From positions 32,001 to 96,000 of IMG/VR virus record IMGVR_UViG_3300008952_000012: DNA of 64,000 bases; one strand, 5' to 3'. The position numbers were made by a program, and so were the translations under genes. Below are positions 1 through 64,000 of this stretch, piece by piece. The notes under the pieces are model-generated. The model had not been told where the DNA came from and did no database searches. It was given only the letters and a program-made list of their open reading frames with translations. Source of the DNA: a virus. Position 1 is the first letter of the stretch. Every line of letters begins with the position of its first letter.

Positions 1-773
1 AGATCTTTCAGGTCGGGACATCTAAGGTGCCAAAGGATGTGAATTTCACGTTTGAGGCCATGGCCACACCACCCTGGTTCGCAGATATTTATCACGCCGC
101 TAATATCGGCGCAGAATATTACCAGCCTATGATGGGGTGCCAGTCCGTGGTGGATGGCTCTCTTATAGATTTAGCGGACGGCGAAGAGTGGAAAAAGGGC
201 CATACGCTTGAAGAGGTCGTTGAGTCGGAGGGGGAGGGGGAGCAGACGATTAAGCACGAGACGATCATACTCCCTATGCCAACAACTGATGGTAAGGGAA
301 CCCGTGAGGTCCTCATACCTAAATCATTGATGGACCCGGTTATTACCACATCAGCCGCCGCAGAGGCGCTAGCGGAGCTATGGCTTGGGTTAAAAGAGAT
401 TGGCGCTAATACTAATTTGTTTATAGACGCCTACAATGATAGAGCATACGCAACAATGATTGATATATTAGGCAACTTGAATAAGGACATTTTATTGAAG
501 GTGCAGGATATGAACTCACCCAATATAACTTTGGGTGACACACCATTTGAGGGGTTCCATACATGGGCCGTTGGGAACCTGAAAGGCCTTTTAGATGGGG
601 AGGGGACGCCTATATCGGGCGCTGATGAGCGCTTGATTAAAGCGGACCCAAGAACCAAGCCCAGAACGGTCGATGCTTCTGTTGACACGCGGGCAGACAA
701 ATACGCAGCCGCCGCCTCATATTCTAGAGAATTACAGGCAGGGAAGCGTGGATATTCACCGGAGACTGCATAA
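1..773 (+). CDS. Hypothetical virion-module protein, 5'-truncated at the window edge
   Basis: The frame of the 27..773 ORF stays open back to base 3 (IFQVGTSK...), so the gene probably begins upstream. Its stop overlaps the next ATG (taatg). No recognisable motif. Confidence 0.6.
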   Translation, partial: IFQVGTSKVPKDVNFTFEAMATPPWFADIYHAANIGAEYYQPMMGCQSVVDGSLIDLADGEEWKKGHTLEEVVESEGEGEQTIKHETIILPMPTTDGKGTREVLIPKSLMDPVITTSAAAEALAELWLGLKEIGANTNLFIDAYNDRAYATMIDILGNLNKDILLKVQDMNSPNITLGDTPFEGFHTWAVGNLKGLLDGEGTPISGADERLIKADPRTKPRTVDASVDTRADKYAAAASYSRELQAGKRGYSPETA

Positions 774-976
774 TGAGTGATATTACCAGCGATACAGGCC
801 CCTTCGAAAAGGAGCTAATTGGTGATAAAGTTCCGGAGTCTTCATTAGACATACAAGATGACTTGGGTAATGATGCCGAGATTGGAGAGGTGACATTTGG
901 GAGAGGAGCTACTAAGAAGGTACTTCTCTGCACACAGGGTGTCACCTTGAAGAAACTAGTTGATATGTCCAAGTAG
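773..976 (+). CDS. Small acidic hypothetical protein
   Basis: 67 aa ORF translationally coupled to the upstream ORF (TAATG overlap). Confidence 0.6.
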   Translation: MSDITSDTGPFEKELIGDKVPESSLDIQDDLGNDAEIGEVTFGRGATKKVLLCTQGVTLKKLVDMSK

Positions 977-1062
977 GTAGTTCGTAATTGCTTTACTATG
1001 TTGCATAATAATCATGACGCTTTTAGGCTCTGCCGTGCCGAATTAACTGGAGGAAACCAACC

Positions 1063-1596
1063 ATGGAACAATTAAGTAAGTTGGCTGCCAAACAAAGGTT
1101 GGTTGCCGTTCTGGAACGGGAGTTCAGTGAAACTCCCGATTTTGATAAAGAAGCAAAAGCAAAAGCCTTTTTCGAGAATGTCGGGAAAGCGCTGTCTGGC
1201 TGGGGAAAGAAAGCCAAGGAAACCGCTAAAGGCGCTGTTGAGGGCGTCAAAAAGGAGGTTTCTGTGATGCGAGGCAAGCCCCAGGAGAAGCTCAAAGAAG
1301 AGGCGAAGCAAGGGCGGCTACTAAAAGTGCTTAAATCCAAGCCAAAGGCGCAGTCAAAGAAGCAAGCGAAAAAAATCCTCAGTCAGGACTCAGCCAAAAC
1401 TCTCGCTGACCGGAGCAAAGCTCTCGACAAGGCCGAAAAGGGCCCTTTGACCAAAAAACAAAAGCGTAAGCTGATGGTCATGGACAAACAAACTAGTCAC
1501 TCTAGAAAGAGGGCCGTCGCTGTAGGTGGTGGTGGCTTATTAGGTTTAGGAACTTTGGGACTGATGAGCAGTTCCGACAAAACAGAGCGGGCGTAG
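1063..1596 (+). CDS. Basic K-x-A-motif protein with a C-terminal Gly-rich hydrophobic segment (putative virion internal/ejection protein)
   Basis: Strong RBS (GGAGG) before the ATG. SKLAA and FDKEA motifs are followed by a Lys-rich amphipathic region. C-terminus is AVAVGGGGLLGLGTLGLM. Confidence 0.7.
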   Translation: MEQLSKLAAKQRLVAVLEREFSETPDFDKEAKAKAFFENVGKALSGWGKKAKETAKGAVEGVKKEVSVMRGKPQEKLKEEAKQGRLLKVLKSKPKAQSKKQAKKILSQDSAKTLADRSKALDKAEKGPLTKKQKRKLMVMDKQTSHSRKRAVAVGGGGLLGLGTLGLMSSSDKTERA

Positions 1597-1616
1597 CTCG
1601 TATTTATTAGGAGGTA

Positions 1617-2519
1617 ATGAAGATGCTTTCAGCAGATAGACGAGCTACGTTGGAAAACCGGCTTGCAAACACAGTGTATGAAGAACCACAGCCCATGTAT
1701 AAACAGGCGACCATTGAGAAGGTGGCTGAGTTTAGGGATTATTACGGGTGGATGTGGCCTATTGCTCTTGAGAAAGAGGCCGCTGCCGCTGGTAACGAAG
1801 AGCTTATGAAGATCGCTGAGATTGAGAAGCAGGCTATTAAGGCGTGGCTTCTTCGCCAGGGTCTTGGTTTAGCAGGCCGAGCGCGGCAGGTGGCGGGTGC
1901 TCTTAAGTCTACCGCTGGTCGTGGGTTAAGTCGTTTCGGGGTGGCCGGTGGCCGCGCTGATCTGGCTGGCCAGAGAGCGATCCGCGCTGGTCAGCAAACC
2001 AAAGCGTATGGTACTGCTCAACGCGCAACTGCTCAGGCAGCCAAGGATATTGGCCTCACCCCAGCGCTGGCGCGAGTTATTAGCGGCACGACCAAGGCGC
2101 AGACTAGAGCCGCTGCTGCAAAGGCCGGTACCTCGAAAGCTAAGCAAATCACTCAGGCCACCACTAGGGCCCGGGCTGACGCAAGCTTCAAGGGAAGCTT
2201 GGTTGACAAGGCCAGAGCCAAGGGCCTGATTCCCGGCGACAAGGGCGCGACCCGTGCTTTCACTAAGAATACCAAAGATAAGAAGCTCACAAGACAGCTT
2301 GTCAATGTTCAGGGCCAGAAGGCTAAGGGCAAAATGGTTCGAGACATCTACGGTCGAGCTACGGCACAGGCCGCTGAGCGGGGCGGTATTGCCGGAGTCA
2401 CCCAGAAGGGTCTTGAGGCAGCACTCGCTGCACCATCCACTGTCAGTAGGTGGGGCAAGGGTCTGAAGCGGGCATTTGGTAAAAGAGATTGGGCCGCTGA
2501 AGCTGCTCGTCTTGCGTAG
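1617..2519 (+). CDS. K-x-A-motif precursor-like protein with an Ala/Gly/Arg/Lys-rich mature region (putative virion internal protein)
   Basis: AGGAGG RBS; the ATG at 1623 has better spacing than 1617. Five motifs (YKQA, EKVA, EKEA, MKIA, EKQA) lie in the first 73 aa, after which the composition switches to strongly basic. Confidence 0.7.
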   Translation: MKMLSADRRATLENRLANTVYEEPQPMYKQATIEKVAEFRDYYGWMWPIALEKEAAAAGNEELMKIAEIEKQAIKAWLLRQGLGLAGRARQVAGALKSTAGRGLSRFGVAGGRADLAGQRAIRAGQQTKAYGTAQRATAQAAKDIGLTPALARVISGTTKAQTRAAAAKAGTSKAKQITQATTRARADASFKGSLVDKARAKGLIPGDKGATRAFTKNTKDKKLTRQLVNVQGQKAKGKMVRDIYGRATAQAAERGGIAGVTQKGLEAALAAPSTVSRWGKGLKRAFGKRDWAAEAARLA

Positions 2520-2542
2520 CATAACTTGAGAGTAAACTTGGT

Positions 2543-3442
2543 ATGGAGATGGCTTTGGAATCCAATCCTGTAGTGGATTTCCTGAAATTTGCTGAAAAGC
2601 GAACTCAGGTGCGCGCACACGTGCGACGCACAAAAGACAAAGTTGTACCAGTTACTCAACATGATCGGGAGCTATCCGAATCCGCAGAGGAGGATAAACA
2701 TGCCCCCGAAGGCTACGCACACCCGGAGCTACAGTTAGACGATAAGAAGGCCATAGAACTTGAGTTGTGGCGGAAGTGGAAAGAGGGGGGAGAGAATCCT
2801 AGAGACCTCGCCCCCCTTTTGCGAAGCTTCCGACCACTGCTCAGGTCCAAAGCCAACGTCTACAAAGGCAAGGTGAAGATGATTCCAGACTCTGCCATTG
2901 AGGCAGAGTTTCAACTTCGCTTTGTTGACGCCCTGCGCTCCTATGACCCGAAGAAGGGCTCACTAGGAACGTACGTCTATAGGTATTTGGATAAGTCGAA
3001 GCGCTTCATTGTCGAGAACCAAAACATCGGTCGCATACCCGAAAACCGTGTCTACAAGATTCGGCAGTACACCTCCGCTAGGGATGAGCTATCGGAAGAT
3101 TTTGGGAGGGTGCCCTCTGTTGAAGAGGTTGCCCAAAGACTCGGATGGAGGTTGGCGGAAGCAAAGCGTATGGATTCTGAACTTAGGAATGATCTGCTAA
3201 CGCAGGGGTTCGAAGAAGATCCATACGCCATTACTCCGTCAAAATCAGAAGAGGTGCTTCGCCTTTTCAAGTATGAGCTTACGGGCAACGAGCGTGCGGT
3301 GTACGAACACCTCACCGGTTATGGAAAACCAAAGATTTCGTCAACCAGCGAAATAGCTAAGCGCTTGAAGATGCCAGACTATCAGGTCAGTCGCCTCAAG
3401 AATGCTATTCAAAAAAAGTTAAAGAGGTATCTACATGGCTGA
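2543..3442 (+). CDS. Phage RNA polymerase sigma factor, sigma-70 family (FliA/WhiG-like)
   Basis: Region 2-like YDPKKGSLGTYV, RIP motif, region 3-like FGRVPSVEEVAQRLG, and region 4 HTH-like LTGNERAVY...STSEIAKRLKMPDYQVSRLKNAIQKKLK. Confidence 0.85.
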   Translation: MEMALESNPVVDFLKFAEKRTQVRAHVRRTKDKVVPVTQHDRELSESAEEDKHAPEGYAHPELQLDDKKAIELELWRKWKEGGENPRDLAPLLRSFRPLLRSKANVYKGKVKMIPDSAIEAEFQLRFVDALRSYDPKKGSLGTYVYRYLDKSKRFIVENQNIGRIPENRVYKIRQYTSARDELSEDFGRVPSVEEVAQRLGWRLAEAKRMDSELRNDLLTQGFEEDPYAITPSKSEEVLRLFKYELTGNERAVYEHLTGYGKPKISSTSEIAKRLKMPDYQVSRLKNAIQKKLKRYLHG

Positions 3443-4181
3443 TAAGAACAAGACCGCGAATATCGCCAAGGTCCATTTCCTTATGAAGGAAAAGGGTATG
3501 AGCGCTACAGAAGCAATCAAACAAGCGTACCCAAGCTGGCCCGAAGAAAAGGTCAAGGCTTTAGCAGCCAAGCTTGATGCCATGAAGGGCGCGGGCAAGG
3601 CGATGGCCTCCGGCGGACCAATGGCAGCCAAGAAAGAAGAGCCACAGGAAGAGGAAGCTGAAAAAGAAGCGTCTGTGCTCGTGGCTGGCTTGCGGCAGGG
3701 CTCTGGCGCTCTTTACGGAAGCTTCGTTAAAAAGCAGGCTGCCCGAGAGAAGCTAGCGGCAGTCGTTTCTAACAACTGGCTGTCGAACAAGTACCTCGGA
3801 CCAGCCCTGGCGCTTAGTGATAATGACCTCTACAAAAACTACATGACTCGGTCACCGTACGTGAACACCGGCCTGGACACGCGCTTTTATAAAGAGAAGC
3901 AGGCGATGCTCAATCCGCTCGCCGCTGCCAAGGCGACTAGATGGCTGAAGACACTTTTTAGTGAAGGGTCGAAAGCCGTGAGCAAGGGTGCAAGGCATGT
4001 CGCTGAGAAAACGAGCAAGACGGTTGCCAAGCACATGCCCAGAACGAGCGCGTCCGTTAGGTCGAAGTTTCAGGATCTTGTTAAGAACAATCCCGAGGCC
4101 TGGGCGAACATCAAGAAGTACTACAAGCCTGTTCTTGGCGGCGCTGCTGGCACTATAGCCATCGGCAAGTTGGTGGATTAA
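3435..4181 (+). CDS. K-x-A-motif protein (putative virion internal protein)
   Basis: Overlaps the sigma stop codon. Motifs NKTA, IKQA, EKEAS, KKQAA, EKLAA and EKQAM are followed by a basic amphipathic segment and a GGAAGTIAIG C-terminus. Confidence 0.7.
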   Translation: MADKNKTANIAKVHFLMKEKGMSATEAIKQAYPSWPEEKVKALAAKLDAMKGAGKAMASGGPMAAKKEEPQEEEAEKEASVLVAGLRQGSGALYGSFVKKQAAREKLAAVVSNNWLSNKYLGPALALSDNDLYKNYMTRSPYVNTGLDTRFYKEKQAMLNPLAAAKATRWLKTLFSEGSKAVSKGARHVAEKTSKTVAKHMPRTSASVRSKFQDLVKNNPEAWANIKKYYKPVLGGAAGTIAIGKLVD

Positions 4182-4183
4182 AA

Positions 4184-4441
4184 ATGGCCACGCTGCATGG
4201 ATTATTACTTAGAAATACGAATAAGGATGAGTTTTTAGAAGATTTAAAAACTCAGGTTGTCCGGTTTCTTCGTTCTGAAAAGATAAGACTCAAAACTGAG
4301 AGAGCCTTTCTAACATCTGTGCAGGCGGGTCTTACGGAAGCCGACATTAAGTACAAGAGGTTGGCAGAGGTAGAGACCTATGCTGACGTTTCTAAGCTCT
4401 TAGGGATTAGCCCATCAAAGGACACAGGCAGTGAAGGTTAA
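4184..4441 (+). CDS. Small hypothetical protein
   Basis: 85 aa ORF tightly packed between its neighbours in the same operon. Confidence 0.6.
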   Translation: MATLHGLLLRNTNKDEFLEDLKTQVVRFLRSEKIRLKTERAFLTSVQAGLTEADIKYKRLAEVETYADVSKLLGISPSKDTGSEG

Positions 4442-5678
4442 ACTAGGGACAAACGCGGTTCTTCCGTTCTTCGATTCTACAGCAGTGGTTGGCGTTGCCA
4501 GCTTCACTGTTCAGGTCGATGACCCTAGTGGTGCAACCATTGCCACAGTGGACATGGTGGCGGTTACAGATGTACCCAACCTTCACCTAAGCGAGCCGGT
4601 TCTATTCGCTACCCCAGGTCAGCATACTGCAACGTATACTTACGACGGTGATGTCGTTAAGCAGGCATTCATTGAGGCCGGTGCCGCACCGATAAGCGAC
4701 TACCCAAGAGCCGTTGCTTCCCCACTGGTGCTGGACCAGCGAGTTGCTGGTGGCCCCGCCGAAACAATCACCGTGCAGGTCATTGATCAGTCGGGGGAAA
4801 CCGTCTTTGGGCCAGTGATTGCTCCATATGTTGCCGGTTCTTCTGGTTACGTATCTTCATATACGTTTCTTAATGAGGAGCAGTACTTTGTTGTCTGGCT
4901 AACGGGCGCTCCGGCTGTCCCCTTTAACATGGAGCCAGCCATTGTCTTGGCCCCGCTGGGGGCGGAGACGTGTAGGTTTACTGTTGCCACCCTGGAAGGG
5001 AACAACGGTAATCCGCACACGAGTACAACCGTTTTAGCGAGTCTCCCAAACGGCACACCTGTAGCTCAAGGCCTTACCGACATAGAGGGCGAGGTTGTGA
5101 TCAACCTAGATCCGACAAGCTATGTTTTGTCTTTAGCGAAAGACGGAGTGGTCTTTTCCAGAAATAACTTCACCATTGACGTTATCAACACCAGGGAGAT
5201 CTCTAACGACCCGCTATTGTACTCACCAGAGGCAACCGAGATTCAGGCCTTCCAGATTGTTACAGGCTCTTTTACTCCGACGTTCACTGCCCCCATATCC
5301 CCAGCGCCAATGTGCCAGCTATTCGCTGATATTTACCGCATGAGTGGGAAGCCTTTATCACACGCTAATGTGCAAGTGCGGCTTTTGCATACGCCCCAGT
5401 TGTTTTCCGGGGTAGCCGTGTTTGATACACAGGCTACGCATAAAACAGACGCCAACGGGCATGTGGAGTTTATGCTTGTTCAGGGGGTTAAAATAGAGGT
5501 AATAATTGCTCCGCTCTCGCTGAGACGCATTGTTACCGTGCCCTCTGGGGACGACGCGGTTGATCCAAATTCAGGACAGTTTATACCTGTCAATCTACTA
5601 GATCTTATGGCCAGCGCTGACGATGTATTCAACATCATTAAGGCCGAGGCCCCAGCCGCTCCGAGGAGGACTCTGTAG
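4431..5678 (+). CDS. Beta-rich structural protein with Cna-B/carboxypeptidase-regulatory-like (transthyretin-fold) domains
   Basis: GTG start. Two T-D-x-x-G-x-V motifs (GLTDIEGEVVI, KTDANGHVEF). Paralogous to 8201..9163. Confidence 0.55.
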   Translation: MKVKLGTNAVLPFFDSTAVVGVASFTVQVDDPSGATIATVDMVAVTDVPNLHLSEPVLFATPGQHTATYTYDGDVVKQAFIEAGAAPISDYPRAVASPLVLDQRVAGGPAETITVQVIDQSGETVFGPVIAPYVAGSSGYVSSYTFLNEEQYFVVWLTGAPAVPFNMEPAIVLAPLGAETCRFTVATLEGNNGNPHTSTTVLASLPNGTPVAQGLTDIEGEVVINLDPTSYVLSLAKDGVVFSRNNFTIDVINTREISNDPLLYSPEATEIQAFQIVTGSFTPTFTAPISPAPMCQLFADIYRMSGKPLSHANVQVRLLHTPQLFSGVAVFDTQATHKTDANGHVEFMLVQGVKIEVIIAPLSLRRIVTVPSGDDAVDPNSGQFIPVNLLDLMASADDVFNIIKAEAPAAPRRTL

Positions 5679-7360
5679 TGAGTTTTGACCGAAAAGAAGC
5701 GCTGGATTTCATGCGGAGGTTTACAAAAGAAGCCTCCGCATCAAGCGTATCCGGACGGCCCGGGCAGGGCCTTGATATTATGGGGATGGGCATGGCCCCG
5801 TGGCCCATTAAGCAGCAGCCAGTCACAGGTGCGACGACACAGAGCTTACTGAGCAAGCAGCTTGTTAACTACGCGGCGAAGTCTCAACAAAAGAAGATGA
5901 CGGGAAGTATCAACGCGTCTGGCAACCGGCAGATGGCCAAAAAAACCGGCAAGGGCGAGCTTCTCGGAAAGACCGACACCATTCTCTCCGATCCGAACGA
6001 AGCAAAGACTGCTGCGGTCAAGAAGAGAGAGCGCCCGCGAGAAGTAAAGAATCTTCTGTCAAGACTTACTGGTGGGGACATAGCTATTGCTGGTGGGATC
6101 TCCGGAGCCGGTACGGGGCTCGCTACATATGACCAGCTAGGGAAATTCAACGAACTCCTGAAGGGGCACGAAAAAGCCCTGAAGTCCAAGGCCCGAAGCC
6201 TAGAAGGCACGGGGAAGCTAAAGGCCGAGACGCTTGAGAAGCTATACAAGGAAAAGGCGGAGAAGCTCCCGAGGCTGCTTCGCTGGTATGCGAAACGAAA
6301 AGGCATGCCGGACACAATCGACCTAAAGAAACATCTACCGGAGATAGAGAAGCAGATCCCACGGCTAACTATGTCAAGGAAGGCCGTAACCCGGACAGCC
6401 ATGAAATCGGGGGCCAAGGTTGGTACCGGCGCTGTTCTGTCACTCCTTCTAGCCCGAGCTTTGTCCAGGAAAGCAGAGAAGAGCAGAAAACTGACAAACA
6501 TCACCAACGTCCTCGATGGCGGCACTGTGAAGCTGTCCTCTGCAGAATATCTTGAGAAGGAAGCCCGTTTCGCTGCCGCAGCACGCATGTGGGGGTGGGG
6601 CAAGAACCTTCTCCGAAATCTTGCCCCTAGGGTTGCTGCACCAGAGGCCGCGTTACCACATGCCGGAAAAGTATTTCAAAGCGCTGGGGCGGGAACCTCT
6701 GAGGCGGTCAATGCCTCTACGAGATTAAGAAACGCGCTTAGTGCTGCCAAAGGAAAGTTTTGGGCGAAGGGAACCGGAAGGAAAAACGTATACCGCAAGC
6801 TAGATGATGCCGGTAAACCGCTTCTGGACGACGCCGGAAAAGAAGTGCAGTTCCTTTCAAGCAAGGGGATGTTTAGGGCACCCAAAGACTGGCAGAAGGT
6901 AAAGAGATGGGACCAGACCGGTGGGTGGATTCAGCAGGGCGTGAAGGGTCTCGCTAGACATGGATCACAGGGTGCCGTAGGCGGATACGGTTTGTCGTGG
7001 GCGTTAAACCAAGACGCTAAGTGGAATGACCAGAAGCGCATCGATATGGCCTTAGGTGGCGCTCTCCTCTACCCATCCATGAAGTTTTCAAACATGCCTG
7101 CGTCGCTAGCAGCGGCTGGGGCGCAATGGGCTGCCCCAAACACTCTTGGAGGAGTTATCCCCGGAGCGTTTACGTCGGCCAAGCGACTTTGGGACACTAA
7201 GGGCGGCGATGGTACTCGCTTTTCAAAGATGCAGAATCTTAGCACTTCGTTAGCGGCACCACAGTTGGCGGCCAGAAAAGCTACTGAAACCAAGGCTAAG
7301 AGGCTGAACGCCAACGCACGCAAAATTCAACGAGAGCTTGCCGAGGCAAAAACCACATAG
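5678..7360 (+). CDS. Large basic K-x-A-motif polyprotein-like virion protein with several Gly/Ala-rich hydrophobic segments
   Basis: GGAGG RBS and GTG start. Motifs RKEA, TKEAS, AKTAA and internal YLEKEA (6554-6565). Hydrophobic segments include GGDIAIAGGISGAGTGLA, GTGAVLSLLLA, GAVGGYGLSWAL and ASLAAAGAQWAA. Confidence 0.7.
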   Translation: MSFDRKEALDFMRRFTKEASASSVSGRPGQGLDIMGMGMAPWPIKQQPVTGATTQSLLSKQLVNYAAKSQQKKMTGSINASGNRQMAKKTGKGELLGKTDTILSDPNEAKTAAVKKRERPREVKNLLSRLTGGDIAIAGGISGAGTGLATYDQLGKFNELLKGHEKALKSKARSLEGTGKLKAETLEKLYKEKAEKLPRLLRWYAKRKGMPDTIDLKKHLPEIEKQIPRLTMSRKAVTRTAMKSGAKVGTGAVLSLLLARALSRKAEKSRKLTNITNVLDGGTVKLSSAEYLEKEARFAAAARMWGWGKNLLRNLAPRVAAPEAALPHAGKVFQSAGAGTSEAVNASTRLRNALSAAKGKFWAKGTGRKNVYRKLDDAGKPLLDDAGKEVQFLSSKGMFRAPKDWQKVKRWDQTGGWIQQGVKGLARHGSQGAVGGYGLSWALNQDAKWNDQKRIDMALGGALLYPSMKFSNMPASLAAAGAQWAAPNTLGGVIPGAFTSAKRLWDTKGGDGTRFSKMQNLSTSLAAPQLAARKATETKAKRLNANARKIQRELAEAKTT

Positions 7361-7380
7361 GCTCTATAAGGAAGTTAGCT

Positions 7381-8187
7381 ATGGAATATTACGTATCAAA
7401 TGAAAAACGGGAGCAGCTAAGAACTGCTTTTCATAAAGTAGCCATGGCTAAGTCTCCCAGCCTTGAGAGCAAGGTTCTAGAGACAACTACTAAGCTTGCG
7501 TTTGTTCGTGAGCTTGCGGAAATTGACCCGGGCTTGGATTTCGAAAAGACCGCTGGTTTCTGGGACTTCGTAAAGAAGTGGGGTCCGGATATCGCACTTA
7601 CCGCACTTATGTTTGTGCCTGGGATTAACGTTGGCGCAGGTGCCATGCTTGCTGCCCGAGGAGCGCTCGCCGTAGGCAGGGCAGGGCTGGCCGCTCGCAA
7701 AGTGTATCAGGCAGGAAGGGCGGTTAAGGGCCTAAGGAGCCTAAAAACTATGGGCTCGGCCCTCAGGGGACCGAAAGCGGTAGCGAGTTCTTTCAGAAAG
7801 GCGCAAGGGCTTAAGCCAGGAACGTTCCTAAGAGGCGCAAACAATACTCAGAGAGCCGCGTGGAAATCGCAAGCTCAGGGTGGTAGAGGCATGCTGTCGA
7901 AGGCTTGGCACGGCACTGGTAAGGGTTCGTGGCGCGGCGGCGGCGGCCTCAAGAGCGTTGTTGGTAACACAGACAAGGCTACCGGCGCGTGGAAGTTTAG
8001 TCCTTTAAAAACTGGCTTCAATGCCCTCGCACTGGCCGAAGGTGTCCCAGCGGCCAGTCGAATGGTGAGAGGAAAGCCCAAAACTTGGGGCGATCATATG
8101 GGCGGCGGCGGAGCCGGACAGAGCCACTATCAAGGCGGCGGATTCAAGAAGATGCAGGCCTTGTCATCTGGCGCTGCAAACGCATAG
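7381..8187 (+). CDS. K-x-A-motif protein with a predicted membrane helix (putative ejection/membrane-active protein)
   Basis: FHKVA, TKLAF and DFEKTA are followed by GFWDFVKKWG, then the hydrophobic IALTALMFVPGINVGAGAMLAA and a Gly/Lys/Arg-rich remainder. Confidence 0.7.
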   Translation: MEYYVSNEKREQLRTAFHKVAMAKSPSLESKVLETTTKLAFVRELAEIDPGLDFEKTAGFWDFVKKWGPDIALTALMFVPGINVGAGAMLAARGALAVGRAGLAARKVYQAGRAVKGLRSLKTMGSALRGPKAVASSFRKAQGLKPGTFLRGANNTQRAAWKSQAQGGRGMLSKAWHGTGKGSWRGGGGLKSVVGNTDKATGAWKFSPLKTGFNALALAEGVPAASRMVRGKPKTWGDHMGGGGAGQSHYQGGGFKKMQALSSGAANA

Positions 8188-8200
8188 GAGAGAGCAATAA

Positions 8201-9163
8201 ATGGCTGACGTATACGTACATTGTAGAACCGCTCTACTTCCTGCCGGGGATGCCGTGCAGGACGTGTACGTGTCCATACATGCGGTTGGTGTCTACAATT
8301 CATTAGCAGACGGAACAACGGACGCTAACGGGTCCGTATTTCTAGGTAATAGAGCGCCCGGACTGTATGAAATACACCTCACACCAAACGGGCCAGCGAA
8401 GGTCCAGAACGGGAACTTGCAAACAGTAACCGTTGTGAATGAGGACGCCAACAACGACTTGGTAATTGATCCCAATATTTTTGATGTCCTTGTTGACGTA
8501 ACAACACTTCCCGCTGCATCTGACGACCACTTCTGCCGATGCTCAGGGACCTTCATAGACCCGTATGGGAAACCAATTAACGAGTTAACCATCCGGTTTT
8601 CAGAGAATACCGTATTTTTTCCTAACTTAATTTATTACCCGCAGGGCAGTGCAAACGCACTAATACCAACCTCAAAGGTTGTTCGAACCGATAGTAGTGG
8701 TTTTGCTTCCGTAGACTTACTCAGAAATTACGAGTATTTAGTGTTTATGGAAGGATACGAGAATCTGGCACGGAATATTTTAGTGCCAGATGCGTCCGCT
8801 GCCCCGCTTACTGATGTTATATTCGCCGCCGTAGATGGTATCGAATACACTTTGGGAAATGTCTTATTAGACGGTAATAGCCCATCTGTAACATTAAACG
8901 TGGGACAACAGGCCACTCTGCTTCTTGAAACAGTTTTTCGGAGTGGTCTTAGAATCTCAGGGGTGGTAGACACAGTATTAACAACTCCAGAGCAAAGCTT
9001 TATTAGCACTACATTGACAGGTAATACTCTTTTGATAGAGGCTCTTAGTCCCGGAAATGTAGAAATTGAGGTCACTCGTGTTAAACCAGCAACAGGACAT
9101 GGGATCACCATCGCTCCTGACCCTGGAGTCCGAGGTGCCCTCAGTGTCCTGGTCAACCCCTGA
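8201..9163 (+). CDS. Beta-rich structural protein with Cna-B-like domains and a C-terminal Ig-like domain
   Basis: GTTDANGSVFL and RTDSSGFASVDL motifs. The C-x-G-x3-D-x2-GKP segment matches 4431..5678. The C-terminus resembles Ig-like (Big) domains. Confidence 0.55.
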   Translation: MADVYVHCRTALLPAGDAVQDVYVSIHAVGVYNSLADGTTDANGSVFLGNRAPGLYEIHLTPNGPAKVQNGNLQTVTVVNEDANNDLVIDPNIFDVLVDVTTLPAASDDHFCRCSGTFIDPYGKPINELTIRFSENTVFFPNLIYYPQGSANALIPTSKVVRTDSSGFASVDLLRNYEYLVFMEGYENLARNILVPDASAAPLTDVIFAAVDGIEYTLGNVLLDGNSPSVTLNVGQQATLLLETVFRSGLRISGVVDTVLTTPEQSFISTTLTGNTLLIEALSPGNVEIEVTRVKPATGHGITIAPDPGVRGALSVLVNP

Positions 9164-9197
9164 TATCAGTCGTGATGCACAGCCACAGAGGCCGATT

Positions 9198-9470
9198 TTG
9201 TGGTTTACGCGGCTTTGGGCCGCTGTTGTCAGACGCGCCGCAGTCGATTGGGTCTTGTACAAAGACCACTCAACTTCCAAATTAAGGAAGGTAGGCGCGG
9301 ACGCCGAATATTGGATTTTCTTAGATAAGGAGGAAAATAGGTTAAGTTCTTTTGTATCTGTATGCGATATTCTTGGTCTCGAACCCAGCTTAATGCGAGA
9401 AAAGGTAAGAAGTTTAAGCGAAGAGGATGCTAGGAGGCTAAGAGGAATGGAGTTTGGCGATGACTGGTAA
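9198..9470 (+). CDS. Small phage hypothetical protein (RLWAAVV..RA..DW / SF..VCDILGL type)
   Basis: In-frame TTG at 9198 lies 6 nt after GAGG. The 9066 start in the track overlaps the upstream gene. Confidence 0.55.
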   Translation: MWFTRLWAAVVRRAAVDWVLYKDHSTSKLRKVGADAEYWIFLDKEENRLSSFVSVCDILGLEPSLMREKVRSLSEEDARRLRGMEFGDDW

Positions 9471-12429
9471 ATACACAGCCGAAGAGTTCGAGAAGAGTGT
9501 TGAGAGTATCTCCTCCTCTCTACAGGGCGTTGTTAGGGGAACAACCCAGTCAGCAGACGACATAGTAGACAGCGTAAAAGACTTCATTTTCCGAACGCTT
9601 AATTCAGACATTGATTCTGTATACGCGCTTATATTCCTCCTTAGAAACAAGGAAGTAATTACCTGCACAGAGGCATTGGTTGATTCAGAGAAGGTTTTTG
9701 ACCTTTTGCCTTCCGCGCTATCAGAGGAAGCGAGTGCCGACCAAGACGCCATCAATAAAATAAACGACCTGATGGAGGAGATAGCTTTCGCCCCAGCGGG
9801 TATACGTGAAGAGCTTGTTGCCGAACTACAGAAGCAAACGGCGAAAATGGTTCAGGGAAATAAGACGTCTACGGGTAAGGCGCTTTTAGGAACGAGCAGA
9901 AGCGCTGCACAGGCCTCCATAAAGAGTATATGCCACGACCTGTCTATTATCGTTGAGTCAATCAAGATCAACGGGGATAACTTCTTGGAGGCTATCCGCT
10001 CCTACATGCTCGCTGATTTCGAGGACGTGTCGGCCAGCGTCCAAGCTAAAGATGCCCAAAAAGCCATCGAGGCGCACGCAGACGACGAAGATATTGATAC
10101 GCAACAACTACTTCTTGATGCTGCTGTCGCCACATCCCTGGTAACCCAGGCGTCCCAGGCAAAGCGGGACATAACGAAGCCTAAGTATGAGGGCGATGTT
10201 GTAACCCTTCCGGGTGCACAGGCTGAGCTTCTTGGGGGCACTGACCCGTTCATATTGCAGGATAGCGATGAGCTTTTAGCGTCTATGGAGATTGACGGAA
10301 CGACCGTTGCTAAGGTTGGGGCGAATCCGTCCACATACCCAACCCACACACGAACATGGGACAACTCACTTAAGATTAGGACCGATAGCGGCCTTTTCTA
10401 CGACAACGGGACAAACGAACTAGACGATACGCTACTCAGCGATGAAACTACCAGCCTAGGGATTAGGCCCGCGCTTCTTAAGTACATTATCAAACCGGCT
10501 ACCTTGGAGGGTTCGGTTCTCTGGGTACCTCAGCCTGGGAGCGGCTCTCCGCCCACTATCATGGAGTTGAGGGACATACCCGGCCCGGACTACCCATATG
10601 GGGGTGGCGTTATCGAGTGGAAAGAAAAAGCAGATCCACTTGGGAACTGGGGTGCTTTTGGCCACATTGACTACGCTGCTGGGGTTCTTTCCCTAAATAA
10701 CGACTTTGGGGGAGACGGTGTCGGTGACCAAACGCTCACTGGGGCGATCTACATCACCTATAAGTATTATCCACTAGGGGACTTGGTGTTTAGGGCCGGG
10801 ACAGTCACCGAGTACGTTCCTCCGCCCTACCCAACACAAACGTACGCCAGAAAGGTAGAGCTACCTTTCGGAAACCTAGCGTACGCCGCCCACAACCGCC
10901 CTGTCACTCGGGTGCCGGATCTTGCGAATATTTCGGTCCCGGTGTCTACACCATTAGATTACGCCACCGCCCTACAGGACGGGAGTTGGCTTGACCCCCA
11001 ACACGAGGAAATGGGGGAGTATATGAAATGGGGCGCAACAGCGGATAGCTTCTCCACCAAACTACACAGAAACGGGTCCGCGCATAGGCTTTCTTATCCA
11101 TCTAGCGCAGCGCTACCACCGCTTGTGTGGAACACGGGGCCGCTAGGAGATACCTTCACAGCCCCTCCTGGGTCCATGAACATGATACTTGGGCTCTTTC
11201 ATGAGAAGACTGGGGACATCTTTGGCGGAGACACGCAGGCCAACACCCTCACGCCGCTTGGGCCTATTGATCTCGATGTCCCACAAGGACCGCTTCTAAT
11301 AGACGGAAACAGTGTTTTTGAGACAAGTGAGTCTGGGGTAGGCACGCATACGGACGCCCTGGACGGCTCTGGGAACCCAACGCTTAACGGGTATTTCCCG
11401 GTGAACACCGATGGCCTTGAGGTGGGCGACGATGTTTATGACTCGGTAACCCAATCTCATGCAAAGATTATTGCCATAGGGGTTGATGCCGAAAACACAA
11501 CCCAAACAGACGGGGTGATCATTTTTCCAGCGTTCCCAAGGCCCATAATCGCTTCCGGGACCGGGGGGATTGAGCCCACCAGCACACACAAGACCCAGTT
11601 TAGTAGGCACAGGGTACGGGTAAGTTCTCAGGCAAATGATGCCAGTAGCTCTATTTCAGTGACATTCTCAGCGCTCGGCTTCCCTCTCGGCCCTCCAGCC
11701 TTGGGAAGTTCTTTGGCGATCTCGCTCGGAAAGACCGTTGACCTTGATAATGTGGTCACAGATCCGGGGTACAACATAAAGCCTGGGGACGTTGTCCTGG
11801 AGAAGACTCTTGGAGCATCACGACCCATAGGGAGGGTGGAGACTGTAAACGGTAATAGGATTACCATCGTAATAGAGCCGAAGGGAATTTCACACGATTA
11901 CCCGTTCACGTCCCTAACCATTGTCGCGCTCGGGTGGCAAAAGCATGTGAAGCTAAGCGCCCAGCTTCGTAAGTCACTGGATTTGCTCAAAAAAATTTCG
12001 TCTAAAGACATAGTAGCACTAGCTAATACCGTAGCTTCATCCGGGTCCGGTCAGGGGCAGTTCACCCAACTTATGGGTGATGTTGTTGCTGCCGTTGCCG
12101 GTATTAGAAATGCTTACCTTCTGTATGACGCCCACACCGTAAACACGGTTAGTAAGCTCATGACTTTTTTGAAGCAGGAGAAAATGACCGTCCTGCACGA
12201 TCTTTTGATTACCGGACAGTTTTCCCAGGTGCCAGATGTGGACCCTGAGCAGGTTTCCTCCAAAGGGGACGTCGAAGGGATGCTCGCTATTGCTTCTGAC
12301 CTATATGGACAGCAGGCAGACTTTGTTGAGATTACTCGCGGATACGACCCGCTAGCCGACTTTACTAACAGAGGCAAGGAGCCAAATGTAGAGATTCAGG
12401 AGCTTCCAGATGTTGACATTATCCCGTAG
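9460..12429 (+). CDS. Large tail/baseplate-associated protein
   Basis: ATG 9460 has a GGAG RBS. Helical N- and C-termini flank a beta-rich core. GHIDYAAGVLSL resembles the G-x-I-D/N-Y-x-T-G motif of baseplate wedge proteins. Confidence 0.5.
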   Translation: MTGKYTAEEFEKSVESISSSLQGVVRGTTQSADDIVDSVKDFIFRTLNSDIDSVYALIFLLRNKEVITCTEALVDSEKVFDLLPSALSEEASADQDAINKINDLMEEIAFAPAGIREELVAELQKQTAKMVQGNKTSTGKALLGTSRSAAQASIKSICHDLSIIVESIKINGDNFLEAIRSYMLADFEDVSASVQAKDAQKAIEAHADDEDIDTQQLLLDAAVATSLVTQASQAKRDITKPKYEGDVVTLPGAQAELLGGTDPFILQDSDELLASMEIDGTTVAKVGANPSTYPTHTRTWDNSLKIRTDSGLFYDNGTNELDDTLLSDETTSLGIRPALLKYIIKPATLEGSVLWVPQPGSGSPPTIMELRDIPGPDYPYGGGVIEWKEKADPLGNWGAFGHIDYAAGVLSLNNDFGGDGVGDQTLTGAIYITYKYYPLGDLVFRAGTVTEYVPPPYPTQTYARKVELPFGNLAYAAHNRPVTRVPDLANISVPVSTPLDYATALQDGSWLDPQHEEMGEYMKWGATADSFSTKLHRNGSAHRLSYPSSAALPPLVWNTGPLGDTFTAPPGSMNMILGLFHEKTGDIFGGDTQANTLTPLGPIDLDVPQGPLLIDGNSVFETSESGVGTHTDALDGSGNPTLNGYFPVNTDGLEVGDDVYDSVTQSHAKIIAIGVDAENTTQTDGVIIFPAFPRPIIASGTGGIEPTSTHKTQFSRHRVRVSSQANDASSSISVTFSALGFPLGPPALGSSLAISLGKTVDLDNVVTDPGYNIKPGDVVLEKTLGASRPIGRVETVNGNRITIVIEPKGISHDYPFTSLTIVALGWQKHVKLSAQLRKSLDLLKKISSKDIVALANTVASSGSGQGQFTQLMGDVVAAVAGIRNAYLLYDAHTVNTVSKLMTFLKQEKMTVLHDLLITGQFSQVPDVDPEQVSSKGDVEGMLAIASDLYGQQADFVEITRGYDPLADFTNRGKEPNVEIQELPDVDIIP

Positions 12430-12449
12430 ATTTGTGCTTGAGGTGATTT

Positions 12450-12854
12450 ATGGCCGATGATCCATTAGAAGGTGCTGACCAACAAGTAGCCTTGGCTGGA
12501 AAAGCAAAGGACTATAAGGCGCAGGCAAAGATAGCTGCGATCATGGAGGAAGCCCTTAGTATTATTCGTTCTACGGCACGTACTAACGATTATTTTGTGG
12601 GATACTCGTTAACGGAAGCGATAACTGAGAGGTTACAAGCAATTGGTCTAGAGGCGGACGATAAAGAGGAGAACAAATTTGTTCCAGGGACTTTGGCAGA
12701 ACGCACCCAGATTTCGCAGGTTAATCACCTGTGGGCCCTCCTGCTCGGAGAGGATGAGGCTGGGTCAGCAGATAATGGTGGAGCCATAGGCAAGGCCCTT
12801 AACACGGGCGATATAAACGACCTTAAATGGGAAGATGATGAGGGAGAGGACTAA
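12450..12854 (+). CDS. Acidic hypothetical protein
   Basis: GAGGTG RBS; 134 aa ORF within the baseplate operon. Confidence 0.6.
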   Translation: MADDPLEGADQQVALAGKAKDYKAQAKIAAIMEEALSIIRSTARTNDYFVGYSLTEAITERLQAIGLEADDKEENKFVPGTLAERTQISQVNHLWALLLGEDEAGSADNGGAIGKALNTGDINDLKWEDDEGED

Positions 12855-12857
12855 AGC

Positions 12858-13865
12858 GTGAAGGACTTGCAGGCCATATACGTCAGGGACGTTGCGGAAC
12901 TAGACGATATCGAGATCGCATCTATGGTGCGAATCGAGGAGGTTGATGTTTCAGCAATCGCTGATGTGCGGCTAAATGGGGTATCAGCCAAGTTTTTCCC
13001 GCTTGGAATGACTACGCTTATGGTTGCGATACCGGCCTCGTTCTCCGATTACCAGAATCTCGAAAGCAATCACCCTGGGTACGTGGCCCAGTCTATCAAC
13101 AATATCCGTATTATACGGAAATATACTGGCACAGATGGGATTGAGCGCGAGCACGGGGAAGTGATTGCGTGGGCTGAAGGGAACACGATTGACTCAAAAG
13201 CCCCATCTGGATCAAAGAGGGTAACCCTAGACGGGGGCGTTCTAAGGCTGTACGGCAAGGGCTTTGATCAGGCAGTTCGGGTTTTAGTGAACAACAAAGA
13301 CCAACCGTTTCTTGTTGAGGGTACTGGTGGCACCCTTCTAACGGCGATACCCGAAAAAGACCTGACCTTAGAGAGTGTAGATGTTATTACAACATCAAAG
13401 ACTGTTAATCGAATGACGTTTTTCGAGTATCTTCTTGGTCAGGAGATGCACACGGTTTCCGGGACTTTTAAGCTTGTCCAGCAATTCATAAAATTGCTGA
13501 TGACAACCCCAGGGACAGATATGTTCGGGGACAGGGGAATGGGCGGCAATATGCAGAATTGGGTGGGCCAAAAAGTCAACCTTAGGAACCCGCAGGGTCT
13601 TGTAGCAAAGACCGTTTTAAATATCATAACACTTGGGACAAAAATGCAGGTTCAGCAGATATTAGCAAATGTACCGGCAACGGAGAGACTAAGCGATGTA
13701 ACTGTCTTAAATGCGTCATTGTCGCCAAACGACCCAAGTATTATGGAATTATCAATCAAGTTGAACACGTATGCTGGACGGCAAGCGTTTTTTAGCCTCC
13801 TTATTGGTCAGGCTCAAAATGCAATTGAGGACGCCTCTGCCGCACAAAGCAGCGGGCTTTTTTAG
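12858..13865 (+). CDS. Baseplate wedge protein with a C-terminal gp25/GPW-like domain
   Basis: KLVQQFIKLLMTTPGTDMF.....G and ERLSDVTVL...SIKLNTYAG resemble the gp25 family. It lies directly upstream of the baseplate-J-like gene. Confidence 0.65.
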   Translation: MKDLQAIYVRDVAELDDIEIASMVRIEEVDVSAIADVRLNGVSAKFFPLGMTTLMVAIPASFSDYQNLESNHPGYVAQSINNIRIIRKYTGTDGIEREHGEVIAWAEGNTIDSKAPSGSKRVTLDGGVLRLYGKGFDQAVRVLVNNKDQPFLVEGTGGTLLTAIPEKDLTLESVDVITTSKTVNRMTFFEYLLGQEMHTVSGTFKLVQQFIKLLMTTPGTDMFGDRGMGGNMQNWVGQKVNLRNPQGLVAKTVLNIITLGTKMQVQQILANVPATERLSDVTVLNASLSPNDPSIMELSIKLNTYAGRQAFFSLLIGQAQNAIEDASAAQSSGLF

Positions 13866-13878
13866 TAGGTAAGAAATT

Positions 13879-16800
13879 ATGGCCACTGAAAATCTAAAAC
13901 GATTTATGACCGAGCGGCTGCTCGACCTTGACCCAACCCTAAGTGATCAGGCTGGCTCCCTGATGTTCACGAAAGTGATCGATCCACTGGTAGCAAGGCT
14001 CGGCGTTGACCCGCTAGGCGTCGATATCGGCACGTTTATTCTTGCCAGACTTCAGGAAGAATTCCCGGAACTTGACGTAAATTCCCCCGGCTCGGTCCTT
14101 AAAGACGTATTAGTCGCCCCGCTTGCTCTGATTCTTGAGCCCCTTAGAAGAGAAATCTTCTTCCTAAGAACCCAGAACTCTCTTGCAGATGCTACCGCCC
14201 TCTCTGAGCCAGAGATGGACGCCCTCTTATCGAACATTCTCTCCGAGAGGCTTAATGGAGCTAATGCCCTTGGGAATGTTCGGGTGTACTTTAATAGCGC
14301 TAAGACGGTGGGAGTAGATAGCTCTATCATCTTCTCTACTGCCGATGGGATTAATTTCACCCCCACGAGCCCCTCAACATACTTCCCAGAGAACTTCACC
14401 AGATCGGGCAACCACTGGTACATAGACATCAGCGTAAGATCGATGGAAGCAACCATCGAAGCGAACGTACCAAAGAACTCGATTAAGTTTGTAAACGGCC
14501 TGGATAACGTAGCTAGGGTAACGAACAGTGTTGGATTCAGTGGAGGCATAACTGAAGAGACGAACGAGGAGTTTCTGGCTAGGGCGGAACGTAGCCTATC
14601 CGAAAGGTCTCTGAATACTGAGCGCGGTATTGAGACGGACCTCTTCAACAAGTTTTCGGACATTACGTCTATTCGGGTCATTGGGCACGGCGAACCTGAG
14701 ATGCAGCGGGACATACTCGAAGCCGAATGCAACCGCGATGTAACCGAAACTCTCGGACCACTGATTTACATGTCAGCAGACTGGGCCACCCGAGAAGTGA
14801 TTAGCGGGAACATTACCGCGATGGGCGCTGTAGCCCCTATGATGGAGAACGGGTTTCCGTTCACGAATACGATTGTTTTCAATGCTCCACCCGGCGGATG
14901 GGACATTGACCTGAAGACGAAGATGCTCAAAGCGAAGTATCTCAGGGTTTCAGACGGGAACCAGTACTACCACAACACGATGTTGAATCGCGTGCGCGTG
15001 ATCGATGAGATCAAAGAGCACATGAGCGGCGACATCTATGTTCGCACAAAAGACTTCGAGGTGTTTCCTCCTCCTGCTGACATCTTCTCTGAGGGTACAA
15101 GCGTCTCTGTTTCAGGGCGCACAGATGGTCCTCATCACGGACTAAATAAGCATTCGTGGCAGGGCTCCGACTTTAAGATGATTGGCGGAGGGGATGATGC
15201 CCTCGATTACGTAACTGGGGCCCACCTTCCGTTCACTGATCATATCGATACTGAGTTTGATTTCGTAGACGTTCCTGGGTCCGTTATCGCTGGGCGCGAC
15301 TTCTTGGTTGTTGTTAGTCGGGGGAAATTCGACGACGACATGGACCCCGTGGACGCCAATACGGAGTGGTCCAAGAAGATCATGACGTTCCCACTTCTTA
15401 AGCACTTCGGGCATGAAGATCTTGGGGTCGGAAGATCTGACGGATTCCTCGTAAGCAAAGATCGTATTCTCTACAAAGGGGAAGCGAACTTTGAGTACGA
15501 GCCAAACCTTGAGTACTCAGGCCTCAGGGAACACACGCACATTAGAGATTTCGGTGGACCAAAGCTGTCTGACTGGGAAGAGGACGACGCCCAGGACATT
15601 GTTTGGGGCGGCATTGACAAAGAAGACTATGGTCGCCGTCCCGGCGTAGCCATTGAGGGCAAGAAAGTAAACCAGCTTGGGATGGATTCAGCCCCGACCT
15701 CTTTAGAGATTTCGGACAATGGGAACGCCGAACCTCAAGAGTGTGACATTATACTCAATCAATCACAGACACCGTGGTCGGCACGTGGGATTCAAGAGGG
15801 AGACTACGTTGCTTGCACAGTGTACGCGGAAACCTATGGCGGTGACCCATACAAAGGTAAGCTTACCGATGCAGATGAAGCTATGCTTTGGCATGCGTGG
15901 GGCCGCATCAAAAAGGTAGGCTTCGGTAGCCCGTGGCGTCTTAGAGTAGAAGGTCTAGACTGGCGACCCCTGCATACCGGAAAACTACTTGAGTTCTCTC
16001 CGGTGGCGCGTGCGGAGGTCACTATCCACGAACCTCTGGAGCATCTAGGGTTCGACACAGACCAGCTACTAGAAGAGCCTATGGGCGTACCCGGGGAGGA
16101 GACTAGATATCTTTTCGGGAAGGTCGAATGGTTTAGCGGGTCACCCGGCAGTTGGCGAAACTACCCATTCGGGCCGGTCGCTGAGCCGGAGGCTTACTTT
16201 CCGGGAACCGCCTACGATTTCAAGAAAGCAGGCTGCACCAGAGACGCTTGGCAACAAGAGGGCACTCAGGGTGGGTACAAAACTAATATCGACCAAGCGG
16301 CCCTAGGGAACGTACTATACAACGCGTCCACCGTTATTGGGACCACGGTGGATTTACACTTTAAGATCCTTGGTCACGGGCGCGGCGACGGGACTATGCC
16401 CCCTCCACCAGGAACCCCGTATGCACAGATTAGGGATGATTACACTATAATAGTTCCGTGGGATGCCGCCTTTGCCCCAGCCTCCAACTCCACAGCGGAT
16501 AAGGGGATCGCAGCTAAGAACTTGATGATAGCCTTTAGGGATCTTGTGAACGAAGGGTCTCACCCGCACCACATCGATACTTTAGCGGTTCCCGCTAACC
16601 CAACTAGAACGTTCCCTGCGTACCTAGAATTTGACCCAATCGCTGATGCTGACCCAGTAGACCTTGCTGCCGGAACAGCCTTCGTTCAGTTCCATTTCCT
16701 ATCATTAATTTATCACGAGCTAGCCAACCAATGGGAAGTGTTTGGGGCCGCTGTGGACACGGCGGTGACTGACGCCTTTCCCGGCACAGGGTTCTTTACC

Positions 16801-19800
16801 AACATAACGTCGCTTGATATATCGGGAAATATTGGGGCAGGTGACACCGGAAAGCTGTTCGATAGCCCAGAAGCCGTATCACCAGGACAAAAAGCCACCG
16901 CTGCGGCTATCTGTGAGGCTATTAACGCCGCTTCCGGACAGGCCGTCTTTGACGGGTTTCTTGGCATGTCTGGGCTTCTAAAGGCATACTTAAAATACCC
17001 CTCCCAGGCCGCAGACGAACCCTGCACATTTATTGTTGAGTGCTTGGACCCGGTTACCGCCCTCCCCCCTGGCGGAAATGGGTGGACTGTCAGAGTTATC
17101 CCTGACGGGCACGCAACTCCGGTGCCTAGCCAGATAGAGCACCCTGTTTGGGACGGTGGGTACAATTACTCGTGGCCAATTAACGAAACTGGCTATCCGG
17201 AAGGAAACGTAAACGGTGGGTACATCGGAGGCTTTGGGGCCAGGAAGCAAGTAGTGGGCAAAGAGCCTGTTACTTGGCCACACGACGGATTCCCATCGGT
17301 TCCCGTTTTTGACTTCAATCATCCAGACTCGAAACCTGTTCCCGCCCTCACCGGCACCGTCGCCGGTAGCGACACAGACGATTACTGGGGCGTGGTTGAT
17401 CAGGAAGAACACCCAGACCACGCTACCCCGTACGAAGAACTCGGGAGCGTTGTGGCGTCCGGGGGGAGCGCTACAGACTCGCCCCCAACCTATGACGCTG
17501 GTACAAACATCTTCGTATTTAGGCTTAATAATGTACCGGCAGCAGAACCAACAAACTCAACAGATAGTCCTATGCTTAGGATTGTTATGGAAGTCGAGCT
17601 TCCTGGGCCAGCCGAGTCTACAAGTAGCTCCTTACCGATAGGTACAAAGTACCCAGAAACGAAGACGTATAAGCTCTTGTTCACTGACGACGGTAACGGG
17701 AACATCGTATACGACCCGGCCTGGGTGCTTCCTTCTGACGACTACGACCCCGCCAACCCTGACGACCACCCGCACGGGAATGTGCAGGCCGCTTTGGGCG
17801 ACTGGCTTGATACGGCAAACAGCAAGATAAACTATACGACTGGGGAAATCAGGCTGGCGTTCAAGGAAGACTTTGAACTTAGTTGGCCGAACTGGAGTAA
17901 CCCCAACGCCGACTGGGGCGGAACACCGGGGGACACCTTTGAGTGGCCGCCTGGATATGACCCGCTAGGTCCGCCGAGGGGATACACTTTCCATCCAAAC
18001 TGGACCACCCTGGGCTCGGACCCAGCGCCATACAAGTACGATGGTGGAACCGTTCCGGTTCTCGAAAAGCCGCACGTAGCTGGTGAACTTCTTCATCCCG
18101 TGTTTTGGGCTGGGTATACCTACGTGAAAAACCCGTATCGGGCTTTCTATACGGTATATCGAGGCATGTCTGAACTGCTTACCCCGACTGGCGTGAACAC
18201 GCCTTCTTACGATGAGTTTGCGTTCCTACCCGCGCATAGAAGACCAAACCCAGTTCCTCATGGCTACCCCGCCCATGAGCCAATCCACACCACCATGCCT
18301 AGTGGATATTACGGAGACATGTGGGAAAGCGAGAGCTTGGGCAACAACAGGATCTTTTCGAACTTTGGGTTTGATGACACAGCAAACGAAGTCCGCATGG
18401 TTTGGATTAGACTTGGGAAGCCCTTCAACGTAGTTCATCCAAGTATCGGCGGAACGCCATCTGAGAAATGCTTTACGGCAGAGCTTGTGGATCTCGATGG
18501 TGCGCAGGATGACATCACGGCACTTGGCGTGCCGCAGGAACCAGAGTACTCCGGCTATACCAAAAACCGCTATCGCCATTACATACCAAAAGAGATCGCC
18601 GGGAACCCAAACCCAGACGCTTTGGACATAGACGATGACGGTACGACTACGGACGTAATGGTACAGCCAACCAGCCTTCCGCTTGTCGGGGGCAGCACGA
18701 GTATTGACGACGTAGACAAAGAGTATCCGGATTTAGATTTTACGGATAAACCTGAGCCTAACGAAAAGGGCTTGTCAGGATTCCTAATTCCGTATCCGAT
18801 GGGCAACAACTACGACATGCTTAACATGCCGTTTGGCTCCTCGATGAATAAACCGATGTCAGACGTGGACCTCCTTGAGCACCAAGTTGCTCACCTATAT
18901 GAGGGGTTCGACATGGCGGCAGAGGACTCGCTTTTAACTATTTCTGGCATTCCAGGCGGAACCCCGTTCCCGACTAGATTCGGCGTTCCTCTTGAGATCG
19001 TAAACAACCAAGTACATATCGGCGGTATGACGGATGTTTACCTCAAGCCGGGAGCTACTACGGAGGCCACGAGCGAGGAAATCAGAATCCAGCCAGAGGC
19101 CCCAGTTGTTCCTTACGTGGATGGTGGCGAGGTTGTCTTTGCTGGAAGCGACGGGAAGATCGATTGCTTGGACAACCCAGTACACTTCAACAGCCCGACA
19201 CTGCATGCGGAGTTAACGGCGTTGTTTGGGAGCAACCCCAGACCGCTGGATAACTTGGTTCTCGAAATACTAGACCCGCCGTCACCGGAGATACAGCCTA
19301 CATTCTTTAGAATCATCCACACGTTTTCCTCCATGACTAACTCTGGCGTCAAAATTGACGGGGAGTTTCCGGAGAGCTTGGGCCTTGGGTTTGATAACCT
19401 CCGGTTTAGGGTGATGAAGGAGTGCTCGACTAATCTTGTGGAGCCTCTCACCATACTGAAGCAAGGCGATGATTTAATCGTTCACGAGAACGAGATGTCT
19501 GCCTTTAGTCCCTCTGGGTACCAGTTTGGCGCAAACCCTGTAACTGCCGCTCTGTATCTACATATCGACTCGGAGATTAATTATGGGGAGTATCGCATTG
19601 AGGGGATTAACCTAAATACGCTCATCCTCACGACAGCTATTGATGAAGAGGGGACGAACCTAAAGTATAGAATCTACACCAAGCAGGGCACGGGCCTCGA
19701 CATGCCTATGGTTAGAGTTAAAAACGTTTCATTAGCCGGTGATAACGGGGGACTAGAAGTTCCTTACAAGCACCCGGTCGATGTCGTATCTAGCGACTTC

Positions 19801-22029
19801 TCTGGCCTAAACGATGACCCAATAAATGAGGACACCATCGGAGTTGACGGTGGAACTCTTTCTGTCGAGTACGCTGACCTGAATAGCGACGGTGTAATTG
19901 ACGTAGAGCCGGAAGCAGAGATCGATCAAATCGAACGCGTGTGTTTCACGCTCCCCGCAGAGGTGAACCTCGTAGAGTACGGAACTGCTAGGTATGACGT
20001 TTTACGATTAGACGACATGTTTGGCGACGAAAAGCACTGGTGGGTTGAGGCAATAACCTCAGCGCACTGGCCCATGAATGAATGGTATAGCTTTTTGGAG
20101 GATGTGCCAGCCCTGGGACTCGTCAATGAGTTGACGGTTACGGAAACCGGCGCAAATACAGACACTCTTATTACGTCTGCCCCAACGACTAATGTCGATT
20201 TAACCCAGTACCTTAAGCGCGGGGATATGGTCAAGGGTATCGAGAACCCGCTTGTGACCGCGACCGAAGAGTGGTTTGGGATTGTTGACTCCGTTACTTA
20301 CAACGGAGCGACATCAACAATAACCCTGGTGCCAGGAACCGGTTTTTCGCCGGGAGTTGTGTTTACCGGGCAGTTATTCTTTAGGTCCCTTGGGGTCAAT
20401 AACAGGCTCGTCCTGGATAGAAATCAGGCCCTACCAGCCACCATCGAGGACTTGCGGTTCACGCTTGGGCACCCATCAATTGGAACGGGGCGCGTGTACT
20501 TCAAAGACAAGACCTTCTTTGAGGCCGACCCCAAGACAGTGTTTACCTACACTGATCAGAAGACGCAAAAAGACTGGTACTTGCGACCCTCTCCGGCAGA
20601 GAAGGCTCTCATTTACAAATCGTCACACAGCGACACAGATTTACGTCTGGACAACACTTCTGACCCAGCTAAGCCCTGGAGGTACTTGGTCTCGGAAGAA
20701 ACCGACTTCTTCAAACACAACATCCTGCCAGGAGACAAGCTGAGCGTACTCTCTAAGGTGTTGTGGTCTGAGGCGTTCATGTCCGGGCTTGAAGAGGAGA
20801 AGAACCTTCTGGTTGGTGGTAAGACGCTGGCGGTGTCTGTGAATGACGCTATTCGGACATGCACGTTTAGCGGACCCAATCCGATGACCCTTGACGACGT
20901 GGTTGCTGATATCAACAGGCAGCTTGGGGACGTTCTGTTCGCAGACGTATTTCAGTATAATATTGAGGGCGTTGGCCCAGGTGCTCCCCCCAGCGAAGAA
21001 GTAGACGGGCCGGGATATAGGATTAGGATATTCTCTAGCCACGACATCATGCTGGTGACGCAGGGGACAATCGGAATCCTCTCTGACCTTAGATTTAGCG
21101 ATAGGGATAACACGCCTACGCCGCAACTGATCGGTGAGTACACGGTGTCCGGCCTTGAGTACATAGAAGCCGCAGGACCGATAGCCGCCAAAACAAGGAT
21201 ACGCCTAACGGTCGGGTCAACTGAGCCCGATACGCTGGAGACTTACATCCAGACATTGGCGTTGAATTCAGACGACGACGGTGATGATGTTTGGGATAGG
21301 TACTATGATCTTCTCTTCATCGAAATCCACAGGGACAAAAACCAGAGGGTTTACCCAGCAGACATGGAGACCGATGAGACCGGACTACACTATGCCTACA
21401 TAAAGCTCACGTCTTACGACCCAAACACGTCCACAGGGATCGTCCCAGACGAAAGTCAGTTAGAGCCATACAACTACAATTCTCTTGGATACGAGGTTGT
21501 TGTAGAGAACGAAAACTACTCGTATAGCCTTGGTGAGGACTCCAGTCTGAAAACCACGTCTGTGGTTCTGGATACGGTTGCCGACAGCTTTGAGAAAGTG
21601 TTCGAGGTAACCGGGGCTAGTGTGACGATTGGGTATGATCGCTCTGATACGGTGGCTTCCGTACAAAGCTACCTTTTGCAAAGAGACGCCCGAGTTGTTT
21701 GCAATAACCCACTGGCACGTCACTTCTTCCCCGCGTATCCAATGTTTTCCATTGAGCACACGGGGACACTTCTTAACAGTGAATTGAAGGATAAAATAGC
21801 TGACTTCTTGTCATCTCTGTATCCAAACAGGCCACTTGAGGTGTTTGATCTTACGTCAGTTCTTACAAAGACAGGCAGCAGCTACATGCTTATGCCGCAG
21901 GAGGCCGCGTTTTTGGTCCACAGATCTGACAGAAGAATCAAAGTTATTAGAAGCAAGAATATTGTATTCCTCGGCAATCAGTACCACATCATGGAAGACC
22001 TAAGCCGAGTCACGATTAACGGGGAATAA
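13879..22029 (+). CDS. Giant baseplate J/gp6-like wedge protein (2716 aa)
   Basis: N-terminal baseplate-J features (GNVRVYF, V.N...FSGG..EETNEEFLARA..SLSERSLNT) plus an SKINYTTGEIRL motif, followed by more than 2000 aa of inserted beta-rich domains. Confidence 0.75.
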   Translation: MATENLKRFMTERLLDLDPTLSDQAGSLMFTKVIDPLVARLGVDPLGVDIGTFILARLQEEFPELDVNSPGSVLKDVLVAPLALILEPLRREIFFLRTQNSLADATALSEPEMDALLSNILSERLNGANALGNVRVYFNSAKTVGVDSSIIFSTADGINFTPTSPSTYFPENFTRSGNHWYIDISVRSMEATIEANVPKNSIKFVNGLDNVARVTNSVGFSGGITEETNEEFLARAERSLSERSLNTERGIETDLFNKFSDITSIRVIGHGEPEMQRDILEAECNRDVTETLGPLIYMSADWATREVISGNITAMGAVAPMMENGFPFTNTIVFNAPPGGWDIDLKTKMLKAKYLRVSDGNQYYHNTMLNRVRVIDEIKEHMSGDIYVRTKDFEVFPPPADIFSEGTSVSVSGRTDGPHHGLNKHSWQGSDFKMIGGGDDALDYVTGAHLPFTDHIDTEFDFVDVPGSVIAGRDFLVVVSRGKFDDDMDPVDANTEWSKKIMTFPLLKHFGHEDLGVGRSDGFLVSKDRILYKGEANFEYEPNLEYSGLREHTHIRDFGGPKLSDWEEDDAQDIVWGGIDKEDYGRRPGVAIEGKKVNQLGMDSAPTSLEISDNGNAEPQECDIILNQSQTPWSARGIQEGDYVACTVYAETYGGDPYKGKLTDADEAMLWHAWGRIKKVGFGSPWRLRVEGLDWRPLHTGKLLEFSPVARAEVTIHEPLEHLGFDTDQLLEEPMGVPGEETRYLFGKVEWFSGSPGSWRNYPFGPVAEPEAYFPGTAYDFKKAGCTRDAWQQEGTQGGYKTNIDQAALGNVLYNASTVIGTTVDLHFKILGHGRGDGTMPPPPGTPYAQIRDDYTIIVPWDAAFAPASNSTADKGIAAKNLMIAFRDLVNEGSHPHHIDTLAVPANPTRTFPAYLEFDPIADADPVDLAAGTAFVQFHFLSLIYHELANQWEVFGAAVDTAVTDAFPGTGFFTNITSLDISGNIGAGDTGKLFDSPEAVSPGQKATAAAICEAINAASGQAVFDGFLGMSGLLKAYLKYPSQAADEPCTFIVECLDPVTALPPGGNGWTVRVIPDGHATPVPSQIEHPVWDGGYNYSWPINETGYPEGNVNGGYIGGFGARKQVVGKEPVTWPHDGFPSVPVFDFNHPDSKPVPALTGTVAGSDTDDYWGVVDQEEHPDHATPYEELGSVVASGGSATDSPPTYDAGTNIFVFRLNNVPAAEPTNSTDSPMLRIVMEVELPGPAESTSSSLPIGTKYPETKTYKLLFTDDGNGNIVYDPAWVLPSDDYDPANPDDHPHGNVQAALGDWLDTANSKINYTTGEIRLAFKEDFELSWPNWSNPNADWGGTPGDTFEWPPGYDPLGPPRGYTFHPNWTTLGSDPAPYKYDGGTVPVLEKPHVAGELLHPVFWAGYTYVKNPYRAFYTVYRGMSELLTPTGVNTPSYDEFAFLPAHRRPNPVPHGYPAHEPIHTTMPSGYYGDMWESESLGNNRIFSNFGFDDTANEVRMVWIRLGKPFNVVHPSIGGTPSEKCFTAELVDLDGAQDDITALGVPQEPEYSGYTKNRYRHYIPKEIAGNPNPDALDIDDDGTTTDVMVQPTSLPLVGGSTSIDDVDKEYPDLDFTDKPEPNEKGLSGFLIPYPMGNNYDMLNMPFGSSMNKPMSDVDLLEHQVAHLYEGFDMAAEDSLLTISGIPGGTPFPTRFGVPLEIVNNQVHIGGMTDVYLKPGATTEATSEEIRIQPEAPVVPYVDGGEVVFAGSDGKIDCLDNPVHFNSPTLHAELTALFGSNPRPLDNLVLEILDPPSPEIQPTFFRIIHTFSSMTNSGVKIDGEFPESLGLGFDNLRFRVMKECSTNLVEPLTILKQGDDLIVHENEMSAFSPSGYQFGANPVTAALYLHIDSEINYGEYRIEGINLNTLILTTAIDEEGTNLKYRIYTKQGTGLDMPMVRVKNVSLAGDNGGLEVPYKHPVDVVSSDFSGLNDDPINEDTIGVDGGTLSVEYADLNSDGVIDVEPEAEIDQIERVCFTLPAEVNLVEYGTARYDVLRLDDMFGDEKHWWVEAITSAHWPMNEWYSFLEDVPALGLVNELTVTETGANTDTLITSAPTTNVDLTQYLKRGDMVKGIENPLVTATEEWFGIVDSVTYNGATSTITLVPGTGFSPGVVFTGQLFFRSLGVNNRLVLDRNQALPATIEDLRFTLGHPSIGTGRVYFKDKTFFEADPKTVFTYTDQKTQKDWYLRPSPAEKALIYKSSHSDTDLRLDNTSDPAKPWRYLVSEETDFFKHNILPGDKLSVLSKVLWSEAFMSGLEEEKNLLVGGKTLAVSVNDAIRTCTFSGPNPMTLDDVVADINRQLGDVLFADVFQYNIEGVGPGAPPSEEVDGPGYRIRIFSSHDIMLVTQGTIGILSDLRFSDRDNTPTPQLIGEYTVSGLEYIEAAGPIAAKTRIRLTVGSTEPDTLETYIQTLALNSDDDGDDVWDRYYDLLFIEIHRDKNQRVYPADMETDETGLHYAYIKLTSYDPNTSTGIVPDESQLEPYNYNSLGYEVVVENENYSYSLGEDSSLKTTSVVLDTVADSFEKVFEVTGASVTIGYDRSDTVASVQSYLLQRDARVVCNNPLARHFFPAYPMFSIEHTGTLLNSELKDKIADFLSSLYPNRPLEVFDLTSVLTKTGSSYMLMPQEAAFLVHRSDRRIKVIRSKNIVFLGNQYHIMEDLSRVTINGE

Positions 22030-22035
22030 TACGTT

Positions 22036-25000
22036 ATGGCGCAGCTACCTGTATCCCCCACATGGGACCTTATAGACTACACGTTTAGAGCTTCGGATAG
22101 CGATATCTACGGCACTGGTGCGCGGTTCCTTGGTGATACGGTTTCTAGTATTGAGGGCCTCTCGTACATCCAGTACCCCCACAACGTTGTTATTGATGAC
22201 GCGTACGTATCGTTTATTGCCAAGACGTCAGACTCCATAGCTGCAATCAAGGAGACAAGCTCTCTCATAGTGTCCGCAGAAATAAACGGCGGCATACCAG
22301 AGAACTTCTCTATTGAGTTTGACATCTTCTTAAGTGAGGACCTGCCTAAGCAGGCCAGCAATAAGGAAAATCGCTTATTCGTTGGGGCAACCAACGTACA
22401 GGGGTACTCGGCAGGTTTCATATTCAGCAGAGAAGGTATCCATGTAGCCAATTCTCCTGACGATCCAAGCCCCGTTATTCTTGGTGGGTCTTCGTCCGTT
22501 ATGTTTAAGGACGACGGTTCCCCTGTGGACGGGCTGTTTATCAGGGCTGTTGTAAGCGGCGAGGACGGGCGGCTATACGTGTACGCCGAGTCTTCGGAGA
22601 AGGCCTACTATACAGAGAAGAACATAACCGATGCGGAGTTGTTGGCCTCCAGGGCAGCTAAATTCGCAGTCTCCCCGCTTGGCGACGCTGTGATCATTCA
22701 TGGGTCTGCCCTGTCTGCCGCCATGCAGGTTGAGCTAGGCATGCTCCCGCCAGGAGAAGATACTGCCATTGGGCAGGACGTTTCTTTTTCGATTGGGTCA
22801 TTAAGGCTGTCTGGGGCCAAGAGGTTCCCCAAGGACAGGCCGGAGGCTTCAATTGTCGCCCAAAGCCAAATAGTTGTTGGGCAAGCAATGGTGCTCAATG
22901 GCACGCAGAGTTCAGACAAGATGGCGAGGCCGCTAGACTTCTTCTGGGAAATAGACTTAGCCCCCGAGGAAAGCACGGCAAAGATGCAGGGGGCCAAGCA
23001 CTCCGAGTGCTCGGTTACGATACCAGCCCCTGACCCGCTAGACCCACCAATCGAGGTAGCCCAGCTTGTATTCATTGAGGCATCACTAAAGCATAATGAT
23101 TATAAGTTAATACTCGAACTCGGTGGGCCGGGAGGGTCTCTCACAACTGACATCGACTTCGTGGCCAAAGAGATACGTGTAAATCTTGAGGCTGATTTAG
23201 CAGGGGACCCCGCCACAACAGTCGCAGACTTCTTAGCGTCGTTCTCAGACACGTTGGCTGCCGGGTACAATATGAAGGTCTCTGGCGGAGAAGACCTCAC
23301 AACGGGCACCGTTTACCCAAGAATAGTAAAAGCTCTATTTACAGAGGGCACCGTTGCATCTGGGAACGAGATGGTCCAACCGGGCGTGTTCTTGTTTTCC
23401 GGAGGGGTTGGGTCAGACCTCACGTCGCCAATCTTTATTCCGGACGTCCCCGGTACCTACATACTCAGCCTGATTGTCCACAACGGCATTAGGCAGAGCC
23501 GAAAAGACCTACAGGTTGTTACCGCCACGGTTTCCGAGCAGCTTCTCGGACACAGGCCGAATTCTACGTACATCTTCAAGTACCTCCCAGACTTTTGGAA
23601 TCTAGTCTCGGATAAAAAGCAGCTATCAGCAATATGGTCTGCCATGACGCAGGCAGTATCATCAGAGTTACTTGTTGCTTGGCAGAACGATTATGGGAAG
23701 GCCCTACGAGACATATCTCGTAGATACCAGCGTCGATGGCTGCACCACGATTGTGCGATTGAGATCCCACCAGATACGCCAGTTGATTTAATCTTCAACG
23801 AGACGGCTGAGTATGGAACACAGCCAGACAAACTTAGCGTCAACCCCATAGCCGAGGGAACTCATACAAAGATTTCCTACATCGTAAGTCCCGAGTTGGT
23901 GCAGCCGGTTCAGGTCGGGAAGGGCTTGGTATTTAGTGACATTGGGCCACCAGAACCCATAGAGATTACAGAGGTCTCTTATGTGGACGACACGGTCGGG
24001 TGGAAGATTTCGAGCAAGCTCACCTCATTCCCTGTTTACGACCTCATAGCTGAGCGTACCGGAGGCTACTTCGTACAAGACCCTGATGACGTAATCGTTG
24101 TAACGCCGGTAAAAAGTGCGGTTCTGTATGAGCCAACGTACCCGTTCTCAAAGATAAACCAAGAGACTGATCGCGTACGCTTGTACAAAAAGGATGGGAC
24201 CACAGTCACAAGCCCTGTTGTCGAGTTCGGTCCCGGGGGGAAAAAGAACACGATCAGACTTGATATTGAGAGAGAAGAGGCAGACGGGCTAGCCAGAAGG
24301 TGGGATCATCTTCGAGAGGTTCAGTACCAGTCTCTTTGGCAGGGACCATACTTATCAATATTCCAGACGTTCTACTTTAGTGATGATGTTGTTTTTGAGA
24401 ATGGCGATCTTGCAAAGATCCAGATTATTGATCCGTACACTAGCGCAGAGGTCGATGTCCACCTTCCCATATACGCATTTGTGGACAACGATCTATTTGT
24501 ACAGTGGGAACCGTTAATAAGCTCGCTAAATGCCGCCGCTAAACTAAATGGTGATGAGAAGGTATGGACAGAAGAGGACCTTAAAGAGTTGGGCTGGAAG
24601 CTCACCGCCCTCGTCAAGCACAAGGAAACTTTTAAGAAAGAAGATCTAGTCTCCATACCCATCCTTGGCGAGACCACCGTGACCCCAGAGGGGCTCAAGG
24701 AGAGGTTCGACTTCGATGTAAGGGACAACAGGATAGCTTTTAAGCCACTCCTTTCTGGGGCGGTGGACCTTGTTTCGACTACGGTAATCGCAGACGACGT
24801 ACCTATACAGTGCTGGTCAGCCACGCTTAAACCTGACTTTTCGTACCACCCAGCCCTAAGCGATATTGTAAATTCTGTTTCTATACTTGATTCGGATATG
24901 GCGCAGGAGATGGGGTTCTACTCTGTTGTCCTAGAGGACGGGCCCGCTGGTACATACAAGCTTTTGGGGGTATCCGAGGACGGCACCAAGATCCTTCTCG

Positions 25001-28000
25001 ACAAGAGAGCCGCCGACCACACCGTAACAAGCCTGAAGAATGTTAAGTTCCATGCGCCAACGAAGAGTGCGTTCACTCCCGGCGTAGACACGTACTGGGC
25101 TGAGATCTCTTACTTCGACAACGTAAAAACAGTTGAAGGGAACTTCGGGCTATTTGTTGGGTTCCCTGAGGAGCTTGTACACAGCTATGATGAGAACCTG
25201 GATTACTTGAGTGTGATCAAGTCTCTGTGGTTCGCTTTCCTAAGCGGGCCTCACTTTGACAACCTCAAGATGGGCGTCCAGGCACTGTTCAACCTTCCCT
25301 ACGCAGAGGTTCGTGGGCAGATAACATTTATTGACCCGCCCACAGATGTCGAGCCTGGGCACATCGTCATGGTTGACGCCGACAACAGGACCTATAACTA
25401 CAGCTACCCAGAGAACGCGGAGTTGGCCATAAACCCGGACACGGGCAGGACCATCAAGGCGTTCAATCTGATCGAGGATGAGAGCACACTTAGTGAGGAA
25501 GAGGCCGCTATTTTAGCGGATGCGAAAGTAGCCCCGTACACCAAGCTTGTGGATGTGGTCATGATTGAGGACTACATCTCAAACCCGGACCTAATCGAGA
25601 GGCAGTTCGGAGGCAACGTAAGACACTACGTGGACGACGAAGGGGTTGTGCACGACATAGACGAGCCCCCAACTATTATAGAGAAATACCACAAGTTTAT
25701 AGTTGACGTCCCTCTAGAGGTAGCCCGGACGACCCAGGTATTTCCGCTCGTAAAGACCTTCCTGAAAGAGGCCAAGCCCGCATACACCGACTTCATATTA
25801 CTAGGCTCTCTAAGGCTCTCAGATGAGGTCAGCGTGGTCGAAGAGACTATCCTGAAGCCAACCTTGCTTCTGAAAGATACGCCTCACACAGAGCCGTACT
25901 GGGCCCTGTACGATGGTTTGGGAACCAGCTACTCAGCGATGGCCCCGACTATGAGCGGCGGCCAGCCGGTCCTTGACCCTGACACCGGTTTACCGATGTG
26001 GCATTCGGAGCAAGTAGAGCAGGCGGTGATACCTGCGGAGCGGGAGCTTCTTACGTGGCCCGTCGAGAGAACGAAGGAAAAGGTAGCTGGAATAGATAAT
26101 GAGGCGCTTGAGAGCCTTAACGCTACCGTCCTCTCTCCCCCATCCGGGTATACGTTTGAGTACACGGACGACGGGATGGGGAATCAGATTGAACCGGTTA
26201 GACTCACAATCCACGCAACGAATCAGCTTGGGACTACGATAACTACGGGACCGAACACCTGGAGCTTCACAGATCTGGGTGAGTTGCTAATCAACAGCGG
26301 CCCCAACTCCGGCGTTAACACTGTGTGGAAAAGCATAGGTTTCTACGTCCCTGGGGACCCAAAATTCTACACGGTCGATGTTACATCTTCTCTTTTGAGC
26401 TTCACCCCTGTAGTTGGGACCCCGGTAGCGTGCGTAATCGTATTCGATGCGCCATTCCCTATGAACGCAAACATTCTCAATGGGATGGACTTGTCGTTTT
26501 ACCTCTTAACAGAAGAGGTGGCCAACCTCCCAGCACCGGTGATTACTTACTGGGACGATGAGGATGTTAAGGAGAAGTTTGAGTCTGGTTACTGTGAGGG
26601 GGTCTTAGATGACTATTCTGGCGATGGCTCGTGGAACAGTCGCCGCACTACCCTCGACATGGTCAACAGCATTAACTCCGACTTGGACGTTGTTAACAGC
26701 CGAGTATGGGTTCCAATCATTAAAGACACCACAGACAACGAGCTTGAGTTCGTTCCTGGGGAAGAGATAGACGTTCGCTATCTGGGGAACCCGGTTGACA
26801 ACGCATCTACCGGAGATGCCCTGAATGTTATTTGGAACGACGCGCCCCCCACGCTCCTTCATTATGGGTCTTCGTACCACCCGAAGATGCCCTTTGGTGC
26901 AAGCTCTCCGCAGAACAACCACCCCTATACGTACATGCTTTTAGGGTTTGAATCTGAGTATGGCCTAGAGAAGCCACAGCTAACCGGGGAGGAGTTAAAT
27001 AGCAGCCCGGACAGCTTGATGAACTATGGGCACGAGTCACGGCTTGATGTGCTTAAGGCTGTCTACGACTACGTGACCTCCATTGCCGGTGACCCAAACG
27101 ACATAACTCTGGTCGGGTCTATCAGCGGGGCCGTAGCCAGAATGGATGCGCTAGAGAATGGCGACCCCGTAGTAGACAGAGCCAACTCGGTACACTCTCC
27201 ATATTTCTTGCTAGAAACCATGTGGCAGGCCGATAAACTTATTAGCTACGGGCCAAAGGCTTTTGCGGATCTTATTACCACTAAATACATTCCCCTGGGT
27301 GGAATATCCGTAACAGACTTCCAGAACGCATCTCTTAATCTCCATCCGGAGGGCGGCTTTGTACTAGAGACCAGCATGTTCTATGACGATTTCTCTAAGG
27401 GAATGGGTAGCTGGATAACAAATACCCTGGCCCCGGGAGAGATTAGACATCAGATAGGGACCCTTTCTCCGAACGTTGCCAACCCAAGTGGGCATCCGAA
27501 CCAGACCGCCTACGTATTCTCACTTGGTGATTCTGGTACCACCCCTACTAGACTTCTTGAGTTGGACCGAGATTTCACAGTTTCAAGTGGCCTAATTATC
27601 CAGTACAAATGGGCTCACGGAGATTTCGAGGATAACGCTGGACACTTGGACATGGATAAGCCCGACGCCGGTGAAGACCTAAAGCTTTATTACAATCATA
27701 ATAATGGCGGGTGGGTTCTAGCTGATACACATGCAGCCACCCTTGCTACACAGGGCGATGACGTTGGGTGGCAGCTAAAAAATGTGATCATAGAGCCTCT
27801 GGGGGTGGCAAACGGGGACACGATTAGGATCAAGTGGGAACAGACCGCGTACGCACAAACCGCTGATAATTGGGCATTTGCTGACGTTAGGGTTTCCGAT
27901 CTGGTCGATCCGGTTAGTCCAGACAGCGTCCACTACCCAAACTGGGGGGAGCCTCCCATCGACCATACGTCAACAATCATTTTGGAAGAGAACTCCAGAA

Positions 28001-28917
28001 AGTGTGTTTCAGAGGTCCAGCAGCACCCATACAACCAACTCAAGAGTGAGAGCGAGCAGTTCATCCCAAGCTACAGCCCCGGGTATTACTCTTGGCAAAA
28101 GCCTGTGGCAGGGGCGAATGACGGTGGGCCAGGATGGAATGATGGTACAAACATAGACCTGGACGGGGGAGGGGTTATCGTTCCGGCAACCCCCGCTCCC
28201 CTACTGACTTGGGACTATCTCGATGTTGGCCGCCTTACGGACACGCCCACAAACTTAGACTTGTTCACCCAGAACACCGCCACAAAGCCGTTACAGAACA
28301 TCCACATTGGGTACAAGATCCGATGCTGGAAGGAACACCACCACACTCATGGGTTTACAGAGTTCTTTATTCCGCCCCCAAGCCTTAAACTGATAGAGCC
28401 GGGATCTTCCGGATATGACATTAGGCTCGGAGGCTTCTATTTTTGTAACGATGATCCAACGCGATCAACTGTGCCCACATCCGACCCAGACTCCTTCGAT
28501 GGGGTCATTGGCGGTAGCTGGCTGTTCCTGCGGCACAGTGAAACCGGGGATGAGATTGCTGTGACTGATTGGGTTTTTGAGGTAGGCACACATACCAACA
28601 AGCACATTGTGCCTAAAGGTCCGCTTAACGATGGCACCCAAACCTGGGTGCTTGGAAGAGACCCTGACCCGTTAGAACCCTTTGACCCAGGCCAAAGAAG
28701 CGATGGCCATATCTACGAACTTAATATTCCGGTACTTTCCCGTCCGGGTTATTATGACATCATAATCCGAAACTATCGACCCTGGTACATGCAGCCTGGA
28801 GCACCAAGACAAATTCACATGGATGAAATAGTTGCTCATAGGTCGTATTATTACGAAGTTGATGGATGGGGCGGCATCGCTTGGGGTACTGGTCCTTGGG
28901 GCGGCGCTGAAAGCTAG
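22036..28917 (+). CDS. Giant baseplate/tail protein (gp7/gpI-like position) with PKD-like and reelin-repeat-like domains (2293 aa)
   Basis: Follows the J-like gene. PKD-like VVGQAMVLNGTQSSD...LDFFWEI and FIPDVPGTYILSLIVHNG; wedge-like KYLPDFW...IW; jelly-roll segment at 27379-27897. Confidence 0.65.
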   Translation: MAQLPVSPTWDLIDYTFRASDSDIYGTGARFLGDTVSSIEGLSYIQYPHNVVIDDAYVSFIAKTSDSIAAIKETSSLIVSAEINGGIPENFSIEFDIFLSEDLPKQASNKENRLFVGATNVQGYSAGFIFSREGIHVANSPDDPSPVILGGSSSVMFKDDGSPVDGLFIRAVVSGEDGRLYVYAESSEKAYYTEKNITDAELLASRAAKFAVSPLGDAVIIHGSALSAAMQVELGMLPPGEDTAIGQDVSFSIGSLRLSGAKRFPKDRPEASIVAQSQIVVGQAMVLNGTQSSDKMARPLDFFWEIDLAPEESTAKMQGAKHSECSVTIPAPDPLDPPIEVAQLVFIEASLKHNDYKLILELGGPGGSLTTDIDFVAKEIRVNLEADLAGDPATTVADFLASFSDTLAAGYNMKVSGGEDLTTGTVYPRIVKALFTEGTVASGNEMVQPGVFLFSGGVGSDLTSPIFIPDVPGTYILSLIVHNGIRQSRKDLQVVTATVSEQLLGHRPNSTYIFKYLPDFWNLVSDKKQLSAIWSAMTQAVSSELLVAWQNDYGKALRDISRRYQRRWLHHDCAIEIPPDTPVDLIFNETAEYGTQPDKLSVNPIAEGTHTKISYIVSPELVQPVQVGKGLVFSDIGPPEPIEITEVSYVDDTVGWKISSKLTSFPVYDLIAERTGGYFVQDPDDVIVVTPVKSAVLYEPTYPFSKINQETDRVRLYKKDGTTVTSPVVEFGPGGKKNTIRLDIEREEADGLARRWDHLREVQYQSLWQGPYLSIFQTFYFSDDVVFENGDLAKIQIIDPYTSAEVDVHLPIYAFVDNDLFVQWEPLISSLNAAAKLNGDEKVWTEEDLKELGWKLTALVKHKETFKKEDLVSIPILGETTVTPEGLKERFDFDVRDNRIAFKPLLSGAVDLVSTTVIADDVPIQCWSATLKPDFSYHPALSDIVNSVSILDSDMAQEMGFYSVVLEDGPAGTYKLLGVSEDGTKILLDKRAADHTVTSLKNVKFHAPTKSAFTPGVDTYWAEISYFDNVKTVEGNFGLFVGFPEELVHSYDENLDYLSVIKSLWFAFLSGPHFDNLKMGVQALFNLPYAEVRGQITFIDPPTDVEPGHIVMVDADNRTYNYSYPENAELAINPDTGRTIKAFNLIEDESTLSEEEAAILADAKVAPYTKLVDVVMIEDYISNPDLIERQFGGNVRHYVDDEGVVHDIDEPPTIIEKYHKFIVDVPLEVARTTQVFPLVKTFLKEAKPAYTDFILLGSLRLSDEVSVVEETILKPTLLLKDTPHTEPYWALYDGLGTSYSAMAPTMSGGQPVLDPDTGLPMWHSEQVEQAVIPAERELLTWPVERTKEKVAGIDNEALESLNATVLSPPSGYTFEYTDDGMGNQIEPVRLTIHATNQLGTTITTGPNTWSFTDLGELLINSGPNSGVNTVWKSIGFYVPGDPKFYTVDVTSSLLSFTPVVGTPVACVIVFDAPFPMNANILNGMDLSFYLLTEEVANLPAPVITYWDDEDVKEKFESGYCEGVLDDYSGDGSWNSRRTTLDMVNSINSDLDVVNSRVWVPIIKDTTDNELEFVPGEEIDVRYLGNPVDNASTGDALNVIWNDAPPTLLHYGSSYHPKMPFGASSPQNNHPYTYMLLGFESEYGLEKPQLTGEELNSSPDSLMNYGHESRLDVLKAVYDYVTSIAGDPNDITLVGSISGAVARMDALENGDPVVDRANSVHSPYFLLETMWQADKLISYGPKAFADLITTKYIPLGGISVTDFQNASLNLHPEGGFVLETSMFYDDFSKGMGSWITNTLAPGEIRHQIGTLSPNVANPSGHPNQTAYVFSLGDSGTTPTRLLELDRDFTVSSGLIIQYKWAHGDFEDNAGHLDMDKPDAGEDLKLYYNHNNGGWVLADTHAATLATQGDDVGWQLKNVIIEPLGVANGDTIRIKWEQTAYAQTADNWAFADVRVSDLVDPVSPDSVHYPNWGEPPIDHTSTIILEENSRKCVSEVQQHPYNQLKSESEQFIPSYSPGYYSWQKPVAGANDGGPGWNDGTNIDLDGGGVIVPATPAPLLTWDYLDVGRLTDTPTNLDLFTQNTATKPLQNIHIGYKIRCWKEHHHTHGFTEFFIPPPSLKLIEPGSSGYDIRLGGFYFCNDDPTRSTVPTSDPDSFDGVIGGSWLFLRHSETGDEIAVTDWVFEVGTHTNKHIVPKGPLNDGTQTWVLGRDPDPLEPFDPGQRSDGHIYELNIPVLSRPGYYDIIIRNYRPWYMQPGAPRQIHMDEIVAHRSYYYEVDGWGGIAWGTGPWGGAES

Positions 28918-28928
28918 GAGATTTTATT

Positions 28929-31900
28929 ATGGCATTTATTAAACTAACACACCCTAGTGGCCCTACCGGCGACAAGCTCTACAATGTAGACGCCGCCCAT
29001 GACGGTGACGTCATAGAGGTCTGGTTTACAGAGGACGGCTCGCCTAACAGTGATGCTGAGTACCTTGGGGGTGGCCCTCCTTACGGGAACGCTGACGTTG
29101 GTAAGTACGTAAACCTAGCGTGGAAACTTTTCGGCCCAGACGGTCCTCCGAGACCTCTCTCTGACGCCGGTCCTGGCGTTCCTGACGCTACAGACGCCAA
29201 CCCCAAAACTTTTGAGGCCCCAACTCCTGGTCGGTATCTTATCCGACTTACTGCGAACGTTATTGAGCCCCAGGGGAGTGGGTACGGCCCGAGCGCTGAT
29301 GACTCTCATTTCGCTGCTTTTGTGGAGATCGAAGACCCGAACATTCTAGGGAATGTAGACGGTGGGGGCGTTGAGTACGCGCCCGGGTCAACCGGGGCAT
29401 CGTACATAGCCCCCACAGAGGCCAATGAATTTGATCCAGATGAGGGCTGGGCGCGTAGTGCGGAGAGGTACTTCTCCTCAATCACAAAACAGATGGGTAA
29501 CCGTAGAATCGTTACCCTGAAACTCCAATCCGAGGTTTTCCCAGGGGATGTGGTCACTCTGCAGCCCGGAGCGTACTCGCGATGGAGACAGGCTTTGATC
29601 GGGACAGACCCCGGCGGCGAAGAGGTCTACTACTACAACTTTGTGTTAGACGCCCGAAGGATCACCATTGCGGACATGACAACTGGGAATGTTCTTGAGC
29701 ACCCCATAGTCGTAGTTCTTCAGCACGCCGCTGCTGGAGCCCGTGTTCATGGGATGGTTGAAGGAACGCTCCCATTTGATACTACACCTTGGGCAGGCGT
29801 GAGCCCGGGCGACCGTGTTTATGTATCGGCTGCTAGTGCTTTAACTAATGTTCTGCCAAGCTCTGGTGACCCGGCGCATGCCGACCGATTAGTCGGCCAT
29901 GTTGTCAATACTGGACAGGACTCAGTCACCCCTCCGGGATCTGTGTTCTTTCACGGCACCATTCCGTGGCTCCCGACAGTTGTTACGGGGCCGCTTTCCA
30001 GCACAGACGACGCTGTCGTTCGTTGGGACGGAACTACCGGAGACAAGATTAAAGACAGTCGCGTTATCCTCACGCAGGACGACGGAACCGAAGACGCCGA
30101 GTTTAGAACGTCTACAGACGATTGGAACGTGACTGTTACCACGGGTGACGCAAGTGGAGCGCCCACGGCTACCCCAGGGAAAGTCACAATTAAAGCAGGT
30201 GACAGAATCTCTGGGCTCGGGGCCAAGGCTTCGGTAGTCGGTGGCCGTAGTCACGATGCCCAGGGGGGTCCGGTTGCAATCCAAGGCGGTCGTGGCGAAA
30301 CCGAGGGCGGAGTCGCAACTGTGGAGGGCGGCGGAGGCTGGGATGCAACCACCGGCGAAGGAGGAGACGCAAAGCTTATTGGTGGTCCTGGAGCAGGCGG
30401 CGATGGTGGGCAGGTCCATATTTCTGGTGGCTCTGCTAATAACGGCGGGACCGGCGGGACGGTGTTCATCGAGGGCGGCCTCGATCTCAATACTGGTCTT
30501 TTGAACGGGATTGTTCGGATAAACGAGGGTGCTAACGCTATCTGTGAAATCGGAAATCCGGCACACACGCCAGTACATTTATTAAAAGTCCACAAAGGTC
30601 TGGAGATTATTAACCAGTCCAACACCAATCTGACCATTGAGAGCACAGGGAATAAGACGTTCATCAATATGCTCGCGACTATCCCTGGCGAGAACAGCAT
30701 CCTTTTCGGCTCTTCTGGCGGAACCCCGGTGGCTGGGTACATACAATACGATATGGCCGCTGCCGCTCACGCGTCAGACAGCATGAAGTTCGGGGTCTGG
30801 GACGTCTCCATCCCCGGCGTTGCCAACATATTAACTCTTGATACCGCCACTGGCGCACGGGCCACTATTGACGGCGACCTGACTGTAAACGGCAACGGCT
30901 ACTTCTGCGGCGGCAAGGTCAGGCTGTACGATAGCCCGTTTACCGGAAACTCCCCAGTGGACCCCACTAGTGCGGTCGTTGACATGGTTGCCTACTTCGA
31001 TGGAGACATCGATGTAACAGGCAATATAGATCCGACAGGCGTAGTCTTTTCGCAGCAGGACCCAGCAACTCCGCCCTACGACCCAACGCAAGGCGGAGCC
31101 ACCAAAGGCCTTCTATATACCGCTGAGGGATCTGGTGGAGATGCGAACACGCTTCGGTACATCGACAACCAAGGCGTAGAGATCATCGTGGGTCAGTCTG
31201 AGATTAGCTCTCCGGACATGGACGTAAACGGGATAATCTCTACAGATAGAGCCATCGCCGCTTGGGATGGAGACCTTGGAGACAAGCTAAGAAACACGCA
31301 AGTATTAGTCGATGATATAAGTGGGGGGCCATCACTCTCAACTAACTCCCTAGACCCGGACAATTCCGGGAATGTCCCAATTACGAGGGGTCTTACGGTT
31401 AGTTCCGCAGACGGGGTGAACCTAGGCCAGGGTGGACCAATGTCCACTGGCAACCTCATGCTTTCTGCTGGGGCCGCCTTTTCTACCGGACAATCTCTCG
31501 CAGCAGGTGGGGACGTTAGAGTTGTTGGTGGCAATGGTTCTGGCGCGGGCTACACACCAACCAATGACGACGGAAGCGGCGGGGGTGTAGCGCTTGAGGG
31601 GGGCGGTGCGGTTCATCAATTTATGAACCCCGGAGGCATTTACATAAACGCTGGCCGACACCTCGGCGGACTGCCGTCAGACGGAGTTACTCCAAATCCT
31701 CATCTTGCAGATTACGGACTTAGTCATGGCGGCCCTGCTCAGTTATCTGGCGGTCCAGGGAATTTTGGTGGTGACACTCTTATCAAGGGTGGGTCATCCA
31801 CAGACCTCACCAGCAATCAGGCCGTAAACGGCTGCGGGGACGGCGGCAATGTCCGCATCGAAGGTGGTTTAGGCGGGCTATGGGAGGTCGATGGTCAGCA

Positions 31901-34262
31901 GGATATTGATAGCACCGCTACCTCAAGAGGCACTCTATATGCTGGGCATGTGCAGCTTAAGGGTGGAGACTCCGCAGAGTCTAGAGACGTAAACGCTGGT
32001 ACCAATGATTGGCTTCTTAGAGACGGCGGTAACGCCGGAAGCGTACATATTGCTGGCGGTGACGCTGGGTATGCAACTGGGCGTAACGAATCAACCGGCA
32101 TCGACATAACTGGTGACGGTCAAATCGACACCCAGGTTCTCCATGGTCATGGCGGCGACGTTCTTATCGCGAGCGGAAAAGGTGACCACTCTGGGAACGC
32201 TGGTAACGTCATAATTAAAACCCAGCACACACACTTGGCCGATGGGGTCAACCCGTATGCCGACCCTAATGGGAATGGGGATAACTTCAACCTACAGGGG
32301 TTTGGTAAGGCTGGTAATATCGAGATATCCGCTGCCGGAACAATCCCCGACATTCTACATCGAACTAAGGCTGGCGAGATTAGTTTAAGCGCCGGTGTAG
32401 CGGGCGCGGACACCGGTGCCCAAAACATGATAGGGGACACCGCGTACAATACGTCCCTCCAGGCGGGAACTTTCAATCCCCAGATAATAGATCCGGCCTC
32501 CGATGCCGGAGCAAATACTTACGTAAGACCGGGGGAGCCCGACTGGACCTCTGGTGGCGTAGTGGTGGCTGGGCCTGACCACACTCCGCCCTGGCCAACA
32601 ACAACTACCCCAATTCTGGGAGAGCTTCGCACTCCGTGGCCCTCGATTATCTCATTAGACCCAGATCAGCGCGGCTGCGTTGTTATCGGTAAGGATCACT
32701 TCAACGGACTTACGGACAACCCCACAGAGCCGGGGGTTAATCACCCGACCAACGCTCAAAACATAAACGGTTCCATGCTGTGTAATAGCCGCGTGCCTAG
32801 ACTTGTTGTGGAGGGCTCCGCAAAAATTCGCGGAGGGGTAGACCCAACGTACGTAAGTTTCGAGTCGTTCACCCAACACCCGATGGTGTTGGAGCATGAG
32901 GAGATTTTCGAAGGTGATGACCTTGTTCAGATGCTCGCGGCGTACCAGAGCTTAAGAGATAAAACTCTGTGGGTGCACACTGATTATAACGGTAACGGTC
33001 CAACTTTGATGCTTGGCGACGGGCCTATCCAAGGTGGAGCGGGCGGCGGAGACCACGTCACTAATAACTTTTTAGTTGGTGGCGGGAACATGAAGCACCT
33101 CGGCTCGGTGCTCGCTTCGGCTTCAGCCTACGGCCAAGAGGGGCACGTGGCTTCTGGTGAACACATTCACCACGGTCATATACCCGGCCTCGTTTGGCAC
33201 AGGCTTACCGATGGGAACGATAATCCGATACGCCTTGTTGTTACCCCGTCTGTTGCAAATAGTCAGATGTTGCTTAGGTACAATGCTAATGTATCGTTCA
33301 TGAACGCTCCTGGTATCTGTTCCGCAAAAGCCATGTTTGTGAGAAGAGACCCTAGTAACGGTGATTGGCATACCCTTACGCCGGAGCCGGAGACGTGGCC
33401 CTCAGGGTCTGAGGAGCCTTCGTGGCCGTCCGCTATGACGGCAAACCTAAGAACCTTGAACCACAACGTAAGCATGCCGGGTGAAGATGGTCATGCACCG
33501 CAGCCATTTCTAGACGTCATGCAATCCTGTTTCTGGGTAGACAAGAATCGCCCAGATGGGATCGACCAAATCACCTATGAGGTTTGGGTCATTGCTGAGC
33601 AGATTGCTGGCGGGAGTATTAGGTTTGGTCAGGGTGGAATCCCACAGACTTTCGAGGTAATTGAGATTTTGGAAGGCGTAGAATCAGAAACTCCACCAGA
33701 AATTCCGGCATACGATCCTGATGAGCCCACAATAGGCGGCGGGATTCCGGCAGGCGATACCTCTTCTGAAACTCCCGGGACGGTCACTTTACGAAGCGAC
33801 ACTACCCTGACTGCGGTGACCTCCGGCAGAAAGGGTCGCACCGGGGATTACACGGGAATCAGAACCAGCGGAGCGGTCTACACCAATGTTTCACGTGTGA
33901 CATCTGATGACATGGGAGAAGACTGGGGCGGAGACCATGACGGAGATGGCGAGTCCGATTACGTTGCTGTGTATGCGGTTAGTGAGACAGACCACGTGTT
34001 GAGTATGGACACGGAAGCGTACGAAGTTGGGCTGAAAGTTGCGATTGATTTACCAACCCCAAGGGCTGAGGAATCAGGCAGAACTTATGTGATAAAGGAC
34101 GGTGTCGGAAGGGCCAAGCTCTGGGTTAGGGCAGCTAACGAGTTAGACCCGAACACAGAGGGGGCTTGGACAATCGATGGGAGCGCAGAGGCGCTTGTCA
34201 ATGCCAATTCGAGAGGAAGTGTTACCGTATACTGCGATGGTGAGAACTACTATGTTGTATAG
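28929..34262 (+). CDS. Long tail fibre protein with Gly-rich GG-x-V-x-I-x-GG repeats (1777 aa)
   Basis: Many GGxVxIxGG/AG repeats and two STDxAxxxWDGxxGDK repeats. The C-terminal domain (..LPTP...GRTYVIKD...TIDG...SVTVYCDGENYYVV) is typical of phage fibre tips. Confidence 0.75.
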   Translation: MAFIKLTHPSGPTGDKLYNVDAAHDGDVIEVWFTEDGSPNSDAEYLGGGPPYGNADVGKYVNLAWKLFGPDGPPRPLSDAGPGVPDATDANPKTFEAPTPGRYLIRLTANVIEPQGSGYGPSADDSHFAAFVEIEDPNILGNVDGGGVEYAPGSTGASYIAPTEANEFDPDEGWARSAERYFSSITKQMGNRRIVTLKLQSEVFPGDVVTLQPGAYSRWRQALIGTDPGGEEVYYYNFVLDARRITIADMTTGNVLEHPIVVVLQHAAAGARVHGMVEGTLPFDTTPWAGVSPGDRVYVSAASALTNVLPSSGDPAHADRLVGHVVNTGQDSVTPPGSVFFHGTIPWLPTVVTGPLSSTDDAVVRWDGTTGDKIKDSRVILTQDDGTEDAEFRTSTDDWNVTVTTGDASGAPTATPGKVTIKAGDRISGLGAKASVVGGRSHDAQGGPVAIQGGRGETEGGVATVEGGGGWDATTGEGGDAKLIGGPGAGGDGGQVHISGGSANNGGTGGTVFIEGGLDLNTGLLNGIVRINEGANAICEIGNPAHTPVHLLKVHKGLEIINQSNTNLTIESTGNKTFINMLATIPGENSILFGSSGGTPVAGYIQYDMAAAAHASDSMKFGVWDVSIPGVANILTLDTATGARATIDGDLTVNGNGYFCGGKVRLYDSPFTGNSPVDPTSAVVDMVAYFDGDIDVTGNIDPTGVVFSQQDPATPPYDPTQGGATKGLLYTAEGSGGDANTLRYIDNQGVEIIVGQSEISSPDMDVNGIISTDRAIAAWDGDLGDKLRNTQVLVDDISGGPSLSTNSLDPDNSGNVPITRGLTVSSADGVNLGQGGPMSTGNLMLSAGAAFSTGQSLAAGGDVRVVGGNGSGAGYTPTNDDGSGGGVALEGGGAVHQFMNPGGIYINAGRHLGGLPSDGVTPNPHLADYGLSHGGPAQLSGGPGNFGGDTLIKGGSSTDLTSNQAVNGCGDGGNVRIEGGLGGLWEVDGQQDIDSTATSRGTLYAGHVQLKGGDSAESRDVNAGTNDWLLRDGGNAGSVHIAGGDAGYATGRNESTGIDITGDGQIDTQVLHGHGGDVLIASGKGDHSGNAGNVIIKTQHTHLADGVNPYADPNGNGDNFNLQGFGKAGNIEISAAGTIPDILHRTKAGEISLSAGVAGADTGAQNMIGDTAYNTSLQAGTFNPQIIDPASDAGANTYVRPGEPDWTSGGVVVAGPDHTPPWPTTTTPILGELRTPWPSIISLDPDQRGCVVIGKDHFNGLTDNPTEPGVNHPTNAQNINGSMLCNSRVPRLVVEGSAKIRGGVDPTYVSFESFTQHPMVLEHEEIFEGDDLVQMLAAYQSLRDKTLWVHTDYNGNGPTLMLGDGPIQGGAGGGDHVTNNFLVGGGNMKHLGSVLASASAYGQEGHVASGEHIHHGHIPGLVWHRLTDGNDNPIRLVVTPSVANSQMLLRYNANVSFMNAPGICSAKAMFVRRDPSNGDWHTLTPEPETWPSGSEEPSWPSAMTANLRTLNHNVSMPGEDGHAPQPFLDVMQSCFWVDKNRPDGIDQITYEVWVIAEQIAGGSIRFGQGGIPQTFEVIEILEGVESETPPEIPAYDPDEPTIGGGIPAGDTSSETPGTVTLRSDTTLTAVTSGRKGRTGDYTGIRTSGAVYTNVSRVTSDDMGEDWGGDHDGDGESDYVAVYAVSETDHVLSMDTEAYEVGLKVAIDLPTPRAEESGRTYVIKDGVGRAKLWVRAANELDPNTEGAWTIDGSAEALVNANSRGSVTVYCDGENYYVV

Positions 34263-34420
34263 AAATTCACACTTATTATCCTGTAATGAAAAGCACTTTT
34301 TCTTTTTAAAGGGGCCCCTCCTAAATAACTTGAACAGCCTATATGATGGGTTGTGTATACAAGGCTCGACTATGCTGTTTCACGCGGGTATTGTACCGAT
34401 GAGCCAAGGAGTCAGTAATA

Positions 34421-35083
34421 ATGCTTCTATCAGATAAACTAGAACCGACGATTAATATCGTTGTTGCCGCCTTTGATAAGGCGACCGGGAAGCTGGTCGA
34501 TAAAAGGTTCGGCCACAATGTATTCACGAATACTGGCAGGAACTGGCTCACTAGGGTTGTTGGTTCAGACGATTACTCGCAAGATCCGCCAAGTCCCCAC
34601 AATACCGACAAGATCATGTACATCGGATTTGGCTGCGGAGGGGCGTTGCAGGGGGACAACAACTTTGCCACTGGCCAGACAGAGCTTGTTACTGTGTCGG
34701 CCATACAAGACCCCATTCCGATTAGTAATGACTTTAACCAACGCTTGTACTTAAAGCAGGTTGATGATCAGAGTAATAACAGCATATACTTCCCCGGTAA
34801 CTTCAGGACCCGGTTTATTATCGATATTGCGGAAGATGAGCTATCGTTTCCGGGTAATGTTACCAGGGTGTCGAACGTGACCGTTGGGACCAGCGTCCCG
34901 ATTTCCGAAGCTGGGCTGTACTTGAGTTCTGCAAACCCAAGATTCACTCATGAGGCTAACCCGCCTCTCCCTGAGGAATCTGACCCAGCCGCCCCAAATT
35001 ACTTGGTGGCCTATAACATTTTTGACCCCATTCATATCACCCCGAATGTGATTTTGAGGGTTGAGTGGGAACTTCGGTTCTAG
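34421..35083 (+). CDS. Tail-collar/fibre-attachment-like baseplate protein
   Basis: AGGAG RBS. N-V-F-T-N-x-G-R...I-x-Y-I-G-F-G-x-G and ISEAGLY motifs resemble tail-collar fibre (DUF3751-like) domains. Confidence 0.55.
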   Translation: MLLSDKLEPTINIVVAAFDKATGKLVDKRFGHNVFTNTGRNWLTRVVGSDDYSQDPPSPHNTDKIMYIGFGCGGALQGDNNFATGQTELVTVSAIQDPIPISNDFNQRLYLKQVDDQSNNSIYFPGNFRTRFIIDIAEDELSFPGNVTRVSNVTVGTSVPISEAGLYLSSANPRFTHEANPPLPEESDPAAPNYLVAYNIFDPIHITPNVILRVEWELRF

Positions 35084-35095
35084 GGAGAGTTAATT

Positions 35096-38000
35096 ATGTC
35101 ATACAAGTATTTTGGAAGACTCGCCGGGAAGACCCATACGGCTAGAAAGTCTCTAACAGAGTCGGCTCCCCCAAACACGCTTACTCCGTTTAATCCACAG
35201 GCACCGGCCACCAAACTGCTGGCATACGGTGAGGATGCCACAAGCTTAGCCTTCAATAGGGCGCTTAGTGCGCTTTCAGCGAACGTTGACTACGTCGCTT
35301 CGGTTCTGGATGCTCCGGCGCTGCGGCGTGAGATTATCAGGCCGTCGCGGCATACGGCGGACGGGGATTGGACGGAGGGCGGGTGGAGTCACGGCTGCGT
35401 CTCTCTTGGGGAGTCTGGTTCCGGGGGGCTGTCAACCGGAGAGGACGCTATCCACATTCCGTCCCCAGGACCCAACAAAGTTCCTTCATACTGGGTTCAC
35501 CTTGGATTACATAAGACCGCCCTTGGTGAGAGAGTCAAGTTCTTTAGAACCCAAAACCAGTCTCTTGGCGGGCCTACGGCTACCGGTAAGGATGTTAATG
35601 AGGAGCACGTAGAAGGGACCCCTAACCCTGAGATCACTGGGCATGCATTAGCGACAGTTCATCACATTGCTAAGCCAGACGATGCATTCTTGAATTTCCC
35701 GATGTCTGCGGGGTCACTTTCGTACTTTGACTTCACCTACAAGCTTCAGGGTACGCAGCATTACCTGGGTAACGAGGAAGAGGGGCTCGTAAACCACATC
35801 CCACCAATTGAGCGGATGAAGCCAAACATGGCTCCGTACAATAACGATTGGCACTCGGAACAGATCTACAAGTGGGACACCGATGGGGTGTACTTAAAAT
35901 CAATCACCTTCTCGCAGCTAAATCTCCGTCCGGGGTGTTACGTTGAGATTTCCAGCGACGGCGATGAAGACGTAAACAAGGGAAACAACGGTCTGTTCCA
36001 AATCGCCTCTATCACTAGAAGCGATCATGTCCCGTCTTCCGGCGGCCCGGGAGATAAGGCCATCCTTACACGCGGGGGGCTGTGCAAGGTAACGGTTCGG
36101 GATTGGCGTATGTTCGGTCGAGGAGAGTTGGTTTCGTGGGCCAGCGCCCCAAACCACATGGACCAGACTGCAGATACCGCTCTAAAGCCTGGGCTTAGAA
36201 AAAACTATGCCCATGTCGCTTACATCATCCCGAGACCTGATATCGAGGGCAATCCAACCGACGAGCCCGGAGACTTATACCTAGCCCGATATAACGCAGG
36301 CGACGATAACCCACACCCGCAGGATGGCGCTGGGTACAAGGCCGGTAGGGCTGATGTCGTAAATGGGGAAGAGAGATACAGCGGAAGGTACAAGCATGGG
36401 GACATTGGGTCCCCAGACCAAGAGAGCTTTGTGCGAGATCATAACGGGGCCGTCATTATGGACGCCCTGCAGAACCACGGGATTCTTCCTGGGACACGCC
36501 TGTACCATGGGCATGCACACTTCTATCCCTCCATGACTCCTTGGGGAATGGACCCCGCCTGGGCTTCTCCCTATTCCGAGGTGATGGGGGAGTTGGACGC
36601 AGTTCCAGACGGTATTGTTGGGCCGGGAGAGCCAGTCGTGTTTGACACGATGACCGTACCGGGAAAGGTTTGGCCTTGCTCACCTTCAGGGTTTGTTCTC
36701 AACCCGTCGTTTTCGTTCCCAGAAGATAATGAACTATACGTCGGTGAGTACTATGCCGATGTGCATACACTTACGACAGTAAAAGAGAAGCTGTCTGCGG
36801 ATTCGATAACTAAGGCAGTTCCGGCTAACCCCGAAGAGTCAATTCTTAGAGCGTGGCATAAGTTCGTCAGAACCGGCCACCTTAGCGGCTCAAACGCCCC
36901 TGCCTGGGGCACTGGGCATACTAGCGGGGACACTGTCGGTATTGCTCCGCCAAAGAGCGATGACTTAAATGTTTTGGGGACACCCACTAAAAAGATATTA
37001 GGCGGTGATCTTTGGCACGTTAAGTTTGAGTGGGTTGACGTCGGGGTTCATGAGCATGCTTCGTTTGAAGAAGTATACGAAAGCTACTTGACGAACGGAG
37101 GCCAAGCGTTTGTTGGCGACTTCGCAGGATACGCTAGTGGCGGAGACCTAAAATACCATCCAATTGGGCTGTGGCATCCAATCCCGGGTTTTCCACAAAC
37201 TGGGGTAAAGTTTTCAAGCATCAGCGGCAACCATGCGGTCTTGTACGATGTAAACATGCTACTCGACACTGACAACGTTCATCAGGATTGGGATGGATGG
37301 GAATACGGCAGGGAGACTTGGCCCATCACAGAGGATTGCTACCTCTTTATCGGGACCGCTGAGGGGGACGTTAAATGGAGGATCAGCGAGATCGTCAAGG
37401 CTCCGTGGGTAGATGATTCCATCGGAAGAGGGAAGATTCCCAGCCACGGCCTTAATTCGCTGTACAACAATGACTACTCCTCAAGCCCGTATTTGCGCGG
37501 ACCAAACATCATTGGCACATCTGCGCATGGCGGGGGAACAGGGAACGTTCTGTGGATTAACCCAAAGCGACCCTTCACTACAGTACTTCCTGGTGGGGAC
37601 ACTCTCCTGGATGGGAATGATCACGCGGACGGATGGACCAATGCCCACGGTGAGATCGCCCACCTGACAAGATCAAACAATGATTTGTACATCTCGCTCC
37701 ACCGACTGGTGTCGAGAGGTGCGCCAGGGACGCACGGAAGCGTAGTAAGGGCAGAGCTTGCTGTTAGGCACGCTACAACCGCCGCGATGGAGTTGACGGA
37801 CTCGACCTCAGACGGCGTCCCGAATGCCACTGGGACCAGAGTTTTTTCAGAGCAGATGCTGTCCGGCCCTGGAGGCCCTTTCCCGCTTCGCTCGACAAAA
37901 ATGCTTCTTACGGACCCCACAACCGGGGACTATGGAAATTCTCCGGAGATCGGCCCGTTTACAGATACCGATATCGGCCTAAACGAGATGCACTCCACCG

Positions 38001-41000
38001 ACAAGGAGGGCGGGTACCCAAAGCACGGGGTTTATCTTTCGAACAATTTGTCAAAGGTAAAGGAAGAGAGCCTCTCCGATAATGCCTGGGATGATAAATG
38101 GCATAAGCTTCCTACGTTTGATCATAGGTCTACCCCGAGAGAGGTTCAGGACCGGAGTATCTTGGGCGCAATCGAGGGAACGCTCCTTGGCCACTTTACC
38201 CCATTCAGTAACAACCACCCAGACTTTGGAGACGGCGGGCGAGGAGACCTAGACACAAACAGCTTCGGAACCTTTTCAAATGGCGTCATCAGCGGTGGTG
38301 TCGGCTGGATTGAGAAGATGAAGAACAACACCGGTGCGCCGGATGATGCTGCGAGTATTCCTGATCTGAACATCCGCATGGAGGAAGCGTATTTCCATGT
38401 TGGCGGGGCCAAGTGGTATGTCCCAAGACAGGATATTGTGATGCCCGCGAACTCCGGGACTTGGCTTGTTAGCTGGAGCCCTGACACTAGGAAGTACGAG
38501 TATTTTGAGATTCATGACTCGTACTCTGGCACCCCGATGGGGTGGACTGCTGGGATATCCAACGACAAGGTTAACTTTCAGAAGGCGAACAACATCCCTC
38601 TATACGTGGCCGAGATGTCGGCGTTCCCCGGATCGGTTTTGTCGCTTACCGACATTCGATTCAGGGTCTCCAGACAAGACCAGAAGAACAGTATTTACGT
38701 CGGTCAGGTAAACCCACGCAAGTCCGAAGCTGATGACTCGGCTAGGAGGCTTCGGACTAATGGGGGTTATATTGACGACTCCATGAACTTCAAGACTTTG
38801 AGCGAGGCTCTTAGAGCGCTTGATTTCTGGTGCCGTGGGACACCGACAAGACACTGGACGATTGAAATCGTCGGCTCGACGTATGAGTACTGCTATGACC
38901 CAGAGGACGCAGGCTTGGCTGACAACCATGAGCACCACGGAATAGAGTATCCTGTGAGGATTCCTGTCAATGGTCTTACCATTCGGGGACTACCGGGGAG
39001 GAACCCGGACCGTCTCGATAAAGTCACAGGTACGACGGGGTGGGATGCTGGAAGCAAATTTGGCGGGGCTGCGTATAAGCATAAGGAGTTTGAAACCCCT
39101 GTTGTCCACTACAGCCATCCTCTAGCAAAACCCGTCCCCGGGCTGTTTGACCTCAACGGGAAGTTCGGCCTCACGTTTGAGAATATTAGTTTCAAATACT
39201 GTGGGGACATGGACAATATCATCAACAAGCAGGGCGACTGGGCTGCCGACGTACGCGACGTGCCCCAAGACGTTATTTTCTGCGCTGGTAACTATGATTA
39301 CGAAAGGTGGGAACTGGTTGACGTTGACGACCTTGATTATAACCACGACCGTGAGAACTTCGATAATCTGTATGGTGGCCGAAACGCTCCAACCAATGCC
39401 GCGTACACCGGTGGGTGGACGTTTAGGAATATTTATATTCAGGATGGCGGCGGGCTGCTGACGACCCTCGACGCCAAGTACTCGATTGATAACATCGTTG
39501 TGGAGAACTGTCAGGCGAACTCGGTTCTGAGCTTTGTTACCCTGGGGATCGACACCTCAGACCTCCCCGGCGACCAGGAAGGAAGGGGTAACGGGAAGCA
39601 CATCTGCCGAGTATCGATCAAGAACAACTCGGCCTCGTTCCCAGCCACTAACCACAAAGTAAACGGCCAACCCGGTAGTGCCCTAATTTTAGGACCCCTG
39701 ACCACGTGGGTTCCAAATCAGGGTGACGATCTTTTCGGTGAGTATTACACTGAGAACTTCGGAGCGAACGGCCCAGGAACGATAGGAAAGTATGACTCAA
39801 AGTACATGTGCGGCGTGTACGCCACACAGTGCAAGGAAATTGTTGTTGAGAACAACACGTTCAAGAGCTTCTATTGCGGCGTCGTCTTCGGTAAGCCGCT
39901 CAAGCTAGATCTTACCCCTGAGCCCGGTTACAACTTTGAGCCGTACTGCGAAGGCATCATTACGTCCAATGTTATCCAGAACACCCAGTCCCATGGGGTG
40001 GTTTGTTTTTCTGGGGCGTCTTGCTTGAGCAACATCAGTGTCACAGACAATGTGATCAAAGACCCAGGCGCTCCGCACGGAGCATCTAACGCCCAGGAGC
40101 ATCCGAACATCTTTGAGTGGGAATCTTGGGGAATCTACGCATATATGCGCGGTGCCCAGATTACCGGCAATAAGATTTACAATGAATGGAGAGTCTCCCC
40201 CGAAAGCAACTGGACCAACGGAGGACCTAACGCTGGTTTTGACTGGGTAGACAGGTCGGGAATTGAGTACGCTACCCGTATGCCGTGTAAGGCTGGGGGC
40301 ATTTGGCTTCAAGACGCGAACAGCGGAGCCACACAATCTGAAGCCAACATCATATCTGACAACCACATAAGCCTCGGAGGCAGGGCGTTATACGGAGTTC
40401 TTCTCAGTTCTTATTGCGAAAGAACCGTAATCTCGAACAACGTTATTGAGTATAAGGCTGCGAAGGCAGGCATTGCTGCAGACGCCCCGGATTACAATGA
40501 TACTGATTTTGCTGAAATGCTTGGTAAGTATCCGTGGTCAGTTTTTGTATCAAGGTACTGTGATGAAAACATCATCACCGACAATGTGCTTGGCGCTAAC
40601 ATCTGGCTCGACAAGAACTGTGATAACAGCATCGTATCTGGGAATATCATTAGAGCGCCGTATAAGCTCACAAACCCAGTAGCTAGTGGACAGGGCGGAT
40701 GTCTTCTTAGGGTAGCGGCGTGGGGGACAACGATCTCCAATAACAAGCTTCATTGCGGCATGATCTCTGTCGGCGCAGATGGAGCACCGGCCACTAACAC
40801 ATCCATCGTCGGAAATGATCTAACCCCGTTTGGTTCTGTTATGTGGCCAGTAAACAATGCGGGCCCAATTAAATGGATGACCGGCATTTTTGTTAATGGG
40901 GGTGGGGTGAACATCCTTATTGATGGGAACATAACCAACGGCGGGAACATCAAGGCCGAGGGGACAGGGCCCTGGCATAACATGAGGATTGTGAACAATG

Positions 41001-42652
41001 TGACCGGGATGCTCCCGGTGGCCACCAATCACCCCGATGGGTATGGGGGGCTTATCCCTGGCGGAAACATTTCAATAGAGCTTGGTGACGGGTGCACGAT
41101 TAGCGGGAACAGCACGTACTCTGGTTATATATCAGTGGGTAATACGAGCAATTTGATGCAACAAACGGGCGGGGACATTATCCCCGGCAGTCCTAACGAT
41201 TGTAACAATGCGTCCATCGTCAATAATAAAACTTACGGCGGAACCATTTACGCCATGAGTCACGGGTTTGTAATAGCTCATAACGATGTCACAAGGGGCC
41301 TGACCAATTTCGGTGACGGTGACTACTCAACCGATTTCCACAGAGGAAAGATCAGAGTGTTCGATGGTCGAGATGGCATAATCTCTGACAACATTGTTGG
41401 GACCAGCATCGACGCCATAGACACTGATCTGGTGAAGATTGATAACAACAAAGTGCAGGGGGGTATTTACCTTCTTAACTCCCCAAATTCGATGGTCTCA
41501 AACAACACCTGTATGCATGGAGATACCCAGCAGGTAGATTCCACGACTGCTCACAACCTCTACGCTTACAACTGCTCCGGCCTCCATGTCCATGGGAACA
41601 GGTTTATCCCGAGTGGGTTGACGGAGAATAAGTACGGGTACATTAACTACATCCCTCACCCAGGGATTATGCATCCGTACGCAGCAGGCGCGGCCCAGTT
41701 TAACCTGTATAACACCAACTCTCAGTGGGCGGACGGTGGCGATGGGAACGTAGGAAGCGGCACTCCGCCACCCCTAGGAACTCAGCACCTGTTTGATGAT
41801 ATTAAGGGGATTATCTACATCAATAGTTGCCCAGACACAACCTTTACTAGCAACCACGCCTCTAAGATAGAATTCCTGGGCGACTGTGCTAGGCCCACGG
41901 TGTCCGACAACTTCTTCCTCTGGGGAGGTGCTTGGCCATGTCACCTAAACAACAAAGCCATCACTATGGGGCCGGGGGCGTACACCAACTTCACAATTTC
42001 TAACAATAGATGTATGGGGTCAATATGGCTGAAGGTGGACTTGGACGGGGTCGCTACCGGTTGTGGGGAAGACCACATGGGCAGCATCACTGGAAATAAG
42101 GTGGGCACCTATCTGATCCAAGGCACTGAGCACATCGTTGCCAATGCTGCCAACTCCTGGGGCGGCAGCGGGCCGTGGAGAGGTGGTGGCGGACTGATTA
42201 TATGTGACGCTCCCGGAGGCGTAATCATTAACGGCAACAGTCTGTGCACCCAAAAGGGTCAGATGTTCAACAATACTTCCGACTATAATAACGATTACGA
42301 TGGGAGAGAATACGGCTTCATACTGATGAATATGAAGAATCTTGCCTCTACCAGATCTACCCCAAACCACAGTTGGCCACCCACAATGTTGTCGTGGTCC
42401 ATCATAGGCAATATCATCGGCGGTTATTACGCGTATGAAGTTTACCACTACGACGCTGTTAATAATTCCTATTCCGAGACGGGAACTGGTGGCTGGGCTG
42501 ATACCGGAGCCACAGCGGAGGGGATGCAAATCTACGGATCAGGCATAGATCACCACCACGCAAACGATGGCTGGAGGAATGCCAGCAATTTCACGAGCGC
42601 TAATCATGTACACGTCACTCTTGCGCCGTCAGGCTCCCTGGACAATCAATAG
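35096..42652 (+). CDS. Giant tailspike/receptor-binding protein with a long right-handed beta-helix (pectin-lyase-like) region (2518 aa)
   Basis: From about 38790 there is a helix cap (KTLSEALRAL..WTIEI) and over 20 coil motifs of the form I/V-x-[GDN]-N (ISNN, ITDN, VSGN, IVGN, IAHN, ISDN...). Confidence 0.75.
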   Translation: MSYKYFGRLAGKTHTARKSLTESAPPNTLTPFNPQAPATKLLAYGEDATSLAFNRALSALSANVDYVASVLDAPALRREIIRPSRHTADGDWTEGGWSHGCVSLGESGSGGLSTGEDAIHIPSPGPNKVPSYWVHLGLHKTALGERVKFFRTQNQSLGGPTATGKDVNEEHVEGTPNPEITGHALATVHHIAKPDDAFLNFPMSAGSLSYFDFTYKLQGTQHYLGNEEEGLVNHIPPIERMKPNMAPYNNDWHSEQIYKWDTDGVYLKSITFSQLNLRPGCYVEISSDGDEDVNKGNNGLFQIASITRSDHVPSSGGPGDKAILTRGGLCKVTVRDWRMFGRGELVSWASAPNHMDQTADTALKPGLRKNYAHVAYIIPRPDIEGNPTDEPGDLYLARYNAGDDNPHPQDGAGYKAGRADVVNGEERYSGRYKHGDIGSPDQESFVRDHNGAVIMDALQNHGILPGTRLYHGHAHFYPSMTPWGMDPAWASPYSEVMGELDAVPDGIVGPGEPVVFDTMTVPGKVWPCSPSGFVLNPSFSFPEDNELYVGEYYADVHTLTTVKEKLSADSITKAVPANPEESILRAWHKFVRTGHLSGSNAPAWGTGHTSGDTVGIAPPKSDDLNVLGTPTKKILGGDLWHVKFEWVDVGVHEHASFEEVYESYLTNGGQAFVGDFAGYASGGDLKYHPIGLWHPIPGFPQTGVKFSSISGNHAVLYDVNMLLDTDNVHQDWDGWEYGRETWPITEDCYLFIGTAEGDVKWRISEIVKAPWVDDSIGRGKIPSHGLNSLYNNDYSSSPYLRGPNIIGTSAHGGGTGNVLWINPKRPFTTVLPGGDTLLDGNDHADGWTNAHGEIAHLTRSNNDLYISLHRLVSRGAPGTHGSVVRAELAVRHATTAAMELTDSTSDGVPNATGTRVFSEQMLSGPGGPFPLRSTKMLLTDPTTGDYGNSPEIGPFTDTDIGLNEMHSTDKEGGYPKHGVYLSNNLSKVKEESLSDNAWDDKWHKLPTFDHRSTPREVQDRSILGAIEGTLLGHFTPFSNNHPDFGDGGRGDLDTNSFGTFSNGVISGGVGWIEKMKNNTGAPDDAASIPDLNIRMEEAYFHVGGAKWYVPRQDIVMPANSGTWLVSWSPDTRKYEYFEIHDSYSGTPMGWTAGISNDKVNFQKANNIPLYVAEMSAFPGSVLSLTDIRFRVSRQDQKNSIYVGQVNPRKSEADDSARRLRTNGGYIDDSMNFKTLSEALRALDFWCRGTPTRHWTIEIVGSTYEYCYDPEDAGLADNHEHHGIEYPVRIPVNGLTIRGLPGRNPDRLDKVTGTTGWDAGSKFGGAAYKHKEFETPVVHYSHPLAKPVPGLFDLNGKFGLTFENISFKYCGDMDNIINKQGDWAADVRDVPQDVIFCAGNYDYERWELVDVDDLDYNHDRENFDNLYGGRNAPTNAAYTGGWTFRNIYIQDGGGLLTTLDAKYSIDNIVVENCQANSVLSFVTLGIDTSDLPGDQEGRGNGKHICRVSIKNNSASFPATNHKVNGQPGSALILGPLTTWVPNQGDDLFGEYYTENFGANGPGTIGKYDSKYMCGVYATQCKEIVVENNTFKSFYCGVVFGKPLKLDLTPEPGYNFEPYCEGIITSNVIQNTQSHGVVCFSGASCLSNISVTDNVIKDPGAPHGASNAQEHPNIFEWESWGIYAYMRGAQITGNKIYNEWRVSPESNWTNGGPNAGFDWVDRSGIEYATRMPCKAGGIWLQDANSGATQSEANIISDNHISLGGRALYGVLLSSYCERTVISNNVIEYKAAKAGIAADAPDYNDTDFAEMLGKYPWSVFVSRYCDENIITDNVLGANIWLDKNCDNSIVSGNIIRAPYKLTNPVASGQGGCLLRVAAWGTTISNNKLHCGMISVGADGAPATNTSIVGNDLTPFGSVMWPVNNAGPIKWMTGIFVNGGGVNILIDGNITNGGNIKAEGTGPWHNMRIVNNVTGMLPVATNHPDGYGGLIPGGNISIELGDGCTISGNSTYSGYISVGNTSNLMQQTGGDIIPGSPNDCNNASIVNNKTYGGTIYAMSHGFVIAHNDVTRGLTNFGDGDYSTDFHRGKIRVFDGRDGIISDNIVGTSIDAIDTDLVKIDNNKVQGGIYLLNSPNSMVSNNTCMHGDTQQVDSTTAHNLYAYNCSGLHVHGNRFIPSGLTENKYGYINYIPHPGIMHPYAAGAAQFNLYNTNSQWADGGDGNVGSGTPPPLGTQHLFDDIKGIIYINSCPDTTFTSNHASKIEFLGDCARPTVSDNFFLWGGAWPCHLNNKAITMGPGAYTNFTISNNRCMGSIWLKVDLDGVATGCGEDHMGSITGNKVGTYLIQGTEHIVANAANSWGGSGPWRGGGGLIICDAPGGVIINGNSLCTQKGQMFNNTSDYNNDYDGREYGFILMNMKNLASTRSTPNHSWPPTMLSWSIIGNIIGGYYAYEVYHYDAVNNSYSETGTGGWADTGATAEGMQIYGSGIDHHHANDGWRNASNFTSANHVHVTLAPSGSLDNQ

Positions 42653-42676
42653 CTAAAAAGATTCCACGCCAGACCG

Positions 42677-42721
42677 CCCTCCCCCAAGGCTTCTTTTTTT
42701 TCGCCTTTAATTGGGGGAGGG
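42677..42721. terminator. Hairpin between the convergent structural (+) and replication (-) operons
   Basis: Inverted repeat CCCTCCCCCAA (42677-42687) / TTGGGGGAGGG (42711-42721) with an inner AAGGC/GCCTT pair and a T-rich loop. Confidence 0.6.
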
Positions 42722-42762
42722 TGATCGGAATGGAGCATTGGTTACTACTCGCTGAGAGTAGC

Positions 42763-43152
42763 CTACGAAATAGCACCAGAAGCAGCGGCCTCAGTAGCAC
42801 CAGCCACGAGGGCTTCGGCAAGCTTCTGCTTGTTCATCTTCGAGTAACCAGAGACACCTTGCTCACGAGCAGCGAGGCGCAAGTCCTTGACAGACTTTGC
42901 GTCCATGACTGCTTGCACGGCTTCGGTAACCACGGGCTTCGCGGCCTTCTTGGTCTTCGTCTTCTGGGTTGTGTTTGCAAGCTTCTTGGCCTCGATACGC
43001 TTGCGTGCAAGTGCACGACGCTTCTGGGCGCTACGCTTGATAGAGTTGGAAGTTCCTTCGATACCTTTCACGGTATAGAAAGTTGTGACGCCAATAAGAA
43101 CAGCTTGGACGGCACGGATGAGGGCGGGGTTCTTCAAAAAGTTACCAACCAT
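42763..43152 (-). CDS. Basic protein with a C-terminal Rho_N-like helical nucleic-acid-binding motif
   Basis: AAGGAGG RBS. SVKDLRLAAREQGVSGYSKMNKQKLAEAL resembles the Rho N-terminal domain consensus. The N-terminus is hydrophobic. Confidence 0.65.
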   Translation of the reverse strand: MVGNFLKNPALIRAVQAVLIGVTTFYTVKGIEGTSNSIKRSAQKRRALARKRIEAKKLANTTQKTKTKKAAKPVVTEAVQAVMDAKSVKDLRLAAREQGVSGYSKMNKQKLAEALVAGATEAAASGAIS

Positions 43153-43209
43153 AATATCCTCCTTCAGGATGCATGTGGATTTCGATGAGAGAGTATTCTT
43201 CCATCACTA

Positions 43210-43242
43210 TTCTTATGCCTAAAAAGGGGGGCGTTTTTGCGC
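43210..43242 (-). promoter_or_regulatory. Putative phage promoter GCGCAA-N17-GGCATAAGAA
   Basis: The minus strand reads GCGCAA (43242-43237), a 17 nt spacer, then GGCATAAGAA (43219-43210). Boxes and spacing are identical at 44212-44244. Confidence 0.6.
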
Positions 43243-43247
43243 CCCCC
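43221..43247 (-). terminator. Rho-independent terminator after the phosphoesterase gene
   Basis: 8 bp GC stem GGGGGGCG/CGCCCCCC followed by TTTTT on the minus strand. Confidence 0.75.
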
Positions 43248-43262
43248 GAGCCATATTAGGCT

Positions 43263-44036
43263 CTAATTAATGTGGATAGGGTCGCAGTAGACCGTGTCCG
43301 CTTTCACGGACAGATACCCAACGTCACCGTTGCGAAACAGAAGCGCTGCACAAAGCTGCCCACCGTGAACACACCCGAGGTCAAGACCTGTGGCGTGCTT
43401 GAACTTCTTGGGATTTCCATCTTGGTTCAGCCAGGGCTGGTGGCCAAAATAGACATGCCCGAATCTGTTGTCATACAGTTCGGCCCAGAAGACATCTCGG
43501 TCTGTCTCTTCCCCAAACGTGACCATAGAACCGGCATCGTCTACGAAGCGAATGAACATTGTTCTTTCCGCCCGCCGTCGTTGCTTGTTCGACAGTTCGC
43601 TTAGATCATCAGGCATCGTTTCCATTTTAGGAGTGATCCCGCCATGAACAACAGAGAAGCCGTCACGCTTCACGTAAGTAACGACCTTGAAGCGTAACCA
43701 ATCGCGAAGCTCCTGGTCTGTTGACTCCATGACTCCAGAGAGTTCAATGGAGCCCTTCATCTCCATAGCCTTCTCCACGTCTCCGGCTTCGGCCTTCTTC
43801 CAGAATCGAATGTTCTTCGACTCGTGGTTTCCCTGAACAACGGTCGCCAAGCTACCCATGTCACGTACGTACCGGAGCACTCCTGCACTATCCGGCCCCT
43901 TGTCAACGAGATCACCAACGAAGATAAACTCGTTCACCGCGTCATCTGTGGGCGTCATGAGCCGATCTATCGCGCCCATTAGCTCCTTGAGTTCTTTGAG
44001 ACATCCGTGGACGTCGCCAATGATTGCTTTTGCCAT
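43263..44036 (-). CDS. Calcineurin-like metallophosphoesterase (PPP/ApaH/PrpE family)
   Basis: Full motif set IGDVHG, VGDLVDKGP, GNHE, VHGG, FGH and GLDLGC. The start is placed at ATG 44036 because of the GGAGG RBS. Confidence 0.9.
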   Translation of the reverse strand: MAKAIIGDVHGCLKELKELMGAIDRLMTPTDDAVNEFIFVGDLVDKGPDSAGVLRYVRDMGSLATVVQGNHESKNIRFWKKAEAGDVEKAMEMKGSIELSGVMESTDQELRDWLRFKVVTYVKRDGFSVVHGGITPKMETMPDDLSELSNKQRRRAERTMFIRFVDDAGSMVTFGEETDRDVFWAELYDNRFGHVYFGHQPWLNQDGNPKKFKHATGLDLGCVHGGQLCAALLFRNGDVGYLSVKADTVYCDPIHIN

Positions 44037-44176
44037 TTCTCCTCCTTTACCAGTCCTGTGCCTGAGCACTTTGTGCATCTGTCAGAAGCCTCCTTTAGGC
44101 TACTTCCGTATCCGTTACAGTGACCACATTCAACGTACCCATACTTTTGGGGATTGAGCATTACTTCGAAATCCAT
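43979..44176 (-). CDS. Small DnaJ-type zinc-finger protein
   Basis: Two CxxCxGxG motifs (CGHCNGYG, CTKCSGTG) and a GGAGG RBS. Confidence 0.65.
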   Translation of the reverse strand: MDFEVMLNPQKYGYVECGHCNGYGSSLKEASDRCTKCSGTGLVKEEKWQKQSLATSTDVSKNSRS

Positions 44177-44211
44177 ACCTTCCTCCTAAGGTTGTTGTGG
44201 GGCCTCCATAG

Positions 44212-44244
44212 TTCTTATGCCATTATTATCGTGTGATATTGCGC
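44212..44244 (-). promoter_or_regulatory. Putative phage promoter GCGCAA-N17-GGCATAAGAA
   Basis: Second exact copy of both boxes with a 17 nt spacer, 36 nt upstream of the 44176 ATG. Confidence 0.6.
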
Positions 44245-44248
44245 ACAT

Positions 44249-44289
44249 AAAAAAAGAGAGGAGGCCTTCCGAAGAAGACCCCCTCTCTC
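44249..44289 (-). terminator. Rho-independent terminator with a cUUCGg tetraloop
   Basis: The minus strand reads GAGAGAGGGGTCTTC-TTCG-GAAGGCCTCCTCTC followed by T7. Confidence 0.8.
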
Positions 44290-44315
44290 ACCACAACCCC
44301 GAAGGAGGACGGGGA

Positions 44316-45062
44316 CTACTTTACGTACTTGCTAGGATTAGGAATTCTTGTGAGATCCTTAATCATGTCATCATCCTCATCCACAATGAGTGTGTTGACG
44401 ACATAGACTAGCGCGTTCGCGAGTAGATTATTTGCGTCCGTCTGCTCCTGTCGAACAGCCTGTAGTTGGGCCTCAAGACTTGAGAGCCTATCCAACAGGC
44501 CGCTGACATCGAAAGCCTCTTGCACAACAGGTGCGCTAACAGACTCTACCTGAGCAGCTTCTTCCGCAGGTGTCTCAACCTTCTTGAAGCCCGTCTTAGC
44601 ACTCTTTTTAGTAGCCACAGCCTTTTTCTTTTTGGTTGCTGTTGCTTTCTTTGCAGGTGCTTTATTTTCCGCCGTAGCGTCCTTACGTGGCCTACCGCGC
44701 TTCCTCTTGGGAGGCGCAGCTTCAGGCTTTTCCGCCGTCTCTTCTTTGGCCTCGCTATCTTCAACATCCCCGTCTTCAGGTTCTGGCGGCCACTCAGGAG
44801 CGGTGCCGTCACCCAGAATAAACTTCTGTAGACGCTTGATGTACGGCCCAACGCCGCTGCGGAATGTGTCCTCGATCCCGACGCCACTGATGCTTAGGCC
44901 AGCGAATTCTTCCGCTCTCTCATGAATCCATGAGACTACCTCAGCTTCTTTCATCGTGTACGCGTCGAGAGGCTCAAGCCCCATTCCTACGATTGCAATT
45001 TTTCTCAATTCGGCACGGTCTAAAGGACCGAGCATTTTCTTTGTAAAGCGTTTAGTCGCCAT
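44316..45062 (-). CDS. AT-hook / histone H1-like nucleoid-associated protein
   Basis: Start at ATG 45062 (GGAGG RBS). KRKRGRPRK at 44682-44708, a Lys/Ala-rich linker (KAPAKKATATKKKKAVATKK) and a C-terminal coiled coil. Confidence 0.65.
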   Translation of the reverse strand: MATKRFTKKMLGPLDRAELRKIAIVGMGLEPLDAYTMKEAEVVSWIHERAEEFAGLSISGVGIEDTFRSGVGPYIKRLQKFILGDGTAPEWPPEPEDGDVEDSEAKEETAEKPEAAPPKRKRGRPRKDATAENKAPAKKATATKKKKAVATKKSAKTGFKKVETPAEEAAQVESVSAPVVQEAFDVSGLLDRLSSLEAQLQAVRQEQTDANNLLANALVYVVNTLIVDEDDDMIKDLTRIPNPSKYVK

Positions 45063-45342
45063 AGTTTTTTTCCTCCATAAGCTTGCTGTGACAATACACA
45101 ACTACGCCATCATGATGATTGTAACAATTACCATCACAAGGCAGTGATAGCTTGTTGCGGTTCTCCTTAATATACTCTGTTAACTTGTCTCTGATTGGGT
45201 TAAGGGCGCTGTTTGGGACTTCATCAGTCTTATACTGAAGAAAGTCGTGTAATTGCTCTACGGGGGTTGATGGGCACGCCCGGACTCCCATCTGTTCCCA
45301 TACGATGTGTAATAGCTCGCTTTTGTTTGTTTTCGGGTTCAA
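45052..45342 (-). CDS. Small protein with a Cys/His cluster
   Basis: TTG start after AGGAG, adjacent to the rusA stop. PCDGNCYNHH...YCH motif. Confidence 0.55.
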   Translation of the reverse strand: MNPKTNKSELLHIVWEQMGVRACPSTPVEQLHDFLQYKTDEVPNSALNPIRDKLTEYIKENRNKLSLPCDGNCYNHHDGVVVYCHSKLMEEKNYGD

Positions 45343-45774
45343 TCACAACTCCTGGATGCTAAATCGAATACCTACAAAGTCATTATCCGGCCCGTGGTGC
45401 TTTTTCACAAACTCTTCAATAAAGCACGAGTCGTCGATTGCCAAGCACTCAGCGATAACGTCCTCTAGCACCTTTACGAGGTTAGACACATCGCGCCGCT
45501 TATATCTAGTCTTCGCCTTCTTTGGCCATCCTTTATTGTACAATGATGGCAGAAAATAGTGAATATTCAATCGGTACGGGTGATCCGGGTTCAGCGGTTT
45601 TTTGCTGAAACCTACCTGCTTTGCTATTTGAACAGAGGCTCTCGCCTTGAACTGCTTCATTTTAGACGAAGGGCGTGGCCCACGTGTTGTGTAGACATAC
45701 ATGTCGTTTACCGATGGGGGGAGAATTGAAATCTCGGCCTCGAAAACAACAGTATTGTCGTCATTAATCTTCAT
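45343..45774 (-). CDS. rusA: RusA-like Holliday junction resolvase
   Basis: PPSVN.MY, RRDVSNLVKVLED and IDDS motifs of the RusA family. Confidence 0.85.
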   Translation of the reverse strand: MKINDDNTVVFEAEISILPPSVNDMYVYTTRGPRPSSKMKQFKARASVQIAKQVGFSKKPLNPDHPYRLNIHYFLPSLYNKGWPKKAKTRYKRRDVSNLVKVLEDVIAECLAIDDSCFIEEFVKKHHGPDNDFVGIRFSIQEL

Positions 45775-46336
45775 TCCCTATCCGTTTAAATGCCCCTGGG
45801 TATGATTTCGTAGACTGTTTAGGGGGGGATGTAAAAAAGTCTTCATCTCTGTCACTTTCGTTCTGGGTTCTAAACCATAGTTCTCTTCCGATCCTATCCA
45901 TACACTTGCTTACTTTCCGCTTCCGGTCTTCCTGGACGGCCAGCTTAGCCTTGAAGTACGTATAGTCGCGAAGCGCTCCGACGACGTCTGGGTCTGTTTC
46001 AACCGCTGCCTTTCTCTGATCCGAGTTTGTCAGCTTGGAGTCTGATGCGACACGCTTTGTCGCCTCGGCGCTCTTAAGCCCCAACCTAGCTTTGCTCACA
46101 GAGGAGTAACACGTATCCTGCGCAACCTGATCAGTGAGATAAGCATAGTAGGACAAGAACTCGTCGTATAGATCTTTTAGGAACCCATTTGACTTACTGC
46201 TCAGCCCCGGCGGGATAATTGGTTCCGTACCCGGTGGCTCTTTACTTGGAGAAAACCCGGTTACCCGGAGGTCTTCTTCTAACGTTTCTCGTAGGTCAAG
46301 GAAGAGGTCCCCTCCCTTGCTATTTTTTCCTGCCAT
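45764..46336 (-). CDS. Helical protein, possibly a UvsY-like recombination mediator
   Basis: All-helical, with a KAAVETDPDV...Y segment reminiscent of UvsY, and located in the recombination cluster. The functional call is weak. Confidence 0.4.
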   Translation of the reverse strand: MAGKNSKGGDLFLDLRETLEEDLRVTGFSPSKEPPGTEPIIPPGLSSKSNGFLKDLYDEFLSYYAYLTDQVAQDTCYSSVSKARLGLKSAEATKRVASDSKLTNSDQRKAAVETDPDVVGALRDYTYFKAKLAVQEDRKRKVSKCMDRIGRELWFRTQNESDRDEDFFTSPPKQSTKSYPGAFKRIGNED

Positions 46337-46355
46337 TTATCCCCCTTCCGGATGG

Positions 46356-47063
46356 TTAAAATTCTGGGTTGCACACATGGGCAAACTTGCATGTTCTACA
46401 AACCCACTTGTCCGGCTCTCGCGGAGGCTCAGTACCTTTCTCGATATGGCCCTCCACGTGCTTTATGACATCAAGAACGTCTTCCCAGACCGAGTTTTCA
46501 AACTTAATCTTGAAGAGCCTCATTGAGCCCGTGGCACGGTTTACATAAAGAAGCTGGCACCGTGGGATATCCAACGCAAACATGTATGCGTGGATTTGGT
46601 AGATGTGATCAACCTTCGGCTTTGTCAGGTTTCTGTAGACACTTTCGCCCACAGTCTTTATTTCCAGAACCCACTCTTTGTCGTAGAAAACCCCGTCGCA
46701 ATGACCGGCAATATGCAGGTCCTCAAAATTTACCGGGACCTCAGACTTAAAGTCATCAAACTTCTTTTCTAACTTCGACTGGATCATGTCATGCAGGGCG
46801 TGCCCCATGTCAAACAGCATCCGTAGGTCTGCCGGGATTCTGCTCTCTGGCTCTTCGCCAGTTCTGTCGTACCAAACTGCCCTTTTACAAGCACCGGGGT
46901 TTAATGAAGAGGGGTGGTAAACGTTTGTCTTCCTGCTCCACTCTTCTTTGTTCATCTCCTCGTGGAGAGTATCCAGCGCGTTTATTACATCAAAACTTTT
47001 ATCCCATTCCGGGGCCTCTTCCCTGAGGCACCTTTCTGGTATCTTGAATTTCTTCTTTGTCAT
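46356..47063 (-). CDS. Cas4-like PD-(D/E)XK exonuclease with Fe-S cysteines
   Basis: HPSSL...CKR..WY, GHALH, GHCDG, LEIKT, QIHAY and C-terminal CRTCKFAHVC. Confidence 0.85.
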   Translation of the reverse strand: MTKKKFKIPERCLREEAPEWDKSFDVINALDTLHEEMNKEEWSRKTNVYHPSSLNPGACKRAVWYDRTGEEPESRIPADLRMLFDMGHALHDMIQSKLEKKFDDFKSEVPVNFEDLHIAGHCDGVFYDKEWVLEIKTVGESVYRNLTKPKVDHIYQIHAYMFALDIPRCQLLYVNRATGSMRLFKIKFENSVWEDVLDVIKHVEGHIEKGTEPPREPDKWVCRTCKFAHVCNPEF

Positions 47064-47824
47064 CAGATTCCCTTTGCGAACTCAAGAAACTTCTCATAGC
47101 TCATAAGAATGTATTCGTTGGAGTTGGCTGTAAATGTTATTCCAGCCCCAGATAGAAGCTTCTGTACGTGATGCAGAGTCACGGTAAAGCTTTTCTTTGG
47201 CGGCCTACCGCCAAGAGCCCTGACCTCAGAAAACGAGGACAGGTGGCTTTCTTCGAGTTCCTGCTTTGGAACAATGGCGATTTCCCCGCCTTTTCGTAAT
47301 TCAATAATATAAGCTGGGACCTTGCCCTGTGAGTAAGCCTGCTTCCTCAGAAAATCCAAGTCTTTAAGGCTCAGGCTGACGCGGTCGGACTTAGTCGTCT
47401 TTGCCTCTACAAGGATGCTCGGCGTCACGACATCTCTTTTATAGCCCCACCGAGATCCGGATGCTGGTTGCCGCTTACCATCGAGGTCGTCAGCGATTCT
47501 AGTTTCTTGCTTTTTGCTTATCTCGTGGTTTGTTAGCACGGCTTCAGCCTCCTCTATTACAATGTAATAGTTCTTGTTTTCGTATATTTCCCCGGCAACC
47601 TTGGTCCAGTCTATCCGCCCCAAGATCATTCTTGCTAACTCTAAAAACTTCTCTGGTACATGTGCGAGGACCGCAAGGCCACTGCTTACGTGCGTAATGT
47701 TATAATCAGATTCCGTGCGCGCACCGCCAGGGGTCTTATGCATAAAGAGCCCGGGCAGAAACGGCAGCGCATCGATTAGTACAAACTTTCCTTGCGGCCC
47801 CGTACATATACTAAGTCTAGCCAT
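47063..47824 (-). CDS. Hjc-like PD-(D/E)XK resolvase domain fused to an unknown N-terminal domain
   Basis: KKQETRIA...RQPASGS...KRDV...LVEAKTT. The start is probably ATG 47824, overlapping the recA-like stop. Confidence 0.7.
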   Translation of the reverse strand: MARLSICTGPQGKFVLIDALPFLPGLFMHKTPGGARTESDYNITHVSSGLAVLAHVPEKFLELARMILGRIDWTKVAGEIYENKNYYIVIEEAEAVLTNHEISKKQETRIADDLDGKRQPASGSRWGYKRDVVTPSILVEAKTTKSDRVSLSLKDLDFLRKQAYSQGKVPAYIIELRKGGEIAIVPKQELEESHLSSFSEVRALGGRPPKKSFTVTLHHVQKLLSGAGITFTANSNEYILMSYEKFLEFAKGI

Positions 47825-48866
47825 CAGCGGTTCTTTCCAGTACGGCTGCTCTGACTTCATTGACCAGCTTCGGGGAAGACTCTAAGACCTTAACTACACC
47901 CTCGATGCCGCCCTCAATTTTATCCTCGTAATCAAGGATGTAGTAAAAGCGCCCCTTGTTGAACACGACGTTGTGGGCCTTGGCGCTGTTAGCTAGGTCT
48001 ATAATCATGTCTACGCCCTCATTAAACATGAATACGTATTCACCCTCAGCGCCCTCAGAGATGCCGTGCTTACCCTTACTAATCTTCCACTTGACTTCCT
48101 TGCCGACCTTTTTGCCACTCTTTTTAATAAACGCACCTGAGCGTAGATGAATATCTACCGCTTTGGCGTGCTTTAAAGCGTAACCACCGGGCTGGGTGAA
48201 TGGGTTGTACTTAGCGGAGTGCGCATTCATGTTTGCTCTGACCGGGTTGATCATCACAACGCATGTCTTGTTTGGACCCTCCTCGCCGGGGACACGCATG
48301 GCGGAGTAGAACTTCCGACAGAAGTTACTCAGAAGACTTGCCCACGTAGCGATTTTAGCGTCCTCACCAAGGCCTTTTACGACGTTGTCTCTGGTTTCAC
48401 CGGAGCCCAATTCGTTGATCACTAGAAGCTGAAACTTCTGGGACCGCACGATCTCAAGCATAACGTCTAGCATCACCTCTGCGGGCTTCTCGGAATCTTC
48501 AGCAGCTAGGTCAACGAACATGAAGTTGCCTACCCCAGATAGCTGAACACCCGCTAGCTCCATGAATGATGGGTCAGGTTTGTACCCAAAAGACATCCAC
48601 GCGATGTTGGCGTCGTTTTTGTACTTACGTTGAACTTCGGCAATTACGAGATTGGACAAGTAGTCCTTACCAACCCCATCAGGACCGAAAAGCTGAACCA
48701 TTGATCCTGCCGGTAGCCCACCTTTCAGAGCTATATCAAGTGACAATATCCCAGTTGGGAGTCTAGTATCGAACGGGGTAGCCACCTCAGACATCGGTTG
48801 GATGACCGCTGCTCCCCCCATTCTTTTCTGTACGCTCTTAATTAGTTGGCTAATGTCGTCGGCCAT
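47817..48866 (-). CDS. recA: RecA/UvsX-like protein with a degenerate ATPase site
   Basis: PTGILSLDIALKGGLPAG, FGPDGVGK, GGYALKHA..V.I.LR and KISKGKHG give clear RecA architecture. The catalytic motifs are altered (see findings). Confidence 0.85.
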   Translation of the reverse strand: MADDISQLIKSVQKRMGGAAVIQPMSEVATPFDTRLPTGILSLDIALKGGLPAGSMVQLFGPDGVGKDYLSNLVIAEVQRKYKNDANIAWMSFGYKPDPSFMELAGVQLSGVGNFMFVDLAAEDSEKPAEVMLDVMLEIVRSQKFQLLVINELGSGETRDNVVKGLGEDAKIATWASLLSNFCRKFYSAMRVPGEEGPNKTCVVMINPVRANMNAHSAKYNPFTQPGGYALKHAKAVDIHLRSGAFIKKSGKKVGKEVKWKISKGKHGISEGAEGEYVFMFNEGVDMIIDLANSAKAHNVVFNKGRFYYILDYEDKIEGGIEGVVKVLESSPKLVNEVRAAVLERTADG

Positions 48867-49111
48867 TATTCCTCCTCTAGCTCCTTCTTCAATTTCTCAA
48901 ACTCAGCGTTGAGGGTAGGGCTAATCTCGTCCAAGTTTTCGTCATAGAGCTTTCGCATGTCATCAAATAGTTTCTTCTTAAAGCCCTTTATCATGCCAGG
49001 GGCCTCACCAGAGGCCACCTTCTCCATAGCGTCGTCTTCTGTTTCACACAGCTTCATCTTTATGAGCGTGGCTATCACTTGGGACGAATCCCCATATTTA
49101 GTCATTGACAT
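48866..49111 (-). CDS. Small hypothetical protein
   Basis: 81 aa, coupled to the recA-like start (TAATG overlap), GGGGTG RBS. Confidence 0.6.
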   Translation of the reverse strand: MSMTKYGDSSQVIATLIKMKLCETEDDAMEKVASGEAPGMIKGFKKKLFDDMRKLYDENLDEISPTLNAEFEKLKKELEEE

Positions 49112-49610
49112 TGGTCACCCCTTTATTAGCAAGTCTTCCCAAAGTAACCTCACGCTCTGACACAATCGCCAGTGCATGGTCTTTTCCGATAACCCCAAGG
49201 TTTACCGTCAGGTATGCTCCGTTGGATAACTCAATAATCGCTGAATCATCTCCGGAGCACAAGAATACGTTTGAGATAGCATCCCCCTCCTGCAAGCATG
49301 TGTTTACCGCGCCGACAATTTCTCGTAGGGATTCGCGCTTAACATCGAAAATATTTCCGAGTTCCTCATTCATAACTATCTCCTTTTGACTTCTCGTCTT
49401 TTGTTTAATCTCCCACTCAGCGGCGGAAGCCTTTGATCTATTAGGGTACCCTCTTGAGTAGAGCAACCTAACAGGTCTTCTAGATCTTGTATATCTTGCT
49501 CCACGCTTGGAGTTATTATGCTCCCAGATGCGCCTACCTACGTCGGTTGTTACACCAGCGTAGATAGACCCATCTGAGCACGAAGCTAAATATACAAACC
49601 AAATTCCCAC
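49098..49610 (-). CDS. GIY-YIG nuclease (YhbQ/SLX1-like) fused in frame to a 91 aa unknown domain
   Basis: WFVYLASCSDGSIYAGVTTDV.RRI.EHN...GARYTRSRRPVRL...A..AE..IK. There is an internal AGGAG + ATG at 49373. Confidence 0.8.
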   Translation of the reverse strand: MGIWFVYLASCSDGSIYAGVTTDVGRRIWEHNNSKRGARYTRSRRPVRLLYSRGYPNRSKASAAEWEIKQKTRSQKEIVMNEELGNIFDVKRESLREIVGAVNTCLQEGDAISNVFLCSGDDSAIIELSNGAYLTVNLGVIGKDHALAIVSEREVTLGRLANKGVTNVND

Positions 49611-49612
49611 TA

Positions 49613-49948
49613 TTACTCCGGGAGAAGCGAAAGCTGCCTTGGGGGTGGTGGGATAAGCTCCCAGACCGTAGCCCCTCTACCGCTTCGCGTAGGCCTTCGA
49701 TTGCCGCTGTCTCGTATGTGTCCGGACAGAACTAGCTCCCGTCTCCGAGCGCTTGCCGTCTGGTGGCGCATATCAAGAGCCGCCTCTACCTCATCATCCG
49801 TAGCGCCCCGAGTACCAGCCTCCTTAATAAAGGCCAGAACTTTGAACCGGAGCGTAGAAGACGATGTCTCTATAGAATCGGCTGCTGCCTCGCTTGTATC
49901 TGAACCTCTTACATATGGGGGTCTGCCCCCGTAAAGGTCATTACTCAT
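49613..49948 (-). CDS. Winged-helix DNA-binding protein
   Basis: GATDDEVEAALDMRHQTASARRREL...G.I.DSG.RR.TRSGR.A.VW is a common phage wHTH pattern. Confidence 0.7.
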   Translation of the reverse strand: MSNDLYGGRPPYVRGSDTSEAAADSIETSSSTLRFKVLAFIKEAGTRGATDDEVEAALDMRHQTASARRRELVLSGHIRDSGNRRPTRSGRGATVWELIPPPPRQLSLLPE

Positions 49949-50136
49949 TCTCCCTCCTCATCTAGTTGTTCCCCCGTTTGTATTTCAAAATGCTTTATTT
50001 CTCCAGTGGAGAGGCACTCCACGGAGGCTACAGTTTCTTCATCTCTAATTCTGCTTAATGAGTTGCTAAGGGCTTCTCTGAAGCCATCGGCCTTAAGCTC
50101 TTCTTCGATTATTACACGGTAATGAAGCTCCATCAT
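49945..50136 (-). CDS. Small acidic hypothetical protein
   Basis: GAGGAG RBS before ATG 50136; overlaps its neighbours by 4 nt. Confidence 0.55.
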   Translation of the reverse strand: MMELHYRVIIEEELKADGFREALSNSLSRIRDEETVASVECLSTGEIKHFEIQTGEQLDEEGE

Positions 50137-50396
50137 ACATTCTCCTCGTAGTAGTGGAGTGCAGTTGGGGCCCACAGCGTGATGCCATCATCCAACTCCC
50201 TGTAGGTGGGGTCTTCGTGCTTTACCGCTACGGTTTTTCTAGTCGTTACTTCGCCATCAATGGTCGTCTGGAAATCCTTAAACCCCACCACGACCCCAAA
50301 AAGCCCCGGCGAGTAGGTGCATCCGACTTTATCACCGATGACAAACTGGGCATTAATAGGGACTCGGACCAGTACGGTGTTCTCTGCTTCCATCAT
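50133..50396 (-). CDS. Small beta-rich (KOW/SH3-like) hypothetical protein
   Basis: FVIGDKVGC...FGVVVGF pattern; ATGA overlap with polA. Confidence 0.55.
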   Translation of the reverse strand: MMEAENTVLVRVPINAQFVIGDKVGCTYSPGLFGVVVGFKDFQTTIDGEVTTRKTVAVKHEDPTYRELDDGITLWAPTALHYYEENV

Positions 50397-52288
50397 TTAC
50401 ACTCCAGCCAGTTGTCCCCGTACTTGCTGGTGGTTTCCAGAGGGACATCTAGATCAAAATAGAATGGGTGAGCCATTAGCTCTCCGATCCTGTTGTTTAG
50501 ATCCATATCATCTGCCCATTCATTGGGCACCTCGAAGACAATCTCATCATGAACCTGGATAATCATTCGAGTGCCAGACTTCTCGACAAGTGGGTCTTCC
50601 CATATTCGAACCATAGCCATCTTGGTGATGTCAGCGGCAGAGCCTTGGATGGGTGAGTTCTTCACCTTTCGTTCTGCCTGCGCAATGTCACCGCCGAGCC
50701 TGGACCTGAGTCCTGGCACAAGGCGTCTTCTCCCTAGAATGGTGGAGCAAAACCCGTGGGACCGCGCCTCAGTGATTGCTGCCTTGAAATACTTAGTGAC
50801 CTTTGGGAAGGCCGAGAAGTACTGCTTTATAAGCATTCTTGCTTCATCAACTGAGCAACTAAGGGTTCCAGCCAGCGCACCAGCGCCCTGTCCGTACATA
50901 AGACCGAAATTGATAGCCTTAGCCCCTTTCCTGTGAGCAAGAAGGCGCTCTTCGTAGTCGGACAGACTCTCACCCCTATCATCCTTCTCTCTTGCATGGA
51001 TGATGTCTTCATACGGGACCTTGAACATTTTGGCGGCAGTTGATGAGTGAACGTCAAGACCGCTTTTTATTGATTTAGATAAGGTTGCGTCCCCGGATAG
51101 GTGAGCAAGAATTCGCATTTCCAATTGAGCATAGTCAGCGGCCATAAGCCTGTACCCTTGGCTCGGTAAGTATGCTGATCGGATATATGGGGGTTGGTTT
51201 TGTAAATTAGGATCGCTGGAGCTAAGTCGCCCCGTTCGCGCACCGGTCTGATTGAATGATGCGTGGACTTTCCCATCCACATGTATTTTTTCCAACAGAT
51301 TTGAGATGTATGTCCCAAGCTTTTTATCGAGGTCTCTGTACTCCAACAATTTGGTTGCGTACTCACAACCGTCATTGGCCCACTTACCTAGAACAGCTTT
51401 ATTTAGTTGCGGCTTACCCTTCTCCGTGTGTGATATAGGCGACCTACTTAGGTCCCCAAAGAAGAAATCTCCCATTTGATCATTACTGTTCAGGTTCACA
51501 TAGAGCCTGCCAGTAGCCTTTCCGAACCACTTCTGTATTCCAAGAAGACGGTCTTCAATCATGGGGGCCTGGGTAAGAAGCTCATCCTTGTTTACCACCA
51601 CCCCATGCCGCTCCATCTCAAGGAGAATTCGCGTAAATGGGAGTTCTGTTTTGACATAGTAGTCCCACAGCGTTGGGTACTTCTCATCGCCAATGTCTAA
51701 CGACAGAAGCTCTTCACGAACCCCGAAGAACAACTTGTATGTTGCGTACGCATCGAGAGCCGCATAGTTGGTGACTACATCTTCATTTTCAGGGTCTAAC
51801 AGAACCTCATGGAGCTTCCTCTTCCGAAGCATCTTCCCAAAAATAGACTTGAACGGGACCATGTCGATTTCGAGGTAGTGCTTAGATAAGAATTTAAGGT
51901 CGTGAGGCAACGTGTCATCAACAAGGGCGTGCATTACCATCGTGTCGTAGACTCGATAATGGTTGTGCTGTGCATGTCGATATACATCAATCCCAACATT
52001 AAGCAGCATCCAACAGTCGAAGTTGGCGTTGTGCATGATGAGTTTTATTTCGGGATTTTCTAGTAGGTCTTTGAAGTAAGGGATCACTTCGGGCCAGATG
52101 GCCCAACGTTCTTCGCCATCGCTAATAGCTAGGATGATGGCGCGGTCCTTCTGCCTGGACAGGCCGGTTGTTTCTGTATCAACCGCTAATATGGGCTTAG
52201 TCTCTAAGCGCTTTACGATATCCAGAGCGTCATCGGGTTCAGCAACCCGCACGGCTTCCGGGAGAACGGAAAACATTCCCATGCTCAC
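50393..52288 (-). CDS. polA: Family A DNA polymerase (3'-5' exonuclease + polymerase, no 5'-3' exonuclease domain)
   Basis: Exo motifs AVDTETTG, HNANFD and YAALDA. Polymerase motifs TGRLSSSDPNLQN, ADYAQLEMR, KAINFGLMYG and QVHDE. AAGGAGG RBS. Confidence 0.95.
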   Translation of the reverse strand: MSMGMFSVLPEAVRVAEPDDALDIVKRLETKPILAVDTETTGLSRQKDRAIILAISDGEERWAIWPEVIPYFKDLLENPEIKLIMHNANFDCWMLLNVGIDVYRHAQHNHYRVYDTMVMHALVDDTLPHDLKFLSKHYLEIDMVPFKSIFGKMLRKRKLHEVLLDPENEDVVTNYAALDAYATYKLFFGVREELLSLDIGDEKYPTLWDYYVKTELPFTRILLEMERHGVVVNKDELLTQAPMIEDRLLGIQKWFGKATGRLYVNLNSNDQMGDFFFGDLSRSPISHTEKGKPQLNKAVLGKWANDGCEYATKLLEYRDLDKKLGTYISNLLEKIHVDGKVHASFNQTGARTGRLSSSDPNLQNQPPYIRSAYLPSQGYRLMAADYAQLEMRILAHLSGDATLSKSIKSGLDVHSSTAAKMFKVPYEDIIHAREKDDRGESLSDYEERLLAHRKGAKAINFGLMYGQGAGALAGTLSCSVDEARMLIKQYFSAFPKVTKYFKAAITEARSHGFCSTILGRRRLVPGLRSRLGGDIAQAERKVKNSPIQGSAADITKMAMVRIWEDPLVEKSGTRMIIQVHDEIVFEVPNEWADDMDLNNRIGELMAHPFYFDLDVPLETTSKYGDNWLECK

Positions 52289-52298
52289 CTCCTTGGTG

Positions 52299-52341
52299 AA
52301 AAAAGCATAAGACGGGGGAACCGAAGTCCCCCCGCCCCTGC
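52299..52341 (-). terminator. Terminator-like hairpin with a cUUCGg loop between the SSB and polA genes
   Basis: The minus strand reads GCAGGGGCGGGGGGAC-TTCG-GTTCCCCCGTCTTATGC followed by T6. Confidence 0.7.
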
Positions 52342-52355
52342 CTAGTCTTTAGAGA

Positions 52356-53507
52356 TTAGAACGGGATGCTGTCGTCGTCTTCCTCGTCGTGCCCCGCCTC
52401 ATAGTGCTTATCTAGGATGGCTTGAGCAGCCCCATCAAAGGGGTTGTCCCGGCCCATAGACTTTGCTTGGTCATCCAGATCCTGCATGCCCAAGAAGTAA
52501 TTGAAGTCAAACGGCTCCAGAGACGTTGAATCAACATCCTCAAGAGTCTCCGACTTCATTGCGCTCACAATGTGAAAAGACGTACGCCCACCACTGACTT
52601 GGTCAGCAGCAATCACAATGTCACACTCTTCCCAGCCAAGCTGGATTGGGTTGTCGCACCCTGGGGTATAGGTCTTTCGACTCCCATAACCCTTTGGCTT
52701 GACGCACTCTACCACAGGGTCTGCCATACCTACGTATTCACAGTCTTCACACTCAACCGAAGATGACCGCAAGGCATCCTCGTCCTCCTCGGAGATTCCC
52801 TCCTTAGATGTGTGAGAGGCAAGCACCACTCCACAGTCCCCACACTTGTACCCAACCGTACTAATTTCCCCTTCGGGGCAGCTAGCACATTTGTTGGACA
52901 CGTCCCCGAGTTTCTCTAAGAGAAGACGCTTCTGTGAGGGCCATAGCTCCCACCAAAGCTTTCTTCCGTAGACAATCTCGTAGTCAGCGTGGGCTGAGCT
53001 TGGATGGCTGATGCGACCGTTACGGTCTGGTGCAGGCACTCGCTCAAAAGTATGGTACTCATACCCGTTGCTGCTCGTATGTGGGATCTTGTAAAAATCC
53101 TCCATCACGAACACGGTAACCGCACACTTCTCATCGGCCCAGAAGCTTTCATTCTCATCTTCTGCACAGTAGTAATAGAGAACGCACGGAAGCTCCCGCT
53201 CCCCGTTCCAGCTATTACTGATGATCTGCCGCTTCTGCCCGGAGGGTGTCGTTACCCACTTGGCTTGGTACTTGTAGAAAACGCTCTTGCCGGTTGTTGG
53301 AACGATCCGAATACGGGTTTCCATCTCGTCAGGCTTGAACTTGTTGTCGCGCATCCGAAGCTTCCATGCCGGAGGCCTCTTCTGCTCAAAGTTCCTTTTA
53401 GCGCCATTGCTTCCGTAGGACTTATTACCACCCTTCTTAGAAAGCATTTTGCTTCGAACTTTGGATTCTTTCTGTTGTTTGTGAAAGTCATCAAAACTAA
53501 TTGGCAT
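52356..53507 (-). CDS. Single-stranded DNA-binding protein (gp32-like) with zinc-ribbon insertions
   Basis: RIRIVP OB-fold start, three CxxC pairs, an acidic tail ending DEEDDDSIPF, and a position between primase and polymerase. Confidence 0.7.
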   Translation of the reverse strand: MPISFDDFHKQQKESKVRSKMLSKKGGNKSYGSNGAKRNFEQKRPPAWKLRMRDNKFKPDEMETRIRIVPTTGKSVFYKYQAKWVTTPSGQKRQIISNSWNGERELPCVLYYYCAEDENESFWADEKCAVTVFVMEDFYKIPHTSSNGYEYHTFERVPAPDRNGRISHPSSAHADYEIVYGRKLWWELWPSQKRLLLEKLGDVSNKCASCPEGEISTVGYKCGDCGVVLASHTSKEGISEEDEDALRSSSVECEDCEYVGMADPVVECVKPKGYGSRKTYTPGCDNPIQLGWEECDIVIAADQVSGGRTSFHIVSAMKSETLEDVDSTSLEPFDFNYFLGMQDLDDQAKSMGRDNPFDGAAQAILDKHYEAGHDEEDDDSIPF

Positions 53508-53525
53508 TTTTTTCTCCTTTTTTGG

Positions 53526-54491
53526 TCACGGCCTAAGCGCCGCCTCAACTGCCAGTCTTATCTCTGTCTTTGTTAAATCATCTGGGGATATAGGTTCATC
53601 TGACCTATAGTCAGCGACCCGCACCTCAATACCGTATAATTGTCTAATAATTTTGTCCGTGGCCTCCCTTCCTGCTTGGTCGTTATCAAGAAAAAGAACG
53701 ACTCTATTTGAAACCCGCTGAAGAAGGAGCGCCTGCTCCCTGCTCATATGGGAACCAAGTAGAGCAACAGTATCGGAATATCCGGACTGTACGCACCATA
53801 GGCACGCCTTGAAACCCTCGCATACAACAACGGGCATGTCAATACATGTATACATCCTGCGCGGGTAGAACTTATCCAATCCGTACAGGATTTTCTTCTT
53901 GTTAAGCTCGTAACTACGGTCAATTTCGTGAAGCTCTGCTCGGTATATTTTGTACCTTGGGTGCTCACCACGAACAGTTCTTCCGGATATTCCGACAAGG
54001 TTACCGTTATGGTCCCGCAGGGCAAACGTTACACGCTTCCTTTTTCTATCAAAACCCACGTCGTAGCTCTTTAGGATTTCCGGGTCATACCCATCATCTA
54101 CTAAGCTTTTCGGCAGGTATTCAAACATCCCAAGTATGGCCTCGGGCAGAGTTGGCTGCTCAAGACTCAAGGTGTGTAGGGTTGGTGGCTTAGGCGGGGG
54201 GCTGTCCGCCAACTCCTTCTTTATCGCGTCTATCAGGCTTCGGCCAACGTTCAACTGCCGGAGCAGACTTGTTAGCGTCCAGCCTTCGTTGCACGTATGG
54301 CAAAAGGACATCCCAATATGTCTAGAGGAGCTAGACTTACCAACGTACACGTAGAAGGATGGCTTACTTTCCAGACCAGACTTGTGGAATGGGCAGTAAG
54401 CAGGGATGTTATCTCCGGGAGTCTCCGCTTCTACGAAGCGGATATGCCCAGATAATATTGTGATGATCTCTTCCTTGGATATACCGATCAT
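53526..54491 (-). CDS. DnaG-like primase (zinc finger + TOPRIM)
   Basis: CPFH...PSF...CHTC zinc finger; VGISGR, KY, LYG; TOPRIM VVCEG and VLFLDNDQAG. Confidence 0.85.
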   Translation of the reverse strand: MIGISKEEIITILSGHIRFVEAETPGDNIPAYCPFHKSGLESKPSFYVYVGKSSSSRHIGMSFCHTCNEGWTLTSLLRQLNVGRSLIDAIKKELADSPPPKPPTLHTLSLEQPTLPEAILGMFEYLPKSLVDDGYDPEILKSYDVGFDRKRKRVTFALRDHNGNLVGISGRTVRGEHPRYKIYRAELHEIDRSYELNKKKILYGLDKFYPRRMYTCIDMPVVVCEGFKACLWCVQSGYSDTVALLGSHMSREQALLLQRVSNRVVLFLDNDQAGREATDKIIRQLYGIEVRVADYRSDEPISPDDLTKTEIRLAVEAALRP

Positions 54492-55915
54492 CCCATTGCC
54501 ACATCCTCATCAATCTCATCAGGCCCCCTGTCTCCGCGAGATTGCTCCATTAATGGACTGGCGACAACGGCGGTCACCTCCGGGAGAGAGTTTTCCCCCC
54601 CAAAGCCATCACCACCCTCTTCTGGGTCTTCCATGATGTCGCCTATTGAGTACAGATTGTCGTGGGCGTAACCGAAGTTTTCGGCAGCCAACGCGTGGAT
54701 CGTGAAACCCTCATCAGTCGTTTCCCTGGCGGCAGCCAAGTGTATACTGATTTCTTGTTTACGCTTGTGGTAAACCAATCTGATACCAACATCGCAGTCC
54801 ATCACCGCCCCAGTGTTCATAGCAAGTGACGCGGTGCCCCTTGACTTTGAATACTTGTACGCTGACCGCTCGTTCTCCTGCAGGATTGCCAGAATAGGAA
54901 TACTCGTTGTCTTGGCAATCTGTTTGATCTGTCTGTTAATGGCAGACAAGACCTTCCAATCAAGAGCGTTTGCGCTGGTGTTCACTCCAGGCAATTCGAG
55001 CATGTAGGACGAGTCCAACAGAACAAAGTGTGGTCGGTAGATATCCATCTTGCGACGAATCTCTGACGGCCCACCTGGAGACCCATCGGCCCTGTCACAG
55101 TCTGTGAAAATCAGTTCTCCCGGAAAATCGGGGGCACATGTTTCTTCAACCGACTGAAGCAGGTGTGTTTGTTCTGCTACAGAAAGAGACGCTGACTTTA
55201 GACGCGTGTAGTTGATCCCAGCGTTTATAGCCGTAATCCTTCTACGCATCTGGGGCCACGTCATCTCCTTACTGTAGATTAGGACGCGCCTTCCAGACGA
55301 GAACAGCTTAGCCGCGATGACTAACCCAAACCAAGTTTTCATCGACTTGGGCAAGGCCCACACCATGATGAAATCCCCAGGCTGTATCCCCTGAGTCGCG
55401 GCGTTTAACCGTGTCCAGGGCCAAGGCATTCCTGTTAGCCCTTGCGTGTCACCCGTTCTCCGTAGTTCCTCAATAGTCTCCTCAAGAGCTACTTTGGAAA
55501 ATACGACGTCTTTTGAGTTGGTCGTCTTTTCTTGAAGACTCCCCACTGCGTCATAAAGCGTTGTCAGCGCTCCGAACGGGTCTTGCGCCGTTTCTTCTTG
55601 CCACGCACCAACCGCTTTTTCGCATTCCCTTTTGAGGTAACTCCCTTTGATTTTTTCACAGAGGTCTTGGATGTTCTCCAGGGCTCGTGGCAAATCTAAG
55701 CTTGGGAATTGCTCTGAAAGCGTTTGTTCGCTGGGGACGTGCCCGAAATTGTTTGGTCTTCGGTAATGTGCATCTATCGTTGAGAACAGAGACTTAGCCT
55801 CCATAGACCCAAGCGTCCTAAAATGCACTCCCTCCTTTAGGACAGACTCCCACGCTTTCGGCGGATTGTCTGCGCGAATAATACTAGATATTAACTGCAA
55901 CTCCCAGTTTGCCAT
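54488..55915 (-). CDS. DnaB-like replicative helicase
   Basis: PWTRLNAATQGIQPGDF, Walker A variant ALPKSMKT, YSKEM, Walker B LLDS, and PILAILQENE. Confidence 0.85.
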   Translation of the reverse strand: MANWELQLISSIIRADNPPKAWESVLKEGVHFRTLGSMEAKSLFSTIDAHYRRPNNFGHVPSEQTLSEQFPSLDLPRALENIQDLCEKIKGSYLKRECEKAVGAWQEETAQDPFGALTTLYDAVGSLQEKTTNSKDVVFSKVALEETIEELRRTGDTQGLTGMPWPWTRLNAATQGIQPGDFIMVWALPKSMKTWFGLVIAAKLFSSGRRVLIYSKEMTWPQMRRRITAINAGINYTRLKSASLSVAEQTHLLQSVEETCAPDFPGELIFTDCDRADGSPGGPSEIRRKMDIYRPHFVLLDSSYMLELPGVNTSANALDWKVLSAINRQIKQIAKTTSIPILAILQENERSAYKYSKSRGTASLAMNTGAVMDCDVGIRLVYHKRKQEISIHLAAARETTDEGFTIHALAAENFGYAHDNLYSIGDIMEDPEEGGDGFGGENSLPEVTAVVASPLMEQSRGDRGPDEIDEDVAMG

Positions 55916-55924
55916 GCTCCCTCC

Positions 55925-56230
55925 TTAGATTTCCCTGGTAACTAGACTTTTTATCTGTTTGTTGATTCTTTCTTCATTGGCCTCTTCGGACTCTGCTACC
56001 CGGTTAAGAAAAGAGGATTCAATAGCGTCAATAAGGCTGTTTGCAGCCTCCTGGACCTCCTCGACAGTGCCAGCATCGTCCACGTCAACACTTCCACATG
56101 CCCAATCACCAATCCGGTACCCGACCTTTGCGGTTACCTTTGATTGGCTGGATGGGCCGTGGATGTATTTTGCGACGTGAACTTCGTAGCACACAATCGT
56201 GTCAATCTTCACGTTCTCTAATTTTTTCAT
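55925..56230 (-). CDS. Hypothetical protein
   Basis: 101 aa, coupled within the operon. Confidence 0.6.
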   Translation of the reverse strand: MKKLENVKIDTIVCYEVHVAKYIHGPSSQSKVTAKVGYRIGDWACGSVDVDDAGTVEEVQEAANSLIDAIESSFLNRVAESEEANEERINKQIKSLVTREI

Positions 56231-56646
56231 TCTTCAAACCTGCCTTTGAACAAGCGCTCTTGTATGTCCGATACATGCCCAAGAAGAGCTTTTCCAAGGT
56301 GGTCTCGGGAACTCTCCCAAGCTAAGTCGTATGCCATTTCGTGACCGGTCCTGATTGAGTCCTCATCCTGATCACACCTAAGCGTTACAGAAGAAAACAC
56401 CTCAACACCGTAGGGGACTTTATCCCACTGACCATCCCCGTATCTAACTGCGTCAGAGACTTTGGTAGCCACGGATGCGGTCACGGTTGCAGTGTCCCCA
56501 TCCCCACTCACCAGGGAAGTAACTGGGACCTGTTCTTCGATTCTTTCAGCCATGTCTTTCTCCTCAAAGTTAGCGTCTTTCCATGATTTTCTAATGTGGA
56601 CAGTGCGGGACGCATGAGCGCCCCGCACCTTGAAGCCTTTGCCCAT
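56227..56646 (-). CDS. Hypothetical protein
   Basis: 139 aa, AGGTG RBS, adjacent to the upstream stop. Confidence 0.6.
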   Translation of the reverse strand: MGKGFKVRGAHASRTVHIRKSWKDANFEEKDMAERIEEQVPVTSLVSGDGDTATVTASVATKVSDAVRYGDGQWDKVPYGVEVFSSVTLRCDQDEDSIRTGHEMAYDLAWESSRDHLGKALLGHVSDIQERLFKGRFEE

Positions 56647-57078
56647 CTAGCTCACCTTGATCTTGATCTCCGAGGGACCGTTGACTCTAGGTGTTCCAAG
56701 TACCTTTTCACGGAACTTGTTGACCTGATCAGCGTTAAACTGTCCAGAGATCAAGCCCTGCTCAATGGCCTTGTTGTTGATTTTTCCGATAACCCCGGGG
56801 GTAGTCAAAACCTCCATGGGGAGATCGTGAGCAGTGTAGTCCCAAGACTCGGGAGCCTTTTGTCGGGTAAAGGAACCAATAGTCAAAGAGTCGTTACCCT
56901 CTACGGATTTCAAAGCAGCTTTGGCTTCTTTGTGTAGAGCGTTGTACCGCTCGGCAAGGTCATAAAGAATATCGAAAGTCTTTTGGTGATCATCGATAAA
57001 CTCAGCCACTGCGGTTCGCGCTTCTTCAAAACGGTTGCAGGCTTCCTCAGCCTTCTTTCTTGTACTTCTGTAGCTCAT
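56647..57078 (-). CDS. Hypothetical protein with an N-terminal coiled coil
   Basis: 143 aa, AGGAGG RBS. Confidence 0.65.
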   Translation of the reverse strand: MSYRSTRKKAEEACNRFEEARTAVAEFIDDHQKTFDILYDLAERYNALHKEAKAALKSVEGNDSLTIGSFTRQKAPESWDYTAHDLPMEVLTTPGVIGKINNKAIEQGLISGQFNADQVNKFREKVLGTPRVNGPSEIKIKVS

Positions 57079-57089
57079 TTGTGTCCTCC

Positions 57090-57743
57090 TTAGACGTTGA
57101 ACTGTTTTGCCACATCAAGGGCGTCCCTGATGTTTCCAATTGTCTTATTCCACATACCTCCGACGTTTTGTGACGGGTTGCGGAACAGTTGATTGATTGA
57201 TGGCAGAACCATCATGGGAACCGGGTATTCAACCAAGTTTCCCTGTATGAAAGCTTCTGTCACCCTTCCACGCGCATCTGACAGCGATGTGGGCCTCGTC
57301 GTAACGCCCTTCATGGCGGCGCTCCCAAAGGCTAAGATGACGTGTGGCTCAATTATGTTTATCTCCGCATGCAAGCGTTCTTGGCAAGCGGATATCTCGC
57401 CCGTCTTTGGTGCGGGTAGCATTTCTATTCGCCCACGAGTTCTCGGGCTTAAGCTAGCGCTAGGGCAAGAGACGACGGGGGTGACCCACACGTAGCTTGG
57501 GTCTATCCCGGAGCGCTTGAAAAGCGATGAGAGAAACTTCCCCTCACCGCCATCAAGCGGGTTCCCCGTAACGGCTGCTCTTGGGCTTACGCGGTCAACT
57601 ACCGCTACAATTTTAGTGTGTATTTTCCCCCGACCACTGATCATAACCTTTCGGTTCTTGTGGAGCGGGCACGCCGAGCAACCCCTGTATTCAAAGAGCA
57701 CGGCGTCAATCTTCTCTTCCAATGCTCTTGTGTTTGAATCCAT
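57090..57743 (-). CDS. Family 4 uracil-DNA glycosylase-like protein, apparently catalytically degenerate
   Basis: CSACPLHKNRK...SGRG, GKFL..L....GID, VVSCP, EISACQERL.AEI.II.P.VI.AFG..A. The Fe-S cysteines are retained but the active-site motifs are altered. Confidence 0.75.
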   Translation of the reverse strand: MDSNTRALEEKIDAVLFEYRGCSACPLHKNRKVMISGRGKIHTKIVAVVDRVSPRAAVTGNPLDGGEGKFLSSLFKRSGIDPSYVWVTPVVSCPSASLSPRTRGRIEMLPAPKTGEISACQERLHAEINIIEPHVILAFGSAAMKGVTTRPTSLSDARGRVTEAFIQGNLVEYPVPMMVLPSINQLFRNPSQNVGGMWNKTIGNIRDALDVAKQFNV

Positions 57744-59136
57744 TTGCTAAAATCTTCCGGCGTAAGTTTCTACACATAGCCCCTGCTGGGCCAAATTTAT
57801 AATCGTCGATTACAACTACAATTGGTTCCTTTTTGTTTGGGTATCGTCTTTCGATCCTACCCTTACCTTGCTGAAAAGAGCCCCAGGCCTTGAACGGCGT
57901 AGCAAAAACAAGCGTGTCTAGCGCGGAAACATCCAAACCCTCCCTGGCTATGCCGAAGGTCGCAAACGTTACGTTGCTATCACGAATTACTTTTGTGCGC
58001 ATATCACCTGAGGTGTCCCCAGTGACAACACCGGCTGTATACCTTTCCATACAGTGAGTGTCGAGCAACTTTCGCAAAAGTATGTCGGGGTGGTCTTTAC
58101 TGTGGGTAAGGACTAGGATTTTTCTTCCCTTCCCCAAAGCGTCGTATACGACTGAAAGGATTTCCCTGTTTCGGGTCCCAGACTTTGAGAAGTATGTGTA
58201 CATTTTACCGGCAGAAAATTCCCCGGTAATATCACGAATTTCCGACGCGTCCTTTGGCATGGTTGTCCCAACCTTCTTAAAGAAGATCTTGGCCTCAAGG
58301 TCGCCAACGAGATCGCTATGGAATATTGGTCCAATATGCGAGTAGTAGACGTCCTCAAGACCATCTTCCCTTACGGGGGTTGCGGTCAATCCGTATCTAT
58401 TACCGTAAAATAAAGGAGCCGTTTGGCTGAATGTGGACGCGGACAGGTGATGAACTTCATCAAAAATCACGGTCCCAAATCTAGCCCTGATCTCCTGGGG
58501 TACATCGTGCGCTCTTTTGGACAGCGTGTGTATCATTGCTAGTACCAGGGGCTTGTCCCATTCTTCTTTTGGGCCCTGCACGATGCCTATATCACTCTCC
58601 TGTATACCCAGGAACTCTAGCGCCCGTTCTTTCCATTGGTCCATTAGCCCAGAGTTGTTAACAATGACTATGGCTGGGTAGCCTCTTTCTGCTATCTTTT
58701 TTAGAGCGAGTACAGTTTTTCCCTTGCCACAGGCTAGGTTCAAAACCCCAAAAGATTGCTTTTTGAAGGCCTCCCAGGCGATTTTTTGATCTTTGTCTCT
58801 GGGGGTAATTCTATCCCCAAAATCAAACTTCTCAAGAGAATCACTGAGCGGAAGCTCCGTCCAGTGTCCTATTTTAGATTTCCACTCTTCTTCTGTAAAA
58901 AAGTGTCGAGCTATTACTACGTAATCCCCAACCTCCCTTGCGAGTGGATATGTATTAGTATCTCCTGTCCGTTCATTAACCGATACGATCTTTGCAGCGT
59001 TTATTAGCGCTGATTTGTTTGGGATGTCCTCAGAAGGTATCCACATCCAAGCCGAACGATATGATCCGGAAAGGGACTTGCCTGAATCGGACTCGGGAAA
59101 ATAAACCTTGTCCGAGTTCTTCTTCTTGTTAGCCAA
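57706..59136 (-). CDS. Superfamily 2 DNA helicase (UvsW/XPB/ResIII-like)
   Basis: LNLACGKGKT, FDEVHH, GLTATP.REDG, EGLDV..LD and QGKGRIER motifs. Confidence 0.9.
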   Translation of the reverse strand: MANKKKNSDKVYFPESDSGKSLSGSYRSAWMWIPSEDIPNKSALINAAKIVSVNERTGDTNTYPLAREVGDYVVIARHFFTEEEWKSKIGHWTELPLSDSLEKFDFGDRITPRDKDQKIAWEAFKKQSFGVLNLACGKGKTVLALKKIAERGYPAIVIVNNSGLMDQWKERALEFLGIQESDIGIVQGPKEEWDKPLVLAMIHTLSKRAHDVPQEIRARFGTVIFDEVHHLSASTFSQTAPLFYGNRYGLTATPVREDGLEDVYYSHIGPIFHSDLVGDLEAKIFFKKVGTTMPKDASEIRDITGEFSAGKMYTYFSKSGTRNREILSVVYDALGKGRKILVLTHSKDHPDILLRKLLDTHCMERYTAGVVTGDTSGDMRTKVIRDSNVTFATFGIAREGLDVSALDTLVFATPFKAWGSFQQGKGRIERRYPNKKEPIVVVIDDYKFGPAGAMCRNLRRKILANGFKHKSIGRED

Positions 59137-59137
59137 G

Positions 59138-59578
59138 TCAGTCCTCCAGTATTTTTGTTATGTTTTGTCGAATAAAGTATTCGATACTGTCCGTCCTTTT
59201 TCCGTCCAGGTTCTCAAAGAAGAGGTTAAGTAGCCGGTCTACCTTGTCGGCATCCACCTCAGTTTCAGTAATAAACTTCTTAAGTTCGGAATTTGCTGAT
59301 GGTCCAAATGCCCGTTTTTTGGCTAGTTTTTTGTCGCTTCTCTCTTTGCAGACAGAGGCTATAATCTGCTTAGCCTCCTGATCCACATCGGGGTCCACGT
59401 TTAGCGCCACGAACATTTTCATTAGGCTTTGGTTGGAGGGAGCCGAACCGCCAGATTCATACAGGCGGACGGTTTCCCTACTCAGGCCACATTCGGTCGC
59501 GAACTGCCTAGAGGAGTACCCTCGCTCCGTTCGCATCCTTTGGAGCATGGCCCCAAAGTGGTTTACTTTTTCTCCCAC
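59138..59578 (-). CDS. XRE-family HTH transcriptional regulator
   Basis: FGAMLQRMRTERGYSSRQFATECGLSRETVRLYESGGSAPS; GTG start. Confidence 0.85.
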   Translation of the reverse strand: MGEKVNHFGAMLQRMRTERGYSSRQFATECGLSRETVRLYESGGSAPSNQSLMKMFVALNVDPDVDQEAKQIIASVCKERSDKKLAKKRAFGPSANSELKKFITETEVDADKVDRLLNLFFENLDGKRTDSIEYFIRQNITKILED

Positions 59579-59580
59579 AG

Positions 59581-59874
59581 CTACTCCTCATCATCATCGG
59601 ATTCCCCGCCGTCTTGACAGCTATCTTTGTATACGACAAGATCTTCTTTGTCACAAGTTTCTTCCTGGTCAAGAAGGTGTTGATCTGAATCTTCTGGATT
59701 TGCGAGTTGCTTTGACGTGTTATTATTTCCTTGTGATCGGAGTTGATTGGAAATGGAAGACAGCATATCGGCTAAGCCGTCTATAGCTATCTCAAGGAAG
59801 TCTTTTCCTTGCGGGTCCTGTAACTCCTTTGGTACTTCTACTTTAATGGTATATCTATTATCATCAGTTGACAT
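59581..59874 (-). CDS. First gene of the replication operon, acidic hypothetical protein
   Basis: GGAGG RBS before ATG 59874. The 59982 start in the track overlaps the divergent gene. Confidence 0.6.
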   Translation of the reverse strand: MSTDDNRYTIKVEVPKELQDPQGKDFLEIAIDGLADMLSSISNQLRSQGNNNTSKQLANPEDSDQHLLDQEETCDKEDLVVYKDSCQDGGESDDDEE

Positions 59875-59920
59875 GTTCACTAGCCTCCGGGTTTGGTGTA
59901 ATTGAGTGTGGGTAGCATGG

Positions 59921-59952
59921 TGCTTATACCAAAAAGCTAATAGCCCTTGTGG
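59921..59952 (-). promoter_or_regulatory. Variant promoter motif CCACAA-N16-GGTATAAGCA at the head of the replication operon
   Basis: 8/10 match to GGCATAAGAA, about 47 nt upstream of ATG 59874, with a 4/6 match to the upstream box. Confidence 0.4.
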
Positions 59953-59960
59953 AGAACGGC

Positions 59961-61010
59961 ATGACAGAATTTTCAGGTACATACGACCATTACGACGATA
60001 ACGGCCTTTTGCTCCGAAAGGAGATGGGCGAGAAAGGGATTCCCCCTGTGATCAAGACCGCTGCTGATTTATCGAATCCAGCAACGAGGCATGAGGGGGA
60101 TTACGCGGTTGTCGCGGAGACACAGCGGGGGGTTGCTTACAAGTATCCAGTATCAGATGCTGGAAACGCTGTAGCGTCTGCCGTATATTTTTCTGAGTAC
60201 GGGCACAAACTCCCGCAAGAACTCAGAAAGACCGCAGCAGCAGCCATTAATGAAGCCCTCTCTGGTTTCGGGTTTACGCCCCCGGAGGACCTTACCAAGA
60301 CAGCCTCGATGGAACTTGGTTACAGCGGAGAGGGGGACAACATGTCTCTTGAAAAGCTGTTTGGTGTTGGCGGCGAAGACGACCCAATGGAGGTTGTGGA
60401 AGACGCTTTTTCCAAGCTGAGCCCCCGTGGCAAGAGCCGATTGGCCATGCAGGTCAAGGAGGCCGGTCTGCTTGAGAACGCCCCGGAAGAGCTTTCTGAC
60501 TACTTGTCGCGAGACATCCCCGGAGTTGGGCCTAACTTTGACACTGCTGTTGACACCCGGAAGCTTGTCCTCTTGGACGCAAACGCTTCGGAGGAGCTAG
60601 ACGAGCTTCAAAAGACATCGCAGTCTAAGTTTCTTAACCCAGAAGCCGTTGCGGAAGAACTTTCCCTGTTTGACCAAAAGCACCAGATCACGCATTTGTA
60701 TGATCGCGTAATAATCGATCCATGGAAAGCGGTTCACAGCGAGTCTGAAAAGACGGCTTCTTACGGGATTAAGATTGACGCTGACCAAATTAGTGATGCT
60801 GTTGACAGTTCTAAGGTTGTTGAAATCAACGGTAAAGAGTATACATCTGACGCAATTAATTCCTGGACCAACGATTCTGGGGCAGAAAAGCTGACCGACG
60901 CCTTTGGCGAAGAGTTCGCTAATGAATTCAAGGAAGACCCTGCGGTTGTTCTTGAGAGCCTCCCGGTTACTCACAGGAATGCAATAGCGCGGATGATTGA
61001 TGATAACTGA
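59961..61010 (+). CDS. Acidic K-T-A-repeat head-module protein (putative scaffold/core)
   Basis: ATG 59961 with a GGAG RBS. Motifs IKTAA, RKTAA, TKTAS, VKEAG and EKTAS; two genes upstream of the portal. Confidence 0.65.
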   Translation: MTEFSGTYDHYDDNGLLLRKEMGEKGIPPVIKTAADLSNPATRHEGDYAVVAETQRGVAYKYPVSDAGNAVASAVYFSEYGHKLPQELRKTAAAAINEALSGFGFTPPEDLTKTASMELGYSGEGDNMSLEKLFGVGGEDDPMEVVEDAFSKLSPRGKSRLAMQVKEAGLLENAPEELSDYLSRDIPGVGPNFDTAVDTRKLVLLDANASEELDELQKTSQSKFLNPEAVAEELSLFDQKHQITHLYDRVIIDPWKAVHSESEKTASYGIKIDADQISDAVDSSKVVEINGKEYTSDAINSWTNDSGAEKLTDAFGEEFANEFKEDPAVVLESLPVTHRNAIARMIDDN

Positions 61011-61674
61011 TAGCGCCACACAACCTGCCAGGGAACAGGAGCCGATTCGAGCGGCCTTTACAAACAAGGATATCCACCCGCTTGTTCTAAACCTGATCCT
61101 GGTCAAAGAATTTGGACCGGAGTATCTTTCTTGGGAACCTGAGACATGTTGGGTAGAAATATCTAAAACGTGGAACTCAACGGTTTCTGAGGTAAACAGG
61201 AACAAAATCCAAGCAGTTCGCACGTGCCACACTACGGACCAGCCGTACGAAAGATGGGAAGTGTTTGATTCTGTTTCACTGGGACTCCTTGGTGTGCCAC
61301 CGAAATTCGACTTAATCCAGAAGCCGACTCCACACCGAGCGGCTTTTGCGTTAGAGGTGCTGTCCCAGATAAAAGAAAGCCGGAAGGTCTCAGATGAGGT
61401 GTATAGGTACGTATCTGCATGCATGCTGGACTACGGCATGGTTTTCGGCACCGGCCCTTTAAGTCCGTGCAATAAAATAATGGCTACGCTATTAGATCGG
61501 CATGGGAGGTCTCAGCAGGCCTCCGTTGGGGAAGCGATTCGAGAAAGCAAGCAGCCCACATTTGATGGAAATAGCGATAGCGACGTCCAGCTTATGAAAA
61601 CTTTGTCTGTTAAAGACTTCCTTGAGGGCACGTCAAGGATGCTTCTCATACAGCTAAAGAAGCATCTTTCGTAG
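60997..61674 (+). CDS. Hypothetical head-module protein upstream of the portal
   Basis: 225 aa ORF overlapping the upstream gene and directly before the portal. Confidence 0.65.
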   Translation: MMITDSATQPAREQEPIRAAFTNKDIHPLVLNLILVKEFGPEYLSWEPETCWVEISKTWNSTVSEVNRNKIQAVRTCHTTDQPYERWEVFDSVSLGLLGVPPKFDLIQKPTPHRAAFALEVLSQIKESRKVSDEVYRYVSACMLDYGMVFGTGPLSPCNKIMATLLDRHGRSQQASVGEAIRESKQPTFDGNSDSDVQLMKTLSVKDFLEGTSRMLLIQLKKHLS

Positions 61675-61686
61675 GGAGCGATTACT

Positions 61687-63708
61687 ATGGCGTATGGAAA
61701 TGACCGGTCGGGACGACACACTCTCGGGAGCAGATCTCGCGCAAAAACAATTGGGCGTCCCGAGTCTTTTTACCCCAGCCCATTCTTTGACGTAGCGCAG
61801 AATTATCTACCAAAGACCATCAAAGAGACCTTTGACTGGTGCCTGTACTACCAACTAACAAACCCACTCATCAGCGCCGTTACTAGCAAGCTGGCAACTT
61901 ACCCAATCACTGACCTTATCTATGAGGATGACAATGAGGGTTTGGTTGAAATGTATCGGGACATGTTCGAGGGGCAGTTTTTGCTTCGGCAGTTCCTCAT
62001 CGAAACAAACCTAGACAGGTACACTTACGGAAACGCTTTTGTGTCCGTCTCGTTCCCGTTCAAAAAGACCCTTAAGTGTAAGCACTGCAGCGCTACAAAG
62101 CCTGCCAAGGATATCAAGTACAAATGGAAGAACTTTAGATTCCACATCACGTGCGACAGTTGCCTCCAGAGCGGCGTAGCCGAGGTCAAGGACGAACACA
62201 TAAAGTCCGCTAAGCAGATCAGGCTTATTCGTTGGAACCCTAAGAGTATTACCGTAAAATACAACGAAGTAACTGGAGCTAGTCAGTACTACTATTCGAT
62301 GCCAAGGCACATGCGTAACGACATTATGCTTGGCAAGCCTTCAATGGTTGAGACCATCCCACAGGTTTTCATAGAGGCGCTCAGGAAAAAGAAGTCGATC
62401 CTCTTAGAAAGCTCCAAACTGTTCCACTGCAAGAGAGCCGCGATTTCCCGTGACCCGTCCGATAGTGGGTGGGGTGCTCCACTAATCCTTCCTGTTTTGA
62501 AAGACATATTTTTCTTGCAGGTTCTCAGAAAAGCACAAGAAGCCGTTGCCCTTGAGCATATTGTCCCCATGAGGGTGATGTTTCCCCAGGTAACCACTGA
62601 CGGAAACAACCCCTACGCCCACGTCAATCTCCAGGACTGGCAGAACGAGGTTGTGGGTCAGATAAAAAAATGGCGGATGGACAATAACCACATACCGGTT
62701 ATGCCCGTTCCTGTTGGCTATCAAATGATTGGTGGGCAGGGGAAGTCGCTCCTTCTCCATCAAGAACTGCGCGTATATAACGACCAAATAATTGCTGGCA
62801 TGGGCGTCCCCACCGGGTTTTTCTATGGTGAGCAGCAGTACTCTGGCGCATCCGTCAACATGCGGGCGCTTGAAAATGAGTTTCTCGGGAACCGTCAGGA
62901 CATGCTCAGGCTTGTAGAGTTTGTAAGAGATCGTGTCTGCGCGTTCTTAGACATGCCGAAAATGACGCTGAAGTTTAAGCCGTTCAAGATGGCTGACGAT
63001 ATTCAGAGAGCGTCGTTCGACATGAATTTGGCCAACGCCGGGATGATTAGTAGGCGCAGCTTCTTGGAGTCTCGTGACTTTAACTTTGACACTGAGCAGG
63101 AGCTTATTCACGAAGAAGGCAAGAAGCTCAATAGAGCCCAACGAGAAGGTATGATTTCCAACGCCGAGTCTCAGGGCGAAGCGATGCTTATCAATACCCG
63201 ATACCAAATCCAGTCCCAAGAGCTTCAAATGGAAGCCCAGCAGCAGCAACAGGCCAGCGGGCTGATGCCACCACAGCAACCCGGCCAACCCGGCCAACAG
63301 GCTGGCCCGCCGCCAGGACCGCCTCAGGAGGGGGCTCCCCCGGAAGCAGCGCAGCAACCGGGGCAAGAGGGTGGTGCCCCGCCGCCCGAGCAGCAACAGG
63401 CAAGCGGTCAGCCGCCGCCTGAGCAAGGGGCACCACTTCCCCCAGAAGCGGGTGTAGACCAAAGCCCTGTCGGCGCAGGAAACACCGGGCAGATGGTTGA
63501 CCTGTTTGCGCAAGCCAAGCGGCTTACGGCGCAGATAAAGAAAATGGCGGAAGTAGATAGATACCGGGCGCTGGCACAGTTACGTGCCAGCAATCCCGAT
63601 ATCTATATGCTTGTAAACAACGCTCTATCTGGTGCTGGCATAAAGACCATGCAGCAGTTACCCGAAAAGCTTCCTCCTAGGGCAAACCCAGACAGGGCAC
63701 AAATTTAG
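61687..63708 (+). CDS. Phage portal protein with a zinc-ribbon insertion and a Pro/Gln-rich C-terminal extension
   Basis: NPLISAVTSKLATYPIT, YGNAFVS, WGAPLILPVL and Q.IIAGMGVP..F are portal-like motifs. CKHC...CDSC insert. Confidence 0.75.
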   Translation: MAYGNDRSGRHTLGSRSRAKTIGRPESFYPSPFFDVAQNYLPKTIKETFDWCLYYQLTNPLISAVTSKLATYPITDLIYEDDNEGLVEMYRDMFEGQFLLRQFLIETNLDRYTYGNAFVSVSFPFKKTLKCKHCSATKPAKDIKYKWKNFRFHITCDSCLQSGVAEVKDEHIKSAKQIRLIRWNPKSITVKYNEVTGASQYYYSMPRHMRNDIMLGKPSMVETIPQVFIEALRKKKSILLESSKLFHCKRAAISRDPSDSGWGAPLILPVLKDIFFLQVLRKAQEAVALEHIVPMRVMFPQVTTDGNNPYAHVNLQDWQNEVVGQIKKWRMDNNHIPVMPVPVGYQMIGGQGKSLLLHQELRVYNDQIIAGMGVPTGFFYGEQQYSGASVNMRALENEFLGNRQDMLRLVEFVRDRVCAFLDMPKMTLKFKPFKMADDIQRASFDMNLANAGMISRRSFLESRDFNFDTEQELIHEEGKKLNRAQREGMISNAESQGEAMLINTRYQIQSQELQMEAQQQQQASGLMPPQQPGQPGQQAGPPPGPPQEGAPPEAAQQPGQEGGAPPPEQQQASGQPPPEQGAPLPPEAGVDQSPVGAGNTGQMVDLFAQAKRLTAQIKKMAEVDRYRALAQLRASNPDIYMLVNNALSGAGIKTMQQLPEKLPPRANPDRAQI

Positions 63709-63939
63709 CTATGTATTTTGAGTTGCTATCAGTATTGCGGACATCTCGTTGCATCTATCGCACCTACCTCTCTGGTAGAACGATGAAGGATGGTCCTCTT
63801 GTTTGATACAACGAGAACATACCCACGCAACGCAACCTGTATTCTCAATGAAGTGAATACATTCGCCGCAGTTTCTGGGTTCGTTACACCAGATCCCAGC
63901 AACATCACAGGCAATGGCTTTTGGTGCGCGGGTACTCAT
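63709..63939 (-). CDS. Small Cys-rich (zinc-binding) protein
   Basis: Nine Cys in 76 aa including three CxxC pairs; its stop abuts the portal stop. Confidence 0.5.
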   Translation of the reverse strand: MSTRAPKAIACDVAGIWCNEPRNCGECIHFIENTGCVAWVCSRCIKQEDHPSSFYQRGRCDRCNEMSAILIATQNT

Positions 63940-64000
63940 TTAGTTAACTACCTAGTTGCAGGGTACGAGTGCGCCATTAACGGCGTTCGCAAACTCCGCG

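What the first reader, a model, noticed from the sequence alone, without database searches (positions are those of the whole stretch)
1063..8187. Family of virion-module proteins sharing a repeated (E)K-x-A motif: a candidate new maturation-protease / capsid-targeting code
Seen in sequence: five otherwise dissimilar ORFs in the structural operon (1063, 1617, 3435, 5678, 7381), plus the head gene at 59961, carry clustered K-[T/V/E/Q/L/I]-A motifs, often as E-K-x-A. Examples: YKQA-TIEKVA...LEKEA...LMKIA-EIEKQA (five in 73 aa); FDKEA; EKEAS...KKQAAREKLAA...EKQAM; FTKEAS...YLEKEA; FHKVA...TKLA...DFEKTA; IKTAA...RKTAA...TKTAS...EKTAS. In several proteins the composition flips right after the last motif, from an acidic or neutral leader to a basic Ala/Gly-rich body. 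Established knowledge: T4 gp21 and phiKZ gp175 cleave internal head proteins at short motifs ending in Glu, removing propeptides. Inference: this phage uses a different, Lys-x-Ala-type signal to target and process a large set of packaged proteins.
Basis: partly seen in the sequence, partly recalled or inferred. Interest (0 to 1): 0.8.

Follow-up and report, generated by a model that had tools for sequence, protein, structure and literature searches.

The report
Lys-x-Ala leaders on basic phage proteins
Five unrelated, very basic proteins of an uncultured marine phage begin with short leaders packed with a conserved Lys-x-Ala signal that is purged from the rest of each protein. This is the pattern expected if the phage's own capsid protease cuts the leaders off, using a cutting rule not yet described for phage proteases, but no cut has been measured.

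Summary
Over whole proteins K-x-A is not above Lys/Ala content. This is because two opposite signals cancel:
- In residues 2-80 of the five ORFs, K-x-A is enriched: 18 observed vs 7.6 expected. It is the top outlier of all 400 X-x-Y pairs.
- In the basic bodies it is depleted: 10 vs 20.

Both effects recur in 27 orthologues and in 23 positional analogues that BLAST mostly no longer recognises. Controls (A-x-K, KA, K-x-x-A, replication genes) are flat.

One or two sites per protein are conserved in position, in the form hydrophobic-x-K-x-A. Leaders are acidic or neutral (pI 4.8-8.3) and bodies very basic (pI 10.2-11.8).

The genome encodes a head protease with the T4 gp21/herpes assemblin fold, outside the window. 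Its large family keeps K-x-A at both ends of the catalytic domain, in flexible loops.

Best reading (about 0.6): these are internal or ejected head proteins made with N-terminal propeptides that this protease cuts after Ala. Cleavage and packaging are both inferred.

This scan has already reported the same Lys-x-Ala code on this genome's head module and on several related genomes. New here are its extension to this basic-protein block and the depletion in the bodies.

The parts
1063..1596 (+). ORF 1063, 177 aa, 20% Lys. N-terminal tag M-x-x-L-S-K-L-A-A-K (K-x-A at nt 1078-1086), a second site FDKEA (nt 1147-1155), a basic body, and a C-terminal Gly-rich hydrophobic segment (residues 150-170).
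   Evidence: The tag at residues 6-8 has a K-x-A nearby in 5 of 5 orthologues. The same M-x-x-L-E-K-x-A-A-K start occurs on unrelated genome ORFs 20136 and 131438.
1617..2519 (+). ORF 1617, 300 aa. The true start is probably Met3 (nt 1623). Acidic leader to residue 73 (nt 1617-1835) with five K-x-A (nt 1701-1709, 1719-1727, 1773-1781, 1809-1817, 1827-1835). The Ala/Gly/Arg-rich body has net charge +35.
   Evidence: All five sites are kept in the 69%-identical orthologue in L022 and partly kept in L002. E-K-x-A occurs 3 times vs 0.26 expected.
2543..3442 (+). Sigma-70-type factor inside the block, not one of the five flagged ORFs. It carries an invariant F-L-K-F-A at residues 13-17 (K-x-A at nt 2585-2593), ahead of an N-terminal extension that Arash and D69 sigma lack.
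   Evidence: Pfam Sigma70_r3 and phrog_351. F13, L14, K15 and A17 are invariant in 6 orthologues of 68-79% identity. Arash gp10 and D69 gp11 align only from residue 72.
3435..4181 (+). ORF 3435, 248 aa. K-T-A at residues 6-8 (nt 3450-3458), then a conserved ~35-residue helical module, then AEKEA|S at residues 77-79 (nt 3663-3671). Basic body and a C-terminal hydrophobic tail.
   Evidence: Sites 6, 29 and 155 are each exact in 3 of 6 orthologues. E-K-x-A occurs 3 times vs 0.35 expected.
5678..7360 (+). ORF 5678, 560 aa. Short leader ending F-T-K-E-A|S at residues 15-20 (K-x-A at nt 5726-5734). The basic body (net +54) holds 4 K-x-A where 8.6 are expected.
   Evidence: The site at residue 17 is exact in 4 of 6 orthologues and nearby in 6 of 6. 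Positional analogues that BLAST no longer matches keep L-Q-K-L-A, M-T-K-L-A or L-L-K-Q-A at residues 20-22.
7381..8187 (+). ORF 7381, 268 aa. Leader to residue 58 (nt 7381-7554) with F-H-K-V-A (nt 7435-7443), T-K-L-A (nt 7492-7500) and F-E-K-T-A|G (nt 7546-7554). A hydrophobic segment follows at residues 70-93, then a Gly/Ala-rich basic body (pI 11.8).
   Evidence: Sites 19 and 56 are exact in 5 of 6 orthologues that are only 33-46% identical overall.
59949..61010 (+). Acidic 353-aa protein with five K-(T/E)-A-(A/S/G) sites. It is the 'head gene at 59961' of the finding and is probably a scaffold- or core-type substrate.
   Evidence: K-[TVEQLI]-A occurs 5 times vs 0.82 expected, P 0.002. Sites are listed.

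Best explanation
The five ORFs encode precursors of internal head proteins: basic, probably DNA-associated or ejected, and three of them with Gly-rich hydrophobic segments. Each has an N-terminal propeptide of about 20-80 residues carrying one to five copies of hydrophobic-x-Lys-x-Ala, usually followed by a small residue.

The proposed sequence of events:
1. The phage's own prohead protease recognises Lys at P3 and Ala at P1 and cuts after Ala. This protease has the T4 gp21/herpes assemblin fold and is encoded at genome 116294-117976, which is 20 kb beyond the window's end.
2. This removes and fragments the leaders once the proteins are inside the prohead.
3. The basic bodies remain. K-x-A has been purged from them, partly replaced by R-x-A, so they survive.
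4. The leader may also serve as the ticket into the prohead, as the T4 capsid-targeting sequence does.

Shown here: the motif is under position-specific selection, positive in leaders and negative in bodies. The protease exists and has this fold. Its family keeps K-x-A at both borders of its catalytic domain.

Inferred: cleavage itself, the scissile bond, and that these five proteins enter the head.
For: 1. Leader enrichment and body depletion appear in the window, in 27 orthologues and in 23 positional analogues from further metagenome contigs. In the analogues, 15 of 23 carry an N-terminal tag vs 3.6 expected, leaders hold 40 vs 25, and bodies 38 vs 65.
2. The signal is specific. K-x-A is the top X-x-Y outlier in leaders and among the most depleted in bodies, while A-x-K, KA, AK and K-x-x-A are flat and R-x-A is enriched in bodies.
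3. Sites are conserved in position despite 30-45% overall identity.
4. Genome-wide, 18 of 76 plus-strand (late) proteins carry hydrophobic-x-K-x-A in the first 35 residues vs 5.1 expected. On the minus strand it is 1 of 42 vs 2.1. Carriers include the protease and the scaffold-like proteins.
5. Bodies of nine other basic proteins in the genome are also depleted, 17 vs 27.6. Replication genes are not.
6. The protease matches phrog_18299 at E 2.5e-11. Its AlphaFold2 model has pLDDT 84.8. The best structural match is T4 gp21 (Foldseek E 3e-4; VIA Z 11.9), followed by VZV protease at Z 7.0.
7. In the protease family K29 and A31 are invariant. K228 is kept in 142 of 146 homologues and A230 in 126 of 142, followed by Ser, and conservation collapses right after. 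Both sites lie in low-confidence loops.
8. K-x-A has the same P3-x-P1 spacing as every known rule for this fold: T4 L/I-x-E, SPN3US and phiKZ A/S/G-x-E (PMC5694885, PMC10052503), and herpesvirus sites YLQA-T and VQA-S (PMC4498786).
9. Multi-copy motifs inside propeptides, and C-terminal autocleavage of the protease, are documented for SPN3US.
Against: - There are no mass-spectrometry or N-terminal data for this phage or any relative. The Arash virion study did not analyse cleavage.
- Whole-protein K-x-A frequency is not elevated.
- Many individual sites are not conserved. Several have a large or charged residue after Ala (K, E, I, M, N), unlike the S/A/G/T preference in the head-module proteins.
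- The block sits among genes whose Arash counterparts look like tail or baseplate structural proteins rather than head proteins.
- Arash and D69 have no counterparts of the five ORFs beside their sigma gene.
- K-x-G is depleted in leaders as well as in bodies, which the model does not predict.
- The 2089-aa RNA polymerase, thought to be packaged, shows no depletion: 16 vs 15.
Confidence: 0.6

Rival explanations
1. K-x-A is a docking or targeting motif that binds the scaffold, portal or protease and brings proteins into the prohead, but it is not itself cut. Any processing happens elsewhere or not at all.
For: Unrelated proteins share a whole N-terminal tag, M-x-x-L-E-K-x-A-A-K-(Q/R)-x-L, whose conservation runs past the Ala. 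Several sites have a bulky residue after Ala. The enrichment is N-terminal.
Against: A pure binding motif gives no clear reason for the strong purge of K-x-A from the bodies. It also does not explain near-invariant copies exactly at both borders of the protease's catalytic domain, in flexible loops with conservation collapsing after Ala-Ser. Nor does it explain 7-15 copies in scaffold-like proteins.
Confidence: 0.2
2. The motif is cut by a different enzyme than the gp21-fold protease. Candidates are a host protease, or the NlpC/P60-like peptidase module of the 1877-aa protein at genome 12449-18082.
For: No experiment links the motif to any particular enzyme.
Against: The motif travels with the gp21-fold protease across very distant phages: Arash gp222, and Bxz1 gp95 with K-T-A-G at its domain end. 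It is nearly invariant within that protease family itself. No hydrophobic signal-peptide core precedes the motif, which argues against signal peptidase.
Confidence: 0.1
3. The pattern is a by-product of helix-forming Glu/Lys/Ala-rich leader composition or of low-complexity bodies, with no role in assembly.
For: Whole-protein counts match composition. The proteins are Lys/Ala-rich, and many individual sites are not conserved.
Against: Local shuffles that keep regional composition still give z of +4 to +7 in leaders and -2.6 to -4.4 in bodies. Reversed or re-spaced patterns are flat. The pattern recurs in lineages diverged beyond BLAST recognition. It is absent from replication genes.
Confidence: 0.07

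Closest known systems
Phage T4 prohead protease gp21 with its substrates: internal proteins IPI-III and Alt carrying a capsid-targeting sequence, cut at (L/I)-x-Glu
   Same: The protease has the same fold. The substrates are small basic internal proteins with short N-terminal leaders ending in a P3-x-P1 site. A similar leader is shared by otherwise unrelated proteins.
   Different: The proposed P3/P1 is Lys/Ala rather than hydrophobic/Glu. There is no sequence-level membership: Pfam PF03420 finds nothing. The protease carries a 330-residue C-terminal extension and a Cys-rich insert. No homology to the T4 internal proteins was found.
phiKZ gp175 / SPN3US gp245 and their propeptide-bearing head and ejection proteins (A/S/G-x-Glu)
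   Same: The propeptides are long and hold several motif copies. The protease cuts itself at its C-terminus. Some substrates have a predicted transmembrane helix. A virion RNA polymerase is packaged (PMC5694885, PMC10052503).
   Different: Those enzymes cut after Glu.
Herpesvirus assemblin (pUL26): release and maturation sites, (V/L/I)-x-Ala|Ser
   Same: Ala sits at P1 and a small residue at P1'. The catalytic domain is N-terminal and is followed directly by a conserved cut site (K-V-A-S here at residues 228-231). [quoted passage not shown] Structural matches are VZV protease Z 7.0 and HCMV protease Z 5.1.
   Different: P3 is Lys rather than an aliphatic residue. The host is bacterial. The closest structure is T4 gp21, not assemblin. 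It is not shown that the C-terminal extension acts as a scaffold.

Membership tests
T4 gp21 / herpes assemblin-fold capsid maturation proteases (for the enzyme at L009:14294-15976) | Characteristic fold | tested here: met
   The AlphaFold2 model has pLDDT 84.8. Foldseek top three hits are 5jbl chains, E 3e-4, probability 1.0. VIA gives 5jbl Z 11.9 with 149 residues aligned at rmsd 2.8, and VZV protease Z 7.0.
T4 gp21 / herpes assemblin-fold capsid maturation proteases (for the enzyme at L009:14294-15976) | Conserved catalytic Ser and His | tested here: inconclusive
   H103 and S159 are invariant in 54 homologues and kept in 151 of the 150-homologue set. Their structural equivalence to the gp21 catalytic residues was not checked residue by residue.
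T4 gp21 / herpes assemblin-fold capsid maturation proteases (for the enzyme at L009:14294-15976) | Sequence membership of Pfam Peptidase_S77 (PF03420) | tested here: not met
   PF03420 finds no match in the whole genome at E <= 1. Pfam finds nothing on the protein. Only phrog_18299 'head maturation protease' matches, at E 2.5e-11.
T4 gp21 / herpes assemblin-fold capsid maturation proteases (for the enzyme at L009:14294-15976) | Cuts its substrates and itself at a short P3-x-P1 motif | not testable with these tools
   Only indirect evidence: K-x-A is nearly invariant at both borders of the catalytic domain, in flexible loops.
Protease-processed internal head proteins with N-terminal propeptide (T4 IP / SPN3US gp53-type), for the five ORFs | N-terminal leader ending in the protease motif, with the motif rare in the mature part | tested here: met
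   Leaders hold 18 vs 7.6 and bodies 10 vs 20.4. The same holds in orthologues and positional analogues.
Protease-processed internal head proteins with N-terminal propeptide (T4 IP / SPN3US gp53-type), for the five ORFs | Presence in the virion head and loss of the leader in mature particles | not testable with these tools
   The phage is uncultured. The cultured relatives Arash and D69 lack these ORFs beside their sigma gene.
Protease-processed internal head proteins with N-terminal propeptide (T4 IP / SPN3US gp53-type), for the five ORFs | Sequence homology to known internal or ejection proteins | tested here: not met
   Pfam and PHROGs give no hit. A search of 5.8 billion proteins with ORF 7381 gave three hits, one being the query itself. 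The Atlas search with ORF 5678 gave only scores of 0.81 or less.
Sec-type signal peptides cut by signal peptidase I (A-x-A) | Hydrophobic core of 10-15 residues directly before the small-x-small site | tested here: not met
   No hydrophobic 19-mer lies upstream of any leader motif. Hydrophobic segments lie downstream (ORF 7381 residues 70-93, ORF 1063 residues 150-170) or are absent.

The most novel reading that the evidence does not exclude
A very large, almost unstudied clade of gp21-fold phage proteases (more than 3,400 sequence clusters) cuts after Ala with Lys at P3, a herpesvirus-like rule. Its Lys-x-Ala tag acts both as entry ticket and as cut site for a whole packaged proteome. In this phage that proteome would include about fifteen basic proteins, a sigma factor, an SNF2 helicase and the RNA polymerase. 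If so, the injected protein set of thousands of uncultured phages could be read directly from sequence.
Probability: 0.4. Interest if true: 0.75.

Novelty: new variant of a known kind. Interest (0 to 1): 0.6.

Why it matters
Every studied phage protease of the gp21 fold cuts after glutamate. A Lys-x-Ala|small rule would be a new specificity and would link phage and herpesvirus maturation proteases more closely.

The leader-enriched, body-depleted pattern gives a sequence-only way to predict which proteins of uncultured large phages are packaged and processed. Here the predicted set includes a block of fast-evolving basic proteins and possibly a sigma factor. That bears on how these phages deliver their own transcription machinery.

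The cultured relative Arash carries the same motif in its protease, capsid and scaffold-like proteins, so the idea can be tested directly.

Tried and rejected
- **Whole-protein K-x-A enrichment:** not significant for any of the five ORFs. This led to the leader/body split.
- **Nucleotide search of the region against 50,697 phage records:** no match.
- **Pfam and PHROGs on the five ORFs and their neighbours:** only the sigma factor and weak Ig-like or carboxypeptidase-regulatory hits on ORFs 4431 and 8201.
- **PF03420 against the genome:** nothing.
- **PDB sequence search with the protease:** nothing meaningful.
- **A profile of sigma orthologues to reach more distant viral contigs:** returned the same six loci.
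- **Homologue search with ORF 7381:** three hits, one being the query itself.
- **Atlas search with ORF 5678:** only weak hits to viral hypothetical proteins.
- **Paralogy among the basic proteins:** none.
- **Per-residue conservation of motif Lys and Ala against other Lys and Ala in full-length alignments:** only marginal, P 0.06-0.08. The signal is carried by one or two sites per protein.
- **Arash supplement:** sequences only, no peptide-level data.
- **Phage G capsid paper (PMC7316594):** not held. The megaphage G and mycobacteriophage literature searched gave no cleavage-site data.
- **Promoter and terminator scan of nt 700-9600:** nothing above shuffles.
- **Signal-peptidase reading:** rejected, because no hydrophobic core precedes the motif.

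Full report
**Context.** The window is bases 32001-96000 of a 134.5-kb IMG/VR viral record, about 75% complete. Nucleotide search finds no close cultured relative. Nt 1063-8187 lies in a run of tightly packed plus-strand genes:
- ORF 1063 (177 aa)
- ORF 1617 (300 aa)
- a sigma-70-type factor at 2543-3442
- ORF 3435 (248 aa)
- ORF 4184 (85 aa)
- ORF 4431 (415 aa, weak Ig-like hit)
- ORF 5678 (560 aa)
- ORF 7381 (268 aa)
- ORF 8201 (320 aa)

Upstream and downstream genes have weak counterparts in the cultured Salmonella phage Arash that were found in virions: gp6, gp8 (virion cell-wall hydrolase), gp12 and gp13. Arash and Vibrio phage D69 have no counterpart of the five flagged ORFs beside their sigma gene. 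The five ORFs have no family hit and are not paralogues of each other.

**Observation.** All quoted motif instances are present. A plain test fails: over whole proteins, K-x-A matches Lys/Ala content in all five. Two opposite signals cancel.
- In residues 2-80 there are 18 K-x-A vs 7.6 expected (0 of 2000 shuffles reach it) and 11 hydrophobic-x-K-x-A vs 1.9.
- From residue 81 on there are 10 vs 20.4 (P 0.0045).
- Among all 400 X-x-Y pairs, K-x-A is the top outlier in leaders (z 4.8; z 6.7 with orthologues) and among the most depleted in bodies (z -4.8).
- Shuffling within 20- or 40-residue windows keeps the result. A-x-K, KA, AK and K-x-x-A are flat. R-x-A is enriched in bodies (z about +4). 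K-x-G is depleted throughout.
- The composition flip is confirmed: leader pI 4.8-8.3, body pI 10.2-11.8, body net charge +18 to +54.

**Relatives.** Seven syntenic viral contigs were found through the sigma gene. There the sigma factor is 68-79% identical, but the flagged ORFs are only 30-46% identical. Several sites still hold their position:
- ORF 7381, residues 19 and 56: 5 of 6 orthologues.
- ORF 5678, residue 17: 4 of 6 exact, 6 of 6 nearby.
- ORF 3435, residues 6, 29 and 155: 3 of 6 each.
- ORF 1063, residue 6: 5 of 5 nearby.

Many other instances are not conserved, and a per-residue conservation test is only marginal. So each protein has one or two core sites plus variable extra copies.

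Across the 27 orthologues, leaders hold 69 vs 38 and bodies 77 vs 112. Fifteen further metagenome loci contain positional analogues that BLAST mostly no longer recognises. Among 23 of them, 15 carry hydrophobic-x-K-x-A in the first 40 residues vs 3.6 expected. Their leaders hold 40 vs 25 and their bodies 38 vs 65.

**Genome-wide picture.**
- 18 of 76 plus-strand proteins carry hydrophobic-x-K-x-A within the first 35 residues vs 5.1 expected. On the minus strand (replication genes) it is 1 of 42 vs 2.1.
- Carriers include four of the five flagged ORFs, the sigma factor, an SNF2 helicase, the protease and scaffold-like acidic proteins.
- The strongest plain K-x-A excess lies outside the window: genome 104471-106453 has 15 vs 3.1, followed by 118075, 118930 and 113310. 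The context there is (hydrophobic/E)-x-K-(T/L/V/E)-A-(S/A/G/T).
- K-x-A sites in the five ORFs resemble that context more than sites in control proteins do (Mann-Whitney P 2e-4).
- Nine other basic Lys/Ala-rich proteins of the genome also have depleted bodies, 17 vs 27.6 (P 0.01). Replication proteins do not.
- Unrelated proteins (ORF 1063, genome ORFs 20136 and 131438) share the start M-x-x-L-E-K-x-A-A-K. This recalls the shared leaders of the T4 internal proteins and of SPN3US gp53/gp54.

**Protease.**
- Genome 116294-117976 (L009:14294-15976, 560 aa) matches phrog_18299 'head maturation protease' at E 2.5e-11. It lies upstream of K-x-A-rich acidic proteins and a likely capsid gene.
- Its N-terminal 270 residues find 3,419 representative clusters.
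- An AlphaFold2 model has pLDDT 84.8.
- The model matches T4 gp21 best (Foldseek E 3e-4; VIA Z 11.9). Next are VZV protease at Z 7.0 and HCMV protease at Z 5.1.
- H103 and S159 are invariant.
- K29 and A31 are also invariant. K228 and A230 are nearly invariant and are followed by Ser, after which conservation collapses. Both sites lie in low-confidence loops.
- A further K-E-A-S lies at residues 482-485, 76 residues before the C-terminus.
- The layout is catalytic domain, cut site, long extension, then a second site. This is the layout of herpesvirus pUL26, which is cut after Ala at YLQA-T and VQA-S (PMC4498786).

**Cultured relatives.**
- Arash gp222 is a homologue of the protease at 41% identity and keeps the motif at residues 30 and 218.
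- Arash gp220, gp223 and gp225 hold 10, 8 and 7 K-x-A vs about 2-3 expected.
- The Arash capsid protein has L-V-K-E-A-G at residue 27.
- A distant homologue in cluster C mycobacteriophages (Bxz1 gp95) has K-T-A-G at its domain end.

**Interpretation.** The data fit a protease site selected for in removable leaders and selected against in exposed, probably disordered, basic bodies. K-x-A has the same P3-x-P1 spacing as every known rule of this fold. T4, phiKZ, 201phi2-1 and SPN3US all cut after Glu (PMC5694885 and PMC10052503), and herpesviruses cut after Ala. Cleavage after Ala with Lys at P3 is therefore the most economical reading, but it is an inference. No cleavage data exist for any member: the Arash virion study lists proteins only.

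Whether the five proteins enter the head is also inferred. The basis is the shared tag, their basic composition, and the precedent of processed ejection proteins with transmembrane helices in SPN3US. Gene neighbourhood does not help, because the nearest Arash counterparts look like tail or baseplate proteins.

**Unexplained.**
- K-x-G is avoided in leaders as well as in bodies.
- Residues after Ala in several leader sites are not small.
- The large RNA polymerase shows no depletion. It may be protected by folding.

**Relation to earlier notes of this scan.** The same Lys-x-Ala head-protease reading was already reached for this genome's head module and for several related genomes. I re-derived the protease fold, the Arash link and the motif independently. 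New here are the extension to the basic-protein block beside the sigma gene, the depletion in the bodies, the replication in analogues beyond BLAST recognition, and the invariant sites flanking the protease domain.

**Verdict.** The feature is real. It is a new variant of a known kind: prohead-protease propeptide processing with a different, herpes-like specificity. Confidence is about 0.6 for cleavage by the phage protease and above 0.9 that the motif is under selection.

Noticed in passing
window 2579-2593 (sigma factor residues 13-17): The phage sigma factor carries an invariant F-L-K-F-A at its N-terminus, ahead of a ~70-residue extension that Arash and D69 sigma lack. By the same logic it may be a packaged, processed and injected sigma factor.
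   Followed up: partly
L009:14294-15976 (genome 116294-117976, 20 kb beyond the window's end): The head protease is laid out like herpesvirus pUL26: a gp21-fold domain, then K-V-A-S at residues 228-231, a 330-residue extension, and K-E-A-S at 482-485. It also has an invariant Cys cluster (C169, C172, C183) that looks like a small metal-binding insert.
   Followed up: partly
window 3468-3578 (ORF 3435 residues 12-48): A ~35-residue helical module, K-G-M-S-x-x-E-A-I-K-x-A-Y-P-x-W-x-(D/E)-E, is conserved in otherwise unalignable proteins of many related contigs (L002, L003, L024, L025, L029, L031). Its function is unknown.
   Followed up: no
window 1617-1625: Orthologues of ORF 1617 start at the equivalent of Met3 (M-L-S/T-A-E/D-R-R), so the true start is probably nt 1623.
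   Followed up: partly
bodies of the five ORFs and their orthologues (window 1063-8187; L002-L008): R-x-A is enriched (133 vs 98) while K-x-A is depleted, as if Arg replaces Lys to keep the charge without the site. K-x-G is depleted in bodies (57 vs 95) and also in leaders, which remains unexplained.
   Followed up: partly
L019:4905-9017 (Mycobacterium phage Bxz1 gp95): Cluster C mycobacteriophages (207 records) carry a distant homologue of this protease fused into a 1370-aa protein, with K-T-A-G at the end of the protease domain. This is another culturable system for testing the rule.
   Followed up: partly
L028, L029, L030, L032, L036 versus window 1063-8187: The basic proteins flanking the sigma gene diverge beyond BLAST recognition while neighbouring genes stay 35-70% identical. 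Gene number and length in these slots also vary between relatives.
   Followed up: partly
window 3-773 (end of the 1187-aa ORF at genome 29210-32773): This ORF is weakly similar to Arash gp8, the virion-associated cell-wall hydrolase (E 2e-4), and to D69 gp09. It is probably a virion lysin and ends just before the flagged block.
   Followed up: partly

Follow-up and report, generated by a model that had tools for sequence, protein, structure and literature searches.

A divergent sigma-70-family factor of a marine phage carries a three-part N-terminal extension and shares a basic hairpin with the phage's own β–β′ RNA polymerase

A sigma gene within the virion-gene block

The DNA analysed here (the window) is a stretch of 64,000 nucleotides, bases 32001–96000 of a 134.5-kb viral contig that is ~75% complete and stems from an uncultured marine phage of roughly 180 kb. 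An intact open reading frame (ORF) at positions 2543–3442 of the + strand encodes a sigma-70-family protein of 299 aa, the sole sigma detectable in the phage. One sigma copy per genome was also found by a family-profile search of genomes G000–G004. More than 100 metagenomic homologues, on contigs of up to ~189 kb, span 97–100% of the protein, and homologues with 30–32% identity are encoded by the isolated Salmonella phage Arash (Gp10) and the Vibrio phages D69, D181 and D148 (PMC10585845). A megablast search with 20 kb against isolated phages gave no match.

The product of 2543–3442 is a real, very divergent sigma-70-family protein. Sigma70_r3 (Pfam PF04539, sigma3 region 3.0/3.1) scored 34 bits against a cut-off of 25.3 (E = 3e-8), and the protein matched phrog_351, 'RNA polymerase sigma factor', with E = 2e-13. 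When a profile of 64 homologues was compared with the PDB, regions 2.2–3.1 of RpoS and SigA were aligned (E = 1e-8). The AF2 model (mean pLDDT 79) has the helices expected for sigma2, sigma3 and sigma4, and a Foldseek search with this model returned SigD, sigma-S, SigA and SigB over 256–286 columns with a probability of 1.00. Pfam Sigma70_r2 was below detection; regions 2.2–2.4 of RpoS and SigA were aligned by the family profile, and the invariant T143-Y144 and the conserved Y148 occupy, by eye, the positions of sigma-70 T429-Y430 and W434. At the other end of the protein, Pfam Sigma70_r4 reached only 11 bits, the alignments to TIGR02937 and TIGR02980 (both under their own cut-offs) extend to residues 296–297, and Foldseek paired the four C-terminal helices of the AF2 model with sigma4. 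From the AF2 helices, the RpoS alignment and Foldseek, we place the sigma core at 2741–3439 (+ strand), where a region 1.2-like helix is followed by sigma2 (residues ~86–163), sigma3 (~167–223) and sigma4 (~234–298).

Every curated NCBIfam model scored far under its cut-off, with similarly low scores for SigB/F/G, RpoS and RpoD. Membership of the FliA/WhiG (sigma-28) family was rejected, TIGR02479 giving 24.5 bits where its cut-off is 189.6. The original prediction had described a complete FliA/WhiG-like sigma; the sigma-70 family assignment stands on the Pfam region 3, PHROG 351, profile and Foldseek results, and the FliA/WhiG label falls. The architecture is group-3-like, yet outside FliA/WhiG. 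Polyvalent proteins combine several unrelated effector domains in one chain, and here sigma domains alone were found by Pfam and AF2.

The sigma gene belongs to a dense + strand block of virion genes. It is separated by 23 nt from the gene upstream and shares 8 nt with the following one, so that there is no room for a sigma promoter of its own outside coding sequence. It has the late/virion-block position that is typical of virion-delivered transcription machinery; such a position alone is not proof of delivery. Gene order is conserved in 12 related loci, with genes for a 564-aa and a ~1200-aa protein, small Lys/Ala-rich genes, sigma, and genes for a 415-aa and a 320-aa structural protein. The same relative order is seen in Arash (gp6 to gp10) and in D69, and sigma comes after the ~1200-aa protein in 12/12 related loci as well as in these two phages, so that the suggested comparison of synteny bore out the arrangement. 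For the most distant metagenomic homologues, this comparison covers IMG/VR loci. In the window, the 3′ end of the gene for this upstream virion-block protein (1187 aa) lies at 1–773 of the + strand. The 1187-aa protein had no Pfam match, and homology to Arash gp8, which has the same relative position and carries the annotation of a cell-wall hydrolase and structural protein, was not detected. Pfam and PHROG searches of the neighbours and of the giant ORFs gave almost no matches.

The opposite strand at 43263–59982 holds the replication module, which encodes PolA, DnaB, a RecA-like protein, a Cas4-type nuclease and an SF2 helicase. The pattern GTGCAAAAC-N17-ATAAGAAT occurs at six minus-strand sites. 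It was set aside as a candidate phage promoter motif, since the exact pattern is absent in four relatives and one site overlaps a terminator loop.

The N-terminal extension of sigma

The Arash and D69 homologues begin at the position of sigma residue ~66. The present protein thus has ~65 extra N-terminal residues, the number originally given. Alignments divide this extension into three parts, a leader helix, a basic hairpin module and an acidic variable linker. The leader helix, NPVVDFLKFA (residues 8–17, positions 2564–2593, + strand), ends in Lys15-x-Ala17 and is a candidate capsid-targeting leader with a candidate prohead-protease site. Its consensus among homologues is NPVxDFLK(F/Y)A, FLKFA corresponds to residues 13–17 (2579–2593), and AF2 places a helix at residues 9–18. 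The hairpin, QVRAHVRRTKDKVVPVTQHDR (residues 22–42, positions 2606–2668, + strand), is basic, has AF2 strands at residues 26–30 and 33–37, and is also found by profile in other proteins (below). Its doubled V-x-x-H-x-R motif, VRAHVR...VTQHDR, spans residues 23–42 (2609–2668) and follows FLKFA exactly as had been claimed; the consensus in sigma homologues is V-x-A-H-x-R-R-x-x-G-K-x-V-x-V-x-x-H-x-R. The linker (residues 43–66, positions 2669–2740, + strand) is acidic, disordered (pLDDT < 50 at residues 42–60) and of variable length, with insertions of up to ~60 residues in relatives.

The extension is not a product of chance. Among 64 homologues with identities down to ~53%, no substitution is seen at K15 or V23, and conservation is at least 90% at P9, F13, A17, R28, V37 and R42; the call for N-terminal conservation in relatives was thereby answered. 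Two distant homologues (L026 and L027) keep both leader and hairpin. Three others (L028–L030) keep only the leader and Lys-x-Ala (e.g. MNPLDEFLTLVDGLQKQAA), which lead directly into the sigma core. Thus, the leader with Lys-x-Ala and the hairpin are separable units.

The short leader recurs on neighbouring proteins. Within their first 70 residues, four of the proteins encoded by the genome contain the pattern D-F-x(1-5)-K-x-A, namely sigma and the products of the ORFs at 1063, 5678 and 7381, all encoded within 1063–8187 of the window. This compares with 0.48 expected, and 0/300 shuffles gave a number as high; the pattern was defined post hoc and the figures are indicative only. The ORF at 1063–1596 (+ strand) encodes a basic Lys/Ala-rich protein with a D-F-D-K-E-A leader and no Pfam or PHROG match, a candidate internal virion protein. 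The one at 5678–7360 (+ strand) encodes a basic, low-complexity protein of 560 aa with the leader ALDFMRRFTKEA, and its orthologues have ...TKEA, ...AKIA and ...VKVA leaders. A 268-aa protein with a conserved IDPxFEK-x-A motif (seen in L011, L012, L015 and L016) is encoded at 7381–8187 (+ strand). Orthologues of the neighbours keep their leaders, and in distant relatives small proteins beside sigma have FFDELEKIA-type leaders. A looser pattern added the N-terminus of an SNF2-type helicase (MSLGDYLLKSA) and a small ORF beginning MNPLTNLGDYTKTA. Sigma does therefore lie between K-x-A proteins on the structural strand, as first described, and has leader and K-x-A in common with three neighbours. 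The further claim that these proteins have the same leader holds for the short leader and K-x-A pattern. It fails for the full N-terminus as a shared module, because an HMM of the 45 N-terminal residues matched no other protein in the genome.

The leader resembles the T4 capsid targeting sequence of IPI–III and Alt, a 10-residue leader that the prohead protease gp21 cleaves off (Mullaney and Black 1996, reviewed in PMC9026906). In both cases, otherwise unrelated proteins encoded near head genes have in common a short N-terminal leader of ~10–17 residues, an aromatic/acidic helix with a small conserved motif at its end, here defined by a post hoc pattern. The motif is (L/I)-x-Glu in T4, whereas in the putative leader here it is Lys-x-Ala followed by a basic hairpin. 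A protease encoded by the phage matches the PHROG head-maturation-protease family phrog_18299 (E = 2.5e-11).

A phage polymerase with the same hairpin

A fused bacterial-type β–β′ RNA polymerase (RNAP) of 2089 aa is encoded at genome positions 96154–102423 and starts 154 nt beyond the window end. Its Pfam domains run in the order Rpb2_3, Rpb2_6 (190 bits), Rpb2_7, Rpb1_1, Rpb1_2, Rpb1_3 and Rpb1_5. The flap-tip helix SKEQILLKGIHKS aligned with Thermus TPEERLLRSIFGEKA, and the β′ clamp helices are retained and alignable with bacterial β′. Judged by these alignments, the enzyme retains both principal docking sites for sigma. An AF2 model of the β fragment was of low confidence (pLDDT 63). No homologue of the alpha or omega subunit was found in the contig or in four complete relatives, while 14/14 control genomes were positive.

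The complete relatives have exactly one RNAP and one sigma each. A second sigma or a second RNAP, which would give virion and non-virion sets as in phiKZ, was looked for and found in none of them. Since one RNAP and one sigma serve the entire programme, infected cells must also produce large amounts of both. The two genes occur together in 9/10 related IMG/VR contigs searched, the exception being a 61%-complete fragment. Among isolated phages, the four records with a sigma homologue (Arash, D69, D181 and D148) also gave the best RNAP matches (~31% identity; PMC10585845); the Arash enzyme is made from two genes (Gp206/Gp216), whereas it is a single chain here. Because the phage has an RNAP of its own that carries the docking sites and always co-occurs with sigma, this RNAP, and not the host core, is the natural partner, and we consider it very probable that sigma serves the phage polymerase.

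In the six-frame translated genome, an HMM of the sigma N-terminus picked up the polymerase as its only match besides sigma itself. RNAP residues 854–881, VTVREHKRKIKTTGGDTKEITVKEHKRE (VTVREHKRK...ITVKEHKRE), contain the same doubled motif as sigma. This hairpin is a 33-residue insertion in the β part, after GEPYAVENFQAN, and falls roughly at Thermus β 905–950, which we take to be the region of the lineage-specific β-i11 insert of Escherichia coli. A regular expression for the motif matched sigma and RNAP alone in the six-frame translation (shuffle mean 0.115, maximum 1 in 200). The RNAP insertion was also the next match after sigma in 3/4 complete hairpin-bearing relatives, with per-genome E values of 1.7e-4 to 1.4e-3. 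It is present in seven genomes (G000–G006), all with a hairpin-bearing sigma, and absent in G008–G010, Arash and D69, all with a hairpin-less one; in Arash and D69, the entire 65-residue extension of sigma is missing as well. In the polymerase tree, the genomes with the hairpin group together in a single clade (support 90/92). The joint gain of the hairpins was therefore one event, and they have been retained since; repeated covariation of the two was rejected, as the tree needs one gain only. Within this phage family, the hairpin is limited to sigma and RNAP, which fits a sigma–polymerase contact as well as a cargo handle.

A 44-position N-terminal profile was searched against 1.84 billion representative proteins and gave 69 matches at E ≤ 1e-3. 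Outside the sigmas, the hairpin occurs in 2–6 copies per large protein (best E = 4e-18). Domain matches were obtained for 8/15 scanned hairpin proteins (426–1936 aa): Alt-like ADP-ribosyltransferase, ART-PolyVal, InPase, zincin metallopeptidase, SAM lyase, C5 DNA methylase, Mom, PAPS reductase and DUF5661, plus a ParB-like PHROG match. In these polyvalent-type proteins, the hairpin is placed at the N-terminus or ahead of successive modules, and is often preceded by a short hydrophobic leader (YPLLQKA, NLIKA, LFGPKA or QLSLFG) that ends in ...K-A or L-F-G. DFLKFA-EKRTQ-VRAH of sigma is arranged in the same way. The domains listed make up the repertoire of phage polyvalent proteins, which are predicted to be packaged into the head and injected (Iyer, Burroughs, Anand, de Souza and Aravind 2017; PMC5512222); we found no Pfam model for the hairpin module and no description of it in PMC5512222. 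The sigma hairpin is thus the module that stands ahead of ART, InPase, metallopeptidase, SAM lyase and methylase modules, whereas sigma itself is a single-function protein rather than a multi-effector chain and has the hairpin cassette alone in common with them. Since small bacterial signal-peptide proteins carry 2–4 copies of the repeat VKGYTRKTKSGKVVTVKGYTRK, the hairpin is not confined to capsids. The module may simply bind a polyanion.

Possible delivery in the virion

The proteins of Arash virions have been analysed by mass spectrometry (MS; PMC10585845). The most-detected protein was the RNAP β subunit Gp206 (128 unique peptides, 3516 spectra); the β′ subunit Gp216 gave 40 unique peptides and 1210 spectra, the helicase Gp217 38 and 1148, and the sigma Gp10 24 and 467. 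DNA ligase, primase and RNR gave two unique peptides each (PMC10585845) and are evident carry-over. The preparation listed 116/272 proteins, clearly non-structural enzymes included; its authors offered both readings of the list, and reported the detection of sigma without analysing it (PMC10585845). We regard the purity of the preparation as doubtful and the result for sigma and RNAP as suggestive. Our literature search for a virion-packaged sigma returned nothing besides the Arash report. Because the Arash sigma lacks the N-terminal extension, the tag is not needed for any association with virions that there may be in that phage. This lack and the doubtful purity are observations that count against delivery.

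Sigma looks like virion cargo, a view supported by four independent though indirect lines, its conserved position, the leader shared with neighbours, the cargo-type hairpin and the MS result in a relative; its packaging is plausible. On balance, we think that sigma is probably delivered in the virion, and we lean slightly towards its being delivered there with the phage's own minimal RNAP, of which it would be the specificity subunit. The fullest version of this proposal has a complete bacterial-type initiation machine loaded into the capsid and injected, comprising β–β′ and a sigma-70-family factor that are both marked by the hairpin, with a probable cut site in the sigma leader; for this version we see the evidence as evenly poised.

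We infer a course of packaging, cleavage, injection and promoter reading that would run as follows. Sigma would be made together with the virion proteins, and its N-terminal leader helix would send it into the procapsid, where the head protease may cut the leader at Lys15-x-Ala17. Such trimming would leave the basic hairpin at or near the new N-terminus of sigma, and RNAP would present the same hairpin as a surface insertion. The hairpin would probably be a cargo handle, as in other phages it marks the enzymatic modules of polyvalent proteins, which are presumed to be head-packaged. Sigma, RNAP and probably the SNF2-type helicase would be ejected with the DNA, and early transcription would start without host RNAP.

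The main alternative, rather unlikely in our view, is that the present sigma serves the phage RNAP and is made during infection instead of being delivered, with an N-terminal module that acts inside the cell. The hairpin could then dock on the matching β insertion as an extra sigma–core tether, which would suit its presence on sigma and RNAP alone in these genomes and its gain by both on the same branch. The linker resembles region 1.1 in being acidic and disordered, and could act in the same manner, as a DNA mimic or an auto-inhibitor. Arash, moreover, lacks the module yet gives the same MS signal, from a virion preparation that is probably contaminated. Sigma–core docking cannot, however, be the general function of the hairpin, because the hairpin heads unrelated enzyme modules in polymerase-free proteins. 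Synthesis without delivery also leaves aside the leader with Lys-x-Ala, which persists in hairpin-less sigmas and on neighbouring proteins of the virion block, and the location of the sigma gene deep in this block with no space for its own promoter; and the Arash sigma gave 24 unique peptides against two for the evident contaminants.

The original prediction was that sigma is packaged, injected and then bound to the host core RNAP, which it would redirect to phage early promoters. The indications of packaging apply equally here, and a sigma-70-family protein could in principle associate with bacterial core. It also speaks for this model that sigma-70-type promoter-like sites were not enriched in the replication module (22 vs. 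14.8 ± 4.3), so that early promoters may be phage-specific. Nevertheless, use of the host core is contradicted by the phage's own β–β′ RNAP. This enzyme has both sigma docking sites intact, always co-occurs with sigma, bears the same hairpin and was the most-detected protein in Arash virions, while sigma is very divergent, Pfam regions 2 and 4 being undetected. We therefore consider a role on the host core improbable. Finally, sigma might be an ordinary late or middle factor of the T4 gp55 or SPO1 gp28/gp34 type, with an extension that has no targeting role and resemblances due to chance or composition. As far as we know, and according to reviews (PMC7824862, PMC7598289), characterised phage sigmas are indeed all made post-infection. 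Yet more than 100 homologues have kept the extension, the hairpin has non-sigma matches down to E = 4e-18 among 1.8 billion proteins, and a sigma that activates late genes is not expected within the late block; this makes an ordinary late or middle factor very improbable.

T4 gp55, SPO1 gp28/gp34, phiEco32 gp36 and the sigmas of RNAP-less jumbo phages are likewise phage-encoded sigma-70-family factors that set promoter specificity. These factors are early or middle products that act on the host core (PMC7824862), whereas the one described here is encoded in the virion block, bears a cargo-type tag and co-occurs with a phage RNAP. Its delivery together with this RNAP would follow the strategy of phiKZ/AR9 and N4, whose virion RNAPs are encoded among late or virion genes, enter the particle and are injected, so that early genes are read without help from the host (PMC7598289, PMC13282480). 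The enzymes themselves differ. The N4 virion RNAP is a T7-like single-subunit enzyme, and those of phiKZ/AR9 consist of split, highly divergent β and β′ pieces; here, one bacterial-type β–β′ chain is accompanied by a true sigma-70-family factor. The phiKZ/AR9 enzymes have no sigma homologue, and their subunits gp68 and gp226 have no sequence similarity to sigma (PMC7598289, PMC13282480). According to reviews, phage multisubunit RNAPs lack a sigma homologue, large phages with a sigma lack a polymerase, and phage sigma factors act on the host core after infection (PMC7824862, PMC7598289, PMC13282480).

The present phages depart from these statements, as a large, mostly marine family has both a true sigma and its own minimal RNAP, each with a cargo-type mark. 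If the prediction of delivery is true, it would provide the first case of an injected sigma factor, and an undescribed, widespread cargo-handle module would gain a function. The cultured phages Arash and Vibrio phage D69, in both of which the N-terminal tag is absent, make packaging and transcription directly testable. An injected pair would also be the smallest sigma-dependent multisubunit polymerase known, one without alpha and omega, and attractive for work on mechanism and structure. The cassette of leader, Lys-x-Ala and hairpin may serve generally as a transferable label that addresses proteins to phage heads. Injection of the pair would represent a third, bacterial-type route to host-independent early transcription, alongside those of N4 and phiKZ.

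Gene blocks and terminators

A row of four giant ORFs (2716, 2293, 1777 and 2518 aa) occupies positions 13879–42652 on the plus strand. The first of these has a Pfam Baseplate_J match at its N-terminus, and the remaining three match no Pfam family; together they presumably encode baseplate or fibre proteins. On the opposite strand from the virion block, a replication and recombination module (43263–59982, minus) encodes a family A DNA polymerase with exonuclease, a DnaB-type helicase, a RecA-like protein, a Cas4/PD-(D/E)XK nuclease, an SF2 helicase and a metallophosphoesterase. Strong GC-rich hairpin terminators lie where the convergent virion and replication blocks meet (43226–43247) and between two minus-strand genes (44254–44289).

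Candidate phage promoter

Six minus-strand sites fit the pattern GTGCAAAAC-N17-ATAAGAAT(A/G)ATGG: two in the window, at 43210–43242 and 44212–44244, and four at genome positions 194, 6367, 6717 and 96141. This pattern is a candidate phage-specific promoter. The exact pattern was absent from the four relatives searched. At 43240, the candidate site and the loop of a bidirectional terminator overlap.

RNA polymerase, helicase and the hairpin module

The gene for a fused bacterial-type β–β′ RNA polymerase of 2089 aa starts just beyond the end of the window (genome G000 96154–102423, corresponding to 64154–70423 in window coordinates and to 1155–7421 of locus L008). Residues 852 to 884 of this polymerase form a 33-residue basic hairpin insertion, which is absent from the RNA polymerases of Salmonella phage Arash, Vibrio phage D69 and the clade of related genomes G008–G010. 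A few genes downstream of the polymerase lies the gene for an SNF2-type helicase of 606 aa (G000 108948–110768; L008:13949–15766), whose N-terminus, MSLGDYLLKSA, matches the leader and Lys-x-Ala pattern. A helicase of Arash, Gp217, was abundant in mass spectrometry of its virions (PMC10585845).

The hairpin module was also seen in bacterial proteins of ≈ 100 aa (P0133, P0138, P0142, P0148, P0150 and others), in which a signal peptide is followed by two to four tandem copies of VKGYTRKTKSGKVVTVKGYTRK. This repeat is the same module as that of the sigma factor and the polyvalent phage proteins, and it corresponds to no Pfam family.

Finally, the record of D69 (L010) carries at 23371–23910 a gene annotated as a T4 Srd-like anti-sigma factor. 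Because of this annotation, these RNA polymerase-bearing phages may also act on host sigma factors.
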